Shown here: piece by piece, positions 1 through 64,000 of the stretch
Layout: the number at the start of each line of letters is the position of its first letter
How positions within the stretch are numbered: position 1 is the stretch's first letter
Assembly (NCBI GenBank): GCA_903904885.1
Contig: CAIVED010000012.1
Span: 34,130-98,129 of the forward strand
Length of the DNA: 64,000 nt
From: an uncultured archaeon
Lineage (GTDB): Archaea; Nanobdellota; Nanobdellia; Woesearchaeales; CAIVOO01
Direction of reading: 5' to 3'
The notes under the pieces: generated by a model
Seen by the model: the letters and a program-made list of their open reading frames with translations, nothing else
Told to the model about the DNA's origin: nothing
Databases searched by the model: none
Translations under genes and position numbers: made by a program

Positions 1-1065
1 CTGCCTGAATGTTTCTTTCAGCAAATCAAAAAGTGTTATTTCACCGTACTGGGTTCCGAGAATTGTCGGTATTCCGAATCCCTCTCTTGTGACCGCAGGA
101 AGCCAGTTGGAATGGGGCAGGTTCAGTTCCCTTGTGTCTTCAATTGAACATACCCTTGCCTCAGGCGGGATAAACTGGGCAATTGCATTCAGGAACGTTG
201 TTTTTCCTGAAGCAGTTTCACCTACAAACATGAGGTTTGCCTTGTTTTCCACAGAAAGCCACATGAAAGCCAGCGCCTCTGCAGTTACTGTCCCGAATGA
301 AAGAAGATGTATGGGTGTCCATGGCTCCTTTGTGAATTTTCGGATTGTGAACGTAGGGCCCCTCGTGGTAACATCCTCTGTGTAGGTTGCGTTAACTCTT
401 GAGCCGTCAGGCAATGCGCCGTCAAGCAGAGGCCTTGCATAGGAAACATATCTTCCTGCTTTCTGCGACAATTTTTCAACAAAATTAACAAGCTCTTCCC
501 GCTGCCTGAAAATTACATTTGTCCTCATGTTTGCGTATTTCCTGTGGACAATGTAAATTGGATAGCCGTCTCCGTTGCATTCCACATCTTCTATGAAATA
601 ATCGCGCATCATCGGCTCCACCTGGTTTAATCCTATGGAATCCCGTATGACATAGTAAAGCAGTTTCTCATAGGTCTCCTTTGAAACCTTTGTGCCGAGC
701 TCTGTGAGAATTGACTGGACATTCTGCTCAAGATACCTAATCAGCATAGTTATGTTTGTTGCCCTTACATAGGAAATGTTTATCATCTCCTCAAGCCCTG
801 CCTTTACAAGGTCAAGCAGCTCCTGCTCAGCGGGGCTGACCACCGGCTCCTCAATGAAATAAACAAGGTCCTTGCTCTCCTCATCCCAGAAAATGTGCGC
901 AAATGCAAAGGGGGGTATCAGCGGATAGCGGACATTTATTTTTGTCTTGTCATCTGAAGCAGGAAGGGTTATCAGCTTTGGCCTTAGGTCAAGATAGAAT
1001 GCCTCATATTCATCTTTTTCGTCTTTTGGCTCTGCCTTTGGGGCAGGAACAGCAGAATTTGCCAT
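1..1065 (-). CDS. Type IV pilus/archaellum assembly ATPase (FlaI/PilB/TadA, VirB11 superfamily). Partial: the C-terminus runs off the window start.
   Basis: Manual minus-strand translation gives MANSAVPAPK...VGETASGKTTFLNAIAQF (Walker A) ...CSIEDTRELNL (Asp box). The ORF is missing from the track because it is truncated at the window edge. The start ATG at 1065 is tentative. Confidence 0.7.
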   Translation of the reverse strand, partial: MANSAVPAPKAEPKDEKDEYEAFYLDLRPKLITLPASDDKTKINVRYPLIPPFAFAHIFWDEESKDLVYFIEEPVVSPAEQELLDLVKAGLEEMINISYVRATNITMLIRYLEQNVQSILTELGTKVSKETYEKLLYYVIRDSIGLNQVEPMMRDYFIEDVECNGDGYPIYIVHRKYANMRTNVIFRQREELVNFVEKLSQKAGRYVSYARPLLDGALPDGSRVNATYTEDVTTRGPTFTIRKFTKEPWTPIHLLSFGTVTAEALAFMWLSVENKANLMFVGETASGKTTFLNAIAQFIPPEARVCSIEDTRELNLPHSNWLPAVTREGFGIPTILGTQYGEITLFDLLKETFRQ

Positions 1066-1299
1066 GGGAGGCTTCGGGACAGCGATTTCACCGGGATTTA
1101 CAGCTGCCTCACCCCCTGTTTTTGCCTCTTTCTTGCCTATGAACGGAATAGCCACCAAATCCACCTCTTTTTGGGTCTTTAAATGAATGTTTTATTTATT
1201 AAGGTTGCGGTTTAAAGCGCCTGTTTAATTAGCCGTTAAACTGGGCATAGTGCCTGTAGAAACTCCAGGAGAAAAGCCACCATGCGCAAGTAATAATGC

Positions 1300-3087
1300 C
1301 TATTTAATATACCCGCCTTTCTGCAGTCCCCAGAGTTTCTTGTAAGTGCCTTCCCGGGCAATAAGCTGGGAATGGGTTCCCTGCTGGACAATCTTGCCCT
1401 TTTCCAGGACAATTATCCGGTCAGCCTGCATAATTGTTGAAAGCCTGTGGGCGATTATTATGGATGTCCTGCCTTCCATCAATTTCTGGAGGTCCTTCTG
1501 TATCTCATGCTCGGTCTGCGAATCCAGCGATGATGTTGCCTCGTCAAGCACAAGGATTTTCCTGTTGGCAAGTATTGCCCTGGCTATTGAAACCCTCTGC
1601 TTTTCGCCGCCGGAAAGCCTTACGCCCCTCTCGCCGACAATTGTCTTTTCCTTTTGCGGGAAGCTATCTATAATCTTGTCAAGCTGGGCGAATTTTATTG
1701 CGCGCCATACTTCGCCCCTTTCAGCATCCGGCTTTGAAAATGCAACGTTGTTGTAGATGGTGTCATCAAAGAGCAGGCATTCCTGCGGGACAATTGCCAT
1801 TTCGCTTCTGACAGACTCCTGCCTGAAATCCTTTATGTTTTTGCCGTCGATAAGTATCTCCCCTGATTCCACATCATAGAACCTGTAAAGCAGCTTAACT
1901 ATTGTGGTCTTGCCAGAGCCAGAATGGCCCACAAGGGCGATTTTTTTGTTGCTGGGAATTTTAAGGCTAAGATTCCTGAATATGCTTCTCTTGCCGTACC
2001 TGAAGCTGACATTCCTCAGTTCCAGCTCGCCTGTTTTTATTTTCAAATCAGGTGCATTTGGAATGTCTTTTATCTCATTTTTCACCTTGGCGTACCTGAA
2101 AAGTGTTTCAAAGTCAGCCATTGATGCATAGAAATTCCTTATTCCGTTGACAAATCCGAAAAGGTTCCCCACAAGGGCTCCGTTTACGCTGTATATGAAA
2201 ACCAGGGTGCCGAGGGTTATCCTGCCTGCCATGAAATCCAGCACTGAAAAATAAACCAGCAAAACCACGCTTGAAGAAAGTATAAGCGCCTGGCCTGCGT
2301 CCATCCACCGGAAATAGTTCCAGAAAGTCAAAAGCTTCTCCTTGCTTATCTGGCTGAGTTTCTTGTACCTTGCCTTGACATTCTCCTCCTTGCCGAAATA
2401 TTTTATTGAGTCTATGTTTGTCAGCATGTCTGCAATGTTTGCCTTTTCAACATCCTCTGCATTGTTCTGCTCTATGCTCGGCTTTTCCTGGGCACGCTGG
2501 ATAATGAGGCTATAGCTAAGGAATACCGCGGCCATAATGCCCGTGATAAGCGCAGGAATCCAACTGAATGCCAGAAGCGAAAATATTACTATGAAAAACT
2601 GCAGAAGCATCGGCGCAGCGTTGAATATGAACACATCAGTCATCCTCTCCACCGCCCTGCCAATCCTTATGAGCCTTGAGATAATGCTTCCAGTCTTGTG
2701 GGTTGTGAAAAAACCATGGTCCAGGTAAATAAGATGGTCGAAAAAGCTCCTTTTCATGTCAAACATCATTTCTGTTTCAAGCTTGTTCACATAGGTAAGC
2801 GAGAGGAATTTCAGGGCTGCCCTGGAGAGCGCGGAAATTCCATAGAGGATTCCCACCAAAATCAGCGCAGAGGCCAAAGCCTCCATAGCGATTTTGCCTG
2901 CTGCAAAATCAGTGCCGCTGTCCACAATCCGCTTAAAAAGATACCTCTCAAATATGTAGCTGCCCTCAACCACAAGGATTATTGCCAGGAGTATTATGGC
3001 CAGCCACTTGTACTTCTTAAGAAAACTGAAGTACAATCTAAGGTTGTAGCCGAAATCTATTTTTCCGTCAATTGGTCTTGTTCCCAT
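1300..3087 (-). CDS. ABC transporter, fused permease/ATPase (type I exporter, MsbA-like)
   Basis: 595 aa. N-terminal TM region, Walker A GHSGSGKTT, signature LSGGEKQRVSIARAIL, Walker B ILVLDEATSSLD. Confidence 0.85.
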   Translation of the reverse strand: MGTRPIDGKIDFGYNLRLYFSFLKKYKWLAIILLAIILVVEGSYIFERYLFKRIVDSGTDFAAGKIAMEALASALILVGILYGISALSRAALKFLSLTYVNKLETEMMFDMKRSFFDHLIYLDHGFFTTHKTGSIISRLIRIGRAVERMTDVFIFNAAPMLLQFFIVIFSLLAFSWIPALITGIMAAVFLSYSLIIQRAQEKPSIEQNNAEDVEKANIADMLTNIDSIKYFGKEENVKARYKKLSQISKEKLLTFWNYFRWMDAGQALILSSSVVLLVYFSVLDFMAGRITLGTLVFIYSVNGALVGNLFGFVNGIRNFYASMADFETLFRYAKVKNEIKDIPNAPDLKIKTGELELRNVSFRYGKRSIFRNLSLKIPSNKKIALVGHSGSGKTTIVKLLYRFYDVESGEILIDGKNIKDFRQESVRSEMAIVPQECLLFDDTIYNNVAFSKPDAERGEVWRAIKFAQLDKIIDSFPQKEKTIVGERGVRLSGGEKQRVSIARAILANRKILVLDEATSSLDSQTEHEIQKDLQKLMEGRTSIIIAHRLSTIMQADRIIVLEKGKIVQQGTHSQLIAREGTYKKLWGLQKGGYIK

Positions 3088-3344
3088 TTCCGTAAATTTT
3101 CCGTAAGTTTTTTATACTCGTTTATATTATATATTCTAAAAATGCCAAATCCTTCGCTTATCGGACCTCCTCCCCAGAACCCAAAGGCTGTTGAAGATGC
3201 TCCTGAGCGCGAAGAGGACGAAGAATAGGCCTCTCTTGTTTCTAGCAACTTTTGGAATGTTTATAAATTTATGGTAGAGTGAAGCGAGATTCTGGACAAA
3301 GCCGTAGAGCAAGCTTTTTAAAGATTAAAATAACAATAACCCCC

Positions 3345-3923
3345 ATGGCGAAATACCACATCTACATCTTCAGGCACGGCCAGACCTATTACAACCGGGA
3401 CAAGATGTTTACAGGGTGCAAGGATTCTAAATTGACGCCTAAAGGCAAAAAAGATGCCTTGAAAATCGCTCAAAAATTGAAGAACAAAAAGTTCCAGGTT
3501 GCTTACCAAACGCATCTTTCCCGCTCAAAAGACACGTTGAAACCAGTTTTAAAATACCATCCTGAATGCAGGAAAATTATAACCGATGACAGGATGCTGG
3601 AAAGATGCTACGGGAATTTTGAGGGGCTGCACCATTCCACAATAATCGCAAAATACGGAAAAGCAATGTTTGACAAATGGCACCGCGCCTATGATTTCCC
3701 GCCGCCAAAGGGCGAGTCTGTAAAAACAGTTGAGAAAAGAGTCAGAAGCTTCATCAAAGATTTGCTTGCTAAAATAAAAAAAGATAAAGTCAATGTTGCA
3801 ATCTCTGCCCACGGCAATTCAATGAGGCCATTCAGGAGATACTTTGAAAAGCTGACAATAAAGCAGATGATGAAGCTTGAAAATCCATGGGACGATTATT
3901 TTGAGTATGTGGTTGATTTCTGA
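3345..3923 (+). CDS. Histidine phosphatase (phosphoglycerate mutase family)
   Basis: MAKYHIYIFRHGQTYYN (RHG motif) and a downstream SAHGNS second His. Start moved to the internal Met of ORF 3279..3923. Confidence 0.7.
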   Translation: MAKYHIYIFRHGQTYYNRDKMFTGCKDSKLTPKGKKDALKIAQKLKNKKFQVAYQTHLSRSKDTLKPVLKYHPECRKIITDDRMLERCYGNFEGLHHSTIIAKYGKAMFDKWHRAYDFPPPKGESVKTVEKRVRSFIKDLLAKIKKDKVNVAISAHGNSMRPFRRYFEKLTIKQMMKLENPWDDYFEYVVDF

Positions 3924-4198
3924 TCTCTTTTTATATCTTTTAAAATCTTCTCCGCCTCTTTTGTCATATTTCTACCTAATTTGGTTATGTTATAAAATCT
4001 GAATCTTCTTTCGTTTGGATTTTTACAGACTATTAATTTCTTATCTAATAACTCTTTTAATGTTCTGCTGACATGAGATTCATACATTTTAGTTCGTCGC
4101 ATTATTTGTGCGGGCGTTAGTGTCTCTTTTACTAAAAAAAGCAGAACTTCTCTCCTGTTCTTTGCCCTTAAAATGTATGAAAGCAGATTCGCATCCAT
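3896..4198 (-). CDS. Winged-helix transcriptional regulator (ArsR/MarR-like)
   Basis: 100 aa. The wHTH pattern ...LTPAQIMRRTKMYESHVSRTLKELLDKKLI is visible in the translation. Confidence 0.55.
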   Translation of the reverse strand: MDANLLSYILRAKNRREVLLFLVKETLTPAQIMRRTKMYESHVSRTLKELLDKKLIVCKNPNERRFRFYNITKLGRNMTKEAEKILKDIKRDQKSTTYSK

Positions 4199-4336
4199 TT
4201 ACTAAATTGGTATCTGAGAATATAAGTACTATTATTACCATTTGACTTACCAAAATATTTATAAAGGAGGGTTATTTAATTAGTTAAACACGGGAATCAC
4301 GATAACATACTAAAAGTAATATTTCAATAAGGGTAT

Positions 4337-4831
4337 ATGATGAAACTAAATCTTGGAGCAGGAAAACAGATTTTAGAAGGATATGTGAATCTTGACCTCG
4401 TAAAAGCAAGAGGCATAGATACTGTATGGAACGCCAATAGAATCCCGTATCCGTTCCCAAAAAGCCATTTTGATGAAATATTCTGCAATCATATACTGGA
4501 GCATGTTGATTATCTGCCTTCAGTGATGAAAGAACTGTGGAGAATAAGCAAACCAAAAGCAAAAATCATTATAAAAGCCCCTTATTTTGCATGCTCGGGG
4601 GCCTTCAACAACCCCGAACACAAGAGTTTTTTAACTTACAAGACATTTGATTATCTGCAGAAATACTGGGGAACATTCAGAATCATTAAAAAGCGCATCT
4701 TATTCACTCCTTACGGCTTTTTCAAAATTTTAAATCCATTATTCAATATTTTCCCCGATTTTTACGAAAGATTTTTATGCTTCATTATTCCCTGCTCAGA
4801 GATTTATTATGAACTAGAAGTTATAAAATGA
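4337..4831 (+). CDS. Class I SAM-dependent methyltransferase (Methyltransf_11-like)
   Basis: LNLGAG glycine-rich motif I, HILEHV motif, 164 aa. Confidence 0.6.
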   Translation: MMKLNLGAGKQILEGYVNLDLVKARGIDTVWNANRIPYPFPKSHFDEIFCNHILEHVDYLPSVMKELWRISKPKAKIIIKAPYFACSGAFNNPEHKSFLTYKTFDYLQKYWGTFRIIKKRILFTPYGFFKILNPLFNIFPDFYERFLCFIIPCSEIYYELEVIK

Positions 4832-4959
4832 AAGAAAAAGCAATAGATGAACTTAAGAAATATTTCGGGAAATCAAAAACAAAGACGACTCATAATGAAG
4901 AGAGAAAGATAAGGGAATCTGTCGGAAAGAAATTTGCCAAAAAGTTTGGGGTTTCGTAA
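4828..4959 (+). CDS. Small basic hypothetical protein (43 aa), ATGA-overlapped with the upstream methyltransferase
   Basis: Translation is MKEKAIDELKKYFGKSKTKTTHNEERKIRESVGKKFAKKFGVS. Only ORF coupling supports it. Confidence 0.25.
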   Translation: MKEKAIDELKKYFGKSKTKTTHNEERKIRESVGKKFAKKFGVS

Positions 4960-4968
4960 GTTTATAGC

Positions 4969-5159
4969 AAAATCCCGTTTTCTGGTTCTTGCATTATGAT
5001 TAAAGTTGCTTCGGCTTCTTCTGCTCAAGTGCCATGCAAGAAAACATCATTACTTGACGAGCGCAGAGAAGCGAGTCAAGTTAGGCAGTTCTGGCAATTC
5101 AGGCGAACAGTCAACGCAATATGCCCCAAATAAGAACTGCCAAATAAAAATTATTTTTT
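4969..5159 (+). repeat. Repeat element copy A (forward orientation) of a 6-copy family
   Basis: AAAATCCCGTTTTCTGGTTCTTGCATTA ... GCTTCTTCTGCTCAAGTGCCATGCAAGAAA ... hairpin ACTTGAC-GAGCGCAGAGAAGC-GAGTCAAGT ... CTGGCAATTCAGGCG ... TAAGAACTGCCAAATAAAAATTATTTTTT. Confidence 0.8.
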
Positions 5160-5190
5160 GTTAACAAAATAAAAGATAAAAAAGAAACAA

Positions 5191-7368
5191 TTACTGATTC
5201 TCCGTCAGCCCTTTTCTTGTCCTGATTTGCCCGACTATCTTCATCTGCTGGTCTTCAGGAAGCTTCTCGAATGTCTGGTCTACCACAAAGAAAACGCCTC
5301 TTCCTTCAGTGGCCGAACGCAAATCAGACGACAGCCCGAACATCTCTGCGACAGGCATCTTTGCTTTTACAACAACAGTTTCACCTTCCTGCTGCATGTC
5401 CATTAGCTGCCCTCTCTTGTTCTGGACAAGCTTGGAAATGTCGCCCATCTTGTCAACAGGGGCTTCTATCTGCAATGTCTGAACAGGCTCGAACATCATA
5501 GGCGCTGCCATTCTCATTGCATCTCTGATTCCGTCCCTTACCGCAGGCAAAACCTGCGCCGGTCCTCTGTGGATTGCATCTTCGTGCAGTTTAATATCCA
5601 TAAGATAAACCTTGACCCTGGTGCATGGCTCCCTTGCAAGAGGGCCGTGCATCATCACATCCTCAAATGCATCCATTACCATTTCAATTACTTCCCCGAT
5701 ATGGACCTCTCCCTTGGTCATATCAAGAAGCATGTTGCCGTTGAATATCATCCTGACCTGCCTTGATTCCTTGTTTGACATGCCATTTCTTTCAAGGGCC
5801 TGCCAAAGCTCATTGTCTTTTTTCTTTACTTTTATGTCGGAGATTTCTCCGCTCTTGATTGCATCCGCAACTCCCTGCTCAACAGGGCAGGCTAGGAAAT
5901 AGAACTTGTTGTGCTTGTTTGGGGACTTGCCCTCTGATTCCTGGGCACTCTTTTTTACGATGGCCTCCCTGTAAACAACAAGAGGCGGGCTTGTGGTTAC
6001 CTCAACGCCCTTTTCTGTCCTGATTCTGTTTTCAATGACTTCCAGATGCAGTTCTCCCATTCCGTGCATCAGGTGCTCTCCTGTCTCTTCGTTAATTTCA
6101 ATTTTTATTGTAGGATCTTCCTTGTGAACCATTCTCAAAACTTCAACAAGCTTCGGTAGGTCCTGGGGCTTCTTTGCCTCAATGGCTTTTGTGACAACCG
6201 GCTCAAAAATGTGGGTAATCTGCTCGAATGGCGTCAGTGGCCCTATTGAAACTGTCTCACCGGGCATTCCATATTTCAGGCCCACAACGCCGATAATGTT
6301 TCCAGAAGATGCTGCGTCTATCAGCTCTCTTTTTGCGCCGTTATAGACCGAAACCTGCTGGACTCTTACCGACTGCTTTGCCATGTTAAGGTAAACAGTG
6401 TCTCCTTTTTTTATTGTTCCTGAGAACATTCTTCCTGCGCATACCTCGCCTGCATGCGGGTCCATGACAATTTTTGTTATTACAAATGCAAGAGGGCCGT
6501 TTTCATCGCAGTTAAGCAATGATTTTCCCTCAGTGCTTTCCAAATCCCCTCTCCAGATTTTTGGAATCCTGTATTTCTGCGCCTGGACAGGCGTTGGATG
6601 ATGCTTTATTGACATGTCCAAAATTACCTTATGCAAAGGCGCTTTTTTTGAAAGCTCTTTTATCCTTGTGTCATCCTGCGACTGGTAGGCGTCAATTATA
6701 TCCTTGAATGTTATGTTGTTTTTCTTCATGTAGGGAACAGACAAAGCCCACTTGGCGAATGCGGAGCCAAATGCAACGCTTCCGTCCTCAACCTTTACCT
6801 TCCATTTTTCCTTGAATTCCGGCTCTGCAATCTGCTCAATCAGCTTGTTAACATGGGCAATTATTTTCATGAAACGCTCCTGCATCGCCTCGGGCGTAAG
6901 CTGAAGCTCCTTGATTAACCGGTCAACCTTGTTTATGAAAAGGCATGGCTTGACCCTTTCTCTTAGCGCCTGCCTGAGAACTGTTTCTGTCTGCGGCATG
7001 CATCCTTCTACAGCGCAGGCCAGGACAATCGTCCCGTCAATGGCTCTCATAGCTCTTGTAACGTCCCCGCCGAAATCAACGTGGCCAGGAGTGTCAATAA
7101 GGTTGACAAGATATTCTTTCCCTTCGTTTTCATGGACCATTGATACATTTGCAGCATCAATAGTAATGCCTCTCGTCATCTCGTCCTCATGAAAATCAAG
7201 AACGCAGGCCTTTCCCGCAAGCTCTTCGGACATCATTCCTGCGCCTGCAAGAAGATTGTCCGAGAAAGTGGTCTTTCCGTGGTCAATGTGAGCAGAGGTG
7301 CAGATATTCCTGATATGCTCCTTGTCCCTCATCAATCTTATAACCTTATCAACCATCTTTTCTGCCAT
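5191..7368 (-). CDS. fusA: Translation elongation factor 2 (aEF-2)
   Basis: 725 aa. HIDHGKTT G-domain and the diphthamide-site motif DAIHRGPAQ. Confidence 0.95.
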   Translation of the reverse strand: MAEKMVDKVIRLMRDKEHIRNICTSAHIDHGKTTFSDNLLAGAGMMSEELAGKACVLDFHEDEMTRGITIDAANVSMVHENEGKEYLVNLIDTPGHVDFGGDVTRAMRAIDGTIVLACAVEGCMPQTETVLRQALRERVKPCLFINKVDRLIKELQLTPEAMQERFMKIIAHVNKLIEQIAEPEFKEKWKVKVEDGSVAFGSAFAKWALSVPYMKKNNITFKDIIDAYQSQDDTRIKELSKKAPLHKVILDMSIKHHPTPVQAQKYRIPKIWRGDLESTEGKSLLNCDENGPLAFVITKIVMDPHAGEVCAGRMFSGTIKKGDTVYLNMAKQSVRVQQVSVYNGAKRELIDAASSGNIIGVVGLKYGMPGETVSIGPLTPFEQITHIFEPVVTKAIEAKKPQDLPKLVEVLRMVHKEDPTIKIEINEETGEHLMHGMGELHLEVIENRIRTEKGVEVTTSPPLVVYREAIVKKSAQESEGKSPNKHNKFYFLACPVEQGVADAIKSGEISDIKVKKKDNELWQALERNGMSNKESRQVRMIFNGNMLLDMTKGEVHIGEVIEMVMDAFEDVMMHGPLAREPCTRVKVYLMDIKLHEDAIHRGPAQVLPAVRDGIRDAMRMAAPMMFEPVQTLQIEAPVDKMGDISKLVQNKRGQLMDMQQEGETVVVKAKMPVAEMFGLSSDLRSATEGRGVFFVVDQTFEKLPEDQQMKIVGQIRTRKGLTENQ

Positions 7369-7370
7369 AG

Positions 7371-8027
7371 TTATTTACCTCGCAATTTGTCAAGCACCTT
7401 TTTGCAATCGTCTATTACGTGAAAATTTGGATGGTTCACATCCAAATTTGCATCAATTTCAGCCAGCAAGCCCTTTTTCCTGTAAAACTCAATCACCGGC
7501 CTGGTTTCATCATTGTAAATTTTCAGCCTTTTTTTAAATACTTCCATCTTGTCATCGTCTCTCTGATAAACCTCGCCGCCGCACTTGTCGCAGACGCCCT
7601 CAACCTTTGGGATAATATTTGTCAAATGGTAAATCGCTCCACAGCCTCTGCAGGTCCTCCTCCCGGTGGCTCTTCTAATGAGGGTTTCCTCATCAGCAAT
7701 GAAGTTTAACGCAACATCAATTGATGCGATTCCTTCAAGCGCCTCTGCCTGGGCGACTGTTCTTGGGAAGCCGTCAAGGAAAAATCCGTCTCTGCAGTCA
7801 TCTTCCTTCAATCTTTGCCTGAGCATACTTGTGGTGATTGCGTCAGGCACAAGTTTTCCTGCATCAATGTATGCTTTTGCCTCAACTCCAAGATCAGTAT
7901 TATTTCTTATATTTGCTCTAAATAGGTCTCCTGTGGAGATATGCGGTATTTTGTAAATATCTTTCAAATATCTTGATGCATAGGTTCCCTTTCCTGTGTT
8001 AGGCGCTCCTAAAAGCACGACCTTCAT
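7371..8027 (-). CDS. adk: Adenylate kinase, long form with zinc-binding LID
   Basis: GAPNTGKGT P-loop. CRGCG...CDKCGG Cys4 LID. Confidence 0.9.
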   Translation of the reverse strand: MKVVLLGAPNTGKGTYASRYLKDIYKIPHISTGDLFRANIRNNTDLGVEAKAYIDAGKLVPDAITTSMLRQRLKEDDCRDGFFLDGFPRTVAQAEALEGIASIDVALNFIADEETLIRRATGRRTCRGCGAIYHLTNIIPKVEGVCDKCGGEVYQRDDDKMEVFKKRLKIYNDETRPVIEFYRKKGLLAEIDANLDVNHPNFHVIDDCKKVLDKLRGK

Positions 8028-8596
8028 TCCAAGCTCCCTGTTCTGTAATGGATTTTATCTTCAGGTTTTTCATATGCATGAATTTCATCTGGCTTGAACC
8101 AGATTTTTATTTCTTTTTCAGCATCCTTCAGGTCTCCGCTTGCATGTATTATTGTAAGTATTGGCCTGTCTGAAACATTTGCAAGTGCATAGGTGTCATG
8201 GGAATAATCACCCCTTATTGTTCCGGGAAGGGCCTCCTCAACATTAGTGGGGCCACATATTTTCCTCACGACATTTACCGCATTGTGGCCTTCAAGCACC
8301 ATTGCGACAATGGGCATCAGCATCATGTCATTGACAAGTGCGTTAACAATTTCCTTTCCTGCCTTTTTTTTATCATAATTTGCAGGGTAGCCCTTGTTCT
8401 TTATTATGCCCTCCCCCTTTCTTATCAGCCACTCGTCATCCTTGTAGTAATGGTCCTCGAGCTGTTTCTTAGTTGCAAATAACATTTTCATTGCAACAAT
8501 TTTAAGGCCGACTTTTTCGAATCTGGCGATTATTTCTCCGACAATTCCCCTGCCTACCGCATCCGGCTTCAGCAAGACAAGCGTCCTTTCCCTCAT
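8024..8596 (-). CDS. ndk: Nucleoside diphosphate kinase, with an internal insertion of about 40 aa
   Basis: [10 protein letters not shown]...[22 protein letters not shown] (catalytic His). 190 aa versus a typical ~150. Confidence 0.85.
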
Positions 8597-8781
8597 TTCT
8601 TCACACCTGACTTTATCTTAACCGCTTCGTCTGTCCATTTGACTTTTCTTGGAATCCTGCCAAGCTTGAACCGGTTCTTCTCGCATTTTGACGAGCAGAA
8701 ATAAAAAATCTTGCCGTCGTTCTGAACAAACATCATGCCTGTTCCCTTTTCAATGTCATTACCGCAAAAGCTGCATTTCAT
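8593..8781 (-). CDS. rpl24e: Ribosomal protein L24e
   Basis: [19 protein letters not shown]...FCSSKC zinc ribbon, 62 aa. Confidence 0.9.
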
Positions 8782-8785
8782 TTTT

Positions 8786-9094
8786 TCACCTTCTGCCTGT
8801 CCTGTTCAAAGGCCTTGCCTCGATTTCAGTCTCTCTCAGCATCAAAATATCGCCGACCCTTACCGGACCCTTGCAGTTTCTCCTGATGACCTTGTTGGCA
8901 TCCCTGCCCTCAAGAATCTTGACACGCACCTGTATGGCTTCCCCTCGCATTCCTGTCCTTCCGACAATTTCCTCAACCCTTGAGGGGAATGCGCCTGTGA
9001 AAGTTACAAAGCCCTTTGCCTGGGGCTCATCCTTCTTCTGCTGAGCGCCCTCCTTTCTCGGGGCTTCCTTTTTCTGCTGTTTGTCTTCTGCCAT
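8786..9094 (-). CDS. rps28e: Ribosomal protein S28e
   Basis: [19 protein letters not shown]...[25 protein letters not shown]. Confidence 0.9.
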
Positions 9095-9095
9095 T

Positions 9096-9443
9096 TTAGA
9101 CCTTCAAATTTGCTTTGATTTCCTTGATTAGGTTCTTTGCATCTCCTTCCTTGACAATTGCAACGCTTGCGGTCGGAACGCCGATTCCAGCGGACACGCC
9201 CAGCTCTTCCTTTGTTGGGACTTCAACGCAGGGAATTCCCTTTTCCTTGCACAAAACAGGAAGATGCATAACAATTTCCGGAGGGCTTGCGTCCTTTGCT
9301 ATTGCAACAAGAATTGCCTGGCCTTTCTCCACGCTTTTGGTAACCTCATTTGTACCCTTTCTCAGTTTTCCTGATTTCTTTGCAACTTCAATTGCCTCGT
9401 AAACCTTTTCTGAAACTTCTTTCGGCACTTCTGTTCCTGCCAT
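9096..9443 (-). CDS. rpl7ae: Ribosomal protein L7Ae (K-turn binding)
   Basis: [50 protein letters not shown]. Sits in the conserved L7Ae-S28e-L24e-ndk arrangement. Confidence 0.9.
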
Positions 9444-9603
9444 TTTGCACCTCGCAACTGGTTTTTATCAATTATGAGAATTTTACAATCCTCATTCGGG
9501 CTTTTCAGCCGTCATAAATCATCGGTTATCATGAAGAGAAAAGAGGTGGTTTATAAAGGTTTTGGACAGTTTTCAACTACTGGAAATAATTAATTAGTCA
9601 CCC

Positions 9604-9636
9604 AATAGTGGTTAAAAAATAGAAAGATTTAAAAAG
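9604..9636 (+). promoter_or_regulatory. Extended promoter motif copy 1 (upstream element + BRE/TATA)
   Basis: CCCAATAGTGGTTAAAAAATAGAAAGATTTAAAAAG, about 15 nt upstream of the 9650 start codon. Confidence 0.5.
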
Positions 9637-9649
9637 ATGGGTTAAAACT

Positions 9650-10693
9650 GTGTGTGTTAATATGACAAAGGAAAAACAGCCAAAACATCAAGAGCAGGGC
9701 GATACGAGAAGGAATCTGCTAATCGGCGGCGGCGCCGCGGTTGTTGCAGGATTGGCATCACTATACATCTCAGGTAGGGCAAAAGCCCCTGATGAACAGT
9801 GGCCGTTTTTGCACAGGGAACAAATTCTCAAACACCCAAAAATGGAACAAATAGAGAAGGAATTTGTTCCTTTCGGACTGGAACAGGATATTTCATATCC
9901 CTGGGAAATAGAGGAGCTAAACAATATCCTGAGGACGCAAATTTCAGAAGAGATGGCGAGAAGAGGTTTTGACCCTTCAATTGAATATGTCATTGAGCCA
10001 AGTTGCAGGTACTGCGGGTTGCCTGATGAAGCAAAGGTTACAAAATCTTTGGCAGACTATTGCAGAAATGCTGCGGGTTTCATGCAGGCCCGTCTAAGAA
10101 TGGAAAAATTTAATCCGGAATTTACAATCCTAACTCCGGGTTCAGATTTTGAAAACGATTTTAATGGCCGGGTTTTTATTGGAAACAGCTATTGTTTCCT
10201 GAGAAAAATGGATGTAATCAATCCCGCTGATCCTGGCAAAAATTTTTCTGCATTCGCAAAGGAATGTTTGCAGGGTGGCATGAGCAGGGGAACGGTTGAT
10301 AAAGGAAATCGCGACTGGTGGTATGGTTTTGTGGCAGCAGGGGAGGGCGCATTGACAAGTGCATTCTCCGAAATCCTTCACAGGTCAACCATGGTTAAAT
10401 TTTATGAGCACATGCAATCCGCAGGTTTCGAGGCGGCCCAGGCAGATGAGGCGGTTGTTGAGGGCATTGCTTACATTCTTTCATCTGCTCTTGCAAAGGA
10501 ATTGAAAATTCCTGATGGAGCCGGCATTGTAAGGAAGGCAGTTTCAGATCTGCTAACAGATAAAATATGTGCAACCAGATATAAACATCTACCCAGTGCA
10601 GTAAACTGGATGAATAAAAACGGCATCCAGAATGCCTACGACTTGTACATGCAAGACCCTCAGAAGTTTATGGATGCGATTAAAAAATCATAA
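9650..10693 (+). CDS. TAT-signal secreted protein, paralog 1 of a tandem triplet (unknown family)
   Basis: Twin-arginine signal DTRRNLLIGGGAAVVAGLASL. Shares GSDFEND, GFVGNSYC, SPFSEL, EGIAYILS and C-terminal NGIQNAYDLYMQDPQKFMDAIKKS with the next two genes. Confidence 0.6.
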   Translation: MCVNMTKEKQPKHQEQGDTRRNLLIGGGAAVVAGLASLYISGRAKAPDEQWPFLHREQILKHPKMEQIEKEFVPFGLEQDISYPWEIEELNNILRTQISEEMARRGFDPSIEYVIEPSCRYCGLPDEAKVTKSLADYCRNAAGFMQARLRMEKFNPEFTILTPGSDFENDFNGRVFIGNSYCFLRKMDVINPADPGKNFSAFAKECLQGGMSRGTVDKGNRDWWYGFVAAGEGALTSAFSEILHRSTMVKFYEHMQSAGFEAAQADEAVVEGIAYILSSALAKELKIPDGAGIVRKAVSDLLTDKICATRYKHLPSAVNWMNKNGIQNAYDLYMQDPQKFMDAIKKS

Positions 10694-10705
10694 TTTTAAG
10701 ATGAT

Positions 10706-11725
10706 ATGACAAAGAAAAAACAGCAAAAAAAGGTTGAAACTCAAAAGCAAGATAGGAGAAATTTTCTTAAAGTTGCTGCAGCATCTCTTGTTCCGGTTTT
10801 TCTTAGATCTCAAAATTCTGATACTAACAAATGGGACTTTTTGAATGCAGAATCAAAAGCAGACAGCATAAAAGATGTTGAACAGGTTTATTCAGATGGA
10901 GTTCCTCTTGAGAGTGAAGGAGATGCGGCCTATAACTTCCAGGTTGCAGACATTCAGAGAAATATGGAATCTGAAGGAATTATGCAGGAAATGAGGAAAA
11001 AAGGCATAAATGCTACCATAAGGCTTACAAAACAGACTTTCGGAATTCCGGATGCCCGGTACGGAAAACAAATGGGAGCATATTGCAGGACTGCTGAAAG
11101 ATATATCAACCAAAAAATCAGGCTTATAACTCCAATAAGTTTAGACTGGGTTGTGCTGGCAAGCGGGGATAATTTTGAAAATGATGATACCAACAAAGGT
11201 TTTGTTGGAAACTGCTATTGCCAGCTATATCATGCAACAGCAGGAGAGCTGGGCAATCCCGCACGGTCTGTTGACAGGAAAGTCTTTTTGGCTAAAAATG
11301 GCGGGTTAACCAGCACCAGCACTGAAAAAGACAAGTTTATTTCCGGATTCGTGTTTATAGGGACAACTGCCTGCGCGCTAACAAGCCCCTTTTCAGAGCT
11401 TCTTGCCCTTCATTCAGAAGACCAGTTTAACGCCCATTCCGCTAAATCTGCTTCATCCATAGGAATGCAAACAAACGAAGCATGGCATGAAGGACTAGCG
11501 TTCATACTTTCTTACAAGCTTGCAGCAGAATTAGGCATTCCTGGAGGCCCCGAATATGTTATGAAAACTGTCAGGAATCTAGTGCAGTTGGGGAGAGAGT
11601 ATGAATATCTTGGAAACTCAATAAGATGGATGCAGAAAAATGGAATCCAGGCAGCCTATGACCTCTACATGAGAGATGACCCTCAGAAGTTTTTTGATGC
11701 GATAAAGAAATCCGGAATAAAATGA
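10706..11725 (+). CDS. TAT-signal secreted protein, paralog 2
   Basis: DRRNFLKVAAASLVP (RRxFLK). GDNFEND, GFVGNCYC, SPFSELL, WHEGLAFILS, NGIQAAYDLYMRDDPQKFFDAIKKS. Confidence 0.6.
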   Translation: MTKKKQQKKVETQKQDRRNFLKVAAASLVPVFLRSQNSDTNKWDFLNAESKADSIKDVEQVYSDGVPLESEGDAAYNFQVADIQRNMESEGIMQEMRKKGINATIRLTKQTFGIPDARYGKQMGAYCRTAERYINQKIRLITPISLDWVVLASGDNFENDDTNKGFVGNCYCQLYHATAGELGNPARSVDRKVFLAKNGGLTSTSTEKDKFISGFVFIGTTACALTSPFSELLALHSEDQFNAHSAKSASSIGMQTNEAWHEGLAFILSYKLAAELGIPGGPEYVMKTVRNLVQLGREYEYLGNSIRWMQKNGIQAAYDLYMRDDPQKFFDAIKKSGIK

Positions 11726-12732
11726 CAAAAAAAGAACGAAATACTTCAAGAAGAACCGCCCTTTTAGGAATCGGAGCACTGGCCTCACTTCCATTTATCC
11801 TAAGCTCTGACGACGGCTCTACTGAATTTTCCGGGGAAAAGCTGAATTTTTTTAACCGTGAGATATTTATAGACCGCTTTGCAGAAACCCCGGAAGGGGT
11901 ATACCAAAATTGCGTTGCGCTTTGCCCTGAAATCCTCATGCCGCAGAGTTTCGAAGCGGAGCGGCTGAAACAAATCTGGGGCGACGGGATTGCCGGGGAA
12001 ATTGAAGAAAAGGGCATGAGCCCCCAAACAGATGTTTCGCTCAGGATGCAGTTTTTCGGGCTACCCGATGGCGCTGAATTTATGGTGCCCCTGAAAGGCT
12101 ATTGCGAAAAGGCATCGCGCTATCTTTATTCGCAGCTAAGTGGGCTGGAAAAACAGGCTATGGAATGGATAATAATAAAGCGGGGTGATAATTTTGTGAA
12201 AAATTGCGGCAACAAAGGGTTTGTCGGGAACAGCTATGGCTATCGGGTGGTGGCCTTTGCAGAAAATCCCCGTGAGCCGGGCAAGCCGATTTTAAGGGAG
12301 GCATTTTACCCGTTCCACGGAAGCACTGCCTATTCCCATAAAAAGGAAACCCTGCTGGAAGTCAACCCGTTCAAATTTATTTTTATCGGGGTTGGGGGGC
12401 GGGCATTTGCTGCCCCGTTTTCCGAACTTATCGGGCTTTCAACAATGGAGAGGATGAATCAGAATGACGGGCTTACTTTTTTGGAAAGCATTCAATCCAA
12501 TGAGGCTATGCATGAAGCAATCGCAGATTCGCTTGCGCAGGGCATTTTGCGCGAGATGAATGTTTCCGAACGGGAGGGAGCTATCAAAAAAACCAGGGAT
12601 GCCCTGGTCGACCCGAAATATTCCTATGTCCCGAACGCAAGGAAATTTGTAGAACGAAACGGCATTCAGGCAACCTTTGACCTTTACATGGAAAGCCCAA
12701 AGAAGTTTATGGAAGAAATAACGAAATCCTGA
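11722..12732 (+). CDS. TAT-signal secreted protein, paralog 3
   Basis: SRRTALLGIGALASLPF. GDNFVKN, GFVGNSYG, APFSELI, MHEAIADSLA, NGIQATFDLYMESPKKFMEEITKS. ATGA overlap with paralog 2. Confidence 0.6.
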   Translation: MTKKERNTSRRTALLGIGALASLPFILSSDDGSTEFSGEKLNFFNREIFIDRFAETPEGVYQNCVALCPEILMPQSFEAERLKQIWGDGIAGEIEEKGMSPQTDVSLRMQFFGLPDGAEFMVPLKGYCEKASRYLYSQLSGLEKQAMEWIIIKRGDNFVKNCGNKGFVGNSYGYRVVAFAENPREPGKPILREAFYPFHGSTAYSHKKETLLEVNPFKFIFIGVGGRAFAAPFSELIGLSTMERMNQNDGLTFLESIQSNEAMHEAIADSLAQGILREMNVSEREGAIKKTRDALVDPKYSYVPNARKFVERNGIQATFDLYMESPKKFMEEITKS

Positions 12733-12772
12733 GAGAAAACCTTATAAAACCCGCAATTTTCTATATTATATA

Positions 12773-13735
12773 ATGGACAGCAAAACAGATGAGCTAATCA
12801 GGCGGAACACAGAGGAAATTGTAACAGAAGAGGAATTCTCGGAAGTTCTGAAGAAGAAGAATCCGACTGTCTACTGCGGCTACGAGCCTAACGGGCCAAT
12901 GCACCTTGGGCATTTTGTAACAATCACAAAGCTTATGGACCTGCAGAAAGCAGGTTTCAAGGTAAAGATTCTTTTGGCAGATGTCCATGCGCTTTTGAAC
13001 AGGAAGGGAAGCGAGGAAGACATTGCAAAGGAAGTTGAGAGATGGAGAAAAACAATCAAGGCAATCGGCTGCGAGGCGGAGGTTGTTTTGGGAAGCTCCT
13101 TCCAGTTTGCAAAGGAATACCAGCTGGATGTCATGCGCCTTGCCCAGGCTTCAACAATCAACAGGGGATTGAGAAGCATGCAGGAAATCGCAAGGGACAT
13201 TGAAAATGCAACAATTTCGCAGCTGATGTACCCGCTTATGCAGGTTGTTGACATCAAGGCATTGAAAGTTGACGTTGCTCTTGGAGGAATAGAGCAGAGA
13301 AAGGTCCACATGATTGGCAAGGATTTGGCAAAAATACTGGATTACAAATTTGTTGCATTCCATACTCCGTTGATTACCTCATTGAAAGGGCCCGGTGAAA
13401 AAATGTCAAAATCAATTCCCGGCTCGGGCATTTCGGTAACCGATTCCTATGAAGAAATCCAAAAAACAATAAGAAACGCCTACTGCCCCGAGAGGGTCAA
13501 GGCAGAAAACCCTGTCCTTCAGATTGCGAGGCTGATAATTTTCCCCAGGTTTGAGAAAATAAAAATAGAAAGGCCTGAGAAATTCGGGGGCAATCTTGAG
13601 ATAAAAAATGCCGACGAGCTTGAAGAGATGTACGGGGAAGGCAAAATCCATCCATTGGACTTGAAGAACGCAGTCACCGAGCACCTGGAGAAGATAGTCG
13701 GGCCGATCAGGGAGCAGTATAATTCTATAAAATAG
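12773..13735 (+). CDS. tyrS: Tyrosyl-tRNA synthetase (archaeal type)
   Basis: YCGYEPNGPMHLGH (HIGH) and KMSKS. Closely co-linear with the M. jannaschii TyrRS sequence recalled from memory (RPEKFGG, HP[LM]DLKNAV). Confidence 0.9.
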   Translation: MDSKTDELIRRNTEEIVTEEEFSEVLKKKNPTVYCGYEPNGPMHLGHFVTITKLMDLQKAGFKVKILLADVHALLNRKGSEEDIAKEVERWRKTIKAIGCEAEVVLGSSFQFAKEYQLDVMRLAQASTINRGLRSMQEIARDIENATISQLMYPLMQVVDIKALKVDVALGGIEQRKVHMIGKDLAKILDYKFVAFHTPLITSLKGPGEKMSKSIPGSGISVTDSYEEIQKTIRNAYCPERVKAENPVLQIARLIIFPRFEKIKIERPEKFGGNLEIKNADELEEMYGEGKIHPLDLKNAVTEHLEKIVGPIREQYNSIK

Positions 13736-13765
13736 GTTTATAAATTTTTCTAGCATAACGGATTC

Positions 13766-14443
13766 ATGGAAATTTCAAAGCTAAAAGATGCTGCAAAAGC
13801 CCATCTGGTGGATTCCACAGCCCTGCTTGCAGCCTCGAGCCCTGTTTTTTGCGCATTTGAAACAATGATTGCAAAAATGTCCAACGATGTTTCATTGCAT
13901 ACCCGGCTTTATGTAATGGCTCTCACCTATGCAGGACTTGGCTATGCAATAGGAAAAGGCAGGGATATGTCAAGGAAAATTTTCAACATAACCCAGGAAA
14001 CAAGGGAACGATTCCAGCAGATTCACGATTCGCTTTACCTTTCGGCAATTAACATTCCTCTGTCCGCAGGGCTGTATGCCGCATCAGGAGAAACAGATAT
14101 TAAAAAAATTGCAGCCGGAACTATTTCTGCAGTTATTTTTGGGGCTTTACTAGGCCCGCTTATCGGATACTCAATGGATGTTTACAGGGATTTGACAGAG
14201 CTCAGCAAATGCGAGCGAAGAGCATATCCGGAAATAATCCGCGGCCTTAGACCGCGCTTAAAGAAAGCGCTGGCAGTCTCGTTAACAGCAGCGTCAATAT
14301 CTTCCATGGCATTGGTTTATTCATTTAACCCCTACGAAAGCGCAGCAAATCATGAAAACCCCGCTGCAAGGCCCGCAATCAGTGCAGATTTCCGTCAGAG
14401 TTCACTGGACAGCATTGTTACGGGACCTGAGGTGCTTGACTAA
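13766..14443 (+). CDS. Hypothetical membrane protein
   Basis: 225 aa with several hydrophobic segments and no recognisable motif. Confidence 0.45.
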   Translation: MEISKLKDAAKAHLVDSTALLAASSPVFCAFETMIAKMSNDVSLHTRLYVMALTYAGLGYAIGKGRDMSRKIFNITQETRERFQQIHDSLYLSAINIPLSAGLYAASGETDIKKIAAGTISAVIFGALLGPLIGYSMDVYRDLTELSKCERRAYPEIIRGLRPRLKKALAVSLTAASISSMALVYSFNPYESAANHENPAARPAISADFRQSSLDSIVTGPEVLD

Positions 14444-15201
14444 CTATTCCCGTTCCACTTGTGAAATTGCGCCATGGCTTTAACCAAATCGTTTGCAGAG
14501 AAGTCGCTCCAGTTCTTGTCGGAAAAGTAAATCTTTGCATTGCCAGAGTCCCACAGCAAAAATCCTGACAGGTGCTTTGAGCCGTCCATGACAATGAGCA
14601 GTTCCGGCGGCATGAAATAGGAGCTGTAAAGGTTTTCCTTTATCATCTCCTTTGTTATCGCTTCAGGGTCCATTTTCTCTGCCTTTATTTTTTTGCCGAG
14701 CAGCCTGCAGGCGTCTGCAATCTCCTCCTGGCCGTCATAGTTTATGCAGAAGTTCAGGAAGAACTTGTCATATTCCTTTGTCTCATCGGACAGCTTTTTG
14801 ATAGCATCCACAAGCTTTCCCGGCAGGTTGTACCACTTGCCCAAAACCGAAATCTTGACCTTGTTGTGGTGTATCTTCTTCTCATGGGCCAAATCATTGA
14901 AAAATGATGATATTGCCTCGACTATGGCCGGGAATTCATCGTTTTTGCTGGTCTCGGCAGAAAGAAGGTAGACTGTGAAGATAGGAACGCCGTACTGGGA
15001 CTGTATGTCGATGAAATCCTTTATCTTCGCCAGCTTGTTCTTGAAATGCTGCTCAACAGGTATCTTTATGCCCTTGGCTGAATAATTGTTGTATGTGAGG
15101 GCAATGTGCTTCGGCAGGGTTGCCTTTTTCTTCCTGTTAAGGGCTTTGAGGAATTTTTCCATCATCTTGGGCCTGATTACAGCCCAAATCTTTATAAACA
15201 T
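14440..15201 (-). CDS. cis-Prenyltransferase (UPP synthase) fold protein with a non-canonical active site
   Basis: C-terminal half aligns with the UPPS motifs NYDGQEEI and GFLLWDSGNAKIYFSDKNWSDF. The N-terminal HIALTYNNYSAKG sits where UPPS has H(V/I)AIIMDGNRRWA. Start trimmed to the internal Met of ORF 14440..15348. Confidence 0.6.
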   Translation of the reverse strand: MFIKIWAVIRPKMMEKFLKALNRKKKATLPKHIALTYNNYSAKGIKIPVEQHFKNKLAKIKDFIDIQSQYGVPIFTVYLLSAETSKNDEFPAIVEAISSFFNDLAHEKKIHHNKVKISVLGKWYNLPGKLVDAIKKLSDETKEYDKFFLNFCINYDGQEEIADACRLLGKKIKAEKMDPEAITKEMIKENLYSSYFMPPELLIVMDGSKHLSGFLLWDSGNAKIYFSDKNWSDFSANDLVKAMAQFHKWNGNS

Positions 15202-15222
15202 TTTGCCCCACTGCCTGTTAAA

Positions 15223-16080
15223 ATGATGGCGGTTTTTCTCCTCGTGGCGCTTTTTGTGCTGGTTTTGGGCAGTTACACAGACTTTAGGACAAGAGAGGTG
15301 CCTGACTGGGTCAATTATGGGCTTATTTTCTGCGGAATAGGGCTTCACGGGCTTCTCAGCGCGGTTTCCTGGAGCTGGTGGCCTGTTCTTTCCTCAGGCA
15401 TCGGCCTGGGCATAGGAATGGGCATAGCATTCGCAATGTACTACGCAGGCCAGTGGGGCGGAGGCGATGCAAAGATGCTGATGGGGCTTGGTGCAATAAT
15501 CGGGTTTGAGCTTTCTGCTGATAGCTTTCTCTTGTCTTTTCTGGTCAATGTTTTCCTGCTTGGCGCTTTCTACGGGCTTGGCTATGGGGTATTTTTGGCG
15601 ATTAAAAACAGGAAGTCATTCGGCGGGGCTTACAATAAATTGCGGTCAAAAATTCCGGAGTTTATTAAACGTGGAATTGTTATTATTTGGATAGTGACTG
15701 CGGGGCTGTTGCTGTCTTTCCTGTTACTGAAAAATTTAATTCTGGTCTATTTCGGGGCGATTTTAGTTATACTTTTGGCATTCTACCATCTCTATCTCTT
15801 TGCGAAATCAATAGAAAAATGCTGCATGATAAAATATGCAACCCCCTCGCAGCTGACAGAGGGCGACTGGATTGTGAATGATGTTTATGTCAAGGGAAAA
15901 AGAATCTGCGGCCCGAAAGATTTGGGCATTTTGAAGAAGCAGATTAATGCTTTGAAAAGAGCAAAGGTGAAACAAGTTCTGGTTAAGGACGGCATTCCGT
16001 TTGTGCCGAGCTTTCTGATTGCCTTCATAGTAACGCTGCTTGCGGGGAATGTTTTCTTTGTTTTATTTTCTGTATTGTAA
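15223..16080 (+). CDS. Type IV prepilin/preflagellin peptidase (A24 family, PibD/FlaK/EppA-like)
   Basis: First catalytic Asp sits in YTDFRTREVPDW and the second in GGGDAKMLMGLGAIIGF. Polytopic membrane protein with an extra C-terminal TM region. Confidence 0.75.
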   Translation: MMAVFLLVALFVLVLGSYTDFRTREVPDWVNYGLIFCGIGLHGLLSAVSWSWWPVLSSGIGLGIGMGIAFAMYYAGQWGGGDAKMLMGLGAIIGFELSADSFLLSFLVNVFLLGAFYGLGYGVFLAIKNRKSFGGAYNKLRSKIPEFIKRGIVIIWIVTAGLLLSFLLLKNLILVYFGAILVILLAFYHLYLFAKSIEKCCMIKYATPSQLTEGDWIVNDVYVKGKRICGPKDLGILKKQINALKRAKVKQVLVKDGIPFVPSFLIAFIVTLLAGNVFFVLFSVL

Positions 16081-16099
16081 AGAAATACAAGTTATAACT

Positions 16100-16133
16100 T
16101 ATGGGTAGTAAAAATAAAAAGGCTTAAATATGA
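16100..16133 (+). promoter_or_regulatory. Extended promoter motif copy 2
   Basis: TATGGGTAGTAAAAATAAAAAGGCTTAAATATG, upstream of 16144. Confidence 0.45.
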
Positions 16134-16143
16134 TGTTCTATTA

Positions 16144-16476
16144 TTGGAAAATATGGCCCCACTAAACTTTTATGGCAGGAAAATAGAAGAGCCCGCTGAA
16201 GAAATGGGAATGTATGTTACTTTTAAGGATGAGCCAATAACCGCATTTTTCCCAAGGTACACGCGAATACCCGCAAGATTTTTTGAGGAGCGATCAGCAG
16301 GGCTTTCTGCTGAAGAATTTGTGGAAAAGGCGACAGAATGCATTGAAAAGCTGCAATCGCAAAAATCAGGGAAAATAGGAATGGGCTGCCCGGCAAGTCT
16401 CATGTATAACATAAAAAAGCTGCATAACGCGCAAATGTTCCTGAAACAGGTTTTAGGCGCTTTGGCAAAGGCATGA
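16144..16476 (+). CDS. Hypothetical protein
   Basis: 110 aa ORF downstream of the promoter motif. Confidence 0.4.
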   Translation: MENMAPLNFYGRKIEEPAEEMGMYVTFKDEPITAFFPRYTRIPARFFEERSAGLSAEEFVEKATECIEKLQSQKSGKIGMGCPASLMYNIKKLHNAQMFLKQVLGALAKA

Positions 16477-16531
16477 TTTTGCGCGGCAAATAATAATAAA
16501 CTATTTAAAACAAAGAGAAAATTAAATCTTT

Positions 16532-16894
16532 ATGGACGAATTAAAAAATATTGAAATAGAACTTGAGAATCAACAGCCATTTTCAGAGCTTAGCTATCCA
16601 GATATGGGCCTAGAAGAATGGAGGCAGACAAAACTGACCAAAGGAGAAGGCCTTATTTTCTCCAAGACTTTCCTGGGCTTTAAAACGGATGTGGTTTTAA
16701 TAAAACGAGGGGAATATTACGGTGTAGTCGCAAGGGCATTTGCTTTAGAGGGAACAAACGGCAGTAAAAAATACGAGATTAAGCATGGCGAAAAAGAAGA
16801 ACTTTTTCCGGATTATGATTCTGCAATGGAATATGCTGTTCGAGAAAGCAAGAAGGTTGAAAAATTCATTTATGCTATCTTGGCGCCGGTATAA
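16532..16894 (+). CDS. Hypothetical protein
   Basis: 120 aa ORF. Confidence 0.4.
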   Translation: MDELKNIEIELENQQPFSELSYPDMGLEEWRQTKLTKGEGLIFSKTFLGFKTDVVLIKRGEYYGVVARAFALEGTNGSKKYEIKHGEKEELFPDYDSAMEYAVRESKKVEKFIYAILAPV

Positions 16895-17956
16895 TTACAT
16901 TTTCCTGGTTTTTTCAAACAATGCCTTTTGCGCGGGAGTCATTTTTTTAACCTTGCCGGCATCAATCAAAACCACAGCCCACTCCCCATTTGGTTTTTGG
17001 TATGCCATGAAATTTTTCTCCTGGGTAGCGTCCGCTATAATGTAGCCTGCATCACCAACTGCATTAATCAGGTCATCCTGCGCAAACCTTATTTTGCCGT
17101 AGTCCACAGTTTTAGCAGTGCCAAGAGCCTCGTCCAGGGTTTTGCCCGGAATTTGCTCAGTAATCATGTAGGTGGGCGCAACCGCATAAACCTTGGGAAC
17201 TTCTAGGCCTAATTTCCCAAACTCGTCAAAAATTCGTGCTTGTTCAGCATAGGAGTTGAATATTGTCTTGCTAACTAAAGGGCTCTCCTTGGAAACCTTT
17301 ACGACAACATCCGTGGTGCTTTCTATCCCGTACTTTTTTGCCATGTCTTTGGGCACTGAAAAGGTGACGCTTTCTACGCCTTCACCCAAATAGTACTTGC
17401 TCGCACTTGCCCCGGTATCAACAGTGCTCACCCTGCCATTAGTCTTGACCATATCAAAGGTGCCCAGATCGGATATCGCCCGCGCCCTTTCCTCTGCAGA
17501 ACCCTTAAATAGCGAGGCTGCCCTTCCCCCGGTAACCTCATCAACGAGAAGTATCCTGTCGCCTCTTTTTAGAAATTCCTCCAGCTTTTTTGGATCTGCT
17601 CTTGCTGCTTCATATAATTTTTTAATCTCTGCTGAAGCAATCGCATCAGAGCCAAACATGTCGTTAAGGTAGCGGTAATATGCATCAGCAGTTCTTGCCG
17701 TAGGCGCTCTGATTCTGGGGGTTTCTCCAACAGCCATTATTTTTGCCGCAGGCAGCGAAGGATTCTGCACACGCTCAAAAGCAGCTTCAATGCTTGCAGC
17801 GAGTTGAAGGCATTCCTGAGAACTTGCACTAACCAGGGGAGTGCTTCCGGCAGCTCCGGTTATGCTTGCAACAGAACCCTGCTGAACAACCTGCGAAAGA
17901 AAAATGCCAAAAAGCGCCAAAAAAACAACAAAAACCAAAAACCCCTTTTTCATCAT
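16895..17956 (-). CDS. Secreted hypothetical protein. N-terminal domain is paralogous to 18642..20450.
   Basis: MMKKGFLVFVVFLALFGIFL signal (possible class III KKG|F). Shared GSVASITGAAGS...ECLQLAASIEAAFERVQNP module. Confidence 0.55.
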   Translation of the reverse strand: MMKKGFLVFVVFLALFGIFLSQVVQQGSVASITGAAGSTPLVSASSQECLQLAASIEAAFERVQNPSLPAAKIMAVGETPRIRAPTARTADAYYRYLNDMFGSDAIASAEIKKLYEAARADPKKLEEFLKRGDRILLVDEVTGGRAASLFKGSAEERARAISDLGTFDMVKTNGRVSTVDTGASASKYYLGEGVESVTFSVPKDMAKKYGIESTTDVVVKVSKESPLVSKTIFNSYAEQARIFDEFGKLGLEVPKVYAVAPTYMITEQIPGKTLDEALGTAKTVDYGKIRFAQDDLINAVGDAGYIIADATQEKNFMAYQKPNGEWAVVLIDAGKVKKMTPAQKALFEKTRKM

Positions 17957-18048
17957 TATGAGAACATATTTGCGAACCAGCTATTTAAATTTTTCCCGCA
18001 AACCCGAAATTTCATGGTTTAAAGACCACAGAGAACATATTTGTAACC

Positions 18049-18082
18049 TAATAGTAGTAAAAAATAGAAAGATTTAAATAGT
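18049..18082 (+). promoter_or_regulatory. Extended promoter motif copy 3
   Basis: CTAATAGTAGTAAAAAATAGAAAGATTTAAATAGTC, upstream of 18103. Confidence 0.5.
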
Positions 18083-18102
18083 CATTTTGTTTAATAGTCC
18101 GA

Positions 18103-18636
18103 ATGAACCTTGAAAAAGTCCTTCAGGATTGCGAACTTGATGCACAAAAAAATAGTGATGCTGAACTAGTAGGCAAAGGAAGCGTTAGTCTTGGTGAAGA
18201 CGAGTGCAGAAAAATCCTAAAATATGTTTCTAATGCGATTGATTACAATCTTAAACAGGAGAAAAAAGACGGCACCAAGGAAAGGCTTGCAGAAATGAAC
18301 AAACTGCTTTGCGAGGCCGGCTCAAACATGGAGTTATTCTCGTATCCGCATTCAAGGTCGAAGGTCAGCGGTTTCAGGGCAATCGCAGTAGGCTGCATGA
18401 CAACAATTGCTGAGGAAATGGATTACAAACTTTGGGCTGAAAACGGCTCGAAAGGCGAAGACCCGGTATATGATGTTCCCGAGGATTTGCCATTTGTTGG
18501 CATATGCGCAGGCTCAGAGGAAAGGGTCGCGCAGTTCAGGTTTGTAAAGAAAGATGCTTCCGGAGCCCTTACAAAAATCCCTGGGCAGGGAGGAACGGAT
18601 TTTGGGCGCTATGCCTGGGCATATCTAGACAGCTAA
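18103..18636 (+). CDS. Hypothetical protein
   Basis: 177 aa ORF. Confidence 0.4.
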   Translation: MNLEKVLQDCELDAQKNSDAELVGKGSVSLGEDECRKILKYVSNAIDYNLKQEKKDGTKERLAEMNKLLCEAGSNMELFSYPHSRSKVSGFRAIAVGCMTTIAEEMDYKLWAENGSKGEDPVYDVPEDLPFVGICAGSEERVAQFRFVKKDASGALTKIPGQGGTDFGRYAWAYLDS

Positions 18637-18641
18637 TTTAT

Positions 18642-20450
18642 TTATTTGGCAGCTTTTATCTTTGTGTTTACATCCTTCAAAAGTGTGTCAATGGCAGACT
18701 GGTCAACCTTTTTGTTGCTGGTCAATGCATTTACATAATTTTTGTCGTTTAATACTGACTTGACTTCTTGCCATGCTTTGTCATTATTTGAACTTGCATA
18801 GGTTCCCAGGGTTTTCATTATGCTCTGAGCCTGGTCTTTGGTTAGGTCATAGGAGCCCACAGTATTTTTTCCTGAGATGTACTTCCTCAGGCCGGCAATC
18901 CGGTCATTTTCATTGGCAACTGTATCAATCATGCTTGCAGATGTTACCGGTTTATATGTGGTCCCCATTGTTGCAGAAACCGTCCCCCGCCCAAGGGGCT
19001 GGTCAGTAACCTTATCGACAAGATTAACAGGGTGGGCATCTCCAACACTTTTGAAGCTTCCCCTTGTTATTTCCAAAATCTCGCCAAACTGTTTTGCATC
19101 AACTCCGCTGGCCATTATTTTAAACTCATCAGAGCCAGAGCCCTTTTCCATCCATATTTGAACTCCGGGGTGGGTATTCTCATATCCCTTAAGTTTTTGC
19201 GCAGCGTCCGCATAAAATGAATGGTAAACCTCATCAGCACTGCTTACTTTCAGATTCTTAAACAAATCCCTGGCATTGTCAATATCCCCGTCTGCCCTGA
19301 AATATGTTTTGCCGCTTCCGACTATTTCAGTTTGTTTAGCAAGGCTTGCCTGGTAATCATAGATTGCAATTGACGTTCCTTTAGCCGCATCATTAGCATT
19401 GCTCTCAAATCTGGCAGGCCTTTTTGCCATCTCATTAAGCATGTTCGCACGGTCCTCCACATTTTTCAGGAGAGCTGTGTTTGATGGGTCTTTCGAAAGC
19501 GCTGCCCTGGCATCATCCAGTTTTTTCTTCGCATCATCAACAAGGAACAGGCTGTCCGTCTGGGCTTCGGGAGGAATGAAGTTATGGTATTTATCCAAAA
19601 AGTTTGTTGCGTCTGTTGGGCTCATCCCGGCAGTCAACTGTTTGAAATCAAATGTCCCAGAACTTGTTTTCTGGTACTCTGCGGCAGCGCCTGCCTCCTG
19701 CAGCCCCTTGTAATAAAGATCCTTTGCATCAGTCCTGGCTATTCCCGCTTTGGGCGCTATTGTCGTTGTTCCCATTCTTAGGCTCCCGGTTATCCCTTCA
19801 TTAGCAAAAGGCGCCGGCAGTGACTTGGTGACATCTGATTGTATTTCTCCAATAGCTTTGCTCAGCTGTTCAGGGGTTATCCGATTGGATGTTACAATGA
19901 ATGAGCCAGAAGCTCCTCTTGAAACAATGGCATCCGGATCGAGCGCTGCCATCTTCTTTGTAATGGCATCGCTTGTTTTTTCTATCAGAACATTCCCTGA
20001 AAAATCCGCGGCCTCATGGCCTGCAAGGCTGTTTACAAATGTCAAATCCGCCAGCTCAAAGACAGCAATCGTTACCGGCTTCCCGTTGCCGCCCATAACC
20101 TGCTTGTAAATTGCATCAACAGAGCCCGAAACATATGTAGGCCTATTGGTCAAAGAGTCTACGCCTGAGTAAATTTCCTTTGAGGTTTTGCCTACAACGC
20201 TTTTTGACCCGGCGCCAGTGACTTCTCTTGCAGGATTCTGCACATCTTTAAAAGCAGTTTCAACACTTGCAGAGAACTGAAGGCATTCTGCCCCACCTCC
20301 AGCACCGCCCGCAGCAGCGCTTCCGGTTACACTAGCAACTGACCCGCTGCTTCTCGTCGCTGCAAAAATCATTCCGAGAACCAGCAGAAATGCCATGAAA
20401 AAAAGAATTTCAGACCTTGCCATCCGGTTTTTTATCATCTTCACCCGCAA
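18642..20450 (-). CDS. Large secreted hypothetical protein (602 aa)
   Basis: N-terminal hydrophobic signal. GSVASVTGSAAAGG...ECLQFSASVETAFKDVQNP is shared with 16895..17956. Confidence 0.55.
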   Translation of the reverse strand: MRVKMIKNRMARSEILFFMAFLLVLGMIFAATRSSGSVASVTGSAAAGGAGGGAECLQFSASVETAFKDVQNPAREVTGAGSKSVVGKTSKEIYSGVDSLTNRPTYVSGSVDAIYKQVMGGNGKPVTIAVFELADLTFVNSLAGHEAADFSGNVLIEKTSDAITKKMAALDPDAIVSRGASGSFIVTSNRITPEQLSKAIGEIQSDVTKSLPAPFANEGITGSLRMGTTTIAPKAGIARTDAKDLYYKGLQEAGAAAEYQKTSSGTFDFKQLTAGMSPTDATNFLDKYHNFIPPEAQTDSLFLVDDAKKKLDDARAALSKDPSNTALLKNVEDRANMLNEMAKRPARFESNANDAAKGTSIAIYDYQASLAKQTEIVGSGKTYFRADGDIDNARDLFKNLKVSSADEVYHSFYADAAQKLKGYENTHPGVQIWMEKGSGSDEFKIMASGVDAKQFGEILEITRGSFKSVGDAHPVNLVDKVTDQPLGRGTVSATMGTTYKPVTSASMIDTVANENDRIAGLRKYISGKNTVGSYDLTKDQAQSIMKTLGTYASSNNDKAWQEVKSVLNDKNYVNALTSNKKVDQSAIDTLLKDVNTKIKAAK

Positions 20451-23400
20451 GGAACATGGCTCCAGTCCTTAACAACATTTGGATCCTTCTCCTTAAGCTG
20501 GCTGAGTGTTGCAGCATCTATCTCTATTGTCCCCTTATCGGCATCATACTTTATGCTTGGGTTCTTTTCCACAAGTGCTTTCATATCACCTTTAACCCTT
20601 TTCGCCTCGGCAAACTCGTCTGCTATCGCTTTATTGGAGCCCTGCAAAACTGTTTCTGCATCCTTCTTTGCCTTAGTCTCTGCGTCCTTTTGCAAAGCCT
20701 CGATAGACTGAACAAGGTTAGAATCCTGAATTGTAATCTTTTTGCTCAATGAACCCTCTGCAAGTTCTTTGATGCTGGTTTGTAATGGTTTCCCTGCGGA
20801 TTCTGCTGCAATCTGGCCTGTTTTCTGGTCAACTGACTTAATGGTATATGTTACTCCATCTTTGATGAATGTTCTGCCTTCCCAAGAAGCTTTTGTTAAA
20901 ATGCTCTTTGCCGCTGGAAGGTTTCCTATGCAGGTGCCTATAAACAGGCACTCAGCCTGCGATGCCGTAAACTCAAAAAGCTTGGCGCCGATTCCTGTGT
21001 AGGCCCTGGTCAATAAATTCTGGCCGGCGGTTAGCGCCGCACTCTCAAAGCCAATCCTGCTCACTCCTGTCAATGCTGCTGAGGCAAGATTCTCTGCGCC
21101 AAAACCTACCGCAATCTGTATGGCTGCGCCTGCGGCATATTCCCCTGATGTTAGCTTTAACAGCTCAGCCCCCTGGACAAAGGGCATGTTAAAAAAGGTG
21201 GTTTTTGTCGGCATAGCTTCGGGCATATTAGGCTTTACGAGTGCCTCTACCACATCCCAGAATTGTGGGCCAACGTTTGTAATCACATTTTGTGGGTCCT
21301 CTCCTTTCCCAAGGCGCCGGAGTGCCTGGAATGCAGGATTAGCAACCCCGTTGGTCACTAGTTTACTTCCAAGCATGTCCAGAGTTTGCTGATCCTTTGT
21401 TGCCGGGAAAAGCTCTGCCACCAGTTCTCTCCTCCTCGTTGGGTCAGACAATGCTGATTGTATATCATCTATGCTCATACCACGTTTTGTATACAAGTTC
21501 ATGAATACCCCCATTGCCCAGGCTTGGCTGTTAAGGTTACTGTTCATCCAGGTTATAAGATCGGTCCTCGTTTGGAAATTTATTAAATTCGTGCCTGCTG
21601 TAGTAAACCCTGCAGCTTGACCGTAAGTTTCTTCAAATTTTTGCCGATTCTCAGTAATCTGGTTCTTTGCGTTTTGCTGTATCATTGACAATGATGCTAT
21701 TGTCACCTGCTTTTTTATATCCTGGGACTCCCCATAGAACGGGGAGTCCGGCTTAACCTTGGCAAAATAGCTTATCATCTGAGCATAAGATTCATCAGCG
21801 AATAAAACTTTATTTTCAGGCCTTAGCAAGTTATATCTGGCGAGTTCCAGTTTTCCGGCAGCGTAATTGTTGAAGTCCTGGTCGTTGAATTTTTTCATTT
21901 TTTGCAGTATGGTGTCTGCTTTTCCAAAATATTCACCCTTTTGGTTGTTAACTATGTAACTATTCAGCAAATCAGCGGCAATTTTAGTGTCCGGCTTTGC
22001 GCTTGCCGCAACAAAAAGGTCAAAATATGCCTGCTTGGCGTTAACTGATGCGCTGTCCTTGGAATTCTGGTCGTTATAGTTTGCATAGAGCTTGATTAAA
22101 TCTTCTGCAGCTTTGCAGTTGTTCGGAGTTTTGCAATTTTCCAGAATTTGCTGAGCATCAAATAACTTTTGGTATACCTTTGCATCCTCTGTCCCTGCTG
22201 CGTTTTTCAGAAGCTTCGCTTTTGTATCAGGGCTCAGTGATCTAACCGCGCTTAATAAACCATCACGGCTGTTAGAGCTAAGGCCCATAATTGCAGTCTT
22301 CTGCTGCGAGCTTACACTTGAAGCATCCCCTCCGAGAAGCTGTCTCATCCGGTCAGGCCCCAAAATATTTACATATTTGCCCTGGGAGCCTTCCAGGCCT
22401 TTTATCTGAGTTGCAACGGAGTTCTCAAGAAGCAACCCCTGTGAATTCAGCCCGAGATAAACAGTCCCCTTCACATCGCTCAAAAGAAAATCCTTGCCTC
22501 CGCCGGGAACTATGTTCCATCCTTTGTTTGCTGCATCCCCGAATGCGCCGAGGGTTTCTCCTGAAAGTTTTACGTTTAATTTATCGCCTGTTTTCGAGAG
22601 ATCCATGGAAACTGCCTTGTCTTTATTTGTATCTTTGTTCCCGTTGAAGAACTTTGCATCCACATCCAGATGCATGAACTTTTTGGAATTTCCAGGCCCG
22701 TCCACGGTCATTGCATTGGCAGTGGGTGTTGAAACAAGGGACATTTTTATAAGTTGAGGATTTTCCCCATTGCCGTATACAGTTGTGTCCGCCTTCAGCT
22801 CACGGACTCCCTTGTCATTGTATGTTTCAAACTTGAACCTCCCGAGGGAAGTTGTAAGAAAAACATTTTGCCTGTTGGGGTCCGGTCCCCTGTAAAAGCT
22901 TGCCTCGGCCCCTGCGCTCTGGTAGGCGTATGCGAGGGCGGGGCTGCTGATTTTACCCTGGGATTTCAAAGACATGGAATTGTCAGCCTTGCCTGCCTTA
23001 AAGCTGACATAGCCATTTGAAGTTATAATGTAATCGTTTCCCATGGTCTTGTACCATATTTCTCCCCCGAAATTAGGGGGTTTTGGCGGAGGGTTTGCCT
23101 TTGCCGCCTCGGCTCTTTTATCAATCTCCGCAGGGGTAAGCGGAGTGGTTTTCCCGCCATCTGTATGGCCCGCATCTCCCGGAAGATACTCTGAATGAAC
23201 AACTACATTATATCCTGCTGTTGATATGGCAAGGTCCTTGCCGTTTGGGTTGAACTGCACAAAACTGCTCTGCTTGCCATTCAAAAAGAAAAGGCTGGTG
23301 TCATCACCTTTCTTTTCAAAACTTCCGTCATAAAGCCTGAATCTTCCGGTGTCATAAACTTTCGCACCCTGTGAACGGATTGTGTTTCCCTCATTCTCAA

Positions 23401-24055
23401 TGGATAATTTGCCCGTTGCATCGAACTGATAGTTCCCACCCCTGCCGGAATAGCTTCCCTTCATTCCTTCCACAACAATCCCGTCTTTTGTAAAGACTAT
23501 TTTCGACTTCGACTTGTCTCCGGCGGGAACCTCCAGCAAAGCCCTTTCAGTGGTCTTGGTATTTGTCAAGGAAAGCTTGCCGTCCTTGTCCTTGCCTATG
23601 TCGTTCTTATTGCCGGTCTTCCCTCCAACCAGAACGCCATTGACAAGAAATGCATCGTTAGGCAAGGCTTTTACGTCATCGCCCGTCTTGAAATTCTGCA
23701 GCGCAATTCGCGTATTGCCGTTTCTAAGGTAGGTAACGCCGCCAGCCGACTCTACGCTTATTGGGGAGGGGCTGCTGGTTCCTGTGCTGCTGATCAGGTC
23801 CCTTATGTTAATTGCTGCGCCATTCGCTACCTTGCTAAAATAAGTTTCTGCTCGTTGGGGATTGGCTCTTATGTTATTGGCAGAAGCAACGAAACTCTCA
23901 TCTGATTGGACAGTGGTAGGTTCAGGCTGATGAAGCCCTCCGGAACTGGGAACCGCGGTCTCCGGAGGATAGAGTGGATGCCCCTGCGCATAAACAAAAT
24001 GAACAGCTACGACTAAAATAATTGCCAGCAAAATGATTTTTTTATTCAATATCAT
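20441..24055 (-). CDS. Giant secreted/surface protein (1204 aa), unknown function
   Basis: Signal MILNKKIILLAIILVVAVHFVYAQG. Long low-complexity, beta-rich body. Translationally coupled to the upstream pilin-like gene (4-nt overlap). Confidence 0.6.
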   Translation of the reverse strand: MILNKKIILLAIILVVAVHFVYAQGHPLYPPETAVPSSGGLHQPEPTTVQSDESFVASANNIRANPQRAETYFSKVANGAAINIRDLISSTGTSSPSPISVESAGGVTYLRNGNTRIALQNFKTGDDVKALPNDAFLVNGVLVGGKTGNKNDIGKDKDGKLSLTNTKTTERALLEVPAGDKSKSKIVFTKDGIVVEGMKGSYSGRGGNYQFDATGKLSIENEGNTIRSQGAKVYDTGRFRLYDGSFEKKGDDTSLFFLNGKQSSFVQFNPNGKDLAISTAGYNVVVHSEYLPGDAGHTDGGKTTPLTPAEIDKRAEAAKANPPPKPPNFGGEIWYKTMGNDYIITSNGYVSFKAGKADNSMSLKSQGKISSPALAYAYQSAGAEASFYRGPDPNRQNVFLTTSLGRFKFETYNDKGVRELKADTTVYGNGENPQLIKMSLVSTPTANAMTVDGPGNSKKFMHLDVDAKFFNGNKDTNKDKAVSMDLSKTGDKLNVKLSGETLGAFGDAANKGWNIVPGGGKDFLLSDVKGTVYLGLNSQGLLLENSVATQIKGLEGSQGKYVNILGPDRMRQLLGGDASSVSSQQKTAIMGLSSNSRDGLLSAVRSLSPDTKAKLLKNAAGTEDAKVYQKLFDAQQILENCKTPNNCKAAEDLIKLYANYNDQNSKDSASVNAKQAYFDLFVAASAKPDTKIAADLLNSYIVNNQKGEYFGKADTILQKMKKFNDQDFNNYAAGKLELARYNLLRPENKVLFADESYAQMISYFAKVKPDSPFYGESQDIKKQVTIASLSMIQQNAKNQITENRQKFEETYGQAAGFTTAGTNLINFQTRTDLITWMNSNLNSQAWAMGVFMNLYTKRGMSIDDIQSALSDPTRRRELVAELFPATKDQQTLDMLGSKLVTNGVANPAFQALRRLGKGEDPQNVITNVGPQFWDVVEALVKPNMPEAMPTKTTFFNMPFVQGAELLKLTSGEYAAGAAIQIAVGFGAENLASAALTGVSRIGFESAALTAGQNLLTRAYTGIGAKLFEFTASQAECLFIGTCIGNLPAAKSILTKASWEGRTFIKDGVTYTIKSVDQKTGQIAAESAGKPLQTSIKELAEGSLSKKITIQDSNLVQSIEALQKDAETKAKKDAETVLQGSNKAIADEFAEAKRVKGDMKALVEKNPSIKYDADKGTIEIDAATLSQLKEKDPNVVKDWSHVPCG

Positions 24056-25092
24056 GATGGCTCCTCTATGTTTACCGGTGTCAAGCCTGCCACAACATTA
24101 AACACAACCACCTGCTCTGCCTTTCCTCCCTTGCCGTCATCTGCAGTTACGGTTACCCTGTACTCCCCGGGTGCAGGGGCAGTTGTGCTTATCTCCCCGG
24201 TGTCGGGATTGATTGGAAATTCCGGCGAATCTGTGGAAAAAGTTATATTGTCCCCGTCGGGGTCTGTTGCAACTGCCTTGGCATAAACGCTGCTCCCTGA
24301 AACAAATGCAAGGCTCTCCATATCCTCCATAACCGGAGCGCTGTTGGTTGACAGTTCGTAGGCGAACAGGAACATGTAGGTCCTGTTGTCAATGACCGTG
24401 GAGTTGTCAACGAGCGCAAAAATAAGCGTGTCCCCTGAAACCGGCAGGAGGTTGACATTAAGGCTCGGGAAAAAAAGGTCTGTAATGGTTATTCCCCCCC
24501 GGCTGTTGTCAATTATTTGAGAGGCAACATCATGATAGTATCCCAATTTTATCGGGACAGTGGAGTAAAAGCTTTTGAGGCTGCTGCTTTTTCCCAGGCT
24601 TCTCACCTCAATAGGATAGTTAACAGCAAACTGGACCTTGTCCTGGAATATTGTCGCATTTACAGTAATGTTTCCCTCGCTTATTTCAGTGCCCTCTTTT
24701 TTGAAATCCTCAAATCCTGCAGTGCACAGGGGAATAAACTCTTTCAGGTAATCTGATATTTCAGCCTGCATAGCCTCAATTGTCGGCAGGGTTGTGCTAT
24801 TTCCCGAGAATCCGTAGCCTATTGTAAAAATATCGCTGTCATAGGAATTTGCCGGCGGGTTTATGTAGCCGCCCTGCTCGCCAAGCAAATATATCCCAGG
24901 CACGGCTGTTTTCTGTATGCATTGCTCGACAAAGATTTGCAGCGGCCTAACATCCGCAGAAACCACTTCTCTCCCAGCGGTCGTTGTTGCCTGCTGGACC
25001 TGCATCTGCCTGGTGTAGATAAATACGCCAATTACAGCAATAAGAACCAGCCCTATTACAACAAATGTTGTTATCTGCCCTCTTTTTCCCAT
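24052..25092 (-). CDS. Type IV pilin-like protein (class III signal peptide) with a C-terminal Ig/cadherin-like domain
   Basis: MGKRGQ|ITTFVVIGLVLIAVIGVFIY fits the K/R-G cleavage context of archaeal prepilin peptidases. C-terminal ATDPDGDNITF...VTADDGKGG is an Ig-like repeat. Confidence 0.55.
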   Translation of the reverse strand: MGKRGQITTFVVIGLVLIAVIGVFIYTRQMQVQQATTTAGREVVSADVRPLQIFVEQCIQKTAVPGIYLLGEQGGYINPPANSYDSDIFTIGYGFSGNSTTLPTIEAMQAEISDYLKEFIPLCTAGFEDFKKEGTEISEGNITVNATIFQDKVQFAVNYPIEVRSLGKSSSLKSFYSTVPIKLGYYHDVASQIIDNSRGGITITDLFFPSLNVNLLPVSGDTLIFALVDNSTVIDNRTYMFLFAYELSTNSAPVMEDMESLAFVSGSSVYAKAVATDPDGDNITFSTDSPEFPINPDTGEISTTAPAPGEYRVTVTADDGKGGKAEQVVVFNVVAGLTPVNIEEPS

Positions 25093-25189
25093 GGTTAGGA
25101 ATAGTTTTTGTTTTGATTATTTAAACGTTTTCCCCGAGGATATTTGATGCTTATTTTGCCATATTGTAAATAAATATGGATAGTCACTT

Positions 25190-25221
25190 CATAGTGACAA
25201 AAATAGAAAGGTTTAAATAGT
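25190..25221 (+). promoter_or_regulatory. Extended promoter motif copy 4
   Basis: TCATAGTGACAAAAATAGAAAGGTTTAAATAGTGG, upstream of 25242. Preceded by a GTCAC..GTGAC palindrome. Confidence 0.5.
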
Positions 25222-25241
25222 GGGGGGCCATAAAGCAGCCT

Positions 25242-26264
25242 ATGGACAGGAGAGAATGGCTTAGGACAGGAGTAGTCGCAACTGGCGTGAGTTTGGCGCT
25301 TTCAGTTGGATTAGGCCAGGAGTATAATAATCATGATTCTTCCAATGAATCAGGCAGACCTAAACAAATCGCAGAAGACCCAAATTTTAGATATTTGGTC
25401 AGGGAGCTTTTGCCGGCCCTTATAATTGCAAGCTATGAGAAAGACATCCACAGGAGCAAGGAGAATGAAAGTCTGTACATCGAACATGAGCATCCGTTCC
25501 TAATGTCCAAAAATCATGCAGTGTTGGATGAGAGATACAAACATCTGCTGGATAAATTAAGCAAGGTTGAAAGCAAAACCGGGATTTTTTTAAGCGATGC
25601 CGATAATGCCGCAAAAGCCTTGAGAAAAAGAGGCTATGCTTATCGCTGCGAACATTCTGTGCTTGATGATAAAATAAATACCTTCACTTTTGGAAACATA
25701 ACAGCGGATAAAGCGATTGTTAATCAGGACTGGGGGAAGAATGAAAAAAGAAATGTTGTGTACTTCCGGGATATAGTCCCTATTTTTGAGAAATATGTAA
25801 ATTTCAGGAATAGCGGCGGAATGAGAGACACAGAAGATAACTTGCTGTACATAAATCAAACTGCGCTTGAGGAGTATGCCGCAAGAATATTTAACAGTGA
25901 CCTAAAAGAGGCCAGAAAAAATCCGGCTGAGTTTGCAAATCATATGCTTCTCCGGGAATTCGAAGGGGACTCAATAGAACAGATTTTTGGCAAGATACAG
26001 GAATCTGTGACCCACCATGAAATGAATCATGGGGGGGAGGTTGAGGCACAGCTTTCCGAGCTTGAATACGGCACAACATTCCTTTCACTGGGCACGCTTT
26101 ACAAATCATTAAACAATAATAACAGTGACCAGATAAAACATGAAGCAGCCAAGATAATCTTCGGCAGGTTCAAGCAGAAAGGCTACAATCCGGAAGACCT
26201 GTTGTCAATGAGCCGGGAGAAAATAAAACGCATTGTTCTGGCAATTCATGATTCTGCAAATTAA
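25242..26264 (+). CDS. TAT-signal secreted protein with an HExxH motif (possible zinc metallopeptidase)
   Basis: RREWLRTGVVATGVSLALS and HHEMNHGGE. Confidence 0.45.
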   Translation: MDRREWLRTGVVATGVSLALSVGLGQEYNNHDSSNESGRPKQIAEDPNFRYLVRELLPALIIASYEKDIHRSKENESLYIEHEHPFLMSKNHAVLDERYKHLLDKLSKVESKTGIFLSDADNAAKALRKRGYAYRCEHSVLDDKINTFTFGNITADKAIVNQDWGKNEKRNVVYFRDIVPIFEKYVNFRNSGGMRDTEDNLLYINQTALEEYAARIFNSDLKEARKNPAEFANHMLLREFEGDSIEQIFGKIQESVTHHEMNHGGEVEAQLSELEYGTTFLSLGTLYKSLNNNNSDQIKHEAAKIIFGRFKQKGYNPEDLLSMSREKIKRIVLAIHDSAN

Positions 26265-28228
26265 CATTTAGCACAGTTCTTATCACTTACATCAGGTTCG
26301 CTGTAAGCAGCACCACAGCCTGCAGCGTTGCCGCTCGCAAAATAGAGCTTAACTACACCACAGGTAGTAGCAGGATGGTATATCACCCTGCAGCATCTCT
26401 CTCTGTGCGGAGTTGAAGGAGAATCGTCCCCATATACTTTATATCTCGCCCCCTGATTATCTGATGGTGCGATAGTAAACTGTTCTGCAGCCTTGCGCTC
26501 ATCAATTCTTTTCTGAAGATCGTCTGACTGTCTTTTTGCTTCAGCCTCTTGTTTTGCCTGTTCCTTGAAATAACTGCTTGGCGCAAGAGCCCCCGCAACC
26601 TTATTCCCATTCATAAAGTTAGAAGATGCCTGCATTAAATTCTCATTGGTACAGGCATCTTTTCGTCTCGTATCGCTCCATCCAGCATACATAATATCAC
26701 ACACTGGCTGGTCAGGATTGGGAGGCGCTAATCCCTTATACTGGTAATTTTGATAATAAGCTCCGGTAGGCTTCTGATAGTAATCAGCTAGCAAAGCATT
26801 TTGTACAGCAGTCCTCACTTCTTCAACAGTTTTGTCGTTATTTGTTGCATCTGTAATTTTCAGGAAGAATGCATTTTTTGGATTATCCCCATATTGAACA
26901 TAAGCCCAGTTTCCAAAAAGCTTAAGTTTGACGTCCATAGCTTTTTTGCCTGTTGAGGGATCAGAAACAGTCAAACCTTTGATACCTTTATCGGGCTGCT
27001 TAACATCTGTAACCTGTGTTAATTTTGTCACTCCTGTGCATTCTCTTGGAGGACCTTCCCCCGCCGTAGCCTGCCCCGTAATTGGATTAACACTGCAACT
27101 ACCCCCTTCTTTATTACACTGGCAGTCCCCATTAACACAGCTATAGCTTGAAAAAGGCTCGCCTGCTACAGAAAGATTAAGTGATTTTATTGAGTTGAGC
27201 ATTATGTTGTCTACAGCGTCAATTCCATTCTTGGAAGCAATAATTGTATTTACTGACTCTCCTATTTTCTCATTTATTACTATCGGAGCGCCTGTATCTT
27301 TGTCCACATTAAGTTTCAAGTTGTCATAGGGCCCTAAATAGTTTCCTCCAGCATCCTTTGTTGCCGAATAGCTTGCGCTTATGAGCGCTGCCTGGGCGCC
27401 GTCATTTGAAATTGACAAATCCTTGCCTGTTATGTCAACGCAATTCGTAGAAACCTTGCAGCCGCTTTTGTCAAATGAGAATGAGAATGAGTCTGTGCCG
27501 ACAACACCAAAGTCAGAATTATACTTGCTGTTGACATGTATGCTGCCTTCAACCTTGAATGTTCCGTCATTTTGGGGCGTTATTTTTCCGCCGGTTAAAT
27601 CTATTGTTTTGCCATGGCCATCATTAAGCTTTCCTTGAGATATTGAACCGGAAGAGTCTATCACAACCGGCTTGCCCGTTGAATCAGAAGTGTAGTTTGT
27701 CTTCTTGTCCGGCGATAAAATCAAAAGATTTCCATCGCTGTCAACCTTGAATGTGTACCCCGCCTTAGCCATATTGGCAAGCCCCTCTGTTGTAAACGTA
27801 TCGCCGTTTGCTGTGGTGAATGTGCCATCGGCATTGCGCCTAGCCATTCCATTATCCGCAACAGTTATTTGGATAGCTCCGCTGCTCTTGGTCTGTAAAT
27901 AAACAGTTGCTGCCTTGCCGTCCTTAAGCACTGATGGGTCACGTGCAGCAGCAGTTTCATAGGCTGCAGGATTAGTGCCTGCAATAGCCGGGTCTGCTTT
28001 GATTGCTGCCTTGTATGCATCAATGTTTTGCGTTAAATCATAATCCGGATGATTTTGGAGATATTGCGCATACCCCTGAGGATTATCCCGGGCATAGGCA
28101 ACCTGGTCTTGAGGGTTCAGTTCATTAAATTGCTGATCTTGGGCATAATTAATCTTTGTATTTAATATTAATATAGAGGATACTAAGATAACAAGCGCCA
28201 TTAACCCAAAAACAATACTTTTCTTCAT
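26261..28228 (-). CDS. Large secreted protein (655 aa), Cys-rich C-terminus
   Basis: Signal MKKSIVFGLMALVILVSSILIL. G/T/S/N-rich beta-type composition. Confidence 0.55.
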   Translation of the reverse strand: MKKSIVFGLMALVILVSSILILNTKINYAQDQQFNELNPQDQVAYARDNPQGYAQYLQNHPDYDLTQNIDAYKAAIKADPAIAGTNPAAYETAAARDPSVLKDGKAATVYLQTKSSGAIQITVADNGMARRNADGTFTTANGDTFTTEGLANMAKAGYTFKVDSDGNLLILSPDKKTNYTSDSTGKPVVIDSSGSISQGKLNDGHGKTIDLTGGKITPQNDGTFKVEGSIHVNSKYNSDFGVVGTDSFSFSFDKSGCKVSTNCVDITGKDLSISNDGAQAALISASYSATKDAGGNYLGPYDNLKLNVDKDTGAPIVINEKIGESVNTIIASKNGIDAVDNIMLNSIKSLNLSVAGEPFSSYSCVNGDCQCNKEGGSCSVNPITGQATAGEGPPRECTGVTKLTQVTDVKQPDKGIKGLTVSDPSTGKKAMDVKLKLFGNWAYVQYGDNPKNAFFLKITDATNNDKTVEEVRTAVQNALLADYYQKPTGAYYQNYQYKGLAPPNPDQPVCDIMYAGWSDTRRKDACTNENLMQASSNFMNGNKVAGALAPSSYFKEQAKQEAEAKRQSDDLQKRIDERKAAEQFTIAPSDNQGARYKVYGDDSPSTPHRERCCRVIYHPATTCGVVKLYFASGNAAGCGAAYSEPDVSDKNCAKC

Positions 28229-28274
28229 GTTCTCAAACTTTTTATTATCTACTGTTATTTATATTTTACTACTC

Positions 28275-29054
28275 TCAAATCCAGGCATATTTAAGCGCGA
28301 ATGAATATACATAAGGCTGGCCGTTTATGATTGTGTTCTCATCAACCTGGTCAACTACAACATTCCCGCTGCCAAAATAGCCTGCGTATGATTTGATGCC
28401 ATTTTGATAGGATATGTCCAGGAGGCTTCCTGACCTGAAGGAGAACAATGCTTCGGATTGCTTGTCAAGATACTCGTTAGAAGCATTTATCATCAATGCT
28501 AAAGGAACATTAACCTCTGCAGAGAATTTTTGCATTGAGCTTTTGGAATTATCTTTTGCTATGCCTATGGGATAGTCAACAGTGAACAGGACTTTTGATG
28601 GCAATATTAATGCGGTTGCAGAAACATTGCCAAATTCAAAGCTATAACCCTCATTCTGGAATGAACTCAGATTGCCGACGCAATCAGAAAGGCGCCGGTT
28701 CATGTAGGTAGAAAGCGAGGATTGAACATAATCAATGCTTGTCCTGTAAAGTGTGATATTATTTTGCTGTGATGGATCAGGGTATAGATAATAAGGAACA
28801 TCATAGAAACCTACTCTTATGTATTTATCAGGCAAATAATCCCCGCCTTGTGCGCTAACGTCAACAACAGCATACTCTGCAGTTTTCGCAACACACTGGT
28901 CAACGAATGTCTGTATAGGCACAACATCCGGAGGAACAGCTCTCTCTAAACTGGCTTTTGTAGTCACCCCGGTCATGTAAATAAAAAACGCGACTACAGC
29001 AAGTACAACAATCCCAAGAATGATGAATGTGGTTATCTGCCCTCTTTTCCGCAT
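28275..29054 (-). CDS. Type IV pilin-like protein (class III signal peptide), paralog of 24052..25092
   Basis: MRKRGQ|ITTFIILGIVVLAVVAFFIY. Confidence 0.55.
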   Translation of the reverse strand: MRKRGQITTFIILGIVVLAVVAFFIYMTGVTTKASLERAVPPDVVPIQTFVDQCVAKTAEYAVVDVSAQGGDYLPDKYIRVGFYDVPYYLYPDPSQQNNITLYRTSIDYVQSSLSTYMNRRLSDCVGNLSSFQNEGYSFEFGNVSATALILPSKVLFTVDYPIGIAKDNSKSSMQKFSAEVNVPLALMINASNEYLDKQSEALFSFRSGSLLDISYQNGIKSYAGYFGSGNVVVDQVDENTIINGQPYVYSFALKYAWI

Positions 29055-29117
29055 TTTAAACCCACTGTCCTGTTTACTATATAAACTTTTCCAGGAAGTT
29101 AATAAAAAATTAAAAAA

Positions 29118-29270
29118 TTACTTCTTTGCCTTTCCCAGTATCCTGAAGACCTTTGTTGCGCACTTTGGGCATTCTCCCTTCATTGCTCTCATGCCGTTCT
29201 TCATGACCACTTCCTTGCCGTTCTTAATCTCAACGCCTTTCTTGCACTTCATGCATCTTCCTTCTACCAT
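29118..29270 (-). CDS. Small zinc-ribbon protein (50 aa)
   Basis: Manual translation MVEGRCMKCKKGVEIKNGKEVVMKNGMRAMKGECPKCATKVFRILGKAKK. CxxC...CxxC. Not in the ORF track because it is under 60 aa. Confidence 0.4.
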   Translation of the reverse strand: MVEGRCMKCKKGVEIKNGKEVVMKNGMRAMKGECPKCATKVFRILGKAKK

Positions 29271-29392
29271 AATAAACACCTCTTGTCTTGTTTTAAAATA
29301 ATTGTTTATACCATCTCACCCATTTGAATTTATAAGCTTTTTGCTTTTTGCTTATAAACTCAATCTAGGAATAGCTGTAAATTGATATTAAA

Positions 29393-29475
29393 GCAAAAAA
29401 ATGGCTGCTGGTTCTTGCACTAGCTTAGATGTTTTACCTCCTTCTCCTGCACGAGCGCCATGCAAGAAATAAGTT
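29393..29475 (+). repeat. Repeat element copy B (truncated, 5' module only)
   Basis: AAAAAAATGGCTGCTGGTTCTTGCACTAGC...CTCCTGCACGAGCGCCATGCAAGAAATAAG. Confidence 0.6.
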
Positions 29476-29496
29476 ATAATAGTCATGGCAGAATTA

Positions 29497-30006
29497 TCAA
29501 GGCATCCTCTTCAATGCGTTCAGAAGATAGTCTTTCACGCCGGCTTCTTTTTTCGGCTCCTCTTCCTTCGGCTTTTCAGCTGCAGCCTCTTTCTTCTGCT
29601 CTGCAGGAACCTTCAGCAATTCCTGTATCTTTGCCATGGAATCCTCTGGAATCTGCTTCTGGGGCCATTCGAAATTAAGCCCGTCGCCGCTCTTTCTCGG
29701 GATTACATGAACCATTGCATGGGCATGCCTCTGGCCAGCAGCAGGGCCCTCGCTAATCATAACATTTGTGCCCTCTGCTCCCGCAGCATCAAAAAGAATT
29801 CCCGCAAGCTGCTGGGCCACCACAAACATTCTTTTCACCACATCCTCCGGAACCTGCAAAAGAAGTGTTATGTGCTTTTTCGGGAAAATAATCGCATGGC
29901 CGAAAGCAGCCGGCCTCGGGTTCAGGACAGCGAGTATCTCCGAATCCTCATATAGTTTTTTTGTTCCTGTTTTCCCGCTCACATAATCGCATATTTCGCA
30001 GCTCAT
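29497..30006 (-). CDS. HIT-fold protein with a degenerate histidine triad (HxHxxxH) and a K/E-rich C-terminal tail
   Basis: N-terminal CEICDY zinc motif. The triad region reads GQRHAHAMVHVIPR, where Met replaces the central nucleophilic His. Tail is KKEAAAEKPKEEEPKKEAG. Confidence 0.65.
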   Translation of the reverse strand: MSCEICDYVSGKTGTKKLYEDSEILAVLNPRPAAFGHAIIFPKKHITLLLQVPEDVVKRMFVVAQQLAGILFDAAGAEGTNVMISEGPAAGQRHAHAMVHVIPRKSGDGLNFEWPQKQIPEDSMAKIQELLKVPAEQKKEAAAEKPKEEEPKKEAGVKDYLLNALKRMP

Positions 30007-30602
30007 GAGAACATCTCTGTTATTTTGTCAAGGTCTATCTCTTCTTTTTCCGGCTCTTCAGGCTTTTTGCCGCCCTCATTCCTTTTTTCCTGCTCTTTTT
30101 CCCCGGCTTCCTCATTTTCCTGCCCAGCACTTCCGCCGGATTCAAAATCAACATTTGGGAAATAATTCTTCAGCGTCTTTTTCAGCCCCAGGTAAAAATC
30201 ATCAGTTTCCTTCTGGTTCTGCGCATTGAACGGGATGTCAAAATTCAAGCCGTCTCCGGAGAATCTGGGGATTGCGTGCAGTATCATGTGCGGCGCCTTC
30301 TGCCCCGCAACAGCCCCGTTTGCAAGGAAAAAATTAATCCCCTCGGGCTTCAGCACCTTGAACAGAAGCTCTGAAATTCTCCTGCAGATTACCGCAAGAT
30401 GTTCGACCTCATCCTTCGGCAGCTGGTTGAAAATCGCGTAGTGGTTTTTTGTCAGGATTAAAAGATGCGCCGGATTCGCGGGATAAATGTCAAGCACAGC
30501 GACAACTCGGTCGTCCTCGTAAATCTTCTTTGACGGGATTCCGCCAGAGGCAATCCCGCAGAATATGCATTGCTGTCCTTCCATGGATACTGATTTGTGC
30601 AA
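30003..30602 (-). CDS. HIT-fold protein with a degenerate histidine triad (HxxxH) and an acidic/K-rich tail
   Basis: CIFCGI zinc motif. The triad region reads QKAPHMILHAIPR, where Ile replaces the central His. Tail is ENEEAGEKEQEKRNEGGKKPEEPEKEE. ATGA-coupled to the downstream HIT-like gene. Confidence 0.65.
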   Translation of the reverse strand: MHKSVSMEGQQCIFCGIASGGIPSKKIYEDDRVVAVLDIYPANPAHLLILTKNHYAIFNQLPKDEVEHLAVICRRISELLFKVLKPEGINFFLANGAVAGQKAPHMILHAIPRFSGDGLNFDIPFNAQNQKETDDFYLGLKKTLKNYFPNVDFESGGSAGQENEEAGEKEQEKRNEGGKKPEEPEKEEIDLDKITEMFS

Positions 30603-30699
30603 TATTGTTTATATACTTTTTTATGTTTTGCGGGCATAAAAATTCAAAGACATGCAACAGGATATTATCAGTTATCTTTTTAAAGGCAAATAATATACT

Positions 30700-33600
30700 T
30701 TGGCTGTGGAAGCTTCCAGAAGGGTAAGGATGGAAGTGGTGGCAGTAGTCCTGGCCATCATTGCTGTACTCGCAGTTGTATTTATAGCAGGGCAGGTCTA
30801 TAAAACCCCTGCCGAAACACCTGCGGTTTCTGTGAAAAGCGAATTGGCAGAGGGTTCATACACAAAGGAAATCCAGCCCGATAAAATTTCATTCGTTGAA
30901 AACAAGACCTCCACTCCGCTGGCAGAGGTCAGCTTCAGCGGGCTTAAAACAGACATCAAGGATGTTGATTCAAAGATAGTTGCATCTTCAAATCTCATGT
31001 TCAGGTCGGGCATATTTGCAGTCAGGGATGCAGGGGCAGTTTTCAGTGAAGCCAGGATAACAATGAAGAAAACCGGCAATGTTAATGTAATTTTTTACTG
31101 CCAGGACTTTGACTTTGAAAAAGAATCCTGCCCGGGTGACTGGGCCAAAAGCGACATTCCCTTCACCCAGACAATGAAAGAGGTTACATTCACAGTAAAT
31201 CATTTTTCAGCCTATGCCCCGGGCGAATTCGGGATTTTAAGCGAGTTCCAGGGCAATGGCGTCTGCCGCGCCTATGCAAACAATGACAGCATCCTTACCG
31301 GCAACATCACTGATTGCCCAGATCAAAGCATATTCATAAATGCCTCAAATATCGTTTTCGACTGCCAGGGCTATTCCATCCTCAACAGCAGTGGGGGATT
31401 TTGGGCGCAAAACCTCAGCAATATAACAATAAAAAACTGCAATGTAGATGCCCATGGCAACGGGATTAACCTGATAAATATCAACAGCAGCAGCTTGCTC
31501 AACAACTCAGTTTACAATGCACTTGGCGGCGGCATTAACGTTTATCTCAGCTCCGGAAATTTATTTGCAGGAAACAACGTTTCAAAATCACAGGGCAGCG
31601 CAGGTTTTGTAATTGACACATCCAGCAATAATCATTTTGAGAACAACCGATTCCACAGCAATCTTAACCGCGGATTAAGCATAGGTGTCGGGGACAACAA
31701 TTCCTTTGTGAACAACCAATTTTACAACAACCATCACGAGGGGGCAACCGCAAATCTCGGTGAAAACAATTCCTTCGTGAACAACAGCTTTTTCAACAAC
31801 TCTGCGCATGGCCTTACTTTTTCCTGGGGGACTCTCAATTTATTTGAGAACAACAGCTTTTCCAACAACACAGGAGATGGATTGTACGTATCCTCTGTAG
31901 AAAACAACACCTTTGTTGGCAACAATTTCTCAGGCAACCATAATAACGGCTTTACGTCATATGGCGGCTCTAACTCTTTAATCAACAACCGGGCATTTAA
32001 CAACCAACTCGAGGGTATTTACATTTTTATGACACCCGGTTACTATTTGATTAACAATTCTGCTTTTAACAACCCAACAGGCTTTTACCTAACAAGCACA
32101 ACCGGAAGCGTTCTAGAGAACAATTCCGCATTCAACAACAATTTGGGCTTTTACGTTTCATACTCAGATAATGCAACGGTTTTAAACAACACCGCCTTTG
32201 GCAATGTAAAGGGTTTTGAGCTTGCAAGCACAACAAACAGCACCATAGCCGGCGCCTACGCCTACAGCAACAACATAGGATTTTTCCTGCATCCCTCTGA
32301 CATCAGCCTAACTTTTGAAAACAGCACCATAGCGGGCAATTCAGGCCAGGACCTTTTTCTTGAAGGAACCTGGCACCTCTACAACCGCTCATTCAAAAAT
32401 GTGCTTCTCGGCCCCAATACATTCATAGGGGACAATGCGACAGCAATTATTTCCCCGCTTGTAATCTACAGCAACCTGTCTTCAATAGACTATGGCAATA
32501 TGACGCTGAGCAATGTTTCGCTGAATGGCTCTGCTTCCCTGGAAGACAATTACATCTATCTTAACTCTTCAAAAATACCCGCCCTGAACATATCTGCCAA
32601 CGTAACATTCAGGAACCTCCCGTGGACATCAATGCCCCAGCTATTCAAAGACGGCGCAAGATGCGATGACAATCCTGCACTGTGCAACATAACCGCCTTT
32701 GACCCGTGGACAAGGACCCTTACTGCCCAGGTTTCCTCTTTTTCAAACTACACAACTGGAAATGCATCAACCTGCTTCAATGCGACTGATGATTTGTACA
32801 TTAATGGAAATGCGGTGATATGCGATAGTTATTTCCGGGTGAATGACACAAATGACGATGGGGTTATAATAATCAACAAATCAGGGATAGCCCTCACACT
32901 TGGCACAAGCGACATTTTCTACCTTTCGGGAAATGGCTCTGGAAAGGGGGTTGTTGTTGAGAATAAAACAGGCGTGACAATTATCATGCGCAATTCAAAT
33001 AGCCCGCACATTGGTTATTACGGAACAGGGATTTATGTCAAAAACTCAAGGGACATTACATTATATAGCCCTGCAATCGGCGATTCAGATACGGGGCTGC
33101 TATTGTACAATTCTACCAATGTGATAGTCCAAAAATCCTCTGATACTATTTATTGTGCCTTTGAAAGCAATACCCAAGGCATTGTAATCTATCTGGGAGG
33201 AAACAATAGCATCAATTCTTTTGATAGGCTGATGTACAATTCTTATGGGATAAATGTAACTGACTCTTCCGGGAATAGGATAATTTCCAACTATTATTCC
33301 GGCTATTCTCCCACTTCTGTAGGTGATGTCAGATGGAATTCAAAAGCAGCAATTTACCTCAGGAATGCAAATAACCTGGTAGTGAGCGGAATGCAGTTTA
33401 CTGATAACACGTTGTCATTTGATATGATAAACTCAACTAATATATCATTGGCAACATTCCCTCTTAATGTTTATCGTCTATCTTTCTCTAACAGCAGCAT
33501 GCGCTTGAACTCGTCCAAGATTAATATTCTTAGGGGGGCTAATTATATGGTTCCACTTTATCTAGTCCGATCGCCAATAATTGCCCAGGATTCGGAACTA

Positions 33601-35556
33601 AACATCAGCGGGGTAACTTTTGCATCAGCAAGCACACTAATAACCCTGCTTAATTCAACAATAGACATATCCAACAGCACGTTCTCTGATTCTGACGTTG
33701 GCATTGCGATTAACAAAACATCTGGCACCAGCAGGATAGTCAACAATTCTTTCACAACTCCCCAGAACATCAGCATCTATGCCGAGGACTCGTCCGGAAT
33801 AATGATTTCAAATATAATTTCAAGCGCAGTTTATTATCTTTACTCTGTAAATTCAAATTCAACAGTCTCTGCAATTCTAAACAACCTGCTTTTCTCGGAC
33901 TCCAGTTCAAGGGTAAATGCAACCAATCTGACTTTCCCTTCGGCTAATGCCTCAATCTCATATCTCAATGTTGTTTTAAACGGCACAATCAATACCTCCT
34001 CCGGGGTTTATCTTCTCTACAATCTTTCAGGAATTGACCCATCAATTTCCCCGGGGCTTAATGCAAGCGCCCAGGTGACATTGCGCTTCCTCCCATGGCC
34101 TATCACCCCATTTGTTGAAAAAGACGGAGTGAGATGCGACAATACATCCTCCTGCTCCGTCCTGGGCTATGACAACAGCACAGGAACCCTTGTTTTCAAT
34201 GTTATGGGGTTCTCAAACTACAGCTCATCAAACCCGAATCTTCCCGGGACTCCTGACACCACACCGCCGACACCCCCTGCTGTTTACGACGGCCTGAACT
34301 TTGTTGACTTCAACTGGACAGGAAGCAACACAACATTATATGCATCATGGAACGGCTCCTTTGACCGAAGCAACATATTTTACAGCTACAGGATAATGGA
34401 CAAAAACGGCTCATGCTACAACGGCCAGTGCGCATTCCAGTTTGCCGGGAGCGCACAGCAGATTACAGTTTCAAACCTCAGCCTTGCGATATGCCACAAC
34501 TACCTTTTCAAGGTGCAGGCAGAGGACACTTTTTACAATGTGGCAAATTTATCGTCATCAGACGGTATAACCATTGAAATTGAAAACCCGACGGTGCTTG
34601 CAATTGACAGCTCCACTCACCCGAGCCAGTCCATTTTTTACCCGAAAAGCACGGTAAGGCTCAACTGGTCTGCAAGCGACACAAATCTTACAGGCTGCTC
34701 CTCAGGAATTGCAGGCTACTCCTATCTCTTTGACCAGGATTCTGGAAGCTTCCCTGACGGAACAATTGAAACAAATGACACAAACGCCACGTTCACAAAT
34801 GTGCCCAGCGGCACATGGTATTTCCATATAAGAGCGGTGGACAATGCAGGGAATGCCGGCGACACGCTTGTGCGCACAGCAAGAGTGAACGTGACAGAAG
34901 TTTCTGTAAATCTGAATCCATCCGAAACCCCAACGCTTCTGAGCAATGCAACAATATACGGAAGCATAACAAAAAACTCCTCCGACCTCCTTAAAATATA
35001 CAAAAATGACAATAATACCGCAAATATTTCAATTAGCCAGGCTCAAACTGCATTCAATTTTACAGTTAATCTTGACATGGGAATTAACACAATATACGCA
35101 AATGCCTCGCTTAATGGCTCGGTTGCTGCAAAATCAAACACACTTTACATAAGAAGGGCGAATGAGACGAGGCTGAACGCAACCGGGTTCACGGTTTCCT
35201 ACAGCGGGGGAACACTGACAGATTCCTCTGCAAGCAGCCTGGTTTCAACGGCTTCTGCAAATTCCAATTTCGGAATAGGAAAATCCGCAGGCAGATTGTT
35301 TTTGTTTGTTACATCCCCTTCAGCAAACATTGCAGCAAGGACAGGATACGTAACAAACAACACGCTCTTTGACCAGATTAACCCTTCGGTGGGATTCCCG
35401 CTTGAAATAGAGCAAAACATGATAAGCACAATACTGAACTACCAGGATATCCATCTGGAGGGCAACCAGTCTGTGCAGACAGGAAGGTACACGCTTGTGA
35501 TAACAAACAACGGCACTGTGGGAGGGAAGCCCCAGATTCTGGTAAGGATAACATGA
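30700..35556 (+). CDS. Giant surface protein (1618 aa): N-terminal signal anchor, right-handed parallel beta-helix (PbH1/NosD-like) repeats, heavily N-glycosylation-sequon-rich
   Basis: MAVEASRRVRMEVVAVVLAIIAVLAVVF anchor. About 20 tandem ~22-aa repeats of the NNSFVNNQFYNNHHEG type between residues ~290 and 540. NxS/T sequons run throughout. C-terminal region TPPTPPAVYDGLNFVDFNWTGSN resembles FN3. Confidence 0.75.
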   Translation: MAVEASRRVRMEVVAVVLAIIAVLAVVFIAGQVYKTPAETPAVSVKSELAEGSYTKEIQPDKISFVENKTSTPLAEVSFSGLKTDIKDVDSKIVASSNLMFRSGIFAVRDAGAVFSEARITMKKTGNVNVIFYCQDFDFEKESCPGDWAKSDIPFTQTMKEVTFTVNHFSAYAPGEFGILSEFQGNGVCRAYANNDSILTGNITDCPDQSIFINASNIVFDCQGYSILNSSGGFWAQNLSNITIKNCNVDAHGNGINLININSSSLLNNSVYNALGGGINVYLSSGNLFAGNNVSKSQGSAGFVIDTSSNNHFENNRFHSNLNRGLSIGVGDNNSFVNNQFYNNHHEGATANLGENNSFVNNSFFNNSAHGLTFSWGTLNLFENNSFSNNTGDGLYVSSVENNTFVGNNFSGNHNNGFTSYGGSNSLINNRAFNNQLEGIYIFMTPGYYLINNSAFNNPTGFYLTSTTGSVLENNSAFNNNLGFYVSYSDNATVLNNTAFGNVKGFELASTTNSTIAGAYAYSNNIGFFLHPSDISLTFENSTIAGNSGQDLFLEGTWHLYNRSFKNVLLGPNTFIGDNATAIISPLVIYSNLSSIDYGNMTLSNVSLNGSASLEDNYIYLNSSKIPALNISANVTFRNLPWTSMPQLFKDGARCDDNPALCNITAFDPWTRTLTAQVSSFSNYTTGNASTCFNATDDLYINGNAVICDSYFRVNDTNDDGVIIINKSGIALTLGTSDIFYLSGNGSGKGVVVENKTGVTIIMRNSNSPHIGYYGTGIYVKNSRDITLYSPAIGDSDTGLLLYNSTNVIVQKSSDTIYCAFESNTQGIVIYLGGNNSINSFDRLMYNSYGINVTDSSGNRIISNYYSGYSPTSVGDVRWNSKAAIYLRNANNLVVSGMQFTDNTLSFDMINSTNISLATFPLNVYRLSFSNSSMRLNSSKINILRGANYMVPLYLVRSPIIAQDSELNISGVTFASASTLITLLNSTIDISNSTFSDSDVGIAINKTSGTSRIVNNSFTTPQNISIYAEDSSGIMISNIISSAVYYLYSVNSNSTVSAILNNLLFSDSSSRVNATNLTFPSANASISYLNVVLNGTINTSSGVYLLYNLSGIDPSISPGLNASAQVTLRFLPWPITPFVEKDGVRCDNTSSCSVLGYDNSTGTLVFNVMGFSNYSSSNPNLPGTPDTTPPTPPAVYDGLNFVDFNWTGSNTTLYASWNGSFDRSNIFYSYRIMDKNGSCYNGQCAFQFAGSAQQITVSNLSLAICHNYLFKVQAEDTFYNVANLSSSDGITIEIENPTVLAIDSSTHPSQSIFYPKSTVRLNWSASDTNLTGCSSGIAGYSYLFDQDSGSFPDGTIETNDTNATFTNVPSGTWYFHIRAVDNAGNAGDTLVRTARVNVTEVSVNLNPSETPTLLSNATIYGSITKNSSDLLKIYKNDNNTANISISQAQTAFNFTVNLDMGINTIYANASLNGSVAAKSNTLYIRRANETRLNATGFTVSYSGGTLTDSSASSLVSTASANSNFGIGKSAGRLFLFVTSPSANIAARTGYVTNNTLFDQINPSVGFPLEIEQNMISTILNYQDIHLEGNQSVQTGRYTLVITNNGTVGGKPQILVRIT

Positions 35557-36011
35557 ACAAGAAATCCCAGTTTTACATTTTGACCGCAGTCGTGCTTATT
35601 GCGATTACATTCGGGCTTTTTTCCTCGCAGAAAATGATTCCAAAACCGGAAAATGCATTCGGCCTGCTGGTTGACAACTATCTCAAGGAGGCGCCGTTTG
35701 CTGCAAACTCAGGCAATCTTGAAGATTTCACGCTGAGATTTTACGATTTGGCTGCATCAAAAGAACCGGATTTTGAAATGGTTTCATTCTATGTTTCCCA
35801 GGACAATGTTTCGGTGCTTAGCCTTGCAAAACCAACCATTTTTATAAACCAGCATAATGTTTCATTCAGGCAGAGCATCGTTTTCCAAAGGCCGGATGCT
35901 GCGATGGTTTCAATAGGCCAGGAGCAGTACAGCATAGACACCGCAACCACCGGGATTAAAACAATATTTTTAATGAGCAAGGAAGACAGCAGGAACGTGA
36001 GGGTAGAATGA
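35553..36011 (+). CDS. Putative pilin-like protein (class III-like signal), ATGA-coupled to the giant protein
   Basis: MNKKSQFYILTAVVLIAITFGLF. Confidence 0.45.
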   Translation: MNKKSQFYILTAVVLIAITFGLFSSQKMIPKPENAFGLLVDNYLKEAPFAANSGNLEDFTLRFYDLAASKEPDFEMVSFYVSQDNVSVLSLAKPTIFINQHNVSFRQSIVFQRPDAAMVSIGQEQYSIDTATTGIKTIFLMSKEDSRNVRVE

Positions 36012-36493
36012 GAAAAAAAGGGGTTTCAGAATGGGTTTCGTATGTTCTTCTCACAGGATTTGTAGTGGTCCTTGCGGCCTTTGTCTACAGCTGGATGACC
36101 AGCTATACAACCCAGACAACATCTGATGTAAAAGAAAGGGTTTTTAACAGCGAATTATGCGACCTTATGGGGGTAAGCGTTAACGCCTGCATCAACACAT
36201 CAACATCGCAAAGTTTATATATAAATGTAACCAACAGAGGTGATTTAAGGACAACAAGGCTGGTGTTCAGGTTTTTGCAGTTGAATGGCACCTCGATCCA
36301 AAACATGTATGACATTGAAACCGACAGCATTGTAAAGCCGCAGTACACAAAAAGCTTCAATGCGACCATGCTTAACCTTACATGGCTTGTCAACAGCGGC
36401 ACCAAGGTTGAGGTCGTGCCGGCAACTGAAAAGGAGGGCTTTTTGGTTGTCTGCAGCGAAAAAAAGGGAGAGGCATATTTCCACAGCTGCTGA
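36008..36493 (+). CDS. Type IV pilin-like protein (class III signal peptide)
   Basis: MRKKG|VSEWVSYVLLTGFVVVLAAFV. Multiple NxT sequons. Confidence 0.55.
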   Translation: MRKKGVSEWVSYVLLTGFVVVLAAFVYSWMTSYTTQTTSDVKERVFNSELCDLMGVSVNACINTSTSQSLYINVTNRGDLRTTRLVFRFLQLNGTSIQNMYDIETDSIVKPQYTKSFNATMLNLTWLVNSGTKVEVVPATEKEGFLVVCSEKKGEAYFHSC

Positions 36494-36829
36494 TTGTTGA
36501 TTATAAAAAGAGGCGAAAAATTGAAAAAAGAATTTTCAGACCTTGAAAGGGAGATTGTGGAGATTGAGGTTGAGAAATCCCGCCTTAACAGGGAAAAGGC
36601 AATGATTGTGCTCAACAAAAGCCTTTTCATATATTTCTGCTTTCTTTTCGTTGGCATAATTGGGTTTATCAACTCCTATGTTTCAAAAACAGTGCTTAAC
36701 ATAATAATATTCGTGGGCCTTGTTGTGCTGGTTATAGGAACCATTCCCTACGTACAGACCATGAAGGCTGAAGAGAAAAAATTAAATACGCTTATTGATG
36801 ATTTGAAAAAAAGAGGTGTCAGATTATAA
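36494..36829 (+). CDS. Small membrane protein with an N-terminal coiled-coil
   Basis: Charged coiled-coil-like N-terminus followed by two hydrophobic helices. Confidence 0.45.
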   Translation: MLIIKRGEKLKKEFSDLEREIVEIEVEKSRLNREKAMIVLNKSLFIYFCFLFVGIIGFINSYVSKTVLNIIIFVGLVVLVIGTIPYVQTMKAEEKKLNTLIDDLKKRGVRL

Positions 36830-37350
36830 TGTTCAAGAAAAAAAAAGGCGTTTCACCGCTTATAGCAACGGTCCTGCTTATAGCATTTGCCGTTGCATTG
36901 GGCGCTGTGGTTATGAACTGGGGAAGGACCTATGTTGAGGATACCGCATCCCTCGCAAGGGAAAAGTCAGACACTGAAATAAAGTGCAGCTCTGATGTCA
37001 AGCTTGAATTTCTTTCAATCAAAAATGTAGAGAAGCTCTGCTATGAATACACCACAACAACCAAGCTTAATATGACCATTGAAAACACCGGGAAGCTGGA
37101 CATTGTCGGGCTGCAGGTTACCGTTGTCGGGGAAAAGAACATAAACACCACAGAAATAGACCTTAAGGCAGTCAACGCCTCGCTGAAAAGGTCCCGCTTT
37201 TACAGGAATGAGAGCATAGAGATGAGCGATCTTGGCGCCCCAACCCAGGTAAGGATAGTGCCGGAAATAGAGGTAAGCGGAAACAGGATATCCTGCCCTC
37301 AAACCGCGCTTACAGAGGATACTTTCCTGAAAAAATGCAGTGAGATTTGA
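36829..37350 (+). CDS. Type IV pilin-like protein (class III signal peptide; archaeal pilin/archaellin-type N-terminus)
   Basis: MFKKKKG|VSPLIATVLLIAFAVALGAVV. The GVSP[LV]IATVLLIA pattern is typical of archaeal type IV pilins. Confidence 0.65.
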   Translation: MFKKKKGVSPLIATVLLIAFAVALGAVVMNWGRTYVEDTASLAREKSDTEIKCSSDVKLEFLSIKNVEKLCYEYTTTTKLNMTIENTGKLDIVGLQVTVVGEKNINTTEIDLKAVNASLKRSRFYRNESIEMSDLGAPTQVRIVPEIEVSGNRISCPQTALTEDTFLKKCSEI

Positions 37351-37778
37351 GGATGGCTGAGCGATCAAAAGCAGTTACCCTGTTTATTTTTCTCTTTTTC
37401 ATTTTTATCATGCTCGGCGCAATAATATTCATTTTTACATACAGCACATACAGGAACACATCAAACTACAGCACTTCAACAACGAAAAACTCTGTTGACT
37501 GCACAGGCTATTCATTCAGGGTTGTGGGCGGGACGCTTTCCTACGAAAACACAACGCTTTCGCTCGATGTTGACACGACACTTGCAACAGAAAGACAGAA
37601 AAATTCCCTTGTTTTTGTGGTCAACGGGAAAGAAACTGAAAGCCGGCCGGTTGATTTCACAGTCAGGACCCAGAAGCTTAAAATTGATGTTGAAAAGCCC
37701 GGGGCATTTGATGTTTATGTCAAGGGCTGCCCCGATATAAAAAGAAAATGCGATTTGGCGGCGAACCAATGCACATGA
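37347..37778 (+). CDS. Putative pilin-like protein
   Basis: MRMAERSKA|VTLFIFLFFIFIMLGAIIF. Confidence 0.45.
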   Translation: MRMAERSKAVTLFIFLFFIFIMLGAIIFIFTYSTYRNTSNYSTSTTKNSVDCTGYSFRVVGGTLSYENTTLSLDVDTTLATERQKNSLVFVVNGKETESRPVDFTVRTQKLKIDVEKPGAFDVYVKGCPDIKRKCDLAANQCT

Positions 37779-38515
37779 AAAAAGGCCAGCTTTGGATTTC
37801 AGCAGTGCTTTACGTTCTGATAGTTGTTGTTGTCATAGTTATTGTACTTGAAGCCCTTACCCCGGTTATTGAAAACCTGAAAGACAAGGCAGTTTTCAAC
37901 AGGATAAGGGACACATTTTTGACGATAAATGAATATGTGAGGGATGTAAGCTCAGAGGGTAGGGGAAGCCAGAGGACCATTCCGGTTGAGATACAGAAAG
38001 GCAGCCTCTCTGTTGAGAGCAATGAAATAAAATGGAACCTTAACACAGAGGCAAACATCCTTGAGCCAAGGACCCAGGTGGAGCTTGGCAATCTCATAGT
38101 TGTTTCAAACGGGGATGTTGATGCCTATGAGACAAATGAAAGCACATTTGTGCTTCGAAATTCCAGGGCATTTTTTGAGTTCTATGAATATGGGTCGCTT
38201 CTTAATTCCACAAACCAGACAAACAGCTCAGGGGGCATCGTTGCATTCAAGGGGTCTTCAATTATAAAAAGGACAGCCTATGCCCAGGGCTCAAATCTCC
38301 TTAACCTTACTCCATCCTATTCATTCTTTGTTCCGCCGGATGATGCGAACACGATGATAAGAGGATATACTGTTTTGCCCAGGACGGGCTCGGGCATTGG
38401 AAAAGCGAATGTTCTTGCCCATGTCAACACAACAAATTATGAATATGACATTGTTTTTACATTAGAAAGCCAGGCAGACTACCTCCAGGTTGACATGGTG
38501 AAGGGGCTGAACTGA
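37748..38515 (+). CDS. Type IV pilin-like protein (class III signal peptide)
   Basis: ...MHMKKGQ|LWISAVLYVLIVVVVIVIV. The true start is probably the internal Met at 37769 or 37775. Confidence 0.55.
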   Translation: MRFGGEPMHMKKGQLWISAVLYVLIVVVVIVIVLEALTPVIENLKDKAVFNRIRDTFLTINEYVRDVSSEGRGSQRTIPVEIQKGSLSVESNEIKWNLNTEANILEPRTQVELGNLIVVSNGDVDAYETNESTFVLRNSRAFFEFYEYGSLLNSTNQTNSSGGIVAFKGSSIIKRTAYAQGSNLLNLTPSYSFFVPPDDANTMIRGYTVLPRTGSGIGKANVLAHVNTTNYEYDIVFTLESQADYLQVDMVKGLN

Positions 38516-38520
38516 GCATT

Positions 38521-38750
38521 TCTTTTTAACAAAATTCCGGTTGCTGGTTCTTGCATTTTTTCAAGCAAATGGCTCAAATAAAATACCGCCTTTTGGTTCT
38601 TGTATTACCCCCGCTATTTTGTCTGCTTCTTCTGCCTGAGTGCCATGCAAGAAATTAGTAATACTTGCCATCGGCAAGTTATGCAAGCCTGGCAATCCGG
38701 GCAGACAGGATAGTCAAGGATGAACGTTAAGGCTTGCCTAGAAAAAGATT
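38521..38750 (+). repeat. Repeat element copy C (forward; its 5' module is duplicated)
   Basis: AAAATTCCGGTTGCTGGTTCTTGCATT..., a second TTTTGGTTCTTGTATTACC, ...GCTTCTTCTGCCTGAGTGCCATGCAAGAAA, hairpin ACTTGCC-ATC-GGCAAGT, GCCTGGCAATCCGGGCAGACAG, ...GGCTTGCCTAGAAAAAGATTTTATTTT. Confidence 0.8.
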
Positions 38751-38793
38751 TTATTTTAGAAAATTTTATATACCAAAAGGGGAAAACACAACC

Positions 38794-39204
38794 ATGAACC
38801 CCGACTGCATCTTCTGCAAGATTGTGAAAGGCGAAATTCCCTGCGCAAAGGTTTATGAGAACCAGAAGTATGTGGCGTTTCTAGACATAACGCCTGTAAA
38901 TCCAGGCCATACGCTTGTTATTCCGAAAGAACACTATGAAGATTTATTGAACACCCCTGATTCTGTTTTGGACGGAATGCTTAATGATTCCAAGAAAATA
39001 GCAAAGGCAGTCCTGAAGGCGGTGGGGGCAGAGGGTTTTAATTTAACGGTAAATGTTGGCCCTGTTTCAGGCCAGGTTGTTCCACACCTTCATATTCACA
39101 TAATGCCCCGCTTTCCTAATGATGGCCATCACCTTTTCAAAGGCGGAGCCTACAAGGAAGGCGAAATTCAGAAGGTTGCTGAGAAGATAAGGCAAAACCT
39201 TTAA
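38794..39204 (+). CDS. HIT family hydrolase (canonical histidine triad)
   Basis: MNPDCIFCKIV... and VPHLHIHIMPR (HxHxHxx). Start moved to the internal Met of ORF 38734..39204. Confidence 0.8.
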   Translation: MNPDCIFCKIVKGEIPCAKVYENQKYVAFLDITPVNPGHTLVIPKEHYEDLLNTPDSVLDGMLNDSKKIAKAVLKAVGAEGFNLTVNVGPVSGQVVPHLHIHIMPRFPNDGHHLFKGGAYKEGEIQKVAEKIRQNL

Positions 39205-39232
39205 AAACCCCCTATTTGACTTCTTTTTATAT

Positions 39233-39351
39233 GTCGGTGTAGCTTAGCCTGGCTATAGCACGAGACTCATAGGAATGAGTGATGAGGCCAAAAGCCGATG
39301 AAAAAACACTAAGAAATCTCGGGGTCGGGGGCTCGAATCCCCCCACCGACA
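39233..39351 (+). tRNA. tRNA-Met (anticodon CAU; elongator Met or Ile2-type) with a 44-nt intron at canonical position 37/38
   Basis: Acceptor GTCGGTG/CACCGAC. Anticodon stem CGAGA/TCTCG. Loop CTCATA[intron]A. T-arm GGGGG-CTCGAAT-CCCCC. G1:C72 and an A/U-containing anticodon stem argue against an initiator. No encoded CCA. Confidence 0.8.
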
Positions 39352-39377
39352 GTTTTAATTAACAGGAGGCAGAAAAC

Positions 39378-39851
39378 ATGAAAAAACTAATCTTAACATT
39401 AATACTCGCAATATTTCTAATGGGCTGCGCAGTGCAATATCATCCGGGCTATATCACTAACAGCTCCAGCACAACAGTTGAGCCGGCTAAAACCGCACCG
39501 GCACCGCAGCCAGTTGTTAAGCAGGCACCTGCTCCTGTTCAGGAAAACAAAACATCGCAGCCAACGAATGTTCAGATTGACCTCAGCCAGGGAAACAAGG
39601 ATTTGGGATATCTGCCGCAGACTGCCACAATTACAAATCTTGTGAAGGGCGGTTCTGTTCAGTTTGGTTCCGTGGGCATAGTAATCGTAGGAATTTACAA
39701 TAACGCAATAACATTAAGAGTTCCAGGAGCCACAATGGGCGACCAGTTTATGATAGCAAAGGGCTCTTCAGAGGGCATAGCCACAAAGGTGGGAACAATA
39801 AGAATAAGCTTCACAGAGCAGAAGACATTATATGTTGAGAAGATAGCATAA
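39378..39851 (+). CDS. Putative lipoprotein, hypothetical
   Basis: MKKLILTLILAIFLMGCAVQ lipobox-like signal. Confidence 0.5.
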   Translation: MKKLILTLILAIFLMGCAVQYHPGYITNSSSTTVEPAKTAPAPQPVVKQAPAPVQENKTSQPTNVQIDLSQGNKDLGYLPQTATITNLVKGGSVQFGSVGIVIVGIYNNAITLRVPGATMGDQFMIAKGSSEGIATKVGTIRISFTEQKTLYVEKIA

Positions 39852-39897
39852 ATACAATTAACAAGTAGCGCCCACCCGCATTATATAATCTTGGCAT

Positions 39898-40353
39898 TTA
39901 AACAGCAATAAAAGATACCAATATGAATTTTACCCAATACCCAATTCTTGAAAAGAAACCCTCTTTTTGGTCTTGTATGACCTTGATATCCCTTGCGAAC
40001 CATCTCTCTCCCCATTCATCTCCTGAAAGAGAGATTACTGCAGTTATAAAATCACCTTTTGAAATTTTTGAAACCTCAGAAAAGTTAGTGTTTTTATGCA
40101 ATATAATAATTTTATCGCCTGAATTGGGAAAACCTTTAAAATCGTCTATTTTTTCAAATTCAGATATGTTAAGTTTTATTTCTGTAGCTTTATTACCTGC
40201 GTATGCTACAACGTTTACATAGGTTACTGTCCCTTTTACAGATCTAAAATTTTCTATAATTGGTGCTGCAAGAACTGGTGCCACAATAAACAACGTTAAT
40301 AAAAAGACGCCTAGGCCTAATAGTAAAACCCGCTTCATGAAACAATTTAGCAT
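39898..40353 (-). CDS. Secreted hypothetical protein
   Basis: N-terminal signal LLLGLGVFLLTLFIVAPVLA. Confidence 0.45.
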   Translation of the reverse strand: MLNCFMKRVLLLGLGVFLLTLFIVAPVLAAPIIENFRSVKGTVTYVNVVAYAGNKATEIKLNISEFEKIDDFKGFPNSGDKIIILHKNTNFSEVSKISKGDFITAVISLSGDEWGERWFARDIKVIQDQKEGFFSRIGYWVKFILVSFIAV

Positions 40354-40387
40354 TCTTCCTTTTTTAAATGTTTACCCGCATATATAG

Positions 40388-40954
40388 TTATATCTGCTGT
40401 ATCCACTGGACCACCCGCTGGGCGGTCTGGTTTATTGCCTGCGGGAGGTTTTCTGCAGCCTGCTGGATTTTCTGTTTTGCAAACTGGATTATGTATGGCT
40501 TCAGGTCAACTCTTTTTTCAAAGGGAATATTGATTTCCAGGAAACTCCAGTCAATAACAGTAAGCGTGCCTGTAACTTTAACATAAGTATTGCCTCTGTT
40601 TATCAGGTTCCAGGCGATTTCAGCAGTTGGGACCCATTTTATTGAATTTGAAAACGGAAAGCTTGCTGTTTTTTGCGGCATTACCAAAGTGCCGTTAACA
40701 ATCCCATTTGCCAGCTCTTTCCCGGAATCTTCAAGAACAACATTATATTCTATTTTGTCAATGCCCACAGGCAAAAATCCGCCATTATGCACAAATATAT
40801 TGCCTCCAAAAACAAATCCTTTCAGGCTTACATCCTGCAAATCATTTACCTGAATGTCTTCGATGCTAATATTATGCAATGCATGAATGTACAAAGAAAT
40901 AATGACTGCAATGAAAACCGCTGCAACAATAACTGATATTTTCCATGCTTTCAT
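40388..40954 (-). CDS. Membrane-anchored hypothetical protein (LEA_2/WHy-like beta domain?)
   Basis: Single N-terminal TM. Family assignment is tentative. Confidence 0.4.
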   Translation of the reverse strand: MKAWKISVIVAAVFIAVIISLYIHALHNISIEDIQVNDLQDVSLKGFVFGGNIFVHNGGFLPVGIDKIEYNVVLEDSGKELANGIVNGTLVMPQKTASFPFSNSIKWVPTAEIAWNLINRGNTYVKVTGTLTVIDWSFLEINIPFEKRVDLKPYIIQFAKQKIQQAAENLPQAINQTAQRVVQWIQQI

Positions 40955-40996
40955 ATGCCCACTTAAAGATTTAGAGTTTATAAATCTGATTGCAAA

Positions 40997-42112
40997 TCAG
41001 CAAACTCTCTCATAAAACTCTTCAGAACCTATCTTCGAATAAACTATCTGCCACAGCTGGTTCTTCTTTGCCCTGAAGGAACCGATGCAGCTGGCAAGAT
41101 AATATTCCCACATTCTATAAAACCGTTCGTCATATTTGCTTTTAATCTTGTCCCAGTTCTTTCTGAAGTTCTCCAACCAGGCCATGAGCGTTTTTTCATA
41201 ATACTGCCCGAAGCTGTGCCAGTCTTCAAGAATAAACAGCCCCTCTGCTGCGGCAGTTATCTGCTTTGCAGATGGCAGGACTCCGTTCGGGAAAATGTAT
41301 TTGTTGAACCAGGGCTCAATTGAATTAACCGAGGCATTCCCCGCAATCGTATGTATCATCATAAGACCCTCATCTTTCAGGCAGCGGTGGACAACTGACA
41401 TGTATTCCCCATAATTTCTCGGGCCAACGTGCTCAAACATCCCTATTGACAGTATCCGGTCAAATTTCTCAGTTATATTCCGGTAATCCTCCAATCGTAT
41501 TTCAACCGGAAGCCCCTTGCATCTTTCTTTTGCCAGGTTGGCCTGCTCTTTTGAGATTGTAATGCCGACAACGCTGACGCCGTATTTTTCTGCCGCGAAT
41601 TTTGCAAAGCTTCCCCAGCCGCAGCCGAGGTCAAGAACTCTCATTCCTTTTTTGAGTTTAAGTTTTTTGCAGATTAAATCAAGCTTCGCTTCCTGCGCCT
41701 CATCAAGAGTTTTCGCATCCTTCCAGTAGCCGCAGCTGTAGCACATTCTCTTGTCAAGCATCAGTTTGTACAAATCATTGCCAGCATCATAGTGCTGCTC
41801 CCCAACCTGCTTTGCCCTTTTTTTATTCTGCATATTGGTAAGTTTCGCCCTTAAAAAAGGCAGGACAATATTCTTCAGCTTGATTGCTTTCTTATCCAGC
41901 TCAGCCCTCAAAATCTTTTCAAAAAAGACATCCAGATGCCTGCAGTCCCACCAGCCATCCATGTACGATTCTCCAAGGGCAAGGGAACCGCCTGCAAGAA
42001 CCAGTTGGTAAAACTTTGGATTGTTAACCTGCATGTCCCCGGGCCTGTTCCCGTTTATCCTTACATCTGCAAGAGAAAGCACTCTTTGGGCTGCGATCCT
42101 GTAATCTTCCAT
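40997..42112 (-). CDS. cfa: Cyclopropane-fatty-acyl-phospholipid synthase family SAM methyltransferase
   Basis: VLDLGCGWGSFAKFAAEKYGVSVVGITISKEQ and overall CFA/mycolic acid synthase co-linearity, 371 aa. Confidence 0.8.
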   Translation of the reverse strand: MEDYRIAAQRVLSLADVRINGNRPGDMQVNNPKFYQLVLAGGSLALGESYMDGWWDCRHLDVFFEKILRAELDKKAIKLKNIVLPFLRAKLTNMQNKKRAKQVGEQHYDAGNDLYKLMLDKRMCYSCGYWKDAKTLDEAQEAKLDLICKKLKLKKGMRVLDLGCGWGSFAKFAAEKYGVSVVGITISKEQANLAKERCKGLPVEIRLEDYRNITEKFDRILSIGMFEHVGPRNYGEYMSVVHRCLKDEGLMMIHTIAGNASVNSIEPWFNKYIFPNGVLPSAKQITAAAEGLFILEDWHSFGQYYEKTLMAWLENFRKNWDKIKSKYDERFYRMWEYYLASCIGSFRAKKNQLWQIVYSKIGSEEFYERVC

Positions 42113-42233
42113 GGAAAAAACGGAAAAATTTCATTTTTTATAAAATTTTTGGTATATACAGTTTATACTTAACAATAATTAAACAGAAAAAATCACAATT
42201 TAAAAAAAAAATACAACCCTTCTTTACGAAGAT

Positions 42234-42425
42234 TTATTCTTTGGATACTCTGACTGCTTTCTTGCCCTTAGGGCTTTCTTCTACGTCAAATGTGACTGAA
42301 TCATTGTCACTCAAATCAACCCCTTCAGTGAGGTCATTTTTGTGCACAAAGTAGTCAATGCCGTCTTCAGCAGTTATGAACCCAAATCCTTTAGTCCTGT
42401 TGAAAAATTTTACTTTACCTTTCAT
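42234..42425 (-). CDS. Cold-shock domain protein
   Basis: MKGKVKFFNRTKGFGFITAEDG...DYFVH (RNP1/RNP2-like motifs). Confidence 0.85.
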   Translation of the reverse strand: MKGKVKFFNRTKGFGFITAEDGIDYFVHKNDLTEGVDLSDNDSVTFDVEESPKGKKAVRVSKE

Positions 42426-42490
42426 TTTGATTTCTCCGGTTAATTACCATGTTTTACTATTAAATTAACAGCCCCCTTTTTAAACATTAC

Positions 42491-42985
42491 CTAGCTTCGC
42501 CCATAAAGGCCAGCCAACTGCCCCCGGGCAAGAACATGCCCTGCCATTGCGCTCTCAACATTCGCTTTTGTTGAATTCTGGCTTAGATTAAGCAAGGTGT
42601 CAATCGCATAGGCATCAAACACATACCTGTGCGTTCCTGATGGAGGGCAGGGCGCAGCGTAATGGTACTTGCCTGCGGAATTCAATCCCTCGGTTCCGGG
42701 AATGCTGTTTTCCAAGATATTTTTCAGGGGAATGTTCCAGACCACCCAGTGGACGAATCCTGAAGCATCAGGGTCTTCAATAAAAAGCACAATGCTCTGC
42801 GCTTCCGGAGGGATGTCCCCAATATTCAGAGGCGGATTTATTCTTTCCCCGTCGCAGGTATACTTTACTGCCAGTTTCCCCTCAAACCCGACTGCAGGGC
42901 TTGTTACGCCCAGCTTTCCTATCTGCCTCTGCTGGGAGCAGCCAATCACAAGAAAAACCAGCAGCAGTATTATCGCCTTTTTCAT
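42491..42985 (-). CDS. PEBP/YbhB-YbcL family protein, lipoprotein-type signal
   Basis: LVIGCSQQ, DPDASGFVHWVVWNIP, HRYVF. Confidence 0.75.
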   Translation of the reverse strand: MKKAIILLLVFLVIGCSQQRQIGKLGVTSPAVGFEGKLAVKYTCDGERINPPLNIGDIPPEAQSIVLFIEDPDASGFVHWVVWNIPLKNILENSIPGTEGLNSAGKYHYAAPCPPSGTHRYVFDAYAIDTLLNLSQNSTKANVESAMAGHVLARGQLAGLYGRS

Positions 42986-43171
42986 GGGACAGGAAATCCT
43001 CTGTGAGATTAAAAATCTATCGCTATTTTTTCAATACTTTTTTCAATACCTTTTTAGGCGCAGGAGGATTTATCCTCGTTTTATAGCACTCATCGCAGTA
43101 GTACTGCGAATTTACCTGGGTGAAGAACCTCTTCTTGCAAAGATTGCAGTACTTTACAATCTTGTAGAATT

Positions 43172-44365
43172 TCAATAGCGTCTCCGGGGTTTTGCAAAGT
43201 TGCCGCCCCTTCTGCCGAATCTCTTCCGGTCTTCAGCTGGGAGCTTAAGCCTTACTTTCTCTATGTAAGGTGCCTGCATTTTTTCCACCTGCACATCATT
43301 GTCCCTCAGGACCCTGCTAAAATTTTCATAGTCCCTGCTTGCGACAAGATTTACTGCAATCCCTTCCTTGCCTGCCCTCGCTGTCCTGCCAATCCTGTGG
43401 ATGTACTGCTTGCTTTCCTTTGGTGCATCATAGTTGTAGATATGGGAAACACCCTTTATGTCAAGCCCTCTGGCAGCAACGTCTGTACAGACAAGAACGC
43501 CTACCTTGCAGGAATGGAAGCTTTCTATTGCCTGGTTTCTCCTGTCCTGGGACATGCCGCCGTGGATTGCCATGGCAGGTATTCCGTTGAACCTGAGATT
43601 GTCAGCAACAAAATCCGTGTTTCTCTGGGTATTGCAGAATACCATTACAAGTCCTGCTCTTTCCTGGTTAAGCAAATGAACAAGCAATGAGAACTTCATG
43701 TTGTCAGGAACATCATAGTAAACCTGGGTGAGTTTCTTCGCGTCTACGTAGACCTCTGCAGAGACTTTCACCGGATCCCTCATGTACCTGGAAGAGATGC
43801 GCTTCAGCTCATCAGTTATTGTGGCTGAAAAAAGCATTGTCTGCCTTTCTTTCGGGCATGCCCTGATTATATGCTCAACATCATCTATGAATCCCATGTC
43901 TGCCATCCTGTCCGCCTCGTCGAGCACAAGGATTTTCACCTTTGAAAGATTGACCGTCCCCCGTTGCATGTGGTCCAGCATCCTGCCCGGTGTTGCTATT
44001 ACAACATCGGCAATCCTCAGTTTCTGCATCTGCGGATTGATTGAAACCCCGCCGTAAACAGCGGCAATTTCAAGCGGCTTGTATTTTGAGAATTTCTTCA
44101 ATGCCTGGGATATCTGCTCTGCCAGCTCCCGTGTGGGAGTCAGAACCAATGCCTGCAAGCCCCTGCCCTTTTCGCAGTGCTGTATTATCGCAGCGCCGAA
44201 TGCCAGGGTTTTGCCTGAGCCGGTCGCAGAGCCAGCTATGACATCCTTCCCTTCAAGAATCATGGGGATTGATTTCTCCTGAATCTCGCTTGGCTTCTCA
44301 AAATGTTCGTCTTTTATAGCTTTTAATACGGGCTCTATAATGCCCAGTTTTCTGAAATTTTCCAT
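43172..44365 (-). CDS. DEAD-box ATP-dependent RNA helicase
   Basis: Q-motif region, GSATGSGKTLAF, PTRELA, DEAD, SAT, HRIGRTARAG. Confidence 0.9.
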   Translation of the reverse strand: MENFRKLGIIEPVLKAIKDEHFEKPSEIQEKSIPMILEGKDVIAGSATGSGKTLAFGAAIIQHCEKGRGLQALVLTPTRELAEQISQALKKFSKYKPLEIAAVYGGVSINPQMQKLRIADVVIATPGRMLDHMQRGTVNLSKVKILVLDEADRMADMGFIDDVEHIIRACPKERQTMLFSATITDELKRISSRYMRDPVKVSAEVYVDAKKLTQVYYDVPDNMKFSLLVHLLNQERAGLVMVFCNTQRNTDFVADNLRFNGIPAMAIHGGMSQDRRNQAIESFHSCKVGVLVCTDVAARGLDIKGVSHIYNYDAPKESKQYIHRIGRTARAGKEGIAVNLVASRDYENFSRVLRDNDVQVEKMQAPYIEKVRLKLPAEDRKRFGRRGGNFAKPRRRY

Positions 44366-44816
44366 AATTTTTTACCAAGAAAAAGACAATTGTTGTCAAA
44401 TGCTCTTTCTTATTTACCTCTTGTTCTTATTGTAAGGGTGCCTCTTTATAAACCTTTCGGTATTTTCACTACTTAGGGGTTACACCACCCAAAGAGAAAG
44501 GACTAGTTGTATTTGCCTTCCTTAGCAAGACCCGAAACCGCTGCCTTAAGCTTGTCTATGGCCTTTTCAATGTCCACAGCCACCTCATCATACATCTTGG
44601 CGCATAGAGGATGGTTTGCCTGTTTGGCATCCTCAATCGCGTGCTTCCTTATGAAGTGCTTCAGCGCAGAAAGCTCATGAATCAGCTTGGTCTTGTCGTA
44701 GTTGCAATCCTCTTTCATTTTCGCCTCTGTAAATACGTGTTCTAATTGTTTTAGTTTATAAATCTTATTGAGATATAAACCAAAAATATAAAAGGAAGGA
44801 TTTTCTTAGTGATTCG

Positions 44817-45380
44817 ATGCAAACCAATCCCTATGACCGTTTCGTAAATGATGACGGCACTAGTTGCAGGGTTTACTACATGGATCTTGGCTGTCCTGAA
44901 CCAGTAATTGAGCAGGTTTTTGAGCCGGCCCGCGATATTGAACTTGGACTTCTGGCAAGTTTATCTGCGCTAGAAATAGACCGCCATGCTAAAAGAGGGG
45001 ACACAGATCTGAAGTGGTTTGAAAATCTTAAAAAACTCCTGCAAAGAAACATGGTAATCCCGGAGCATGCCAGCAACATAAGAATTCGCTTTGTTGACCC
45101 AAATATAGAATCATTGACCCGCGCTCTGGAGGCCACACTCGGAACCAAGTTTTCTGAAAGTGGATACGAATCAATTAAAAAAGCATTCCCTAGAGGAATT
45201 TTTCTGTCAGACAAGGGAGAAGAAGATTTTACAATAGAACTAAGGCAAATGTATGAATTAATGGCAAATTTCAGCCTGCTGTCAAGGGAAGGCAAGGAAT
45301 ATATCGGGAATTTTTGCCTTAATCTTTCAAGGGCCTTCGCCGGAACAAAATCTGTTCCAGCTTGGGCTAACTTTCCATAA
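44817..45380 (+). CDS. Hypothetical protein, paralog A of a tandem pair
   Basis: Shared blocks with the next gene: NDDGTS, GLLASLSALEID, LKKLLQRNMVIPE, EGKEYIGNFCLNLSRAF. Confidence 0.45.
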   Translation: MQTNPYDRFVNDDGTSCRVYYMDLGCPEPVIEQVFEPARDIELGLLASLSALEIDRHAKRGDTDLKWFENLKKLLQRNMVIPEHASNIRIRFVDPNIESLTRALEATLGTKFSESGYESIKKAFPRGIFLSDKGEEDFTIELRQMYELMANFSLLSREGKEYIGNFCLNLSRAFAGTKSVPAWANFP

Positions 45381-45393
45381 CAAGGTATGAAAA

Positions 45394-45969
45394 ATGACTG
45401 GAATATTACGCTGCAAAAATGATGACGGAACAAGCTATTCCTTTATTGAAACCGCTGAAATGGATGAAAAAGGCGACCCGAAAACTGCATATATTTTTGA
45501 TGACTCGCCCATGCAGGAATTGGAGAATCCGGAAGACTTGGGCGGCCTGGCCTCAATCGCTGCAATGGAAATTGACTGGAGTCTTAACGGACAGGATGAC
45601 CAGAAGCTTCAGTATTTCAAGGCATTGAGAAAGCTTTTCAGGAGAAACATTGTTCCTGATGAAAAAATAGATGACCTTGCATTCAATTTGTACCATGACG
45701 ACGAAATCCGGATTATAAGGCGCGCACTTGAAAAGAGCAGTGGTTTGGATTTTTCCTCCGGCAAAACAACAATTAATGAAGTCTGCATGGCTTACATTGA
45801 ACAGATGAGACTGATGTATCAGCTGATGGACCAGTTTGATTCTCTCGCGCCGGAAAAAAAGAAATATCTTCAGCAATTCTGCGGAAATTTATCCAGGGCG
45901 CATATGGCATCTCAACCAAGTCCGCTTGACGAGGGACATCCAAATATACAATATTTAGGTGGGAGATAA
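45394..45969 (+). CDS. Hypothetical protein, paralog B
   Basis: NDDGTS, GLASIAAMEID, LRKLFRRNIVPDE, EKKKYLQQFCGNLSRAH. Confidence 0.45.
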   Translation: MTGILRCKNDDGTSYSFIETAEMDEKGDPKTAYIFDDSPMQELENPEDLGGLASIAAMEIDWSLNGQDDQKLQYFKALRKLFRRNIVPDEKIDDLAFNLYHDDEIRIIRRALEKSSGLDFSSGKTTINEVCMAYIEQMRLMYQLMDQFDSLAPEKKKYLQQFCGNLSRAHMASQPSPLDEGHPNIQYLGGR

Positions 45970-45993
45970 AACGCCATGCCTGAAATATATTAT

Positions 45994-46674
45994 TTAGTTT
46001 ATGAATTTAATTCCTAGTCCTTCTTTCGTATCATTGAGAATTTCTTCCCTGACATCAATTTTAGAATTAAGCCTGTTCTGAATAAGCCACAAATCCGACG
46101 GGACTATCTTTAATTTTTTCAAATCAGATTTGGAAAACCATTTTATGCTTTCCTTTTCCTTTATTTCATTTGTTGGATATACTTTTACAAGGAACAAAAT
46201 GAATGCATTCTTTATTTTTCCATTTTCGCCGTATTTCTCGTGCACAACCGCGTTTACTGAAACAAATTTTGAGTCCAGAAATGTCTTTTCCTTCAATATT
46301 CTCAATGCAGCATTTTTAATCGTCTCGCTTGTCCTGATTCTCCCGCCAACAAGAGACCAGTAGTCCTTGTACGGCCGCTTGTTCCTTTTGACCAGCAGGA
46401 TTTTATTGTTTTTCACGCACAAAATAAGAACCACTGGCAACGGGCTTGTTTCTGAGGATTCTGAAAAATGGGGAATCTGCTTTTCTGACTCTTCTGTCAG
46501 TTCGTAATTTTCCTTGTTCTTGATTAAAACCCCATCAGAAACCATTCTCTTAAGCAGGTATGCCAATTCATTTGACCTGATTTTTGTCTTCTTTTCTATC
46601 TCACTGAATTTCAATTTATCAGCATACAGAAACTGCCTGAAAATCTCGTTTATTTTCCTGTTTTTGCTTATCAT
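45994..46674 (-). CDS. Winged-HTH + NUDIX domain protein
   Basis: N-terminal HTH (SNELAYLLKRMVSDGVL). Nudix-like GGRIRTSETIKNAALRILKEKT. Confidence 0.55.
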   Translation of the reverse strand: MISKNRKINEIFRQFLYADKLKFSEIEKKTKIRSNELAYLLKRMVSDGVLIKNKENYELTEESEKQIPHFSESSETSPLPVVLILCVKNNKILLVKRNKRPYKDYWSLVGGRIRTSETIKNAALRILKEKTFLDSKFVSVNAVVHEKYGENGKIKNAFILFLVKVYPTNEIKEKESIKWFSKSDLKKLKIVPSDLWLIQNRLNSKIDVREEILNDTKEGLGIKFIN

Positions 46675-46714
46675 CTAGTCAAGGAATATTGAGGAAGAAT
46701 TTTTAAACCTTGGG

Positions 46715-47215
46715 TTGGGAAACAAACATATGTACAACCCCGAAAAAGCCCATTATGTCGTCGCCACATGCATTCTTGTTAACGACGGCAGGTTCCTGAT
46801 AGCAAAACGGGCTGCTTTTGAAAAGGCATTCCCAAACAAGTGGACAGTTCCGGGAGGCACGCTTGAAACTTCAGACTACAAAAACCGCCCCCTTGACACA
46901 GGCTGCCAGTGGTACAATATTCTTGAGATTATTTGCAAGAGAGAGCTTGAAGAGGAAGTGGGCATCAAGGTTGACAAAATCAAATATTTGACAAGCTTAA
47001 TATTTATCAGGCCGGACGGAATTCCAACGCTTGTTGCCAGCATGTTTGCCCACACAGAATGCGAAGCAGTTAGGCTGTCTGAAGAATTAACACAGCATGC
47101 CTGGGTGACTTTAGAACAGGCAAAAGATTACGATTTAATTGACGGCATTTACGAAGAATTAGAACTGCTTGAGAAGCATTTGAAGGGCGAAGAACTGGGT
47201 GTTTGGAAGAAATAA
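46715..47215 (+). CDS. NUDIX hydrolase
   Basis: GGTLE...ICKRELEEEVGI Nudix box. Confidence 0.75.
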   Translation: MGNKHMYNPEKAHYVVATCILVNDGRFLIAKRAAFEKAFPNKWTVPGGTLETSDYKNRPLDTGCQWYNILEIICKRELEEEVGIKVDKIKYLTSLIFIRPDGIPTLVASMFAHTECEAVRLSEELTQHAWVTLEQAKDYDLIDGIYEELELLEKHLKGEELGVWKK

Positions 47216-47217
47216 AT

Positions 47218-47649
47218 TTATAATTTTAATAAAACCTTGCATTCTTTCCTCATGAATTTTTTATGCAACTTTAATTTTGGAGTTCCGTGCTTTAGAACAT
47301 CCTGGCAGTGAATCAAAATCCTCTGGGTGTAAACCTTATTCCTATCATCCATGCTTGCCCCATAAACAATTCCCTCGAGTTTTGCCCAGACAGAAGCAGA
47401 TGCGCACATCGGGCAGGGCTCATAGGTTGAATACAGCCAGCAGCCTTTCAGGTAAAATGACTTCATTTTTTTGCATGCTTTCTCTATGACATTTATCTCT
47501 GCATGCCTGAATGGCTGCTGTTCTTTCCAGGTGGTTGTTGTTGCCTCAGCAATAACAGAATCTCCTTTAACAATAATGCAGGCAACTGCTCTTTCCTTTC
47601 TAGCTAAAGCAATTGCTCGCTCCATAATCTCTTTGTTTGGATGCTTCAT
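47218..47649 (-). CDS. CMP/dCMP-type zinc deaminase (cytidine/nucleotide deaminase fold)
   Basis: HAEINVIEKA ... YSTYEPCPMCASA (H-A-E / PCxxC zinc ligands). Start moved to the internal Met. The longer ORF would overlap the tRNA. Confidence 0.7.
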   Translation of the reverse strand: MKHPNKEIMERAIALARKERAVACIIVKGDSVIAEATTTTWKEQQPFRHAEINVIEKACKKMKSFYLKGCWLYSTYEPCPMCASASVWAKLEGIVYGASMDDRNKVYTQRILIHCQDVLKHGTPKLKLHKKFMRKECKVLLKL

Positions 47650-47657
47650 AATCAAAA

Positions 47658-47757
47658 CGCCGTGGCCCGGATTTGAACCGGGGAATCCTTGCGGAAACAA
47701 GCTTACTTTGCATTTCTGGTTCCAGGCTTGCGCAGTACCAGGTTGTGCCACCACGGC
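47658..47757 (-). tRNA. tRNA-Ser (anticodon GGA), type II, with a 16-nt intron at position 37/38
   Basis: Minus-strand GCCGTGG...acceptor CCACGGC + G73. Anticodon stem CAAGC/GCTTG. Loop CTGGAA[CCAGAAATGCAAAGTA]A, where the intron CCAG pairs with loop CTGG. Long variable arm TTTCCGCAAGGATTC. T-arm CCCGG-TTCAAAT-CCGGG. Confidence 0.7.
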
Positions 47758-47805
47758 ATGGGATTAAGAAATATAGTTATTTTATAAAGTTTTAGATATT
47801 AAAAA

Positions 47806-47990
47806 ATCCGTTTGCTGGTTCTTGCATTACGCTTGCTGTTTGTTTGGCTTCTTCTGCTTAAATGCCATGCAAGAATTATATGTTTACTTGCCGAGCGCAG
47901 CCGAGGCAAGTTATGCAATTCCGGCAATCCGGGCAAACAGAGAAAACAATAGACAGAGATAAGAATTGCCCAGAAAAAAAGATTTTGTTA
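47806..47990 (+). repeat. Repeat element copy D (forward)
   Basis: AAAAAATCCGTTTGCTGGTTCTTGCATTA ... GGCTTCTTCTGCTTAAATGCCATGCAAGAA ... hairpin ACTTGCC-GAGCGCAGCCGAG-GCAAGT ... TCCGGCAATCCGGGCAAACAG ... AATTGCCCAGAAAAAAAGATTTTGTTAT. Confidence 0.8.
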
Positions 47991-48007
47991 TAAAGTGTAA
48001 AGAAAAA

Positions 48008-48319
48008 TCAAACTTCAATCATTTCAATCTCAATATTCAATCCCTCAGGGATTGGCACACGCATAACCAGCCGCAAGGCCCTTTCGTCAATTCCCAAATC
48101 AACAAGCCTCTTGTGAATTCGCATCTCATACCTTTCCCAGGTCGCTGTCCCGTTGCCGCAGGGCGTTTTCCTTGTGGTAACCTTCAGCTTCTTGGTTGGC
48201 AGAGGAATCGGCCCCCGCATCTCGACGCCTGTTTTCTCAGCTATGTCTTTGATGTAGTTGCAGACCTCATTCACCCGGTCTATGTTGCTGCTCGCGATTT
48301 TTATTCTTGCTTTTTGCAT
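48008..48319 (-). CDS. rps10: Ribosomal protein S10
   Basis: [11 protein letters not shown]...[22 protein letters not shown]...[12 protein letters not shown]. Confidence 0.9.
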
Positions 48320-48371
48320 TTGTGTGCCCCATGATGAATTTGATTCATCATGAAAAAAAAATAAAATAATT

Positions 48372-49658
48372 TTACATTTGCTTCTTTGTCAGGTCTATGC
48401 AGATTCCGACTGCAACTGTTGCTCCCGAGTCCCTCACTGCGAATCTTGACATCTGCGGAATCTCGCTCTGCTTCTCTATGCAAAGCGGCTGGTTTGGTAT
48501 AATCTTTACGATTGCCGCATCGCCGTTCTTTACAAAGTCAGGATTCTGCTGCAGTACTTCTCCTGTTGCAGGGTTCAGCTTCTTCTGTATCTCTGCGATC
48601 CTGCATGAAACCTGGGCTGTGTGCAGGTGGAAAACCGGGCTGTAGCCGACGGTTATGACTGTTGGATGGTTCAATACAACCAGCTGTGCAATAAATTCTG
48701 TTGCCACTGTCGGCACATTTGTTGAATGCCCAAGCACGTCTCCCCTTGCGATTGCTTTCTTGTCAATTCCCCTGACAACAAATCCTATGTTGTCGCCCGG
48801 CGTAGCTTCCGGCAGTGATTCATGATGCATTTCAATTGATTTGACATCGCCTGAAACTCCCTTGCCGTCCCTTCCGGGAACAACTGTTACCTTATCGTTG
48901 ACTTTCATAACTCCAGTAAGGACCTTTCCGACAGGAACAGTTCCGATTCCTGCAATCTGGTAAACGTCCTGTATAGGAAGCCTCAATGGAAGCTTTGTCG
49001 GCTTTTCAGGAGGATTCAGCTGGTCAAGCGCCTCAAGCAGTGTTGGCCCTGTGTACCAAGCCATGTTTGCTGATTTCTTGACAACATTGTCTCCGGGATA
49101 TGATGCCATCGGGATAAACTTGATTCCCTCCAGCTTGTAGCCGACGGATTTCAAAAGGTTTGAAACTTCTGTCTTGACCTCTTCAAATCTCTTCTGGTCA
49201 AACTTGACCATGTCCATCTTGTTGACCCCTATGATTATCTGGCCAACACCCATGGTCTTTGAAAGGAAAATGTGCTCCTTTGTCTGGGCCATGACACCGT
49301 CGTTTGCTGCTACAACAACAACAGCTGCGTCTGCCTGGGAAGCCCCGGTAATCATGTTCTTGATAAAGTCCCTGTGGCCGGGCGCATCGATTATTGTAAA
49401 GTAATACTTTGAAGTGTCAAATCTCTTGTGGGAAAGATCGATTGTGACTCCTCTCTCCTGCTCTTCTTTCAGGTTGTCCATAACGAAAGCGAACTCGAAT
49501 CCTGCTTTTCCAAGCTCATGAGCCCTTTCTTTCAGCTTTCTCATGGTCTGCTCATCAACAGCACCGGCATCAAACAGCAATCTGCCTACAGTTGTTGATT
49601 TGCCATGATCTACGTGTCCGATAAACACGAGGTTGATGTGTTCTTTTCCTTTTGCCAT
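48372..49658 (-). CDS. tuf: Translation elongation factor 1-alpha (aEF-1alpha/EF-Tu)
   Basis: [28 protein letters not shown]. 428 aa. Confidence 0.95.
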
Positions 49659-49854
49659 AATCTTTCCTCCTTAAACTTCGTTTTGAATTTTAAGCGATTT
49701 TTAGTCTTTTAAACTAAAAACGACCCATTTTAAACCCTTTTTCTGCTTTAAACTCGTATTTTGCTGATTTAAGCAGATTATGGGGTATTTTCCTAGGGTT
49801 TAAAAATCTTTGCCCTGAAATTGCATATTAAACTATATACTCCTAAATATATAA

Positions 49855-49927
49855 TGGACCGGCCGGGATTTGAACCCGGGCCCCACCCATGCCATGGGCG
49901 AATTCTGCCAGGCTATACTACCGGCCC
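49855..49927 (-). tRNA. tRNA-Ala (anticodon GGC) with G3:U70. D-stem unusually weak.
   Basis: Minus strand GGGCCGG...CCGGTCC+A. Anticodon stem CGCCC/GGGTG, loop ATGGCAT. T-arm CCGGG-TTCAAAT-CCCGG. The D-stem GTAT/GAAT has a mismatch plus wobbles. Confidence 0.6.
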
Positions 49928-49973
49928 ATAACCTTTAGGTTTAGTGAGTTATTTATAAAAATTTGGAAATAGT

Positions 49974-50537
49974 TCATAATTCAGAAATTGACTCGTTAAC
50001 CAGATTAGCTATCTCTTTATCACCGAACTTTAGTTGTTTAACCAAATGCTCTGCTTTTTTTGACATTCTTTTGTACATAAATTTTATTTTATTCTTTGTC
50101 TTTTCTCTTCCATAGCGTTCCAGATATGTGGGAATATTGTACTCAAAATATGCTATGCTGTCTGCATCTTTCAATGCATCGGAATCTGGATCTCCTCCAA
50201 ACTCATGCTTTTCAACAATAACATAAACCCTGTCAATCGTCCTTTCATCATAGCCTTCCTGTTTCATTAAATCAGAGAGAATTTTAGCTGATCTTATTGA
50301 GTGCTCCCTCCTAAAATCCTCATATTTTGAAGGGTCTTTCAAATCTTTGTCAGTAATTCCAGTTACTGCGCGGTCTATATCATGGCCAAGTGCAGCGATT
50401 TGTAATGCTTCATCTGCGTCTGGCCTTAGAACGAGTGTCCATTTCAGAACTAATTGAGCATGTATTAGGTCTGAACTAACTGGAGATCTTGGGATTATGC
50501 TCAGAATTTTATTTTTAAGAGACTCAAATTTATTCAT
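49974..50537 (-). CDS. HD-domain phosphohydrolase
   Basis: LQIAALGHDIDRAV (HD motif), 187 aa. Confidence 0.6.
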   Translation of the reverse strand: MNKFESLKNKILSIIPRSPVSSDLIHAQLVLKWTLVLRPDADEALQIAALGHDIDRAVTGITDKDLKDPSKYEDFRREHSIRSAKILSDLMKQEGYDERTIDRVYVIVEKHEFGGDPDSDALKDADSIAYFEYNIPTYLERYGREKTKNKIKFMYKRMSKKAEHLVKQLKFGDKEIANLVNESISEL

Positions 50538-50624
50538 GATTCTGTATTTTTCAAGTAGAATATAAAGATTTCTAATAGCAATTAAACGAAATTCTTATAA
50601 ACTACATTTCCAATATGTAATGAC

Positions 50625-52316
50625 ATGTCCGATGAAAAAGCATTAATCCGCAAATTCGTCCTCCAAAACTCAGTCAAGTACGATGGCAAGCCGAACATTG
50701 GGGCAGTCATCGGCAAGATTATTTCTGAAAAGCCCGAGTTGAAAAAAGACATAAAGAAACTTCAGGAGGAGATTCAGAAAATTATCAAGGAAATTTCTAA
50801 GATAAAGGTTGCAGACCAGCTGAAGGAACTGCAGAAGATTGCGCCTGAACTGCTGGAGAAAAAAGAAGTGGAGAAAAAAACACTGCCTGAATTCAAGGGC
50901 GCAGCTAACGGAAAATTTGTCACAAGATTTGAGCCGTCTCCATCAGGGCCTTTGCACATCGGCCATGCGTTTGTTTTGGGTTTGATTCATGCATACAACA
51001 GGGTTTACAGCGGAAAATTAATTTTGAGAATTGCAGACACAAATGCAGAGAACATTGACCCGAATGCCTACAAAATGATTCCCGAGGATGCAAACTGGCT
51101 TACAAACAACGGAATATCAGAGGTTGTGATTCAGTCAGACAGGATGGATGTTTACTACTCCTATGCGGAAAAATTATTGCGGACAGGAAAGGCCTATGTC
51201 TGCACCTGCTCCTCAGAGAATTTCAAATCTTTAAGCGACCAAAAACAGCCATGCCCATGCAGGGACCTTCCGATGGAAGTCCATCTGGAAAGATGGAAGA
51301 AAATGTTTGATGAATATGAAGAAGGCACCGCAGTTGTAAGAATAAAAACAGACATTGGGCACAAGAATCCTGCGATGAGGGACTGGCCTGCAGTGAGAAT
51401 CAAGGACACGAAGCATCCGAGAACAGGCACAAAATACAGGGTCTGGCCTCTTATGAATTTCTCTGTAGTTGTTGACGACATTGAAAGCGGCATGACCCAC
51501 ATCATAAGGGGAAAGGACCACTATGACAACGCAAAAAAGCAGGAATATGTTTACAATTATCTCAATAAAAAAATTCCGGAGACCATATTTGTCGGCAGGA
51601 TTAACTTTGAGGGCGTGGAAGTCTCCTGCTCAAAAACAAGAATCAGGATTGAAGCCGGCGAATTCTCCGGCTGGGATGACATCAGGGTTCCGTTTTTGAG
51701 GGCATTAAAGAAACGGGGCTACATGCCTGAGGCATTCGTGAATTTCTCGATTGAAGTGGGGCCTTCACAGAATGACAAGACAGTTTCTGCTGATGAGTTT
51801 TTCAAGAACATAAACGCATTGAACAAGGATGTTATTGATTCCAAATCAAACAGGTATTTTTTTGTTTCAAATCCAGTCAAAATTGATGTCAAGAATGCTC
51901 CTGAAAGGCCATGCGAGCTGGACAAGCATCCAACATATCCTGAAAGGGGAAAGAGAGTTTTCAAAACAAAGGAAAAGTTCCTTATAACAAAAGATGATTT
52001 TGATTCGCTGAAAGACAAAAAACTTTATCGCCTGATGGACTGCCTGAATTTCACAAAAAAGGGCAAGGATTTTGTTTTTGATTCTGCTGAATATGAGAAA
52101 TACAAGGACAAGGGTGAGAAAATAATGCACTGGCTTCCCGATGATGGGAAGAATATTGAAGTTTCAGTTCTCATGCCGGACAACAAGAAAATAAAAGGCT
52201 TTGCAGAGGAATCAATCAAGGAAATGGGAGAAGGCGACATCTGCCAGTTTGAGAGATTCGGATTTGTGCGCTTGGACAGCAAAAAGAATATGGAATTCTG
52301 GTTCGGGCATAAGTAA
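50625..52316 (+). CDS. gltX: Glutamyl-tRNA synthetase (archaeal type)
   Basis: FEPSPSGPLHIGHAF (HIGH), archaeal N-terminal extension, 563 aa. Confidence 0.9.
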   Translation: MSDEKALIRKFVLQNSVKYDGKPNIGAVIGKIISEKPELKKDIKKLQEEIQKIIKEISKIKVADQLKELQKIAPELLEKKEVEKKTLPEFKGAANGKFVTRFEPSPSGPLHIGHAFVLGLIHAYNRVYSGKLILRIADTNAENIDPNAYKMIPEDANWLTNNGISEVVIQSDRMDVYYSYAEKLLRTGKAYVCTCSSENFKSLSDQKQPCPCRDLPMEVHLERWKKMFDEYEEGTAVVRIKTDIGHKNPAMRDWPAVRIKDTKHPRTGTKYRVWPLMNFSVVVDDIESGMTHIIRGKDHYDNAKKQEYVYNYLNKKIPETIFVGRINFEGVEVSCSKTRIRIEAGEFSGWDDIRVPFLRALKKRGYMPEAFVNFSIEVGPSQNDKTVSADEFFKNINALNKDVIDSKSNRYFFVSNPVKIDVKNAPERPCELDKHPTYPERGKRVFKTKEKFLITKDDFDSLKDKKLYRLMDCLNFTKKGKDFVFDSAEYEKYKDKGEKIMHWLPDDGKNIEVSVLMPDNKKIKGFAEESIKEMGEGDICQFERFGFVRLDSKKNMEFWFGHK

Positions 52317-53015
52317 GTTTAAATATCTCCAGCTCAAACATTTCTCTGAGGTGATTTTATGAACAAGCAGGAAGCATATGGAATTGTTAAGACTCGCAGT
52401 CAAGAGTTAAATGATATCGTAAAAGCTTTTAAAGCCCTGGATGAGATGCTGATTAAAGAAAGACTGAGGGATATTACAGAGTCGCTCAAAAAAGTGGCTA
52501 ACGAGTTGTTTTGAATTGGCTTCAAAAGCCAGCGAATTGATGAATAAAGAAGATAGAGTTTTGGTTCGGGCACAAGTAAACTATGGTTGTTCATACAACG
52601 GGTTGTATCCCCACCCACTGCAATTCCCTGAATGTCTTACATATCCTTCGTAAGCCAATATGTCAAGAATTCTGTGATTAACCACAAGTGCTCTTATAGT
52701 GCTCCGTTCGGCATCTGATTTATCAGGGAATGCTGTAAAAATTATGCCGCTAATTGACGCATTCAAAAAAGGAGAATGGACAGCATCTTCAGGCACAGCA
52801 TCAACTAATTTTGTTGCCAAATCCAATTCTTCAGGGTCTGGAAAAAGTTCGTTTAGCGGCCTTAGTTGATTCCTGGCCGGTTCGTTAGCTGGTTCCATGG
52901 GAATATTAAATGGGTTAAAAATATAAAACTTCCTTAAACTGGCTGACCGCAACCTTTAAATACCAAAACGGCATTTTCAGGGGTTACAGGGAGTAAAACC
53001 CCAAGAGGTGTTAAA

Positions 53016-53186
53016 ATGGCAGAGAATCTTATTGTCAAGGCAAAGCTGAAGGACGTGTGCAAGGGCTACAACGTTGCCGGCGATTTGGCTGATGCTCTCA
53101 ATGAAAAGGTTGAGACATTGCTCAAGGACGCAATGAAAAGGGCAGACGCAAACGGCCGAAAGACGGTTATGGCTAAGGACGTTTAA
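53016..53186 (+). CDS. Short histone-fold protein (56 aa; archaeal-histone-like but lacking helix alpha3)
   Basis: Manual translation MAENLIVKAKLKDVCKGYNVAGDLADALNEKVETLLKDAMKRADANGRKTVMAKDV. It aligns with HMfB ...IKLARHAGRKTIKAEDI. A GAGGTG SD-like motif lies upstream. Confidence 0.5.
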   Translation: MAENLIVKAKLKDVCKGYNVAGDLADALNEKVETLLKDAMKRADANGRKTVMAKDV

Positions 53187-53212
53187 GTTTCTTTTTAATT
53201 TTCTTATTATCC

Positions 53213-53447
53213 TAAAAAACCCGCTTTCTGGGCAAGCCTTAACTACGCTTCCTGCTTTTTATTGTTGCCCTGATTGCCAGGCCTGCTATAACTTGCATTC
53301 GGCAAGTAATACGCAAGAAAACCCCTTGGGTTTTCTGCGCGCAGAAAAGCTTTGCTTTTCTTGCGTTTTTTTCTTGCATGGCACTAAAGCAGAAGAAGCA
53401 AAACAAACGTAAAGACTAATGCAAGAACCAGAAAACTGGATTTTATT
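53213..53447 (-). repeat. Repeat element copy E (reverse orientation, with an internal ~60-nt insertion)
   Basis: Reverse complement reads AAAATCCAGTTTTCTGGTTCTTGCATTAG...GCTTCTTCTGCTTTAGTGCCATGCAAGAAAAA[insertion]TTACTTGCC-GAA-TGCAAGT...GCCTGGCAATCAGGGCAAC...GGCTTGCCCAGAAAGCGGGTTTTTT. Confidence 0.8.
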
Positions 53448-53471
53448 TTAGAGTTTACATAATAACGAAGA

Positions 53472-54032
53472 TTATTGTTTAATTTCAGCCAATATTTTCT
53501 TATTAGAATCTATCATCGACCTTAGCCTTGCCAAATCCTCTTTCTTTGTTCCTTTTTTGGATTTTAAATTGTTGAATTTCTGCTCCAGAAGTTTCAGCTT
53601 CTGCTCAATCGCCAGAATTTCTGACCTTTCCCCGGCAACTTCCTTCTCAAGCCTTTCCTCTGTCTCGCCAATCTTCCCGAGTTTCATCACATTCTCAGAC
53701 AATCTTGAGGAAATCCTCTCAAAGTCCGCAAAGGGCTTTGCGCTGACAGCTGGGTTTATTGCTTGGATTTTTTCCTGCAGCTTTTTCATGGTCTCTGAAT
53801 TTACGACCTGGGCCTCGACCATTTCCCCAACTTTTTTCTCAAGATTTTCCAGCTCTTCCATAACTGCGGATTTCTGCCTTGCACCGGCAGACAAATCTTT
53901 TATTCTCTGAATCTGGTCCGAAATCTGGGACTTTGCCCTCTGCTTTTGAGCAATTCTTTTTTGGGTGACAGCGAGAGTGGTAAGAAAATGCTTCAGGCTT
54001 TGTGCGCTTAGTTTTGTTTCAGAATCCATCAT
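53472..54032 (-). CDS. Coiled-coil protein (187 aa), ATGA-coupled to the upstream coiled-coil gene
   Basis: MMDSETKL... with heptad-like charged repeats. The longer ORF to 54248 is a low-complexity artefact that overlaps the upstream gene. Confidence 0.45.
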   Translation of the reverse strand: MMDSETKLSAQSLKHFLTTLAVTQKRIAQKQRAKSQISDQIQRIKDLSAGARQKSAVMEELENLEKKVGEMVEAQVVNSETMKKLQEKIQAINPAVSAKPFADFERISSRLSENVMKLGKIGETEERLEKEVAGERSEILAIEQKLKLLEQKFNNLKSKKGTKKEDLARLRSMIDSNKKILAEIKQ

Positions 54033-54574
54033 CCAAAAAGTCCTTTTTTCTTCACAGGCATGGGCGGCATTGGCATTCCAGGTGACGGAGGCGCCGGCAC
54101 TGAAGGCGGTCCCATCTGAGGCCTCTGCCCCATTTGAGGCGCCATGCTTGGCATCCTTTGCGGTGCCATTGGTCCCGAAGGCCCCTGCATCATCATCGGC
54201 CTTGGCTGCATCTGCTGCTGCACAGGAGCAGGCTGCTCCTCCCTCCATGCGGGCTTTCCTGTTGAAAGCATGTCCGCAACAGCAACAATGCCTCTGGCAA
54301 TCTTTTGATTCTGGTCAACAAGCATGTCAATCTTCGCGAACAGCGGGTCCATCTTTCTCCCGATTGTTTCTGTTTCCCGCTCTTCCAGCTTCATCTCCTC
54401 GGCAGCTGCGCTGAACAGATTGATAAGAGAATTTATCGCCTTTGACAGATTGTTAACAGATTCTATGAAATCGTCAGTCGCATAGGCCTGGAAGGGATTT
54501 TTCTTTATCTGCTCAACATCCCTCTTCAGCTTAAGAACCTCTTCTTCAGGAACAATAGCATAATCCTTCGCCAT
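54029..54574 (-). CDS. Coiled-coil protein with a Pro/Gln/Met-rich C-terminal tail (181 aa)
   Basis: MAKDYAIVPEEEVLKLKRDVEQIKKNPF... and C-terminal QPAPVQQQMQPRPMMMQGPSGPMAPQRMPSMAPQMGQRPQMGPPSVPAPPSPGMPMPPMP. Confidence 0.45.
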   Translation of the reverse strand: MAKDYAIVPEEEVLKLKRDVEQIKKNPFQAYATDDFIESVNNLSKAINSLINLFSAAAEEMKLEERETETIGRKMDPLFAKIDMLVDQNQKIARGIVAVADMLSTGKPAWREEQPAPVQQQMQPRPMMMQGPSGPMAPQRMPSMAPQMGQRPQMGPPSVPAPPSPGMPMPPMPVKKKGLFG

Positions 54575-54712
54575 GATAGTCGCCTCTTTGAGTTTTTATT
54601 ATTTTTTACGAAAAGAGACCAGCAAACCACAGTTTGCGCTGCCTCTTTGCCGTTTTTATATGATTTATATAGGGATATACTTGTTTATTTTTAAATATTG
54701 TGGTGAATTTGT

Positions 54713-55597
54713 TCAGTCCCTTGCCACCTTAGAATATCCCTGCACCAGAGGGTCTTTTGCCCGCATGTCCCAGTCCTCAAGAAAATGATTGCCGTCCCCG
54801 TCTTTTCCAAACACAGCTTCTGCATAGGGCTTGACAAGCCAGCCGAATTGTTCCTGTGTAATTTGCAAGCCATGCATTCGGATAAACTGGGGGATTTCAG
54901 GCCCCATAAAATCACTGTTAATGCTATGAATAAATCTGGCATATTGTCTTATTGCGCGCTCAGACAGGCCCACCTTAACTCCCTGGATCGTAGAGCAAAG
55001 ATGAAAATCCGGCACAAATTTCTCGCGGTTTCTTTGCAGAATTTTTAGGCCCGCAGGGACAAACGTTACATCAAGGTCATTAAAATACTGCACAAGAACA
55101 TCCTCAACTTCAGGATAGGCAGAGCCGCTATTGCCCAGATCAGGAAGCTGTTCCCAAAACCTGCCGTTATTAAGCCCCCTCTGAAATTCAGGGGGTATTG
55201 TCTCATAAAACCTGGATTTCGGCCTGTGCGCAACTGCCTCAAATAATATGCTGTGCCCCTTCTGAAATCCGGACGCACCGGCTCCAACTGCCCCGAAAAG
55301 GGCTGCATTAACCGCTATTGTGTATGCCTCCTGCAATTCTTCCGGAGAAAGGTATTCCCCTGCCAGCCTTTGATTTTCTTCGCCATCAGGCGAGTGATAG
55401 CCGTCAATCTCCCCAAGAATTCCCCAAGATTTTAATGCTTCAAGATCCAGTGCAAGAACCCCTGCCCATTTTTTATGTTCAGTGTCTCTAATTTTCAATG
55501 CAGCTACCCGCTTTGCCAGCGTCTGGGCTCTTGCTTCCAAGGATGCAATAGAATCCGATGAATGTAAAAGAAGTTCCAATTGAAATCCCCAACTCAT
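54713..55597 (-). CDS. Hypothetical protein (294 aa)
   Basis: Long ORF in a co-directional gene string. No family recognised. Confidence 0.45.
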   Translation of the reverse strand: MSWGFQLELLLHSSDSIASLEARAQTLAKRVAALKIRDTEHKKWAGVLALDLEALKSWGILGEIDGYHSPDGEENQRLAGEYLSPEELQEAYTIAVNAALFGAVGAGASGFQKGHSILFEAVAHRPKSRFYETIPPEFQRGLNNGRFWEQLPDLGNSGSAYPEVEDVLVQYFNDLDVTFVPAGLKILQRNREKFVPDFHLCSTIQGVKVGLSERAIRQYARFIHSINSDFMGPEIPQFIRMHGLQITQEQFGWLVKPYAEAVFGKDGDGNHFLEDWDMRAKDPLVQGYSKVARD

Positions 55598-55668
55598 GGA
55601 ATTGAGAGAATAAAGGTCATATTAAAACCTTTGTTTTTTGACCACTCGCGTATAGCAAATGTTAGACA

Positions 55669-56169
55669 TCAGCGAGTGTGTTTTTTATCGACAAAAGTCA
55701 GCAGGAAATAGGCGAGAGCTCCTGCAGCTGTTGCTTTTCTTGCATTTTCTGACATGGCATAAACTGCATCGTCATAGTTGTCAAAAGCGGTAAGACCATT
55801 CTCCTGTATTGTCATCCCGACAGGAACGCCTGAAACAACATCCTCTCTGGTCCTTGGGCCGAAAATTATCACCTGGCTACCATCGCAATAAACTATGCCC
55901 ACAAGTGATTTTTCGTTCTCCATACCGAAAAATTCTTCCCTTGTTTCCGCAATCCTCATTTCTAGTTTTACCAGCCCCAGCGAGGAGAAAAAACCTCTTT
56001 GCGCAAGTTCCTTTTTTGCCTTCTGCGCAGAATCCTTTTTTTTGTAAGGTGTTATATTGTTGGCGACAATATTCTGGGCAGGGCCACCTGCCTGTTCAGT
56101 ATTCTCGCCGAAAAGAAGCTGTCTTTCTTCGCATCCTGCAACCCAGACATAGCCGCTTATGTGCCTCAT
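55669..56169 (-). CDS. Hypothetical protein (166 aa)
   Basis: ATGA-coupled to the upstream small membrane protein. Confidence 0.4.
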   Translation of the reverse strand: MRHISGYVWVAGCEERQLLFGENTEQAGGPAQNIVANNITPYKKKDSAQKAKKELAQRGFFSSLGLVKLEMRIAETREEFFGMENEKSLVGIVYCDGSQVIIFGPRTREDVVSGVPVGMTIQENGLTAFDNYDDAVYAMSENARKATAAGALAYFLLTFVDKKHTR

Positions 56170-56453
56170 TTTCCTGCACTGGATTTCCTGTAATAAGGAA
56201 AAAAAGATTCCTCTGTGCCGACCCTTTCAAATTCTGTTCCTTTCACAAGGAAATATGCCCGCTTGGCCTGCTGATAAAGCTCATTGGCTCCAAAGGCAAC
56301 ACCAAAGAAAACTCCCGAAGCAGAAAGAAGCGATACCAATCCTACCAAAGTTAATGCGCCCACAGTTTTTTCTATGATGGGCCTTTCCTTTCCGGTTTCA
56401 AGCCCGGGAAAATCTGTGGGGTCCAGGTAGTTGCTGTCAGCTAAAGCTTCCAT
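56166..56453 (-). CDS. Small membrane protein, immediately downstream of the thermosome gene
   Basis: MEALADSNYLD... followed by one hydrophobic helix. Start trimmed so it does not overlap the thermosome. Confidence 0.35.
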   Translation of the reverse strand: MEALADSNYLDPTDFPGLETGKERPIIEKTVGALTLVGLVSLLSASGVFFGVAFGANELYQQAKRAYFLVKGTEFERVGTEESFFPYYRKSSAGK

Positions 56454-56454
56454 T

Positions 56455-58095
56455 TCACATCTCCTGCATTCCGCCAGGCGGCATCTGCGGGCCTTTTGCC
56501 CCGCCGGCGGCAATCACGTCGTCAATTCGTAGAATCATTACAGCGACTTCAGAAGCAGATGAAATTGCCTGAGTCTTTATTTTCAAAGGCTCAATCACTC
56601 CCTCGGCCCAGGCGTCCATTACCTTGCCTGTGAAAACATTTATTCCCGCCCATTTCTTGTTTGCGTCGTGGGCGGATTTCATTTCAGTAAGAACATCAAT
56701 CGGGTCAAGCCCTGCATTTTCTGCAAGGGTTCTTGGGATTATTTCAATTGAATCTGCAAATGCCTGCACAGCCAGCTGCTCCCTTCCCGACAAAGTATTT
56801 GAAAACTCCCTGATTTGCTTTGCAAGCTCGATCTCAGGAGCGCCTGCGCCGCCCACAACCTTGCCGTCTTTAAGTGCAGCAATTATATCTCCGATTGAAT
56901 CAGTAAGCGCCCTTTTGACCTCGGCAGTAACATGCTCTGTTGCCCCTCTTACAAGGATTGTGACTGTTTTTGCATTGGGACAGTTCCTTACAAATGTCAT
57001 CATCTCATCGCCAACCTTTTTCTCCTCAACCAGCCCCGATGTCCCCAAATCATTGGCAGACAAATCATCAAGATTTGTTACAACCTTTGCTCCAGTTGCG
57101 CGGGCAAGGCCCTTCATGTCTGATTCCTTTACCCTGCGAACAGCATAGATTCCTTTTTTTGCAATGTAATGCTGGGCCAAATCGTCAATGCCCTTCTGGC
57201 ACATAACAACATTCGCGCCTGAAGCAACAATCTTCTGGACCATGTCCTTCAGCATCTTTTCCTCCATGTCCAAAAATGCCTGCATCTGTGAAGGGTCTGT
57301 TATCTGGATTTTCGCGTCAATTTCAGTGTCTTTGATTTCAATTGCAGAATCGATAAGCGCGATTTTTGCATTATTTACAACTTTCGGCATTCCTGAATGG
57401 ACCCTTTCCTTGTCAATTACAACGCCCTTGATTAGCTCGGTGTCCTCAACGCTTCCGCCGACCTTTTTCTCAATTTTTATGTTCTCAGCGTCAACAGAAG
57501 TTTTTCCGTTCTCTTTTTCAATCACATCTGCAACTGCCTGCACAGTCAATTCAGCAAGCTTTTCCTTTGCAGACTCTGCGCCCTTGCCTGTCATCGCAGT
57601 TATTGCGATTTTTTTCATTACATCGAAGTCAGTGGGCAGAATAGTTTCAGCCATCTTGTTAAGAATGGAAATCGCCTTTTCAGCGGCTATGCGATAGCCC
57701 TTGGCAATTACAGTAGGATGGATTTCCTGGTCCAGAAGCCTCTCTGCATTTTTCAGCAGTTCGCCTGCAATTACAACCGCCGTTGTTGTTCCGTCGCCAA
57801 CCTCATCTTCCTGGGTTTTTGCGACCTCAACAATCATCTTTGCAGCGGGATGCTCTATCTGCATTTCCTGAAGAATTGTAACCCCGTCATTGGTTATTAT
57901 GACATCGCCAAGATTGTCAACAAGCATCTTGTCCATGCCCTTCGGGCCGAGGGTTGTCCTCACTGTCTCTGCCACTAATTTGGCAGCCATTATGTTGTTT
58001 CTTTGGGCATCCCTGCCAACAGTCCTTGAGCTGCCTTCCGGAAGAATGAATATAGGCTGATAGTTTTTCTCTGACATTTTACCCCCACTAAGCAA
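56455..58095 (-). CDS. ths: Thermosome subunit (group II chaperonin)
   Basis: [17 protein letters not shown], 546 aa. C-terminal GGMQEM tail. Confidence 0.95.
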
Positions 58096-58145
58096 AAATA
58101 ACTGAATTATGTATATAAACCTTATGCGTTAGTTTTTTAAAACTT

Positions 58146-58598
58146 TTGGTTCTCCAACTGGCCATGACAAAATACATTTTACCGGTAATTGCCAGCCCGC
58201 GGGTTAGGAGCGCAATAAATGACTTGCTTAAACAGGCAGGCTATGACACTATTGGCGCAGCAACTACGGTAAATAGGGCACTCAAGGATATGAGGAACAC
58301 CGGCAGCATTGCACTGATTGTGGCTGAAGCGCCTATTCCAGGAGCCAGCCGTGGCGGCACGGATCTATACCAGATGACCCGGGGGGCTAAACAAAGCTGC
58401 GTAACCTATGACCCAAGTAAAGGATATAGGAATACTCCATTTATACTCATAACCCATGACCCTGAAAAAACTAACAGAAAATTAGAATCAGTCAGTAAAA
58501 ATAACTGGGTTCATGTTTTGAGGGCAGACTCCCTCCAGACAACTGATGGATGCCAGGCTTTCCTGGATACGGTTAGGGCATATATGCCAGTTCAATAA
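58146..58598 (+). CDS. Hypothetical protein
   Basis: 150 aa ORF. Confidence 0.35.
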   Translation: MVLQLAMTKYILPVIASPRVRSAINDLLKQAGYDTIGAATTVNRALKDMRNTGSIALIVAEAPIPGASRGGTDLYQMTRGAKQSCVTYDPSKGYRNTPFILITHDPEKTNRKLESVSKNNWVHVLRADSLQTTDGCQAFLDTVRAYMPVQ

Positions 58599-58645
58599 GG
58601 TTTTCTAAACTATAAATTTTTAAACCTCTGGGAAAACATTATTCT

Positions 58646-59179
58646 ATGCGCATAACAATAACCGGCCCACCCGGCTCAGGCAAGAGCACTGTTGCTAAAC
58701 TTCTGGCAAAGAAACTGAAGCTGAAGCACTATTCTGCCGGCGACATTCGGAGGGAAATTGCTGCAAAAAAAGGCATGACCCTTGAGGAGTTCAACAAATG
58801 GGACGAGAAAACCCATGAGGGAGATAAAATTGCCGACGATTTCCAGAAAAAGCTTGGCAAAACCGAGGACAACTTTGTGATTGACGGAAGGCTGCCCCAC
58901 TATTTCATTCCTGATGCGTTCAAAATATTCCTCCACGTCGACCCCAAGGTTGCTGCGCAGAGGGTTATGGAGCGGAGAAAAGGGGTTGAGGTTTACAAAA
59001 GCGTTGAAGAAGCTATGAAAAAGCTGGATGAGAGAAACAAATCAGACAAGAAAAGATACAGGGATTTGTACGGCATAGACTATGACAAGAAATCAAACTT
59101 TGATTTGTGCATAGACACCACAAAGACAACCGTGGAAGAGATTGCTGAGGAGATTGTTAAGTTTGTAGGGAACCAATAG
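58646..59179 (+). CDS. cmk: Cytidylate kinase (archaeal type) / P-loop NMP kinase
   Basis: MRITITGPPGSGKSTVAKLLAKKL. ~177 aa, co-linear with archaeal CMP kinases. Confidence 0.7.
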   Translation: MRITITGPPGSGKSTVAKLLAKKLKLKHYSAGDIRREIAAKKGMTLEEFNKWDEKTHEGDKIADDFQKKLGKTEDNFVIDGRLPHYFIPDAFKIFLHVDPKVAAQRVMERRKGVEVYKSVEEAMKKLDERNKSDKKRYRDLYGIDYDKKSNFDLCIDTTKTTVEEIAEEIVKFVGNQ

Positions 59180-59199
59180 TTAAGAATTTCTTTAAAAAA

Positions 59200-59964
59200 T
59201 CAATCAGCCATCGACACCGCTGCAAAAAGCACTGCTATCATGCCAACTATTAAAGGAATAATAAGAGGGTTGGATGTCAAAAATTTTAAAACATCCATGG
59301 TTGAAGACTGGCTATCGCCACCACCCGCAAATGCTGCCATCGGAACCAAAACAAATACTGCCGCTGCGCCAGCGATTTTTAAAACGCGAGAATCTCTCAA
59401 CCTGTCCAAACGTTCAGCATAGTCTCTAAAATCTGCAGCGTATTTTGAACTGCTAATCTCAGAAAACTGCGCTCTGAAATTCGCCATCTGGGTTTTTTCT
59501 ACCTCTAAACTTCTCCCAAACATCGCAGATTCCTGCTCAAGCAATCTTGCAAAACTCAACTGGGAATTAAGCAATTGAATCTGCGGGTCTATCCGGCCAT
59601 CAGCCATCTGCAATGCTCTCTGCATAGGCGTAAGAAGCTTGCTGGCGAGTGGAACTGTATTGAAGCCCAAATCAACAAGCATCTCATTCAAAACACTAAT
59701 CAACTCCGGCAGTGCGGTTTTCTTGAAATATTCAAGAAGCGCCATCTGATTCTGAATAATCGCAAGTATCTGCTCCTTTTTTGCAACATCGGGAGTTTTA
59801 AGGTATTGCGCGTATAATTTTTGCTTGTTTGCAAGCATTTCCTCAAGAATATCAATACCCTTTTTAACCCGGCCTCCGATAGCCCCTTTTTTCTGGAGCG
59901 ACTCTTTTAGTGCCTCAAGTCTCTTTAGAATATTCTGAGCTTTTGTAGTGAAAGCATTCGCCAT
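59200..59964 (-). CDS. Hypothetical protein with a C-terminal TM segment
   Basis: 254 aa. Hydrophobic C-terminus ...IIPLIVGMIAVLFAAVS. Confidence 0.4.
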   Translation of the reverse strand: MANAFTTKAQNILKRLEALKESLQKKGAIGGRVKKGIDILEEMLANKQKLYAQYLKTPDVAKKEQILAIIQNQMALLEYFKKTALPELISVLNEMLVDLGFNTVPLASKLLTPMQRALQMADGRIDPQIQLLNSQLSFARLLEQESAMFGRSLEVEKTQMANFRAQFSEISSSKYAADFRDYAERLDRLRDSRVLKIAGAAAVFVLVPMAAFAGGGDSQSSTMDVLKFLTSNPLIIPLIVGMIAVLFAAVSMAD

Positions 59965-60142
59965 ATCAAATCCTTTTTTTCAGGAATTTATAAACCTTTT
60001 CAAACCCAAACCTTTTTAAATAACCTCCTTCCCCAATCATGCATTCTACTTCTTCATCATTCACAGGGAGTAGAGCAGATTAAAATGGCAGAGAAAATCA
60101 AAAACTCTGCAATTAAGTAACAGAGGATATTCAGGAAGAAAA

Positions 60143-60895
60143 ATGGAAGAAAGCAGAGTTTTTGAGCAGAAAAAGAATGAGCAGATAAAACCTCAACCTA
60201 AAGAGAAGGAGAATTCTTTTTCTCGAACAAAGAACGGGGATTTTGTTGAAATTGAATTCACAGGAATTGTCAAGAGTGACAACACTGTATTTGATACAAC
60301 AGATGTAGCAATAGCAAAAAAGGAAGGTTTTTACGATTCAAAACAGCAGTACGGCCCGAAGGTTGTATGTCTCGGTCAGAACCAATTGGTAAAAGGCCTT
60401 GATGATTTTGCAATCGGCAAGGACCTCGGGAAAGAATATGAGATTTTAATCCCGCCAGAAGACGGTTTCGGAAAGAAAAATGCCAAGCTTATGAAGCTGG
60501 TTCCTACTAAAATTTTCACAAAGGACAACATAAGGCCGATGCCTGGCCTGCCGGTTAACATCGACGGAATGTACGGCGTAATACGCACAGTGGCCGGCGG
60601 AAGGGTCATTGTTGACTTCAACCATCCCCTGTCAGGAAAAGAACTGGTTTACAAATTCAAGATAATCAAAATCATAACCGATGACAAGGAGAAACTTGAT
60701 TCATTTTTGAACATGGAACTTGGAATTAAAAAGGAAGACATAGCCTTTGACAGCCAGACAAAAACTGCAAAGCTGAAAATCAAGAAAAAGCTTCCGGAAG
60801 AGTTCGCAAAGGTCATAGAAAAGAAGGTTTCAGAGATAATCCCCGCTGTGAAAAAGCTTGAGTTTATAGAGGGGAAGCAGCAGCAAAACACTTAA
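60143..60895 (+). CDS. FKBP-type peptidyl-prolyl cis-trans isomerase (long archaeal type with IF/chaperone insert)
   Basis: DFVEIEFTGIVKSDNTVFDTTD...GGRVIVDFNHPLSGKELVYKFKII. Confidence 0.8.
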   Translation: MEESRVFEQKKNEQIKPQPKEKENSFSRTKNGDFVEIEFTGIVKSDNTVFDTTDVAIAKKEGFYDSKQQYGPKVVCLGQNQLVKGLDDFAIGKDLGKEYEILIPPEDGFGKKNAKLMKLVPTKIFTKDNIRPMPGLPVNIDGMYGVIRTVAGGRVIVDFNHPLSGKELVYKFKIIKIITDDKEKLDSFLNMELGIKKEDIAFDSQTKTAKLKIKKKLPEEFAKVIEKKVSEIIPAVKKLEFIEGKQQQNT

Positions 60896-60961
60896 ATACT
60901 AGCTTATGTTAAAAAAACGCAAAAGAGGCACCGAGTAAGATGTTGGCGAGGTGGATTAAAA

Positions 60962-62098
60962 GTGGACTATCAAAGCTTTAAAATAAGTTCTCAGGCGCAA
61001 AGCAGCAGCAATATCAGCCTGAAGCAGAAGCTGCCGGAGAAGCACAGCGAAACAGACAACGAGCTGGAAAAACTGCTCGCAACGCAGAAGGCGAAGATAA
61101 AGGTCATCGGCTGCGGAGGCGGCGGGAACAACACAATCAACAGGATAACCGAAGTAGGGGTTACCGGTGCAGAGACAGTCGCAATTAACACAGACGCCCA
61201 GGATTTATTGTACACAAGCGCTGACAAGAAAATCCTTATTGGCAAGGAAACCACAAAGGGGCTTGGGGCAGGCTCAATCCCGAAAATCGGTGAAGAGGCT
61301 GCAAAAGAGCAGGAGTCAGAAATTAAGCAGGCCATGCAGGGCGCTGACATGATTTTCGTGACCTGCGGCCTCGGCGGAGGAACAGGAACCGGCGCAGCTC
61401 CCGTTGTTTCAGAAATCGCAAAGAAAATGGGAGCGCTTGTGGTAGGCGTTGTTACAATGCCGTTCGCAATGGAGGGCCAGAGAAGGTATGAAAATGCAGT
61501 CATTGGCCTTGAAAAAATGGAGTCAATTGTTGACACATTGATTGTCATTCCAAACGACAAATTGCTCGAACTTGCGCCTGAACTGCCGTTGCATACCGCA
61601 TTCAAGGTTGCTGACGAGATACTTACAAATGCTGTCAAGGGAATTGCAGAGCTTGTGACAAAGGCAGGCCTTGTGAACCTTGACTTTGCAGACATCCGCG
61701 CAGTCATGGAAAACGGCGGAGTGGCATTGATTGGCGTCGGAGAATCCGACTCAGAGAACAGGGCTGTCGAGGCAGTAGAGAAAGCAATATCAAACCCTCT
61801 TCTTGAGGTTGATGTTGCAGGGGCATCCGGGGCGCTGATAAATGTCTGCGGAGGGCCTGACATGACGCTTAATGAGGCAAGAAGGGTTGTTGAAACAATA
61901 TCCGACAGGATTTCCGAGGAGGCAAGAATTATCTGGGGAGCCCAGATAATGGACGACCTTGCAGGAACCTTGAGGGTCCTGCTTATTGTTACAGGAGTCC
62001 AATCAAGCCAGATTTTCGGCACAACTCCGAAGAAGCTGAAGAAAGCAGGGAGAATAAAGGAGATTGAAAAAGAGCTCGGAATCGAGTTCATCAACTGA
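60962..62098 (+). CDS. ftsZ: Cell division protein FtsZ
   Basis: VIGCGGGGNNTINRI and the tubulin signature GGGTGTGAAPVV. Confidence 0.9.
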   Translation: MDYQSFKISSQAQSSSNISLKQKLPEKHSETDNELEKLLATQKAKIKVIGCGGGGNNTINRITEVGVTGAETVAINTDAQDLLYTSADKKILIGKETTKGLGAGSIPKIGEEAAKEQESEIKQAMQGADMIFVTCGLGGGTGTGAAPVVSEIAKKMGALVVGVVTMPFAMEGQRRYENAVIGLEKMESIVDTLIVIPNDKLLELAPELPLHTAFKVADEILTNAVKGIAELVTKAGLVNLDFADIRAVMENGGVALIGVGESDSENRAVEAVEKAISNPLLEVDVAGASGALINVCGGPDMTLNEARRVVETISDRISEEARIIWGAQIMDDLAGTLRVLLIVTGVQSSQIFGTTPKKLKKAGRIKEIEKELGIEFIN

Positions 62099-62100
62099 AA

Positions 62101-62301
62101 ATGGAAGACCAACAGCAGAAGGTTTCCCTCTTCGGGAAGCTCAAAAGTTTCATATACCAGTGCAAGATAGTGCTGAGGGTAACTAAAAAGCCGACAAAGC
62201 AGGAATTTTACACTATTGTAAAGGTTTCTGCCCTCGGAATGGTCGCAATCGGGGCCATAGGATTTGTAATACAGATAGTCAAGCAATTGTTGTTAAAATG
62301 A
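62101..62301 (+). CDS. secE: Protein translocase subunit SecE/Sec61-gamma
   Basis: 66 aa with a single C-terminal TM. Lies in the conserved ftsZ-secE-spt5-rpl11 position. Confidence 0.65.
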   Translation: MEDQQQKVSLFGKLKSFIYQCKIVLRVTKKPTKQEFYTIVKVSALGMVAIGAIGFVIQIVKQLLLK

Positions 62302-62798
62302 GCACAGAAGCAAAAGCGCCGGAAAATGCAGAGCCAAAGATATTTGCTCTTAGGGTTACTGCAAACAGGGAAGACCAGGTGATGGATTTTGTAGTCAGCA
62401 ATGTGCAGAAAAAGAAGCTTGCGGTTTATTCGGTCATCTATCCCCACGGAATGAGGGGCTATATTTTCCTCGAAGCCGACGACCAGAAAGATGCCGAACT
62501 GGCGGCAATGGGCGTTCCCTATGCAAGAGGAATTCTGAGGGCGCCTGTCGAGTACAGGGAAATCGAGCACATGCTTGAGCAGGTCAAGAAGGAAGTCAGC
62601 ATAAAGAAGAGCGACATTGTTGAAATCATCTCAGGACCGTTCAAGAGAGAGAACGCCAAGGTCACAAGGATTGACAAGCTGAAGGAAGAGGTTGTTGTTG
62701 AACTGCTTGAATCCGCTGTTCCAATCCCAATCACACTTAAATTGGATGCTGTTAAGGTTATCCGAAGAGAAGGCGAAGAGCAGACAGACGACGATTAG
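62298..62798 (+). CDS. spt5: Transcription elongation factor Spt5 (NusG)
   Basis: NGN domain KIFALRVTANREDQVMDFV plus a KOW motif. Confidence 0.85.
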   Translation: MSTEAKAPENAEPKIFALRVTANREDQVMDFVVSNVQKKKLAVYSVIYPHGMRGYIFLEADDQKDAELAAMGVPYARGILRAPVEYREIEHMLEQVKKEVSIKKSDIVEIISGPFKRENAKVTRIDKLKEEVVVELLESAVPIPITLKLDAVKVIRREGEEQTDDD

Positions 62799-62857
62799 TA
62801 AGCGGGGGAGATTTACGAAAACCTTTATAAACCACCCCCAAATTCTGAGAGTGTAAG

Positions 62858-63643
62858 ATGCCAAAGCAGACTGTAGAAGCAATGATTGAAGGGGGAAAGG
62901 CAAGCGCCGCACCTCCATTGGGGCCAGCTCTAGGACCAACAGGCCTTAACATAGCCCAGGTCATACAGAAGATAAACGAGAAAACAGCTGCTTTCAAGGG
63001 AATGCAGGTTCCTGTCAAGGTTAATTTTGATCCTTCTACAAAAGAATTTGACATTGAAATCGGAACGCCGCCGACTTCCTCTTTGCTGAAAAAGGAAGCA
63101 GGAATAGAAAAGGGCTCTGGATTTGCGAAAACAGACAAGGTCGCGGATTTGATGATTGAGCAGATTATAAAGGTTGCAAAGATGAAGGAAGATTCCCTCA
63201 ACGGCGCAACCATGAAAGAGAAAGTAAAGAATGTAATCGGCACCTGCACTTCCGCAGGAATCCTTGTTGAGGGAAAAGAATCCGCAGAGGTCATAAAAGA
63301 CATCAATGCAGGCAAATACGACAAGGAAATTGCCGCAGGAAAGACAGAGCTTACTGCAGAAGAGATGAAGACTCTTGAAGAGGAGAAGAGGAAGCTCAGG
63401 GAAGAGAGCGACAAGAGGCATGCCGATGAAGAGAAGAAGGCAAATGACATTATCTCTTCAATGGAAGGCAAGGAAAAGAGCGCTGTCAGGGCCAAGCTCA
63501 GGGAAGCTGGAATATCCGAAGCACTTGTCGTCAAATTAGTTGCCACCATTGGCGGGCCAGCAGCCGGGGGAAAAGCAGCCGGTGGCAAGGGTGGCGCAGC
63601 ACCTGCAAAGGGAGCAGCACCCGCCAAGGGCGGTAAGAAGTAA
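62858..63643 (+). CDS. rpl11: Ribosomal protein L11 with a ~100-aa Lys/Glu/Ala/Gly-rich C-terminal extension
   Basis: PPLGPALGPTGLNIAQVIQKINEKT. 261 aa versus a typical ~160. The tail ends AAGGKAAGGKGGAAPAKGAAPAKGGKK. Confidence 0.85.
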   Translation: MPKQTVEAMIEGGKASAAPPLGPALGPTGLNIAQVIQKINEKTAAFKGMQVPVKVNFDPSTKEFDIEIGTPPTSSLLKKEAGIEKGSGFAKTDKVADLMIEQIIKVAKMKEDSLNGATMKEKVKNVIGTCTSAGILVEGKESAEVIKDINAGKYDKEIAAGKTELTAEEMKTLEEEKRKLREESDKRHADEEKKANDIISSMEGKEKSAVRAKLREAGISEALVVKLVATIGGPAAGGKAAGGKGGAAPAKGAAPAKGGKK

Positions 63644-63660
63644 GTTATTTTTTCTTTCTT

Positions 63661-63847
63661 AAAAAAATAAAACCATTTTCTGGGCAGGTCTTAACTACAA
63701 TTCTTTTTATCGAAGTTATGCTTGATTGCCAGGCCTGCTTTAAATTGCCCTGGGCAATTGAATATCCTTTCTTGCATGGCACTCGGGCAGAAGAATCTGA
63801 ACAGAGCTGGGAGTTAATGCAAGAACCAGCAAACGGGATTTTTTAAT
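63661..63847 (-). repeat. Repeat element copy F (reverse orientation)
   Basis: Reverse complement reads AAAAAATCCCGTTTGCTGGTTCTTGCATTAAC...GATTCTTCTGCCCGAGTGCCATGCAAGAAAGG...hairpin AATTGCCC-AGGGCAATT...GCCTGGCAATCAAGCA...GACCTGCCCAGAAAATGGTTTTATTTTTTT. Confidence 0.8.
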
Positions 63848-64000
63848 AATTCAAGAAAATGCTGCCTTAACCTTGTCAGGCAGGTCTCTTGTGGAATTCC
63901 CACCTATCCCACCGACTGAATCCGTAAATATCTGGTAATCGGTGCAGTTGCAGAGCAAAAAAGCGGGATATGTCTGGGCCACAGGGGAAATGTTTGCCGG

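Follow-up and report, generated by a model that had tools for sequence, protein, structure and literature searches.

A conserved pair of HIT-fold proteins without the nucleophilic histidine in woesearchaeal genomes, proposed to form a non-catalytic adaptor

HIT proteins are textbook enzymes of covalent catalysis, and the middle histidine of their motif is the catalytic nucleophile in Hint, Fhit, GalT and aprataxin. In a 64,000-nucleotide stretch of DNA from an uncultured woesearchaeal archaeon (the window), two overlapping genes, A and B, encode HIT-fold proteins in which this histidine is replaced, raising the question of whether they are still enzymes and, if not, what such a pair with long charged tails might do. 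Features of the locus are collected in Table 1.

Table 1. Features of the A-B gene pair and of the canonical HIT gene in the window.
Feature	Position	Strand	Remark
Gene A, A-type nucleophile-less HIT protein, 193 aa	30003..30584 with stop (30584..30006 without)	minus	
Gene B, B-type degenerate HIT protein, 169 aa	29497..30006 with stop (30006..29500 without)	minus	
ATGA stop/start overlap of A and B, 4 nt	30003..30006	minus	read from the DNA
Putative TATA-like box TATATAAA, preceded by an A-rich BRE-like run	30610..30617	minus	read from the DNA
HIT domain of A, residues 5-118	30231..30572	minus	AlphaFold2 pLDDT mostly >90
Degenerate triad of A, H99-M-I-L-H103; nucleophile replaced by Ile101	30276..30290	minus	codons CAC ATG ATA CTG CAC
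Degenerate triad of B, H96-A-M-V-H100; nucleophile replaced by Met98	29707..29721	minus	codons CAT GCA ATG GTT CAT
K/E/G-rich disordered linker of A, ~residues 143-181	30042..30158	minus	AlphaFold2
K/E/A/P-rich disordered linker of B, ~residues 133-157	29536..29610	minus	AlphaFold2
C-terminal motif of A, I-D-L-D-K-I-T-E-M-F-S-COOH	30006..30038	minus	conserved; predicted short helix
C-terminal motif of B, K-D-Y-L-L-N-A-L-K-R-M-P-COOH	29500..29535	minus	conserved; basic amphipathic helix
Canonical Hint-like HIT gene, HLHIHIM triad intact, no tail	38794..39204	plus	Pfam 2.6e-28

As a sequence-only reading of the window had proposed, the two open reading frames are coupled by their ATGA overlap. 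The open frame of A reaches back to a TTG at 30602 and contains an internal ATG at 30584; the ATG is the likely start (MEGQQCIFCG) and the TTG is disfavored, given the placement of the TATA-like box and database gene calls with the same start. One such protein (P0001, 193 aa) is 100% identical to A over 193 aa and begins at this ATG, and another (P0083) is 100% identical to B. The minus-strand BRE/TATA-like stretch reads AAAAAAGTATATAAA, and the TATA-like element lies ~26 nt upstream of the ATG, a position that would imply a leaderless or near-leaderless A-B transcript.

Both proteins belong to the HIT superfamily by fold, with matches to PF01230 above the gathering score (A 1.2e-19, B 6.1e-15) and with top Foldseek matches of their AlphaFold2 models that were all HIT proteins at probability 1.00. 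The structures closest to the HIT domain of A were 3o0m, 1y23, 3imi and 3l7x. The triads were placed by gap-free phmmer alignments of A and B to the solved HIT proteins 3l7x, 3o0m and 1y23, in which HMILH of A and HAMVH of B fall on H-x-H-x-H, and these segments sit in the expected beta-strand of the models (residues 100-107 in A, 98-104 in B). Where catalytic HIT proteins have H-phi-H-phi-H-phi-phi, A therefore reads H-M-I-L-H-A-I and B reads H-A-M-V-H-V-I, so that Ile and Met stand at the position of the middle His. Pfam, the alignments and the codons thus bear out the earlier claim that both are HIT-fold proteins without the nucleophilic histidine. The N-terminal CxxC that it described is present in both (CIFC in A, CEIC in B), and the standalone HIT gene that it called canonical is indeed so, and is presumably the active paralogue of this genome. 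A triad in B that is shifted rather than lost can be rejected, as the extra histidine of B (H94 in HAHAMVH) aligns with Val108 of HINT1, two residues before the first triad histidine, and is confined to the subclade of the window (26 of 69 B-type proteins).

By sequence and by structure, A and B came closest to bacterial/archaeal Hit/Hint-type proteins with an N-terminal CxxC (Bacillus subtilis Hit 1y23, Mycobacterium smegmatis 3o0m, Streptococcus mutans 3l7x), which share with A and B the fold, ~30% identity, the CxxC, the GH motif, the AGQ loop, the IPR strand end and the C-terminal helix. Unlike these single, homodimer-forming genes, A and B are a heterotypic gene pair in which the middle His has become I, M, L or V, the Ser/Thr before the triad has become K or R, and each protein has gained a long disordered linker that ends in a conserved motif. 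Neither protein falls within a characterized branch. The Ser107/His114 pair of the Hint branch is broken by K or R in place of Ser107, and scores to NCBIfam models stay far from their cut-offs for PRK10687 (27.8 bits against 206, below equivalog level), HinT NF045834 (56 and 52 against 130) and ATP adenylyltransferase NF052622 (47 and 28 against 290). Membership of the GalT/Apa2 branch is contradicted by the absent middle His and by the single-domain architecture of the window proteins, and no affinity to GalT appeared in Pfam or NCBIfam scans. The DcpS_C match covers the shared HIT core only, the triad is not intact as in DcpS and aprataxin, and the window proteins have no N-terminal dimerization domain (DcpS), FHA domain or C2H2 Zn finger (aprataxin).

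To describe the family we took a residue census of 102 A-type and 69 B-type homologues in HINT1 numbering. Position 112, that of the nucleophile, is His in none of the 171 members; A-type proteins have Ile (45), Met (41), Leu (10) or Val (3) there, and B-type proteins have Met, Leu, Ala, Thr, Ile or Val. Since the same substitutions occur in all of these homologues, they reflect neither chance nor sequencing error. The CxxC and the remaining histidines (GH motif, first triad His) are invariant, with A-type counts for H51 and H110, as for H114, of at least 98/102. The A-type pocket otherwise retains I18/F19/I22, D43 (100/102; D32 in protein A), H51, Q106, H110 and H114, and the nucleoside pocket (I18, F19, I22, D43, I44) is at least 90% conserved in A-type proteins but variable in B-type ones. 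Only 37 of the 69 B-type proteins keep the third His (H114) and 20 keep the ribose-binding Asp (D43), the other pocket residues being variable, and by these counts the B pocket is degenerate, far more so than that of A. The flanking histidines noted earlier are therefore real in the window proteins but not a family-wide property of B, and in orthologous pairs the HxxxH pattern holds for the absent middle His but not for the third His of B. Likewise, the suggestion that both are nucleotide-binding proteins is plausible for A, whose pocket is kept, but not for B.

In Hint, Fhit, GalT and aprataxin the role of the middle His is established, and from it we infer that catalysis has been lost in both A and B. 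An unlikely alternative is that they remain enzymes that act by a non-covalent mechanism, with direct attack by water, phosphate or a substrate group placed by H110/H114 and the Lys/Arg at the Ser107 position, or that they act on a non-nucleotide substrate. Apart from the nucleophile the A-type pocket is nearly whole, with a conserved cationic residue gained beside the phosphate site (K or R at the Ser107 position in 88/102), and given the strict conservation of H110, H114, Q106 and D43 some chemistry could be retained in A. However, in every characterized catalytic branch of the HIT superfamily known to us the nucleophile is the middle His, the aliphatic replacements (I/M/L/V) would occupy the phosphate site rather than assist, the Asn99 equivalent is off by one position in 98/102 A-type proteins, and about half or more of B-type members have lost the third His and the ribose-binding Asp. 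An alternative nucleophile, also raised by the sequence-only reading, is not indicated, as just one polar residue is newly conserved, that at the Ser107 position, which alternates between Lys and Arg. Engineered substrate-trapping mutants, Fhit H96N and HINT1 H112N, lack the middle His and bind nucleotide substrate without turnover, and they provide a mechanistic model for subunit A; structures of this kind of mutant (5ipb, 5ipc and 2fhi) were among the Foldseek matches of A and B. These mutants are homodimers made by design, whereas A and B are natural, ancient and carry further pocket changes.

Beyond the HIT domain, the tails had been described as charged and of low complexity. They are K/E-rich and predicted by AlphaFold2 to be disordered (pLDDT <50 at residues 156-180 of A and 134-158 of B), but each ends in its own conserved motif: …ENEEAGEKEQEKRNEGGKKPEEPEKEE of the upstream protein A runs on into the terminal IDLDKITEMFS, and …KKEAAAEKPKEEEPKKEAG of the downstream protein B into the terminal KDYLLNALKRMP. 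The linkers are conserved neither in length nor in sequence (alignment A1 for A). The consensus of the A family tail (n=177) is [VI][DSN]-L-D-[DK]-I-[AST]-x-[LM]-[FL], after which 1-3 residues remain, with L in 87%, D in 97%, I in 84% and F/L in 94% of tails. That of the B family tail (n=69) is [ED][ND]-Y-[LFM]-[LI]-[KR]-[QS]-L-[RK]-R-[IML]-P-COOH, with Y in 78%, R in 94% and P in 97%. The terminal motifs of A and B are probably the key to function. Pairing of the acidic A helix with the basic B helix is ruled out as the only role of the B tail, since the B tail is present where the A tail is missing (loci L033 and L038, and single-chain fusions). The A tail fits the consensus of a PCNA PIP box poorly: read with I as the hydrophobic anchor, L-x-x-I-x-x-L-F lacks both the Gln and an aromatic residue at position 7, and in 40% of tails L stands in place of its F. 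Mimicry of the FtsZ C-terminal peptide (LDD-I in A tails, LDDFI..GID in archaeal FtsZ) was also rejected. The G-I-D core of that SepF ligand is nearly invariant in archaea (PMC8178401), and woesearchaeal FtsZ tails, with the endings LGIEFIN, LGIDIVE or LGIDVLN, carry a GID/GIE core in the window, L008 and L034 alike, whereas A tails of the same loci lack GID.

A further candidate for the A tail, which we consider improbable, is mimicry of the C-terminal helix of the archaeal ribosomal stalk (aP1/aP0), with docking on aEF1alpha/aEF2/aIF5B or ABCE1; this organism encodes aEF1alpha at 48375-49658 and aEF2 at 5194-7368. Both tails are flexible, charged K/E-rich linkers that end in a terminal amphipathic helix with phi-x-x-phi-x-x-phi-F-x-COOH (L-x-x-[LI]-x-x-[LM]-F-x-COOH) spacing, the aP1 residues of Pyrococcus horikoshii that bind aEF1alpha (L100, L103, L106 and F107; PMC4267659) align with the L, I, L/M and F of the A tail, and NDK, aEF2, L7Ae or S28e genes lie within a few kb of the pair in 5 to 7 of 36 loci. 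Across 120 aP1 proteins that included DPANN members, however, the stalk tail is nearly invariant as EEA[AL]AGL[GS]ALFG, in Nanoarchaeota and Aenigmarchaeota as well, and the A tail has no AGL/ALFG, shares no polar or Gly position with it and carries an invariant Asp in place of a stalk Ala. The F-to-L change common in A tails is also hard to reconcile with F107S, which abolishes binding of aP1 to aEF1alpha (PMC4267659). The mismatch at polar and Gly positions and the tails with L for F limit the likeness to an amphipathic register, and the two tails are not homologous. No aP1 gene was found in the window or in 80 fetched loci.

The A-B pair is widely kept. A is directly followed by B in ~37 DPANN genomes, and 17 of 36 orthologous junctions overlap (ATGA in 15, TAATG in 2), with gaps of at most 6 nt in 8 more. 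Of 1.84 billion proteins, the 150 best-matching representatives include 15 in-frame single-chain A-B fusions; several of these, P0110, P0112 and P0115 among them, have neither a start Met for B nor the A tail. The fusions support an A:B pseudo-dimer, and together with the conserved order and overlaps they strengthen the heterodimer that the ATGA coupling had first suggested, although the A:B interface itself is a prediction from operon structure and fusions. Two unequal HIT halves in one chain recall the GalT branch, in which the HIT repeat is internally duplicated and one site is live; GalT keeps HxHxQ with its nucleophilic His, whereas the fusions have it in neither half except for the first half of P0112. 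The family comprises 825 clusters at 50% identity with E<=1e-30. Within the window the closest paralogue of A is B, and that of B is A (40% identity across 113 aa), and in a neighbor-joining tree all nucleophile-less sequences form one group with the canonical HITs outside it. Nucleophile loss is a trait of the A and B family as a whole, in a cassette conserved across Woesearchaeota/Nanoarchaeia.

These data also bear on whether A, B or both act on the canonical Hint as dominant-negative or targeting partners, forming mixed dimers with one live site, which seems quite improbable. Mixed dimers have a precedent in birds, where HINTW is proposed to act by dimerizing with HINTZ and not by catalysis. 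Avian HINTW (ASW/WPKCI) is, like A and B, a natural HIT paralogue without the triad (PMC12026566). It arose in an independent, bird-specific event, has neither SLiM-bearing tails nor an operon, and has an active partner, whereas both partners are dead in A:B. The canonical tail-less gene lies 8 kb from the pair, and P0112 joins a canonical first domain (HAHIH) to a B-type domain, so that B-type partners pair with an active HIT in some lineages. Against this, adjacency, overlap and fusion nearly always involve A with B and not the canonical gene, the first domain is dead in 14 of 15 fusions, and the canonical gene is unlinked to the pair in fetched loci. Synteny was uninformative as a clue to function: no consistent operon partner emerged across 36 loci, the sole recurrent neighbor was a convergent A24 prepilin peptidase (20/36), and NFACT-like, NDK, aEF2, L7Ae and S28e genes occur near the pair in 5 to 8. 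An anti-phage role was rejected, as the Thoeris ThsC-like match (PADLOC) is only a generic HIT-level one (E ~1e-10) and the pair has no ThsA/ThsB-type neighbors; in the window its neighbors encode a DUF5679 Zn ribbon as well as pilin-like and surface proteins. Decaying pseudogenes or assembly/frameshift artefacts of a single HIT gene, for which nothing speaks beyond the loss of catalytic residues, are effectively refuted: both ORFs are intact in hundreds of metagenomic clusters as well as in ~37 genomes at species level, and the fold, Zn-type ligands and terminal motifs are strongly conserved.

With moderate confidence, we regard a non-catalytic HIT heterodimer that serves as a ligand-binding adaptor, tethered by its tails to putative partners, as the most likely explanation. 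The two-gene operon would produce an obligate A:B pseudo-dimer that has abandoned the covalent nucleotidyl-histidine chemistry of HIT enzymes, in which subunit A may hold a nucleotide-type ligand (AMP-X or NpnN-like) without turnover and subunit B would be a structural partner. The tails, acidic and amphipathic in A, basic and amphipathic with an R-[IML]-P end in B, could anchor the dimer to two different partners or surfaces, making the complex a ligand-sensing adaptor or scaffold and not a hydrolase, and ordinary phosphoramidase activity would come from the canonical Hint. A more specific version, which we offer as a long shot, is a DPANN-specific signaling adaptor in which A would hold an adenylylated metabolite or alarmone (for example Ap4A or an aminoacyl-adenylate) unhydrolysed, and the stalk-like acidic A tail and basic R-I-P B tail would bridge two core machines, such as a translational GTPase and membrane or nucleic acid. 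If true, translation or division in host-dependent, biosynthesis-poor archaea would thereby be tied to nucleotide status.

No description of the A-B pair was found in the searchable literature, and the pair looks like an undescribed non-enzymatic adaptor derived from an old enzyme fold. Naturally dead HIT proteins are, to our knowledge, rare, and the one usually cited is avian HINTW. In Nanoarchaeia/Woesearchaeota, an entire archaeal class with very small genomes, two matched dead HIT paralogues are maintained, either in an overlapping operon or fused, across hundreds of sequence clusters and with two distinct conserved terminal motifs. Such maintenance in hosts with few dispensable genes suggests an important non-enzymatic role, for example in ligand sensing or scaffolding. 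The A:B pair thus offers a clean system for the transition from enzyme fold to adaptor, and its two short tail motifs could be used as baits for new hubs in DPANN cell biology.

Both proteins of the minus-strand pair, A (upstream) and B (downstream), matched Pfam HIT far over threshold (A, 1.2e-19; B, 6.1e-15), and scanning them against NCBIfam equivalogs found none at or over its cut-off. Gap-free phmmer alignments to the solved HIT proteins 3l7x, 3o0m and 1y23 laid AGQKAP-H-M-I-L-H-AIPR of A and AGQRHA-H-A-M-V-H-VIPR of B on AGQxxx-H-x-H-x-H-xxPR, placing Ile101 of A and Met98 of B opposite the middle, nucleophilic histidine. AlphaFold2 models from family alignments had confident HIT cores (mean pLDDT: A, 81.7; B, 75.2), the degenerate motif lay in the strand where it would be expected (residues 100-107 in A and 98-104 in B), and top Foldseek matches in the PDB were exclusively HIT proteins. 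The sequence-only reading, which described two HIT folds without the nucleophile and a canonical standalone HIT, is therefore correct. A shifted triad using H94 in HAHAMVH of B was rejected, since H94 aligns to HINT1 Val108 and occurs in only 26/69 B homologues. Public gene calls P0001 (193 aa) and P0083 (169 aa) are 100% identical to A and B. Reading of the minus strand places the TATA element ~26 nt upstream of the A ATG, so the transcript is probably leaderless and TTG 30602 would lie inside the promoter.

Features of the window and of homologous loci (L numbers)
Feature	Position	Strand	Details
Gene A	ATG 30584; stop 30005-30003	minus	193 aa, MEGQQCIFCG…; ORF listed from TTG 30602
Gene B	30006..29500; stop 29499-29497	minus	169 aa, MSCEICDY…
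ATGA overlap, A stop/B start	30003-30006	minus	seen in sequence
BRE/TATA-like element AAAAAAGTATATAAA	TATA 30610-30617	minus	upstream of gene A
Canonical tail-less HIT	38794-39204	plus	HLHIHIM; Pfam 2.6e-28
DUF5679 zinc ribbon	29121-29270	minus	50 aa, double CxxC (E 6e-10), ~220 nt downstream of B
Class-III (type IV pilin-like) signal-peptide genes	24052-29054	minus	MRKRGQITTF…, MGKRGQITTF… in genes around the pair
Class-III (type IV pilin-like) signal-peptide genes	30730-38515	plus	
A24 prepilin/preflagellin peptidase	15223-16077	plus	14 kb off
A24 peptidase, L002	11107-12000	minus	just downstream of B
P/M/Q-rich protein	54032-54574	minus	181 aa, coiled N-terminus, long low complexity; no Pfam match
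L11-like protein	62858-63640	plus	261 aa, N-terminus MPKQTVEAMIEGGKASAAPPLGPAL, G/A/K-rich C-terminal extension
Helical-repeat HIT, L033	9962-10771		
Helical-repeat HIT, L034	9950-11233		
Helical-repeat HIT, L038	9923-11023		
Cys-motif A-type, L023	9908-10807		motif in linker
Canonical-triad HIT, L051	796-1771		two canonical HIT genes in tandem
Canonical-triad HIT, L058	1989-2477		
Canonical-triad HIT, L071	1148-1627		

All collected homologues of A (A-types) and B (B-types) were aligned to the HIT profile and to human HINT1, whose HVHLH motif fell where expected. The HxxxH pattern was kept in nearly all A-types but only partly in B-types, where H114 is often replaced and H110 mostly kept.

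Residues at HINT1 positions
Position	A-type (n=102)	B-type (n=69)
H112 (nucleophile)	I 45, M 41, L 10, V 3, His 0	M, L, A, T, I, V; His 0
H114 (third His)	kept in at least 98	H 37, N 19, D 5, E 4
H51, H110	both kept in at least 98	H51 61, H110 65
D43 (ribose contact)	kept 100	kept 20
I18, F19, I22 (base pocket)	kept 81, 98, 90	variable
S107	K or R 88	K or R 43, T 17
N99	Ala 98, Asn one position later	N 27

Invariant in both types were CxxC, the GH histidine, the first triad histidine and the AGQ…PR frame. CxxC and these two histidines are presumably the zinc ligands of the CxxC-type HIT subgroup, which would explain their survival beyond catalytic residues. Engineered Fhit H96N and HINT1 H112N hold ligand without turnover, and Foldseek matches of A and B included structures of such middle-His mutants. 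The nucleoside/phosphate pocket is kept in A and could plausibly hold an AMP-containing ligand without turnover. We favor, with some confidence, a model in which A:B is an obligate HIT pseudo-dimer that would no longer form the nucleotidyl-enzyme intermediate. Residual non-covalent catalysis by the pair appears unlikely.

The tails had been read as charged and low-complexity, which holds for the linkers (unconserved in length and sequence, disordered in AlphaFold2) but not for their ends, where each closes with a conserved motif predicted as a short helix. The A motif (n=177 unique) is [VI]-[DSN]-L(87%)-D(97%)-[DK]-I(84%)-[AST]-x-[LM]-[F 54% / L 40%] followed by 1-3 residues, and the B motif (n=69) is [ED]-[ND]-Y(78%)-[LFM]-[LI]-[KR]-[QS]-L(68%)-[RK]-R(94%)-[IML]-P(97%)-COOH. 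Within ~800 kb of fetched DPANN DNA, such termini were limited to these HIT genes, and some A-types (L014, L041) carried the A motif twice in one linker. The B tail is a basic amphipathic helix and could bind membrane or nucleic acid.

The P. horikoshii ribosomal stalk aP1 tail, EEALAGLSALFG, binds aEF1alpha via L100, L103, L106 and F107 (PMC4267659). The A tail has its L-x-x-[LI]-x-x-[LM]-F-x-COOH register behind a similar charged linker, but matches none of its non-hydrophobic positions; EEA[AL]AGL[GS]ALFG was almost invariant in 120 retrieved aP1 proteins, including those of Nanoarchaeota and Aenigmarchaeota. The likeness is thus weak, and with only the hydrophobic register in common, stalk-tail mimicry is a rather improbable specific function for the tail. 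Archaeal FtsZ tails center on a nearly invariant GID (PMC8178401), and the woesearchaeal ones that were read end in LGIEFIN (window), LGIDIVE (L034) and LGIDVLN (L008); GID is absent from A tails, which ruled out FtsZ C-terminal peptide mimicry. A PIP box fitted poorly, lacking Gln and an aromatic at position 7.

Several further elements were seen. Most A-types outside the subclade of the window have an N-terminal helix (…LTEEQxKxLEEKLKNMSPEELxEFQKQQ) that window A lacks. Helical repeats NPxLKxLLxxNPxxL…FAGVD lie between HIT domain and tail in some A-types (L033, L034, L038 and database proteins P0043 and P0233), with sub-threshold Pfam ubiquilin/STI1-like matches (E 0.004-0.4) that are hints only. 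An Ada-like Cys motif, YH..C…F.S..EA…G..PC.C, occurs in A-types (L023; P0121, P0129, P0133, P0197, P0237 and others), replacing the terminal motif in, for example, P0121 and P0197; its matches to Ada metal-binding PF02805 (E 0.005-0.03) are under the cut-off and likewise hints. Canonical-triad HITs with linkers from Aenigmatarchaeota and unclassified archaea (L051, L058, L071) have a third kind of conserved C-terminus (…QDINFDF, …ETKFDF, …KDEFDF). In the window, the P/M/Q-rich protein ends in …PMPVKKKGLFG-COOH, recalling stalk or MinD-type terminal helices. In related contigs, the genes after the L11-like one are not the customary L1-L10-L12 set.

By fold, A and B belong to the HIT superfamily and most resemble Hit/Hint proteins of the CxxC type from bacteria and archaea; since they lack the defining catalytic motif, they are not to be classed with the Hint, Fhit, GalT, DcpS or aprataxin enzymes. 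A ThsC-like defense system was ruled out. The nearest concept is HINTW, a dead HIT paralogue (PMC12026566) that arose independently. Regulation of the canonical Hint by A and B, in the manner proposed for HINTW, seems improbable. Full-text searches of incompletely covered literature, which give absence of evidence only, returned no account of DPANN/Woesearchaeota HIT proteins or HIT pseudoenzymes.

Searching 5.8 billion proteins with A found ~65 relatives in Woesearchaeota, Nanoarchaeia and unclassified DPANN MAGs; every one carries AGQ[KR]A[PQ]H-phi-phi-phi-H-x-IPR, and canonical HxHxH was limited to weaker matches. B had 27 relatives, with the nucleophile likewise lost, and a complete HMMER search of 1.84 billion cluster representatives gave 825 clusters at E<=1e-30. 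A GTDB scan, one genome per species, returned 80 loci, with the A-type directly followed by the B-type on the same strand in ~37 archaeal loci; bacterial matches were single canonical HIT genes. Junctions were ATGA in 15/36, TAATG in 2/36 and gaps <=6 nt in 8 more. Judged across these homologues, the lost nucleophile is a family trait and no accident, and pseudogenes or an artefact can be dismissed.

Among the best 150 representatives, 15 were single chains with an A-type then a B-type domain. In P0110, P0112, P0113 and P0115 no Met opens the second domain, which sits right behind a short linker, and these chains lack the A tail. They are thus genuine in-frame fusions and not the product of a frameshift error, whereas for P0111 an artefact is possible. 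Fusions keeping only the B tail include P0110, P0112-P0115, P0124, P0150, P0158, P0164 and P0228. In P0112 the first domain is canonical (HAHIH) and the second a dead B-type one, so some lineages combine the B-type partner with a live HIT. HIT proteins are dimers whose sheet runs on across the interface, so a fusion of unequal halves is the expected product of an obligate heterodimer. Strict gene order, translational coupling and fusions all point to a physical A:B pair, whose geometry we infer.

A and B share 40% identity over 113 residues. In a neighbor-joining tree of the HIT core, A-types formed one clade and B-types another, and the clade descending from their common ancestor consisted entirely of nucleophile-less sequences, with every canonical HIT outside it. 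Without bootstrap and with B fast-evolving, confidence in the grouping is moderate. The simplest history would have the nucleophile lost first and the gene duplicated next, before the archaeal class radiated.

Synteny of 36 loci gave no informative clue to function. The sole frequent neighbor was a convergent A24 prepilin peptidase (20/36); NFACT-like, NDK, aEF2, L7Ae and S28e genes were near the pair in 5 to 8 loci. Window neighbors were pilin-like and beta-helix surface proteins, among them a 1608-aa beta-helix/NosD-like protein with many N-x-S/T sites, and the DUF5679 zinc ribbon. Several MAG records auto-labeled 'uncultured Methanosarcinales archaeon' (L001, L002, L010, L011, L025-L027, L031, L032, L065, L072) carry the DPANN-type HIT cassette with neighbors resembling those of Woesearchaeota-labeled loci; the organism label is probably wrong.

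In the favored pseudo-dimer, B would act as structural partner of A, and the A and B tails may each anchor the pair to a different partner, in which case the complex would serve as an adaptor or sensor. The A/B pair is robust, widespread and uncharacterized, and elaborates a known fold.

Follow-up and report, generated by a model that had tools for sequence, protein, structure and literature searches.

Results

A cluster of surface-protein and pilin-like genes

We analysed a 64,000-nucleotide stretch of archaeal DNA (hereafter the window), in which the open reading frame list places seven tightly packed genes on the plus strand at positions 30700-38515. The genes, here called A to G, lie where the first-pass annotation had put seven open reading frames and encode proteins of 1618 (A), 152 (B), 161 (C), 102 (D), 173 (E), 141 (F) and 248 (G) amino acids. 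Gene starts were corrected from public gene calls and orthologues, giving TTG 36521 for D, ATG 37353 for F and ATG 37769 for G; a public call for A uses an alternative GTG at 30706 and yields 1616 aa. The ATGA overlap previously said to couple the giant gene to the run of small genes is present at the A/B junction and recurs at B/C. D and E overlap by 1 nt, F and G by 10 nt at the corrected coordinates, and gaps of 27 nt and 2 nt separate C from D and E from F. A T-rich tract (ATTTCTTTTT, 38518..38527, plus strand), recognised from the sequence only, begins 3 nt past the stop of G; it is a possible archaeal oligo-T terminator, which would mark the operon end here. TATA-like elements occur upstream of A, and a sigma-70 promoter scan was set aside because the organism is archaeal.

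The giant protein A

Gene A (30700..35556, plus strand) encodes a surface protein that has a transmembrane anchor at the N terminus, then two beta-helix blocks and, at the C terminus, a conserved module, as read from the open reading frame and Pfam; public assemblies contain an identical protein. Matches to Beta_helix (PF13229; E=3.4e-36, 124.7 bits against a gathering score of 25.9) and NosD (PF05048; E=4e-27, 95.5 bits against 23.6) identify A by sequence as a right-handed parallel beta-helix protein. Where about 20 PbH1-type repeats had been claimed, we count more than 20 coils over two blocks. The first block (residues ~200-600; 31297..32499, plus strand), delimited by Pfam stretches and sequence periodicity, is built of ~22-residue, N-x-S/T-rich coils and is conserved in close relatives only. 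The second (residues ~700-1080; 32797..33939, plus strand) was delimited from the sequence and contains six Pfam Beta_helix stretches. Each block is followed by a similar ~60-aa domain, and these cap-like domains, at residues 630-688 and 1118-1177, form with the blocks an internal duplication.

Residues 11-31 of A are a hydrophobic segment (MEVVAVVLAIIAVLAVVFIAG, 30730..30792, plus strand) that is probably a signal anchor, as first proposed, and not a conserved class III site. We rejected a class III reading of this N terminus on the evidence of the residue before the hydrophobic run in close homologues (E, G or A) and of the ordinary Sec-type signal peptides in distant ones. No recognisable pilus-targeting signal was found on A, which has the N-terminal membrane anchor instead; in this clade the protein could simply be a membrane-tethered surface protein. 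The sequons noted earlier throughout the protein number 88 NxS/T, about twice the shuffle mean (41.9 +/- 5.3), and the cytoplasmic proteins of the window carry 0-0.5 per 100 aa. Together, the anchor and the two-fold excess suggest that A is likely to be extracellular and glycosylated, and N-glycosylation may be heavy.

Conservation of A is concentrated at its C terminus. BLASTP subjects number 0-3 over residues 1-1150 and 19-34 per 50-residue bin over residues 1201-1618, and this coverage defines a C-terminal module (residues 1184-1618; 34249..35553, plus strand) of Ig/FN3-like repeats and a terminal domain, with weak Y_Y_Y and PKD hits. Across the related large proteins only the last ~440 aa of A are conserved, always C-terminally in full-length matches. 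The N-terminal 70% is unconserved even among close relatives, which have unrelated passengers of 300 to >2000 aa instead. By this comparison the beta-helix part of A is a variable passenger.

Pfam searches of the C-terminal modules of A and its homologues gave sub-threshold Ig/FN3-like matches only. A phmmer search with the C-terminal 448 aa of A gave 2147 hits, with as many as 18 copies in one protein, and showed the Ig/FN3-like block 1 to be a promiscuous repeat found in giant proteins generally. Diagnostic value is therefore left to the terminal domain alone. An alignment of homologues delimits this terminal ~120-aa domain (residues 1497-1618; 35188..35553, plus strand) and its motif, FIFVTKP...NPSFGY...L.Y.DI.I.G...G.Y.L.I.N.G. 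The protein ends 57-60 residues past PSFG in 26 of 32 homologues and 57-75 residues past it in 31 of 32; one of the 32 lacks the exact PSFG motif. The domain had no Pfam match and, in a search of its profile against PDB sequences, no match there either. We propose that it is a docking domain.

Pilin-like proteins and their processing sites

We defined the class III motif as a short basic leader that ends in [KR][GAS] and leads into a hydrophobic helix of ~20 residues, and scored its conservation across ~40 Woesearchaeota genomes. A simple scan of the 1779 candidate start-ORFs of the window gave nine matches; B, C, E, F and G, which lie side by side, account for five of them and a neighbouring surface-protein cluster for two. 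The first-pass annotation had assigned class III signals to all five adjacent genes. Those of B, C, E and G are conserved in orthologues; the fifth, RSKA/VTLF in F (a slash marks the cleavage site), is not, with Lys at -1 in most orthologues. The sites first given for B and G were each one residue too late, and orthologues place them at KKS/QFYIL and KKG/QLWIS.

Profile comparisons identify E and C as archaeal type IV pilins. E (36829..37350, plus strand; site KKKG/VSPLIATVLLIAFAVALGAVVMNWG) scores 30.4 bits against TIGR02537 (cut-off 20) and also matches UpsA weakly, and its profile retrieves two archaeal pilins of solved structure, 8fk7 and 8gi2, at E~6e-4. Its class III site is strongly kept (K/R at -2 in 49/50 orthologues, A/G at -1 in 50/50), the first 25 residues of mature E do not vary among five distant orthologues and four Cys are conserved; E is a candidate major pilin. 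C (36008..36493, plus strand; site RKKG/VSEW) scores 20.5 bits against TIGR02537 (cut-off 20) and is a paralogue of E (hhalign 98.7%, E=3e-16), with A, G or S at -1 in 28/28 anchored orthologues; we regard it as a candidate minor pilin.

The remaining three are more divergent. In B (35553..36011, plus strand), the class III motif is kept in 29/29 orthologues with Gln at +1, and a transmembrane helix is predicted to precede a helical hairpin and an Ig-like beta-sandwich. G (37769..38515, plus strand) has its site at KKG/QLWISAVLY, assigned from orthologues, with K/R at -2 and A/G/S at -1 in 41/41 orthologues and Q at +1 in 32/41. Homologues of G form 28 clusters, of which those with a source name are labelled Woesearchaeota; 12 of the 28 members match DUF7289 weakly, a family on which we found no literature. 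Each pilin-like protein is modelled as an N-terminal helix followed by a beta-rich domain. For G (AF2, pLDDT 75.9) the model comprises a long helix at 4-61 and 14 strands, with no significant PDB fold match, and the models of both B and G have a pilin-like layout and no significant match to solved pilins. F (37353..37778, plus strand) consists of an N-terminal transmembrane helix and a Cys-containing beta-rich domain. Its orthologues mostly begin ...SKK/ISVLIFLF, with Lys at -1, and some loci have extra E paralogues in place of F; from these comparisons F is a pilin-like membrane protein in which no class III cleavage site is conserved. By hhalign, none of B, G and F was significantly related to the pilin profile built from E (for F, E=0.0057 and probability 6%). 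B, F and G did not match the pilin models TIGR02537 and PF07790, and scans of B, D and F, including divergent orthologues, with Pfam and NCBIfam returned no family.

Synteny and filament machinery

We collected 47 related loci, and the gene order is kept in ~40 related species. Relatives have record titles naming Woesearchaeota or Nanoarchaeota, but 15 of the 47 are titled 'uncultured Methanosarcinales archaeon' (TPA assemblies), labels that we treated as unreliable because the same loci share the operon with MAGs named Woesearchaeota. Directly after B-C-D-E-F-G, 38 of the 47 loci encode a FlaI-like ATPase, followed by a ~70-aa protein (s70) and a split FlaJ/TadC platform (F1 and F2), which in related loci is always two genes; B-C-D-E-F-G-ATPase-s70-F1-F2 is colinear in three of them (L001-L003). 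Of 34 informative loci, 32 encode a homologous large sequon-rich protein immediately upstream of B, and the two genes often share 4 nt; the refuting condition named in the first-pass annotation, a giant protein with no association to the pilin-like genes in related genomes, thus does not hold. Some loci have two such proteins in tandem, and the large proteins of most relatives begin with an ordinary Sec signal peptide. The G proteins of these loci, from dozens of species, share 35-67% identity. Sequence and synteny give the ancestral operon the order [large surface protein]-B-C-D-E-F-G-[FlaI-like ATPase]-[~70-aa coiled-coil protein]-[FlaJ N-half]-[FlaJ C-half]; we found no description of it in the literature on Woesearchaeota pili.

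The machinery genes of the present genome lie apart from the cluster. A FlaI-like type IV filament ATPase, detected by tblastn and a family HMM, runs off the window start, its first 385 codons occupying 1155..1 on the minus strand (71% identity to the L001 ATPase by tblastn; family HMM E=3.7e-209). In the same organism this ATPase is a T2SSE protein of 566 aa, and the genes that come after it, just left of the window, encode a 70-aa protein and two T2SSF proteins; tblastn found no platform gene inside the window. The earlier statement that ATPase and platform sit elsewhere in the window thus holds for the first 385 ATPase codons and not for the platform, which is just beyond the left end, and the suggested check of the remaining genome for a FlaJ/TadC-like platform is answered by the two T2SSF genes. 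From this arrangement we conclude that the ATPase and platform genes have been relocated by ~30 kb and now occupy the opposite strand. Among curated models the ATPase is closest to FlaI (409-421 bits), while F1 matches the N-terminal half of FlaJ and F2 its C-terminal half. Both marks of a type IV filament system, a T2SSE/FlaI-family ATPase linked genetically to the pilin genes and a polytopic T2SSF/FlaJ/TadC platform protein, are recognisable in these sequences.

An A24 prepilin (class III signal) peptidase is encoded at 15223..16080 on the plus strand (Pfam Peptidase_A24, 3.1e-17), with a weak FlaK match, and in the relative L002 a homologue lies directly upstream of the operon's large-protein genes. 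The enzyme is a candidate for processing B, C, E and G. The remaining small gene, D (36521..36829, plus strand), encodes two transmembrane segments and charged helical ends according to the orthologue alignment. It is the most conserved small gene of the set (85% identity to its L001 counterpart). Its mean pairwise identity across 31 loci is 0.57, compared with 0.63 for the ATPase and 0.59 for F2, and D evolves as slowly as these motor components; we propose that it is a membrane assembly component and not a pilin.

Comparison with known filament systems

The locus combines traits of two described archaeal systems. Like System 1 (clade 1), represented by the Methanococcus maripaludis Epd pilus, it splits the platform into two genes after the ATPase and gathers many different pilin-like and accessory genes in one operon. 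As in M. maripaludis, pilin and ATPase/platform genes stand at separate loci in this window, and B and G share the +1 Gln of EppA substrates (PMC3875500). Loci with two platform genes, including System 1, have been reported in DPANN archaea (bioRxiv 10.64898/2026.04.22.720090). Epd/System 1 is further defined by DUF361 pilins with +1 Gln and +5 Glu and by the 9-TM peptidase EppA (PMC3875500; PMC4858521). B and G, however, have Leu or Ser at +5 and no DUF361 match, the peptidase is only weakly FlaK-like, and we found no ~70-aa Flp-like major pilin here; E is instead a PilA/Pilin_N-type pilin with a globular domain, and a giant protein with a conserved C-terminal domain has no described Epd counterpart. 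Despite the two platform genes and the +1 Gln, the sequences place the locus outside the Epd pilus and System 1.

Resemblance to System 2 (clade 2; Haloferax PilA-PilB3C3) lies in the PilB3_C domain on the ATPases, weak in some, and in E, which matches Pilin_N-type pilins including Natrinema PilA2. Archaeal type IV filament loci described in published surveys include some that encode large adhesin-like proteins, additional membrane proteins and pilin-like proteins in which the class III motif is missing (bioRxiv 10.64898/2026.04.22.720090; PMC4858521), and A, F and D fit the System 2 locus description (bioRxiv 10.64898/2026.04.22.720090). That description gives a single platform gene (bioRxiv 10.64898/2026.04.22.720090), unlike the invariable two here, and B, D and F are without a Pfam or NCBIfam family, G weakly touching DUF7289. 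Homologues of A are giant DPANN and methanogen surface proteins, as for archaeal PbH1/NosD-like surface proteins, but the beta-helix is here a variable passenger, absent from other large proteins at the same operon position.

In type IVa pili, PilY1 forms the tip complex with the minor pilins (FimU-PilVWXE). The present operon likewise joins one large non-pilin protein to several minor pilin-like genes, the large protein is conserved C-terminally and variable N-terminally, and in most relatives a normal signal peptide, not a class III one, exports it; these PilY1 features are drawn in part from bioRxiv 10.1101/2023.07.22.550172. A shows no sequence relationship to PilY1, and its C-terminal domain is ~120 aa and not a beta-propeller; Pfam detected no PilY1/PilC domain in A or its homologues. 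Any resemblance to PilY1 would be one of function only.

Discussion

We consider it probable, from the sequences compared, that the pilins and the adhesin of a type IV filament system conserved in Woesearchaeota are encoded here as one module, in a lineage-specific variant. The dedicated type IV pilus-like fibre of a DPANN archaeon that was first suggested is supported by the tie between the giant-protein and pilin-like genes in 32 of 34 informative loci, the ATPase/platform synteny in 38 of 47 loci, the TIGR02537 matches, the hits of the E profile to solved pilins, the A24 peptidase and the titles of the relatives' records. All of this evidence is genomic. In the mechanism that we propose, the A24 peptidase would remove the short leaders of B, C, E and G, and the ATPase and split platform would polymerise E, with its invariant N-terminal helix, to form the filament shaft. 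Priming of assembly, or a position at the tip, would fall to B, C, G and perhaps F as subunits of low abundance. Many major pilins of archaea are encoded by genes that stand on their own (PMC4858521) and E is intra-operonic, so the true shaft subunit could be encoded elsewhere. The giant, probably glycosylated protein A would be coupled to the filament by its conserved C-terminal ~120-aa domain and present its fast-evolving beta-helix passenger as a binding, or polysaccharide-acting, surface. A and the minor pilins would then be functionally analogous to bacterial PilY1 with its minor pilins, and attachment to host cells or surfaces is the likely use in a DPANN cell. Tip display by A and host attachment are what we infer from these sequences.

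The same genes could instead build a short pseudopilus or anchoring device, a pilin stub that exports or holds the large glycoprotein, in the manner of the type II secretion pseudopilus or the Sulfolobus bindosome. Five pilin-like genes in fixed order recall GspG-K, the large protein is translationally coupled to B, and in most relatives its Sec signal means that it would need retaining. The ATPase also partially matches the bindosome ATPase BasE (218-231 bits), but this score is far under the cut-off of 1000 and weaker than the FlaI match, and the cluster encodes no substrate-binding proteins bearing class III signals. An invariant 25-residue N-terminal helix, as in E, is what a polymerising shaft subunit is expected to have. 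We judge the stub unlikely. A might also be an S-layer-like or envelope protein merely co-regulated with the pilus, for example for envelope remodelling where the filament crosses, and not a filament-borne adhesin. S-layer-like proteins recur in euryarchaeal type IV pilus loci (PMC4858521) and have been suggested to prime the cell wall for pilus passage (bioRxiv 10.64898/2026.04.22.720090); A shares with S-layer glycoproteins a membrane anchor and dense sequons, and its Ig/FN3-like block recurs widely among giant surface proteins. The swapped passengers in its unconserved N-terminal 70%, however, fit a variable ligand-binding part better than a lattice protein, and the tandem pairs in some loci also speak against an envelope role, which we hold to be very improbable.

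Two further readings have almost no probability left. In this window no ATPase or platform gene adjoins the cluster, as expected if a giant surface-protein gene merely happened to lie beside unrelated small membrane-protein genes, yet adjacency and order are kept in dozens of species whose G proteins have diverged to 35-67% identity, and a chance neighbourhood is effectively refuted. A reduced archaellum, that is, a rotary motility filament, is suggested by FlaI as the best curated ATPase match and by the ArlJ/FlaJ matches of the platform halves. We rejected this identity, to which we give next to no credence: the scores lie under the equivalog cut-offs (FlaI 550; ArlJ/FlaJ 400-570), none of B, C, E, F and G matches an archaellin domain, and FlaH, FlaG, FlaF and FlaX genes were not seen in any locus examined (L001-L003).

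Within the preferred reading of a type IV filament module, we tentatively suggest, as a possibility on the doubtful side, that the Woesearchaeota tip complex is a non-homologous counterpart of PilY1 and its minor pilins. The C-terminal domain of A would plug interchangeable giant passengers, beta-helix and Ig-repeat types among them, onto a priming complex that consists of B, C and G, and perhaps also F, and caps a filament of E; the rapidly swapped passenger would set host or substrate specificity, and D, like the ~70-aa coiled-coil protein, would be a new core part of the assembly machine.

To our knowledge, little has been learned about the way in which DPANN archaea recognise their hosts and keep hold of them, and we know of no cultured representative of the Woesearchaeota. 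The locus, with its order kept in ~40 related species, is a candidate for cell-to-cell attachment in this group. It defines a lineage-wide set of ten core genes and a modular giant protein, and opens predictions on the shaft subunit, the priming subunits, the adhesin-docking domain and the host-variable part. B, D, F and G, as well as A through its C-terminal domain, define families without curated annotation that may serve to detect such systems in metagenomes and to classify them. If the tip-complex reading is true, the swapped passenger would be a determinant of host or substrate specificity in an uncultured DPANN lineage.

Gene context and assembly machinery

We confirmed the cluster reported in the first-pass annotation as seven closely packed plus-strand ORFs at 30700-38515: A (30700-35556, 1618 aa), B (35553-36011, 152 aa), C (36008-36493, 161 aa), D (36521-36829, 102 aa), E (36829-37350, 173 aa), F (37353-37778, 141 aa) and G (37769-38515, 248 aa). 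For D, F and G, the start codons were corrected using public gene calls and orthologues. ATGA overlaps join A to B and B to C, D and E overlap by one base and, in corrected coordinates, F and G by ten; a T-rich tract lies 3' of the G stop codon. The window is archaeal and encodes an intron-containing tRNA, EF-2, EF-1alpha, thermosome and FtsZ. Past the cluster, a 119-nt tRNA match (39233-39351, plus strand; Rfam 49.7 bits) implies an intron and is absent from ARAGORN output. Three HIT-family paralogues flank the cluster (29497-30006 and 30003-30602, minus strand; 38734-39204, plus strand). A divergently transcribed HIT-HIT pair and a small zinc-ribbon (DUF5679) gene also lie upstream of the giant gene in two related loci, L001 and L004, and a TTTATATA element is conserved within the shared intergenic region.

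Gene context in relatives is the deciding evidence for the case. The closest relative (L001, GCA_964485195.1) retains the order HIT-HIT followed by A to G, and 3' of G carries a DUF460 gene, a 123-aa ORF, a 613-aa T2SSE ATPase (PilB3_C), a 70-aa protein and two T2SSF platform genes. In distant relatives, whose G is 38-41% identical, the ATPase, ~70-aa protein and both T2SSF genes stand directly after G, and a peptidase A24 gene heads one such operon. Scanning for the G family in one genome per species yielded 47 loci; the record titles name Woesearchaeota or Nanoarchaeota for 32 of them, and the other 15 are labelled 'uncultured Methanosarcinales archaeon'. Family HMMs revealed a colinear B-C-D-E-F-G-ATPase-s70-F1-F2 arrangement in loci on sufficiently long contigs, where s70 is the ~70-aa protein and F1 and F2 are the platform genes. 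The ATPase follows G in 38/47 loci, and most remaining loci stop at a contig edge. Exceptions to the order are L007, with an orphan copy of G, L051, where the cluster is reduced to B-E-E-E-G, and a sub-clade with extra E-type pilins in place of D and F. F1 and F2 correspond to the N-terminal and C-terminal halves of ArlJ/FlaJ, respectively, and the closest match of the ATPase is FlaI, at a score under the FlaI cut-off. The ~70-aa protein, a predicted coiled coil with no transmembrane segment and no family match, is always encoded after the ATPase and ahead of the first platform gene (21057-21269 in L001; equivalents in 34 loci); it may represent a part of the machinery not described before.

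The first-pass annotation had placed an ATPase and platform elsewhere in the window. This held for the ATPase, a homologue of which starts at 1155 on the minus strand and extends past the window edge (71% identical to the L001 ATPase), but no platform gene was found within the window. Same-sample contigs bearing an exact copy of the window's ABC transporter protein continue into genes for a T2SSE protein of 566 aa, a 70-aa protein and a pair of T2SSF proteins (537-545 and 311 aa), indicating that the machinery module is intact. It has been inverted and now lies ~30 kb from the pilin/adhesin module. A peptidase A24 gene occupies 15223-16080 (plus strand), its probable start being an internal Met near 15223; the longest ORF, 15106-16080, overlaps an opposite-strand 302-aa ORF (14440-15348, minus strand) by ~240 nt.

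Small proteins B to G

Pilin assignment is clearest for E and C, which scored 30.4 and 20.5 bits against the NCBI archaellin/type IV pilin N-terminal model (cut-off 20) and are paralogous (hhalign 98.7%, E=3e-16). The E profile matched solved archaeal pilus subunits, namely 8fk7, Natrinema PilA2 (8gi2), a Pilin_N protein and Iho670. Mature E begins with 25 residues, VSPLIATVLLIAFAVALGAVVMNWG, that do not vary even in orthologues as low as 37% identical overall, and four Cys are also conserved. B, F and G belong to no curated Pfam or NCBIfam family, except for a weak DUF7289 match in 12/28 G-family members, mainly across the N-terminal helix. In the AlphaFold2 models, B (pLDDT 86.6) consists of a transmembrane helix, helical hairpin and beta-sandwich, and in G (pLDDT 75.9) a helix spanning residues 4-61 precedes 14 strands.

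We assessed the class III processing sites proposed in the first-pass annotation by conservation of [KR][GAS] before a hydrophobic helix, using ~40 orthologues per family. The motif is kept in B (29/29, all with Gln at +1), C (28/28 at -1), E (49 to 50 of 50) and G (41/41, 32 of them with Gln at +1). F differs: Lys occupies -1 in most of its orthologues (...SKK|ISVLIFLF), and the 'RSKA|V' seen here is therefore no conserved cleavage site. F may have arisen from an E-type pilin: its similarity to E is weak (hhalign E=0.0057), and the sub-clade L036, L037, L038, L042 and L051, which is without D and F and has a tandem run of three or four E-type paralogues separating C from G, suggests such an origin. 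Protein D is not a pilin. Charged helices flank its two transmembrane segments, and its mean pairwise identity (0.57) is on the level of the ATPase (0.63) and small platform protein (0.59), above that of B, C, E, F and G (0.28-0.41).

The giant protein

Protein A matched Beta_helix (E=3.4e-36) and NosD (E=4e-27). A ~60-residue domain, similar in both cases, comes after each of its two beta-helix blocks, implying internal duplication. The duplicated region (31297-34230) comprises two copies of a block plus cap-like domain; the caps, at residues 630-688 and 1118-1177, share LN(I/A)SA.VT(F/L)R.LPW...(K/E)DG.RCD. A carries 88 N-x-S/T sequons versus 41.9 +/- 5.3 in composition-keeping shuffles; the density in cytoplasmic proteins encoded in the window is 0-0.5 per 100 residues. 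At the N-terminus of A, a basic stretch leads into ~20 hydrophobic residues. When homologues were compared, no class III site proved to be conserved there, and in more distant homologues the signal peptides are of the ordinary Sec type.

A sequon-rich protein of 785 to >2546 aa lies upstream of B in 32 of the 34 loci with enough upstream sequence, ending between 25 nt inside and 260 nt before the B start (941-nt gap in one locus), frequently with a 4-nt overlap. These proteins are homologous to A or to the two large proteins of another locus, L002. The large protein belongs to the system and is modular. Residues 1-1150 of A were matched by 0-3 subjects, compared with 19-34 per 50-residue bin for residues 1201-1618, so the beta-helix is a variable passenger, and what accompanies the pilin genes is the conserved C-terminus. 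That C-terminus comprises Ig/FN3-like repeats (G.WYFH.RA.D.AGN), a common giant-protein repeat with up to 18 copies per protein in a library-wide search, and a ~120-residue domain (FIFVTKP...NPSFGY...L.Y.DI.I.G...G.Y.L.I.N.G) that forms the C-terminal end in every case and matched nothing in Pfam or among PDB sequences.

Other genes in the window

Two minus-strand gene pairs at 20441-29054 each encode a class III-like protein and then a large Sec-signal protein. One comprises a 346-aa protein (25092..24052; MGKRG|QITTF, C-terminal Ig/PKD domain) and a 1204-aa protein (24055..20441), the other a 259-aa protein (29054..28275; MRKRG|QITTF) and a 655-aa protein (28228..26261). L001 retains both pairs and L004 part of them; they could be further filament-associated surface modules. 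The 1204-aa protein has zero N-x-S/T sequons (shuffle mean 11.0; 0/1000 shuffles as low), as does a 602-aa protein at 18642-20450 (minus strand; 4/1000 as low), the opposite of the two-fold excess in A. Twin-arginine-like N-termini, RRN(L/F)L..., occur in three tandem paralogues at 9650-12732 (plus strand; 347, 339 and 336 aa) and in a fourth protein at 25242-26264 (plus strand; 340 aa), none of which falls in a Pfam family.

Proposed function and alternatives

We consider the locus to be, quite probably, the pilin and adhesin module of a type IV filament (TFF) system. The adhesive pilus or fibre envisaged in the first-pass annotation is thereby supported in its core, as the large protein, ATPase and platform are syntenic with the pilin genes in relatives. 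The mechanism is mostly inferred: the A24 peptidase would trim B, C, E and G, and E would be polymerised into the shaft by the FlaI-like ATPase and split platform, with D and the 70-aa coiled-coil protein as probable accessory components. Minor, priming or tip roles would fall to B, C and G, and possibly to uncleaved F; A would be coupled to the filament by its terminal domain, leaving the variable, putatively glycosylated passenger facing outward. The arrangement would parallel the tip complex that PilY1 and minor pilins form in bacteria, a functional likeness only, with no homology. Docking specifically at the tip is a tentative and rather doubtful part of the model.

The same genes might instead build a short pseudopilus or bindosome-like anchor, which we regard as unlikely. 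Less probable still is that A is an S-layer-like envelope protein merely co-regulated with the pilin genes. Chance adjacency and an archaellum are both effectively excluded. The favoured reading, a pilin and adhesin module, can be compared with described TFF systems. In System 1 (Epd type), which occurs in DPANN, two platform genes accompany many pilins; System 2 (PilB3/PilA type) has large adhesin-like proteins, pilin-like proteins without class III motifs and extra membrane proteins (bioRxiv 10.64898/2026.04.22.720090; PMC4858521). The operon combines features of both. It resembles System 1 in its split platform and the +1 Gln of B and G, and System 2 in the PilB3_C domain, PilA-like pilin E, adhesin-like giant protein, pilin-like F without a class III motif and membrane protein D. 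However, it lacks the +5 Glu, DUF361 and short Flp-like pilin of Epd and, unlike System 2 as described, its platform gene is not single, so that it fails strict membership of each. No description of the Woesearchaeal operon or the A terminal domain was found in the literature searched, and we therefore view the operon as a lineage-specific variant.

Type IV pili with adhesins are what a specialist would expect in DPANN archaea. The novelty lies in an order of ten genes kept across ~40 species, combined with a giant passenger that is interchangeable and borne on a conserved domain, for which we propose a docking role. The operon offers a sharper, more testable handle on DPANN attachment than before.
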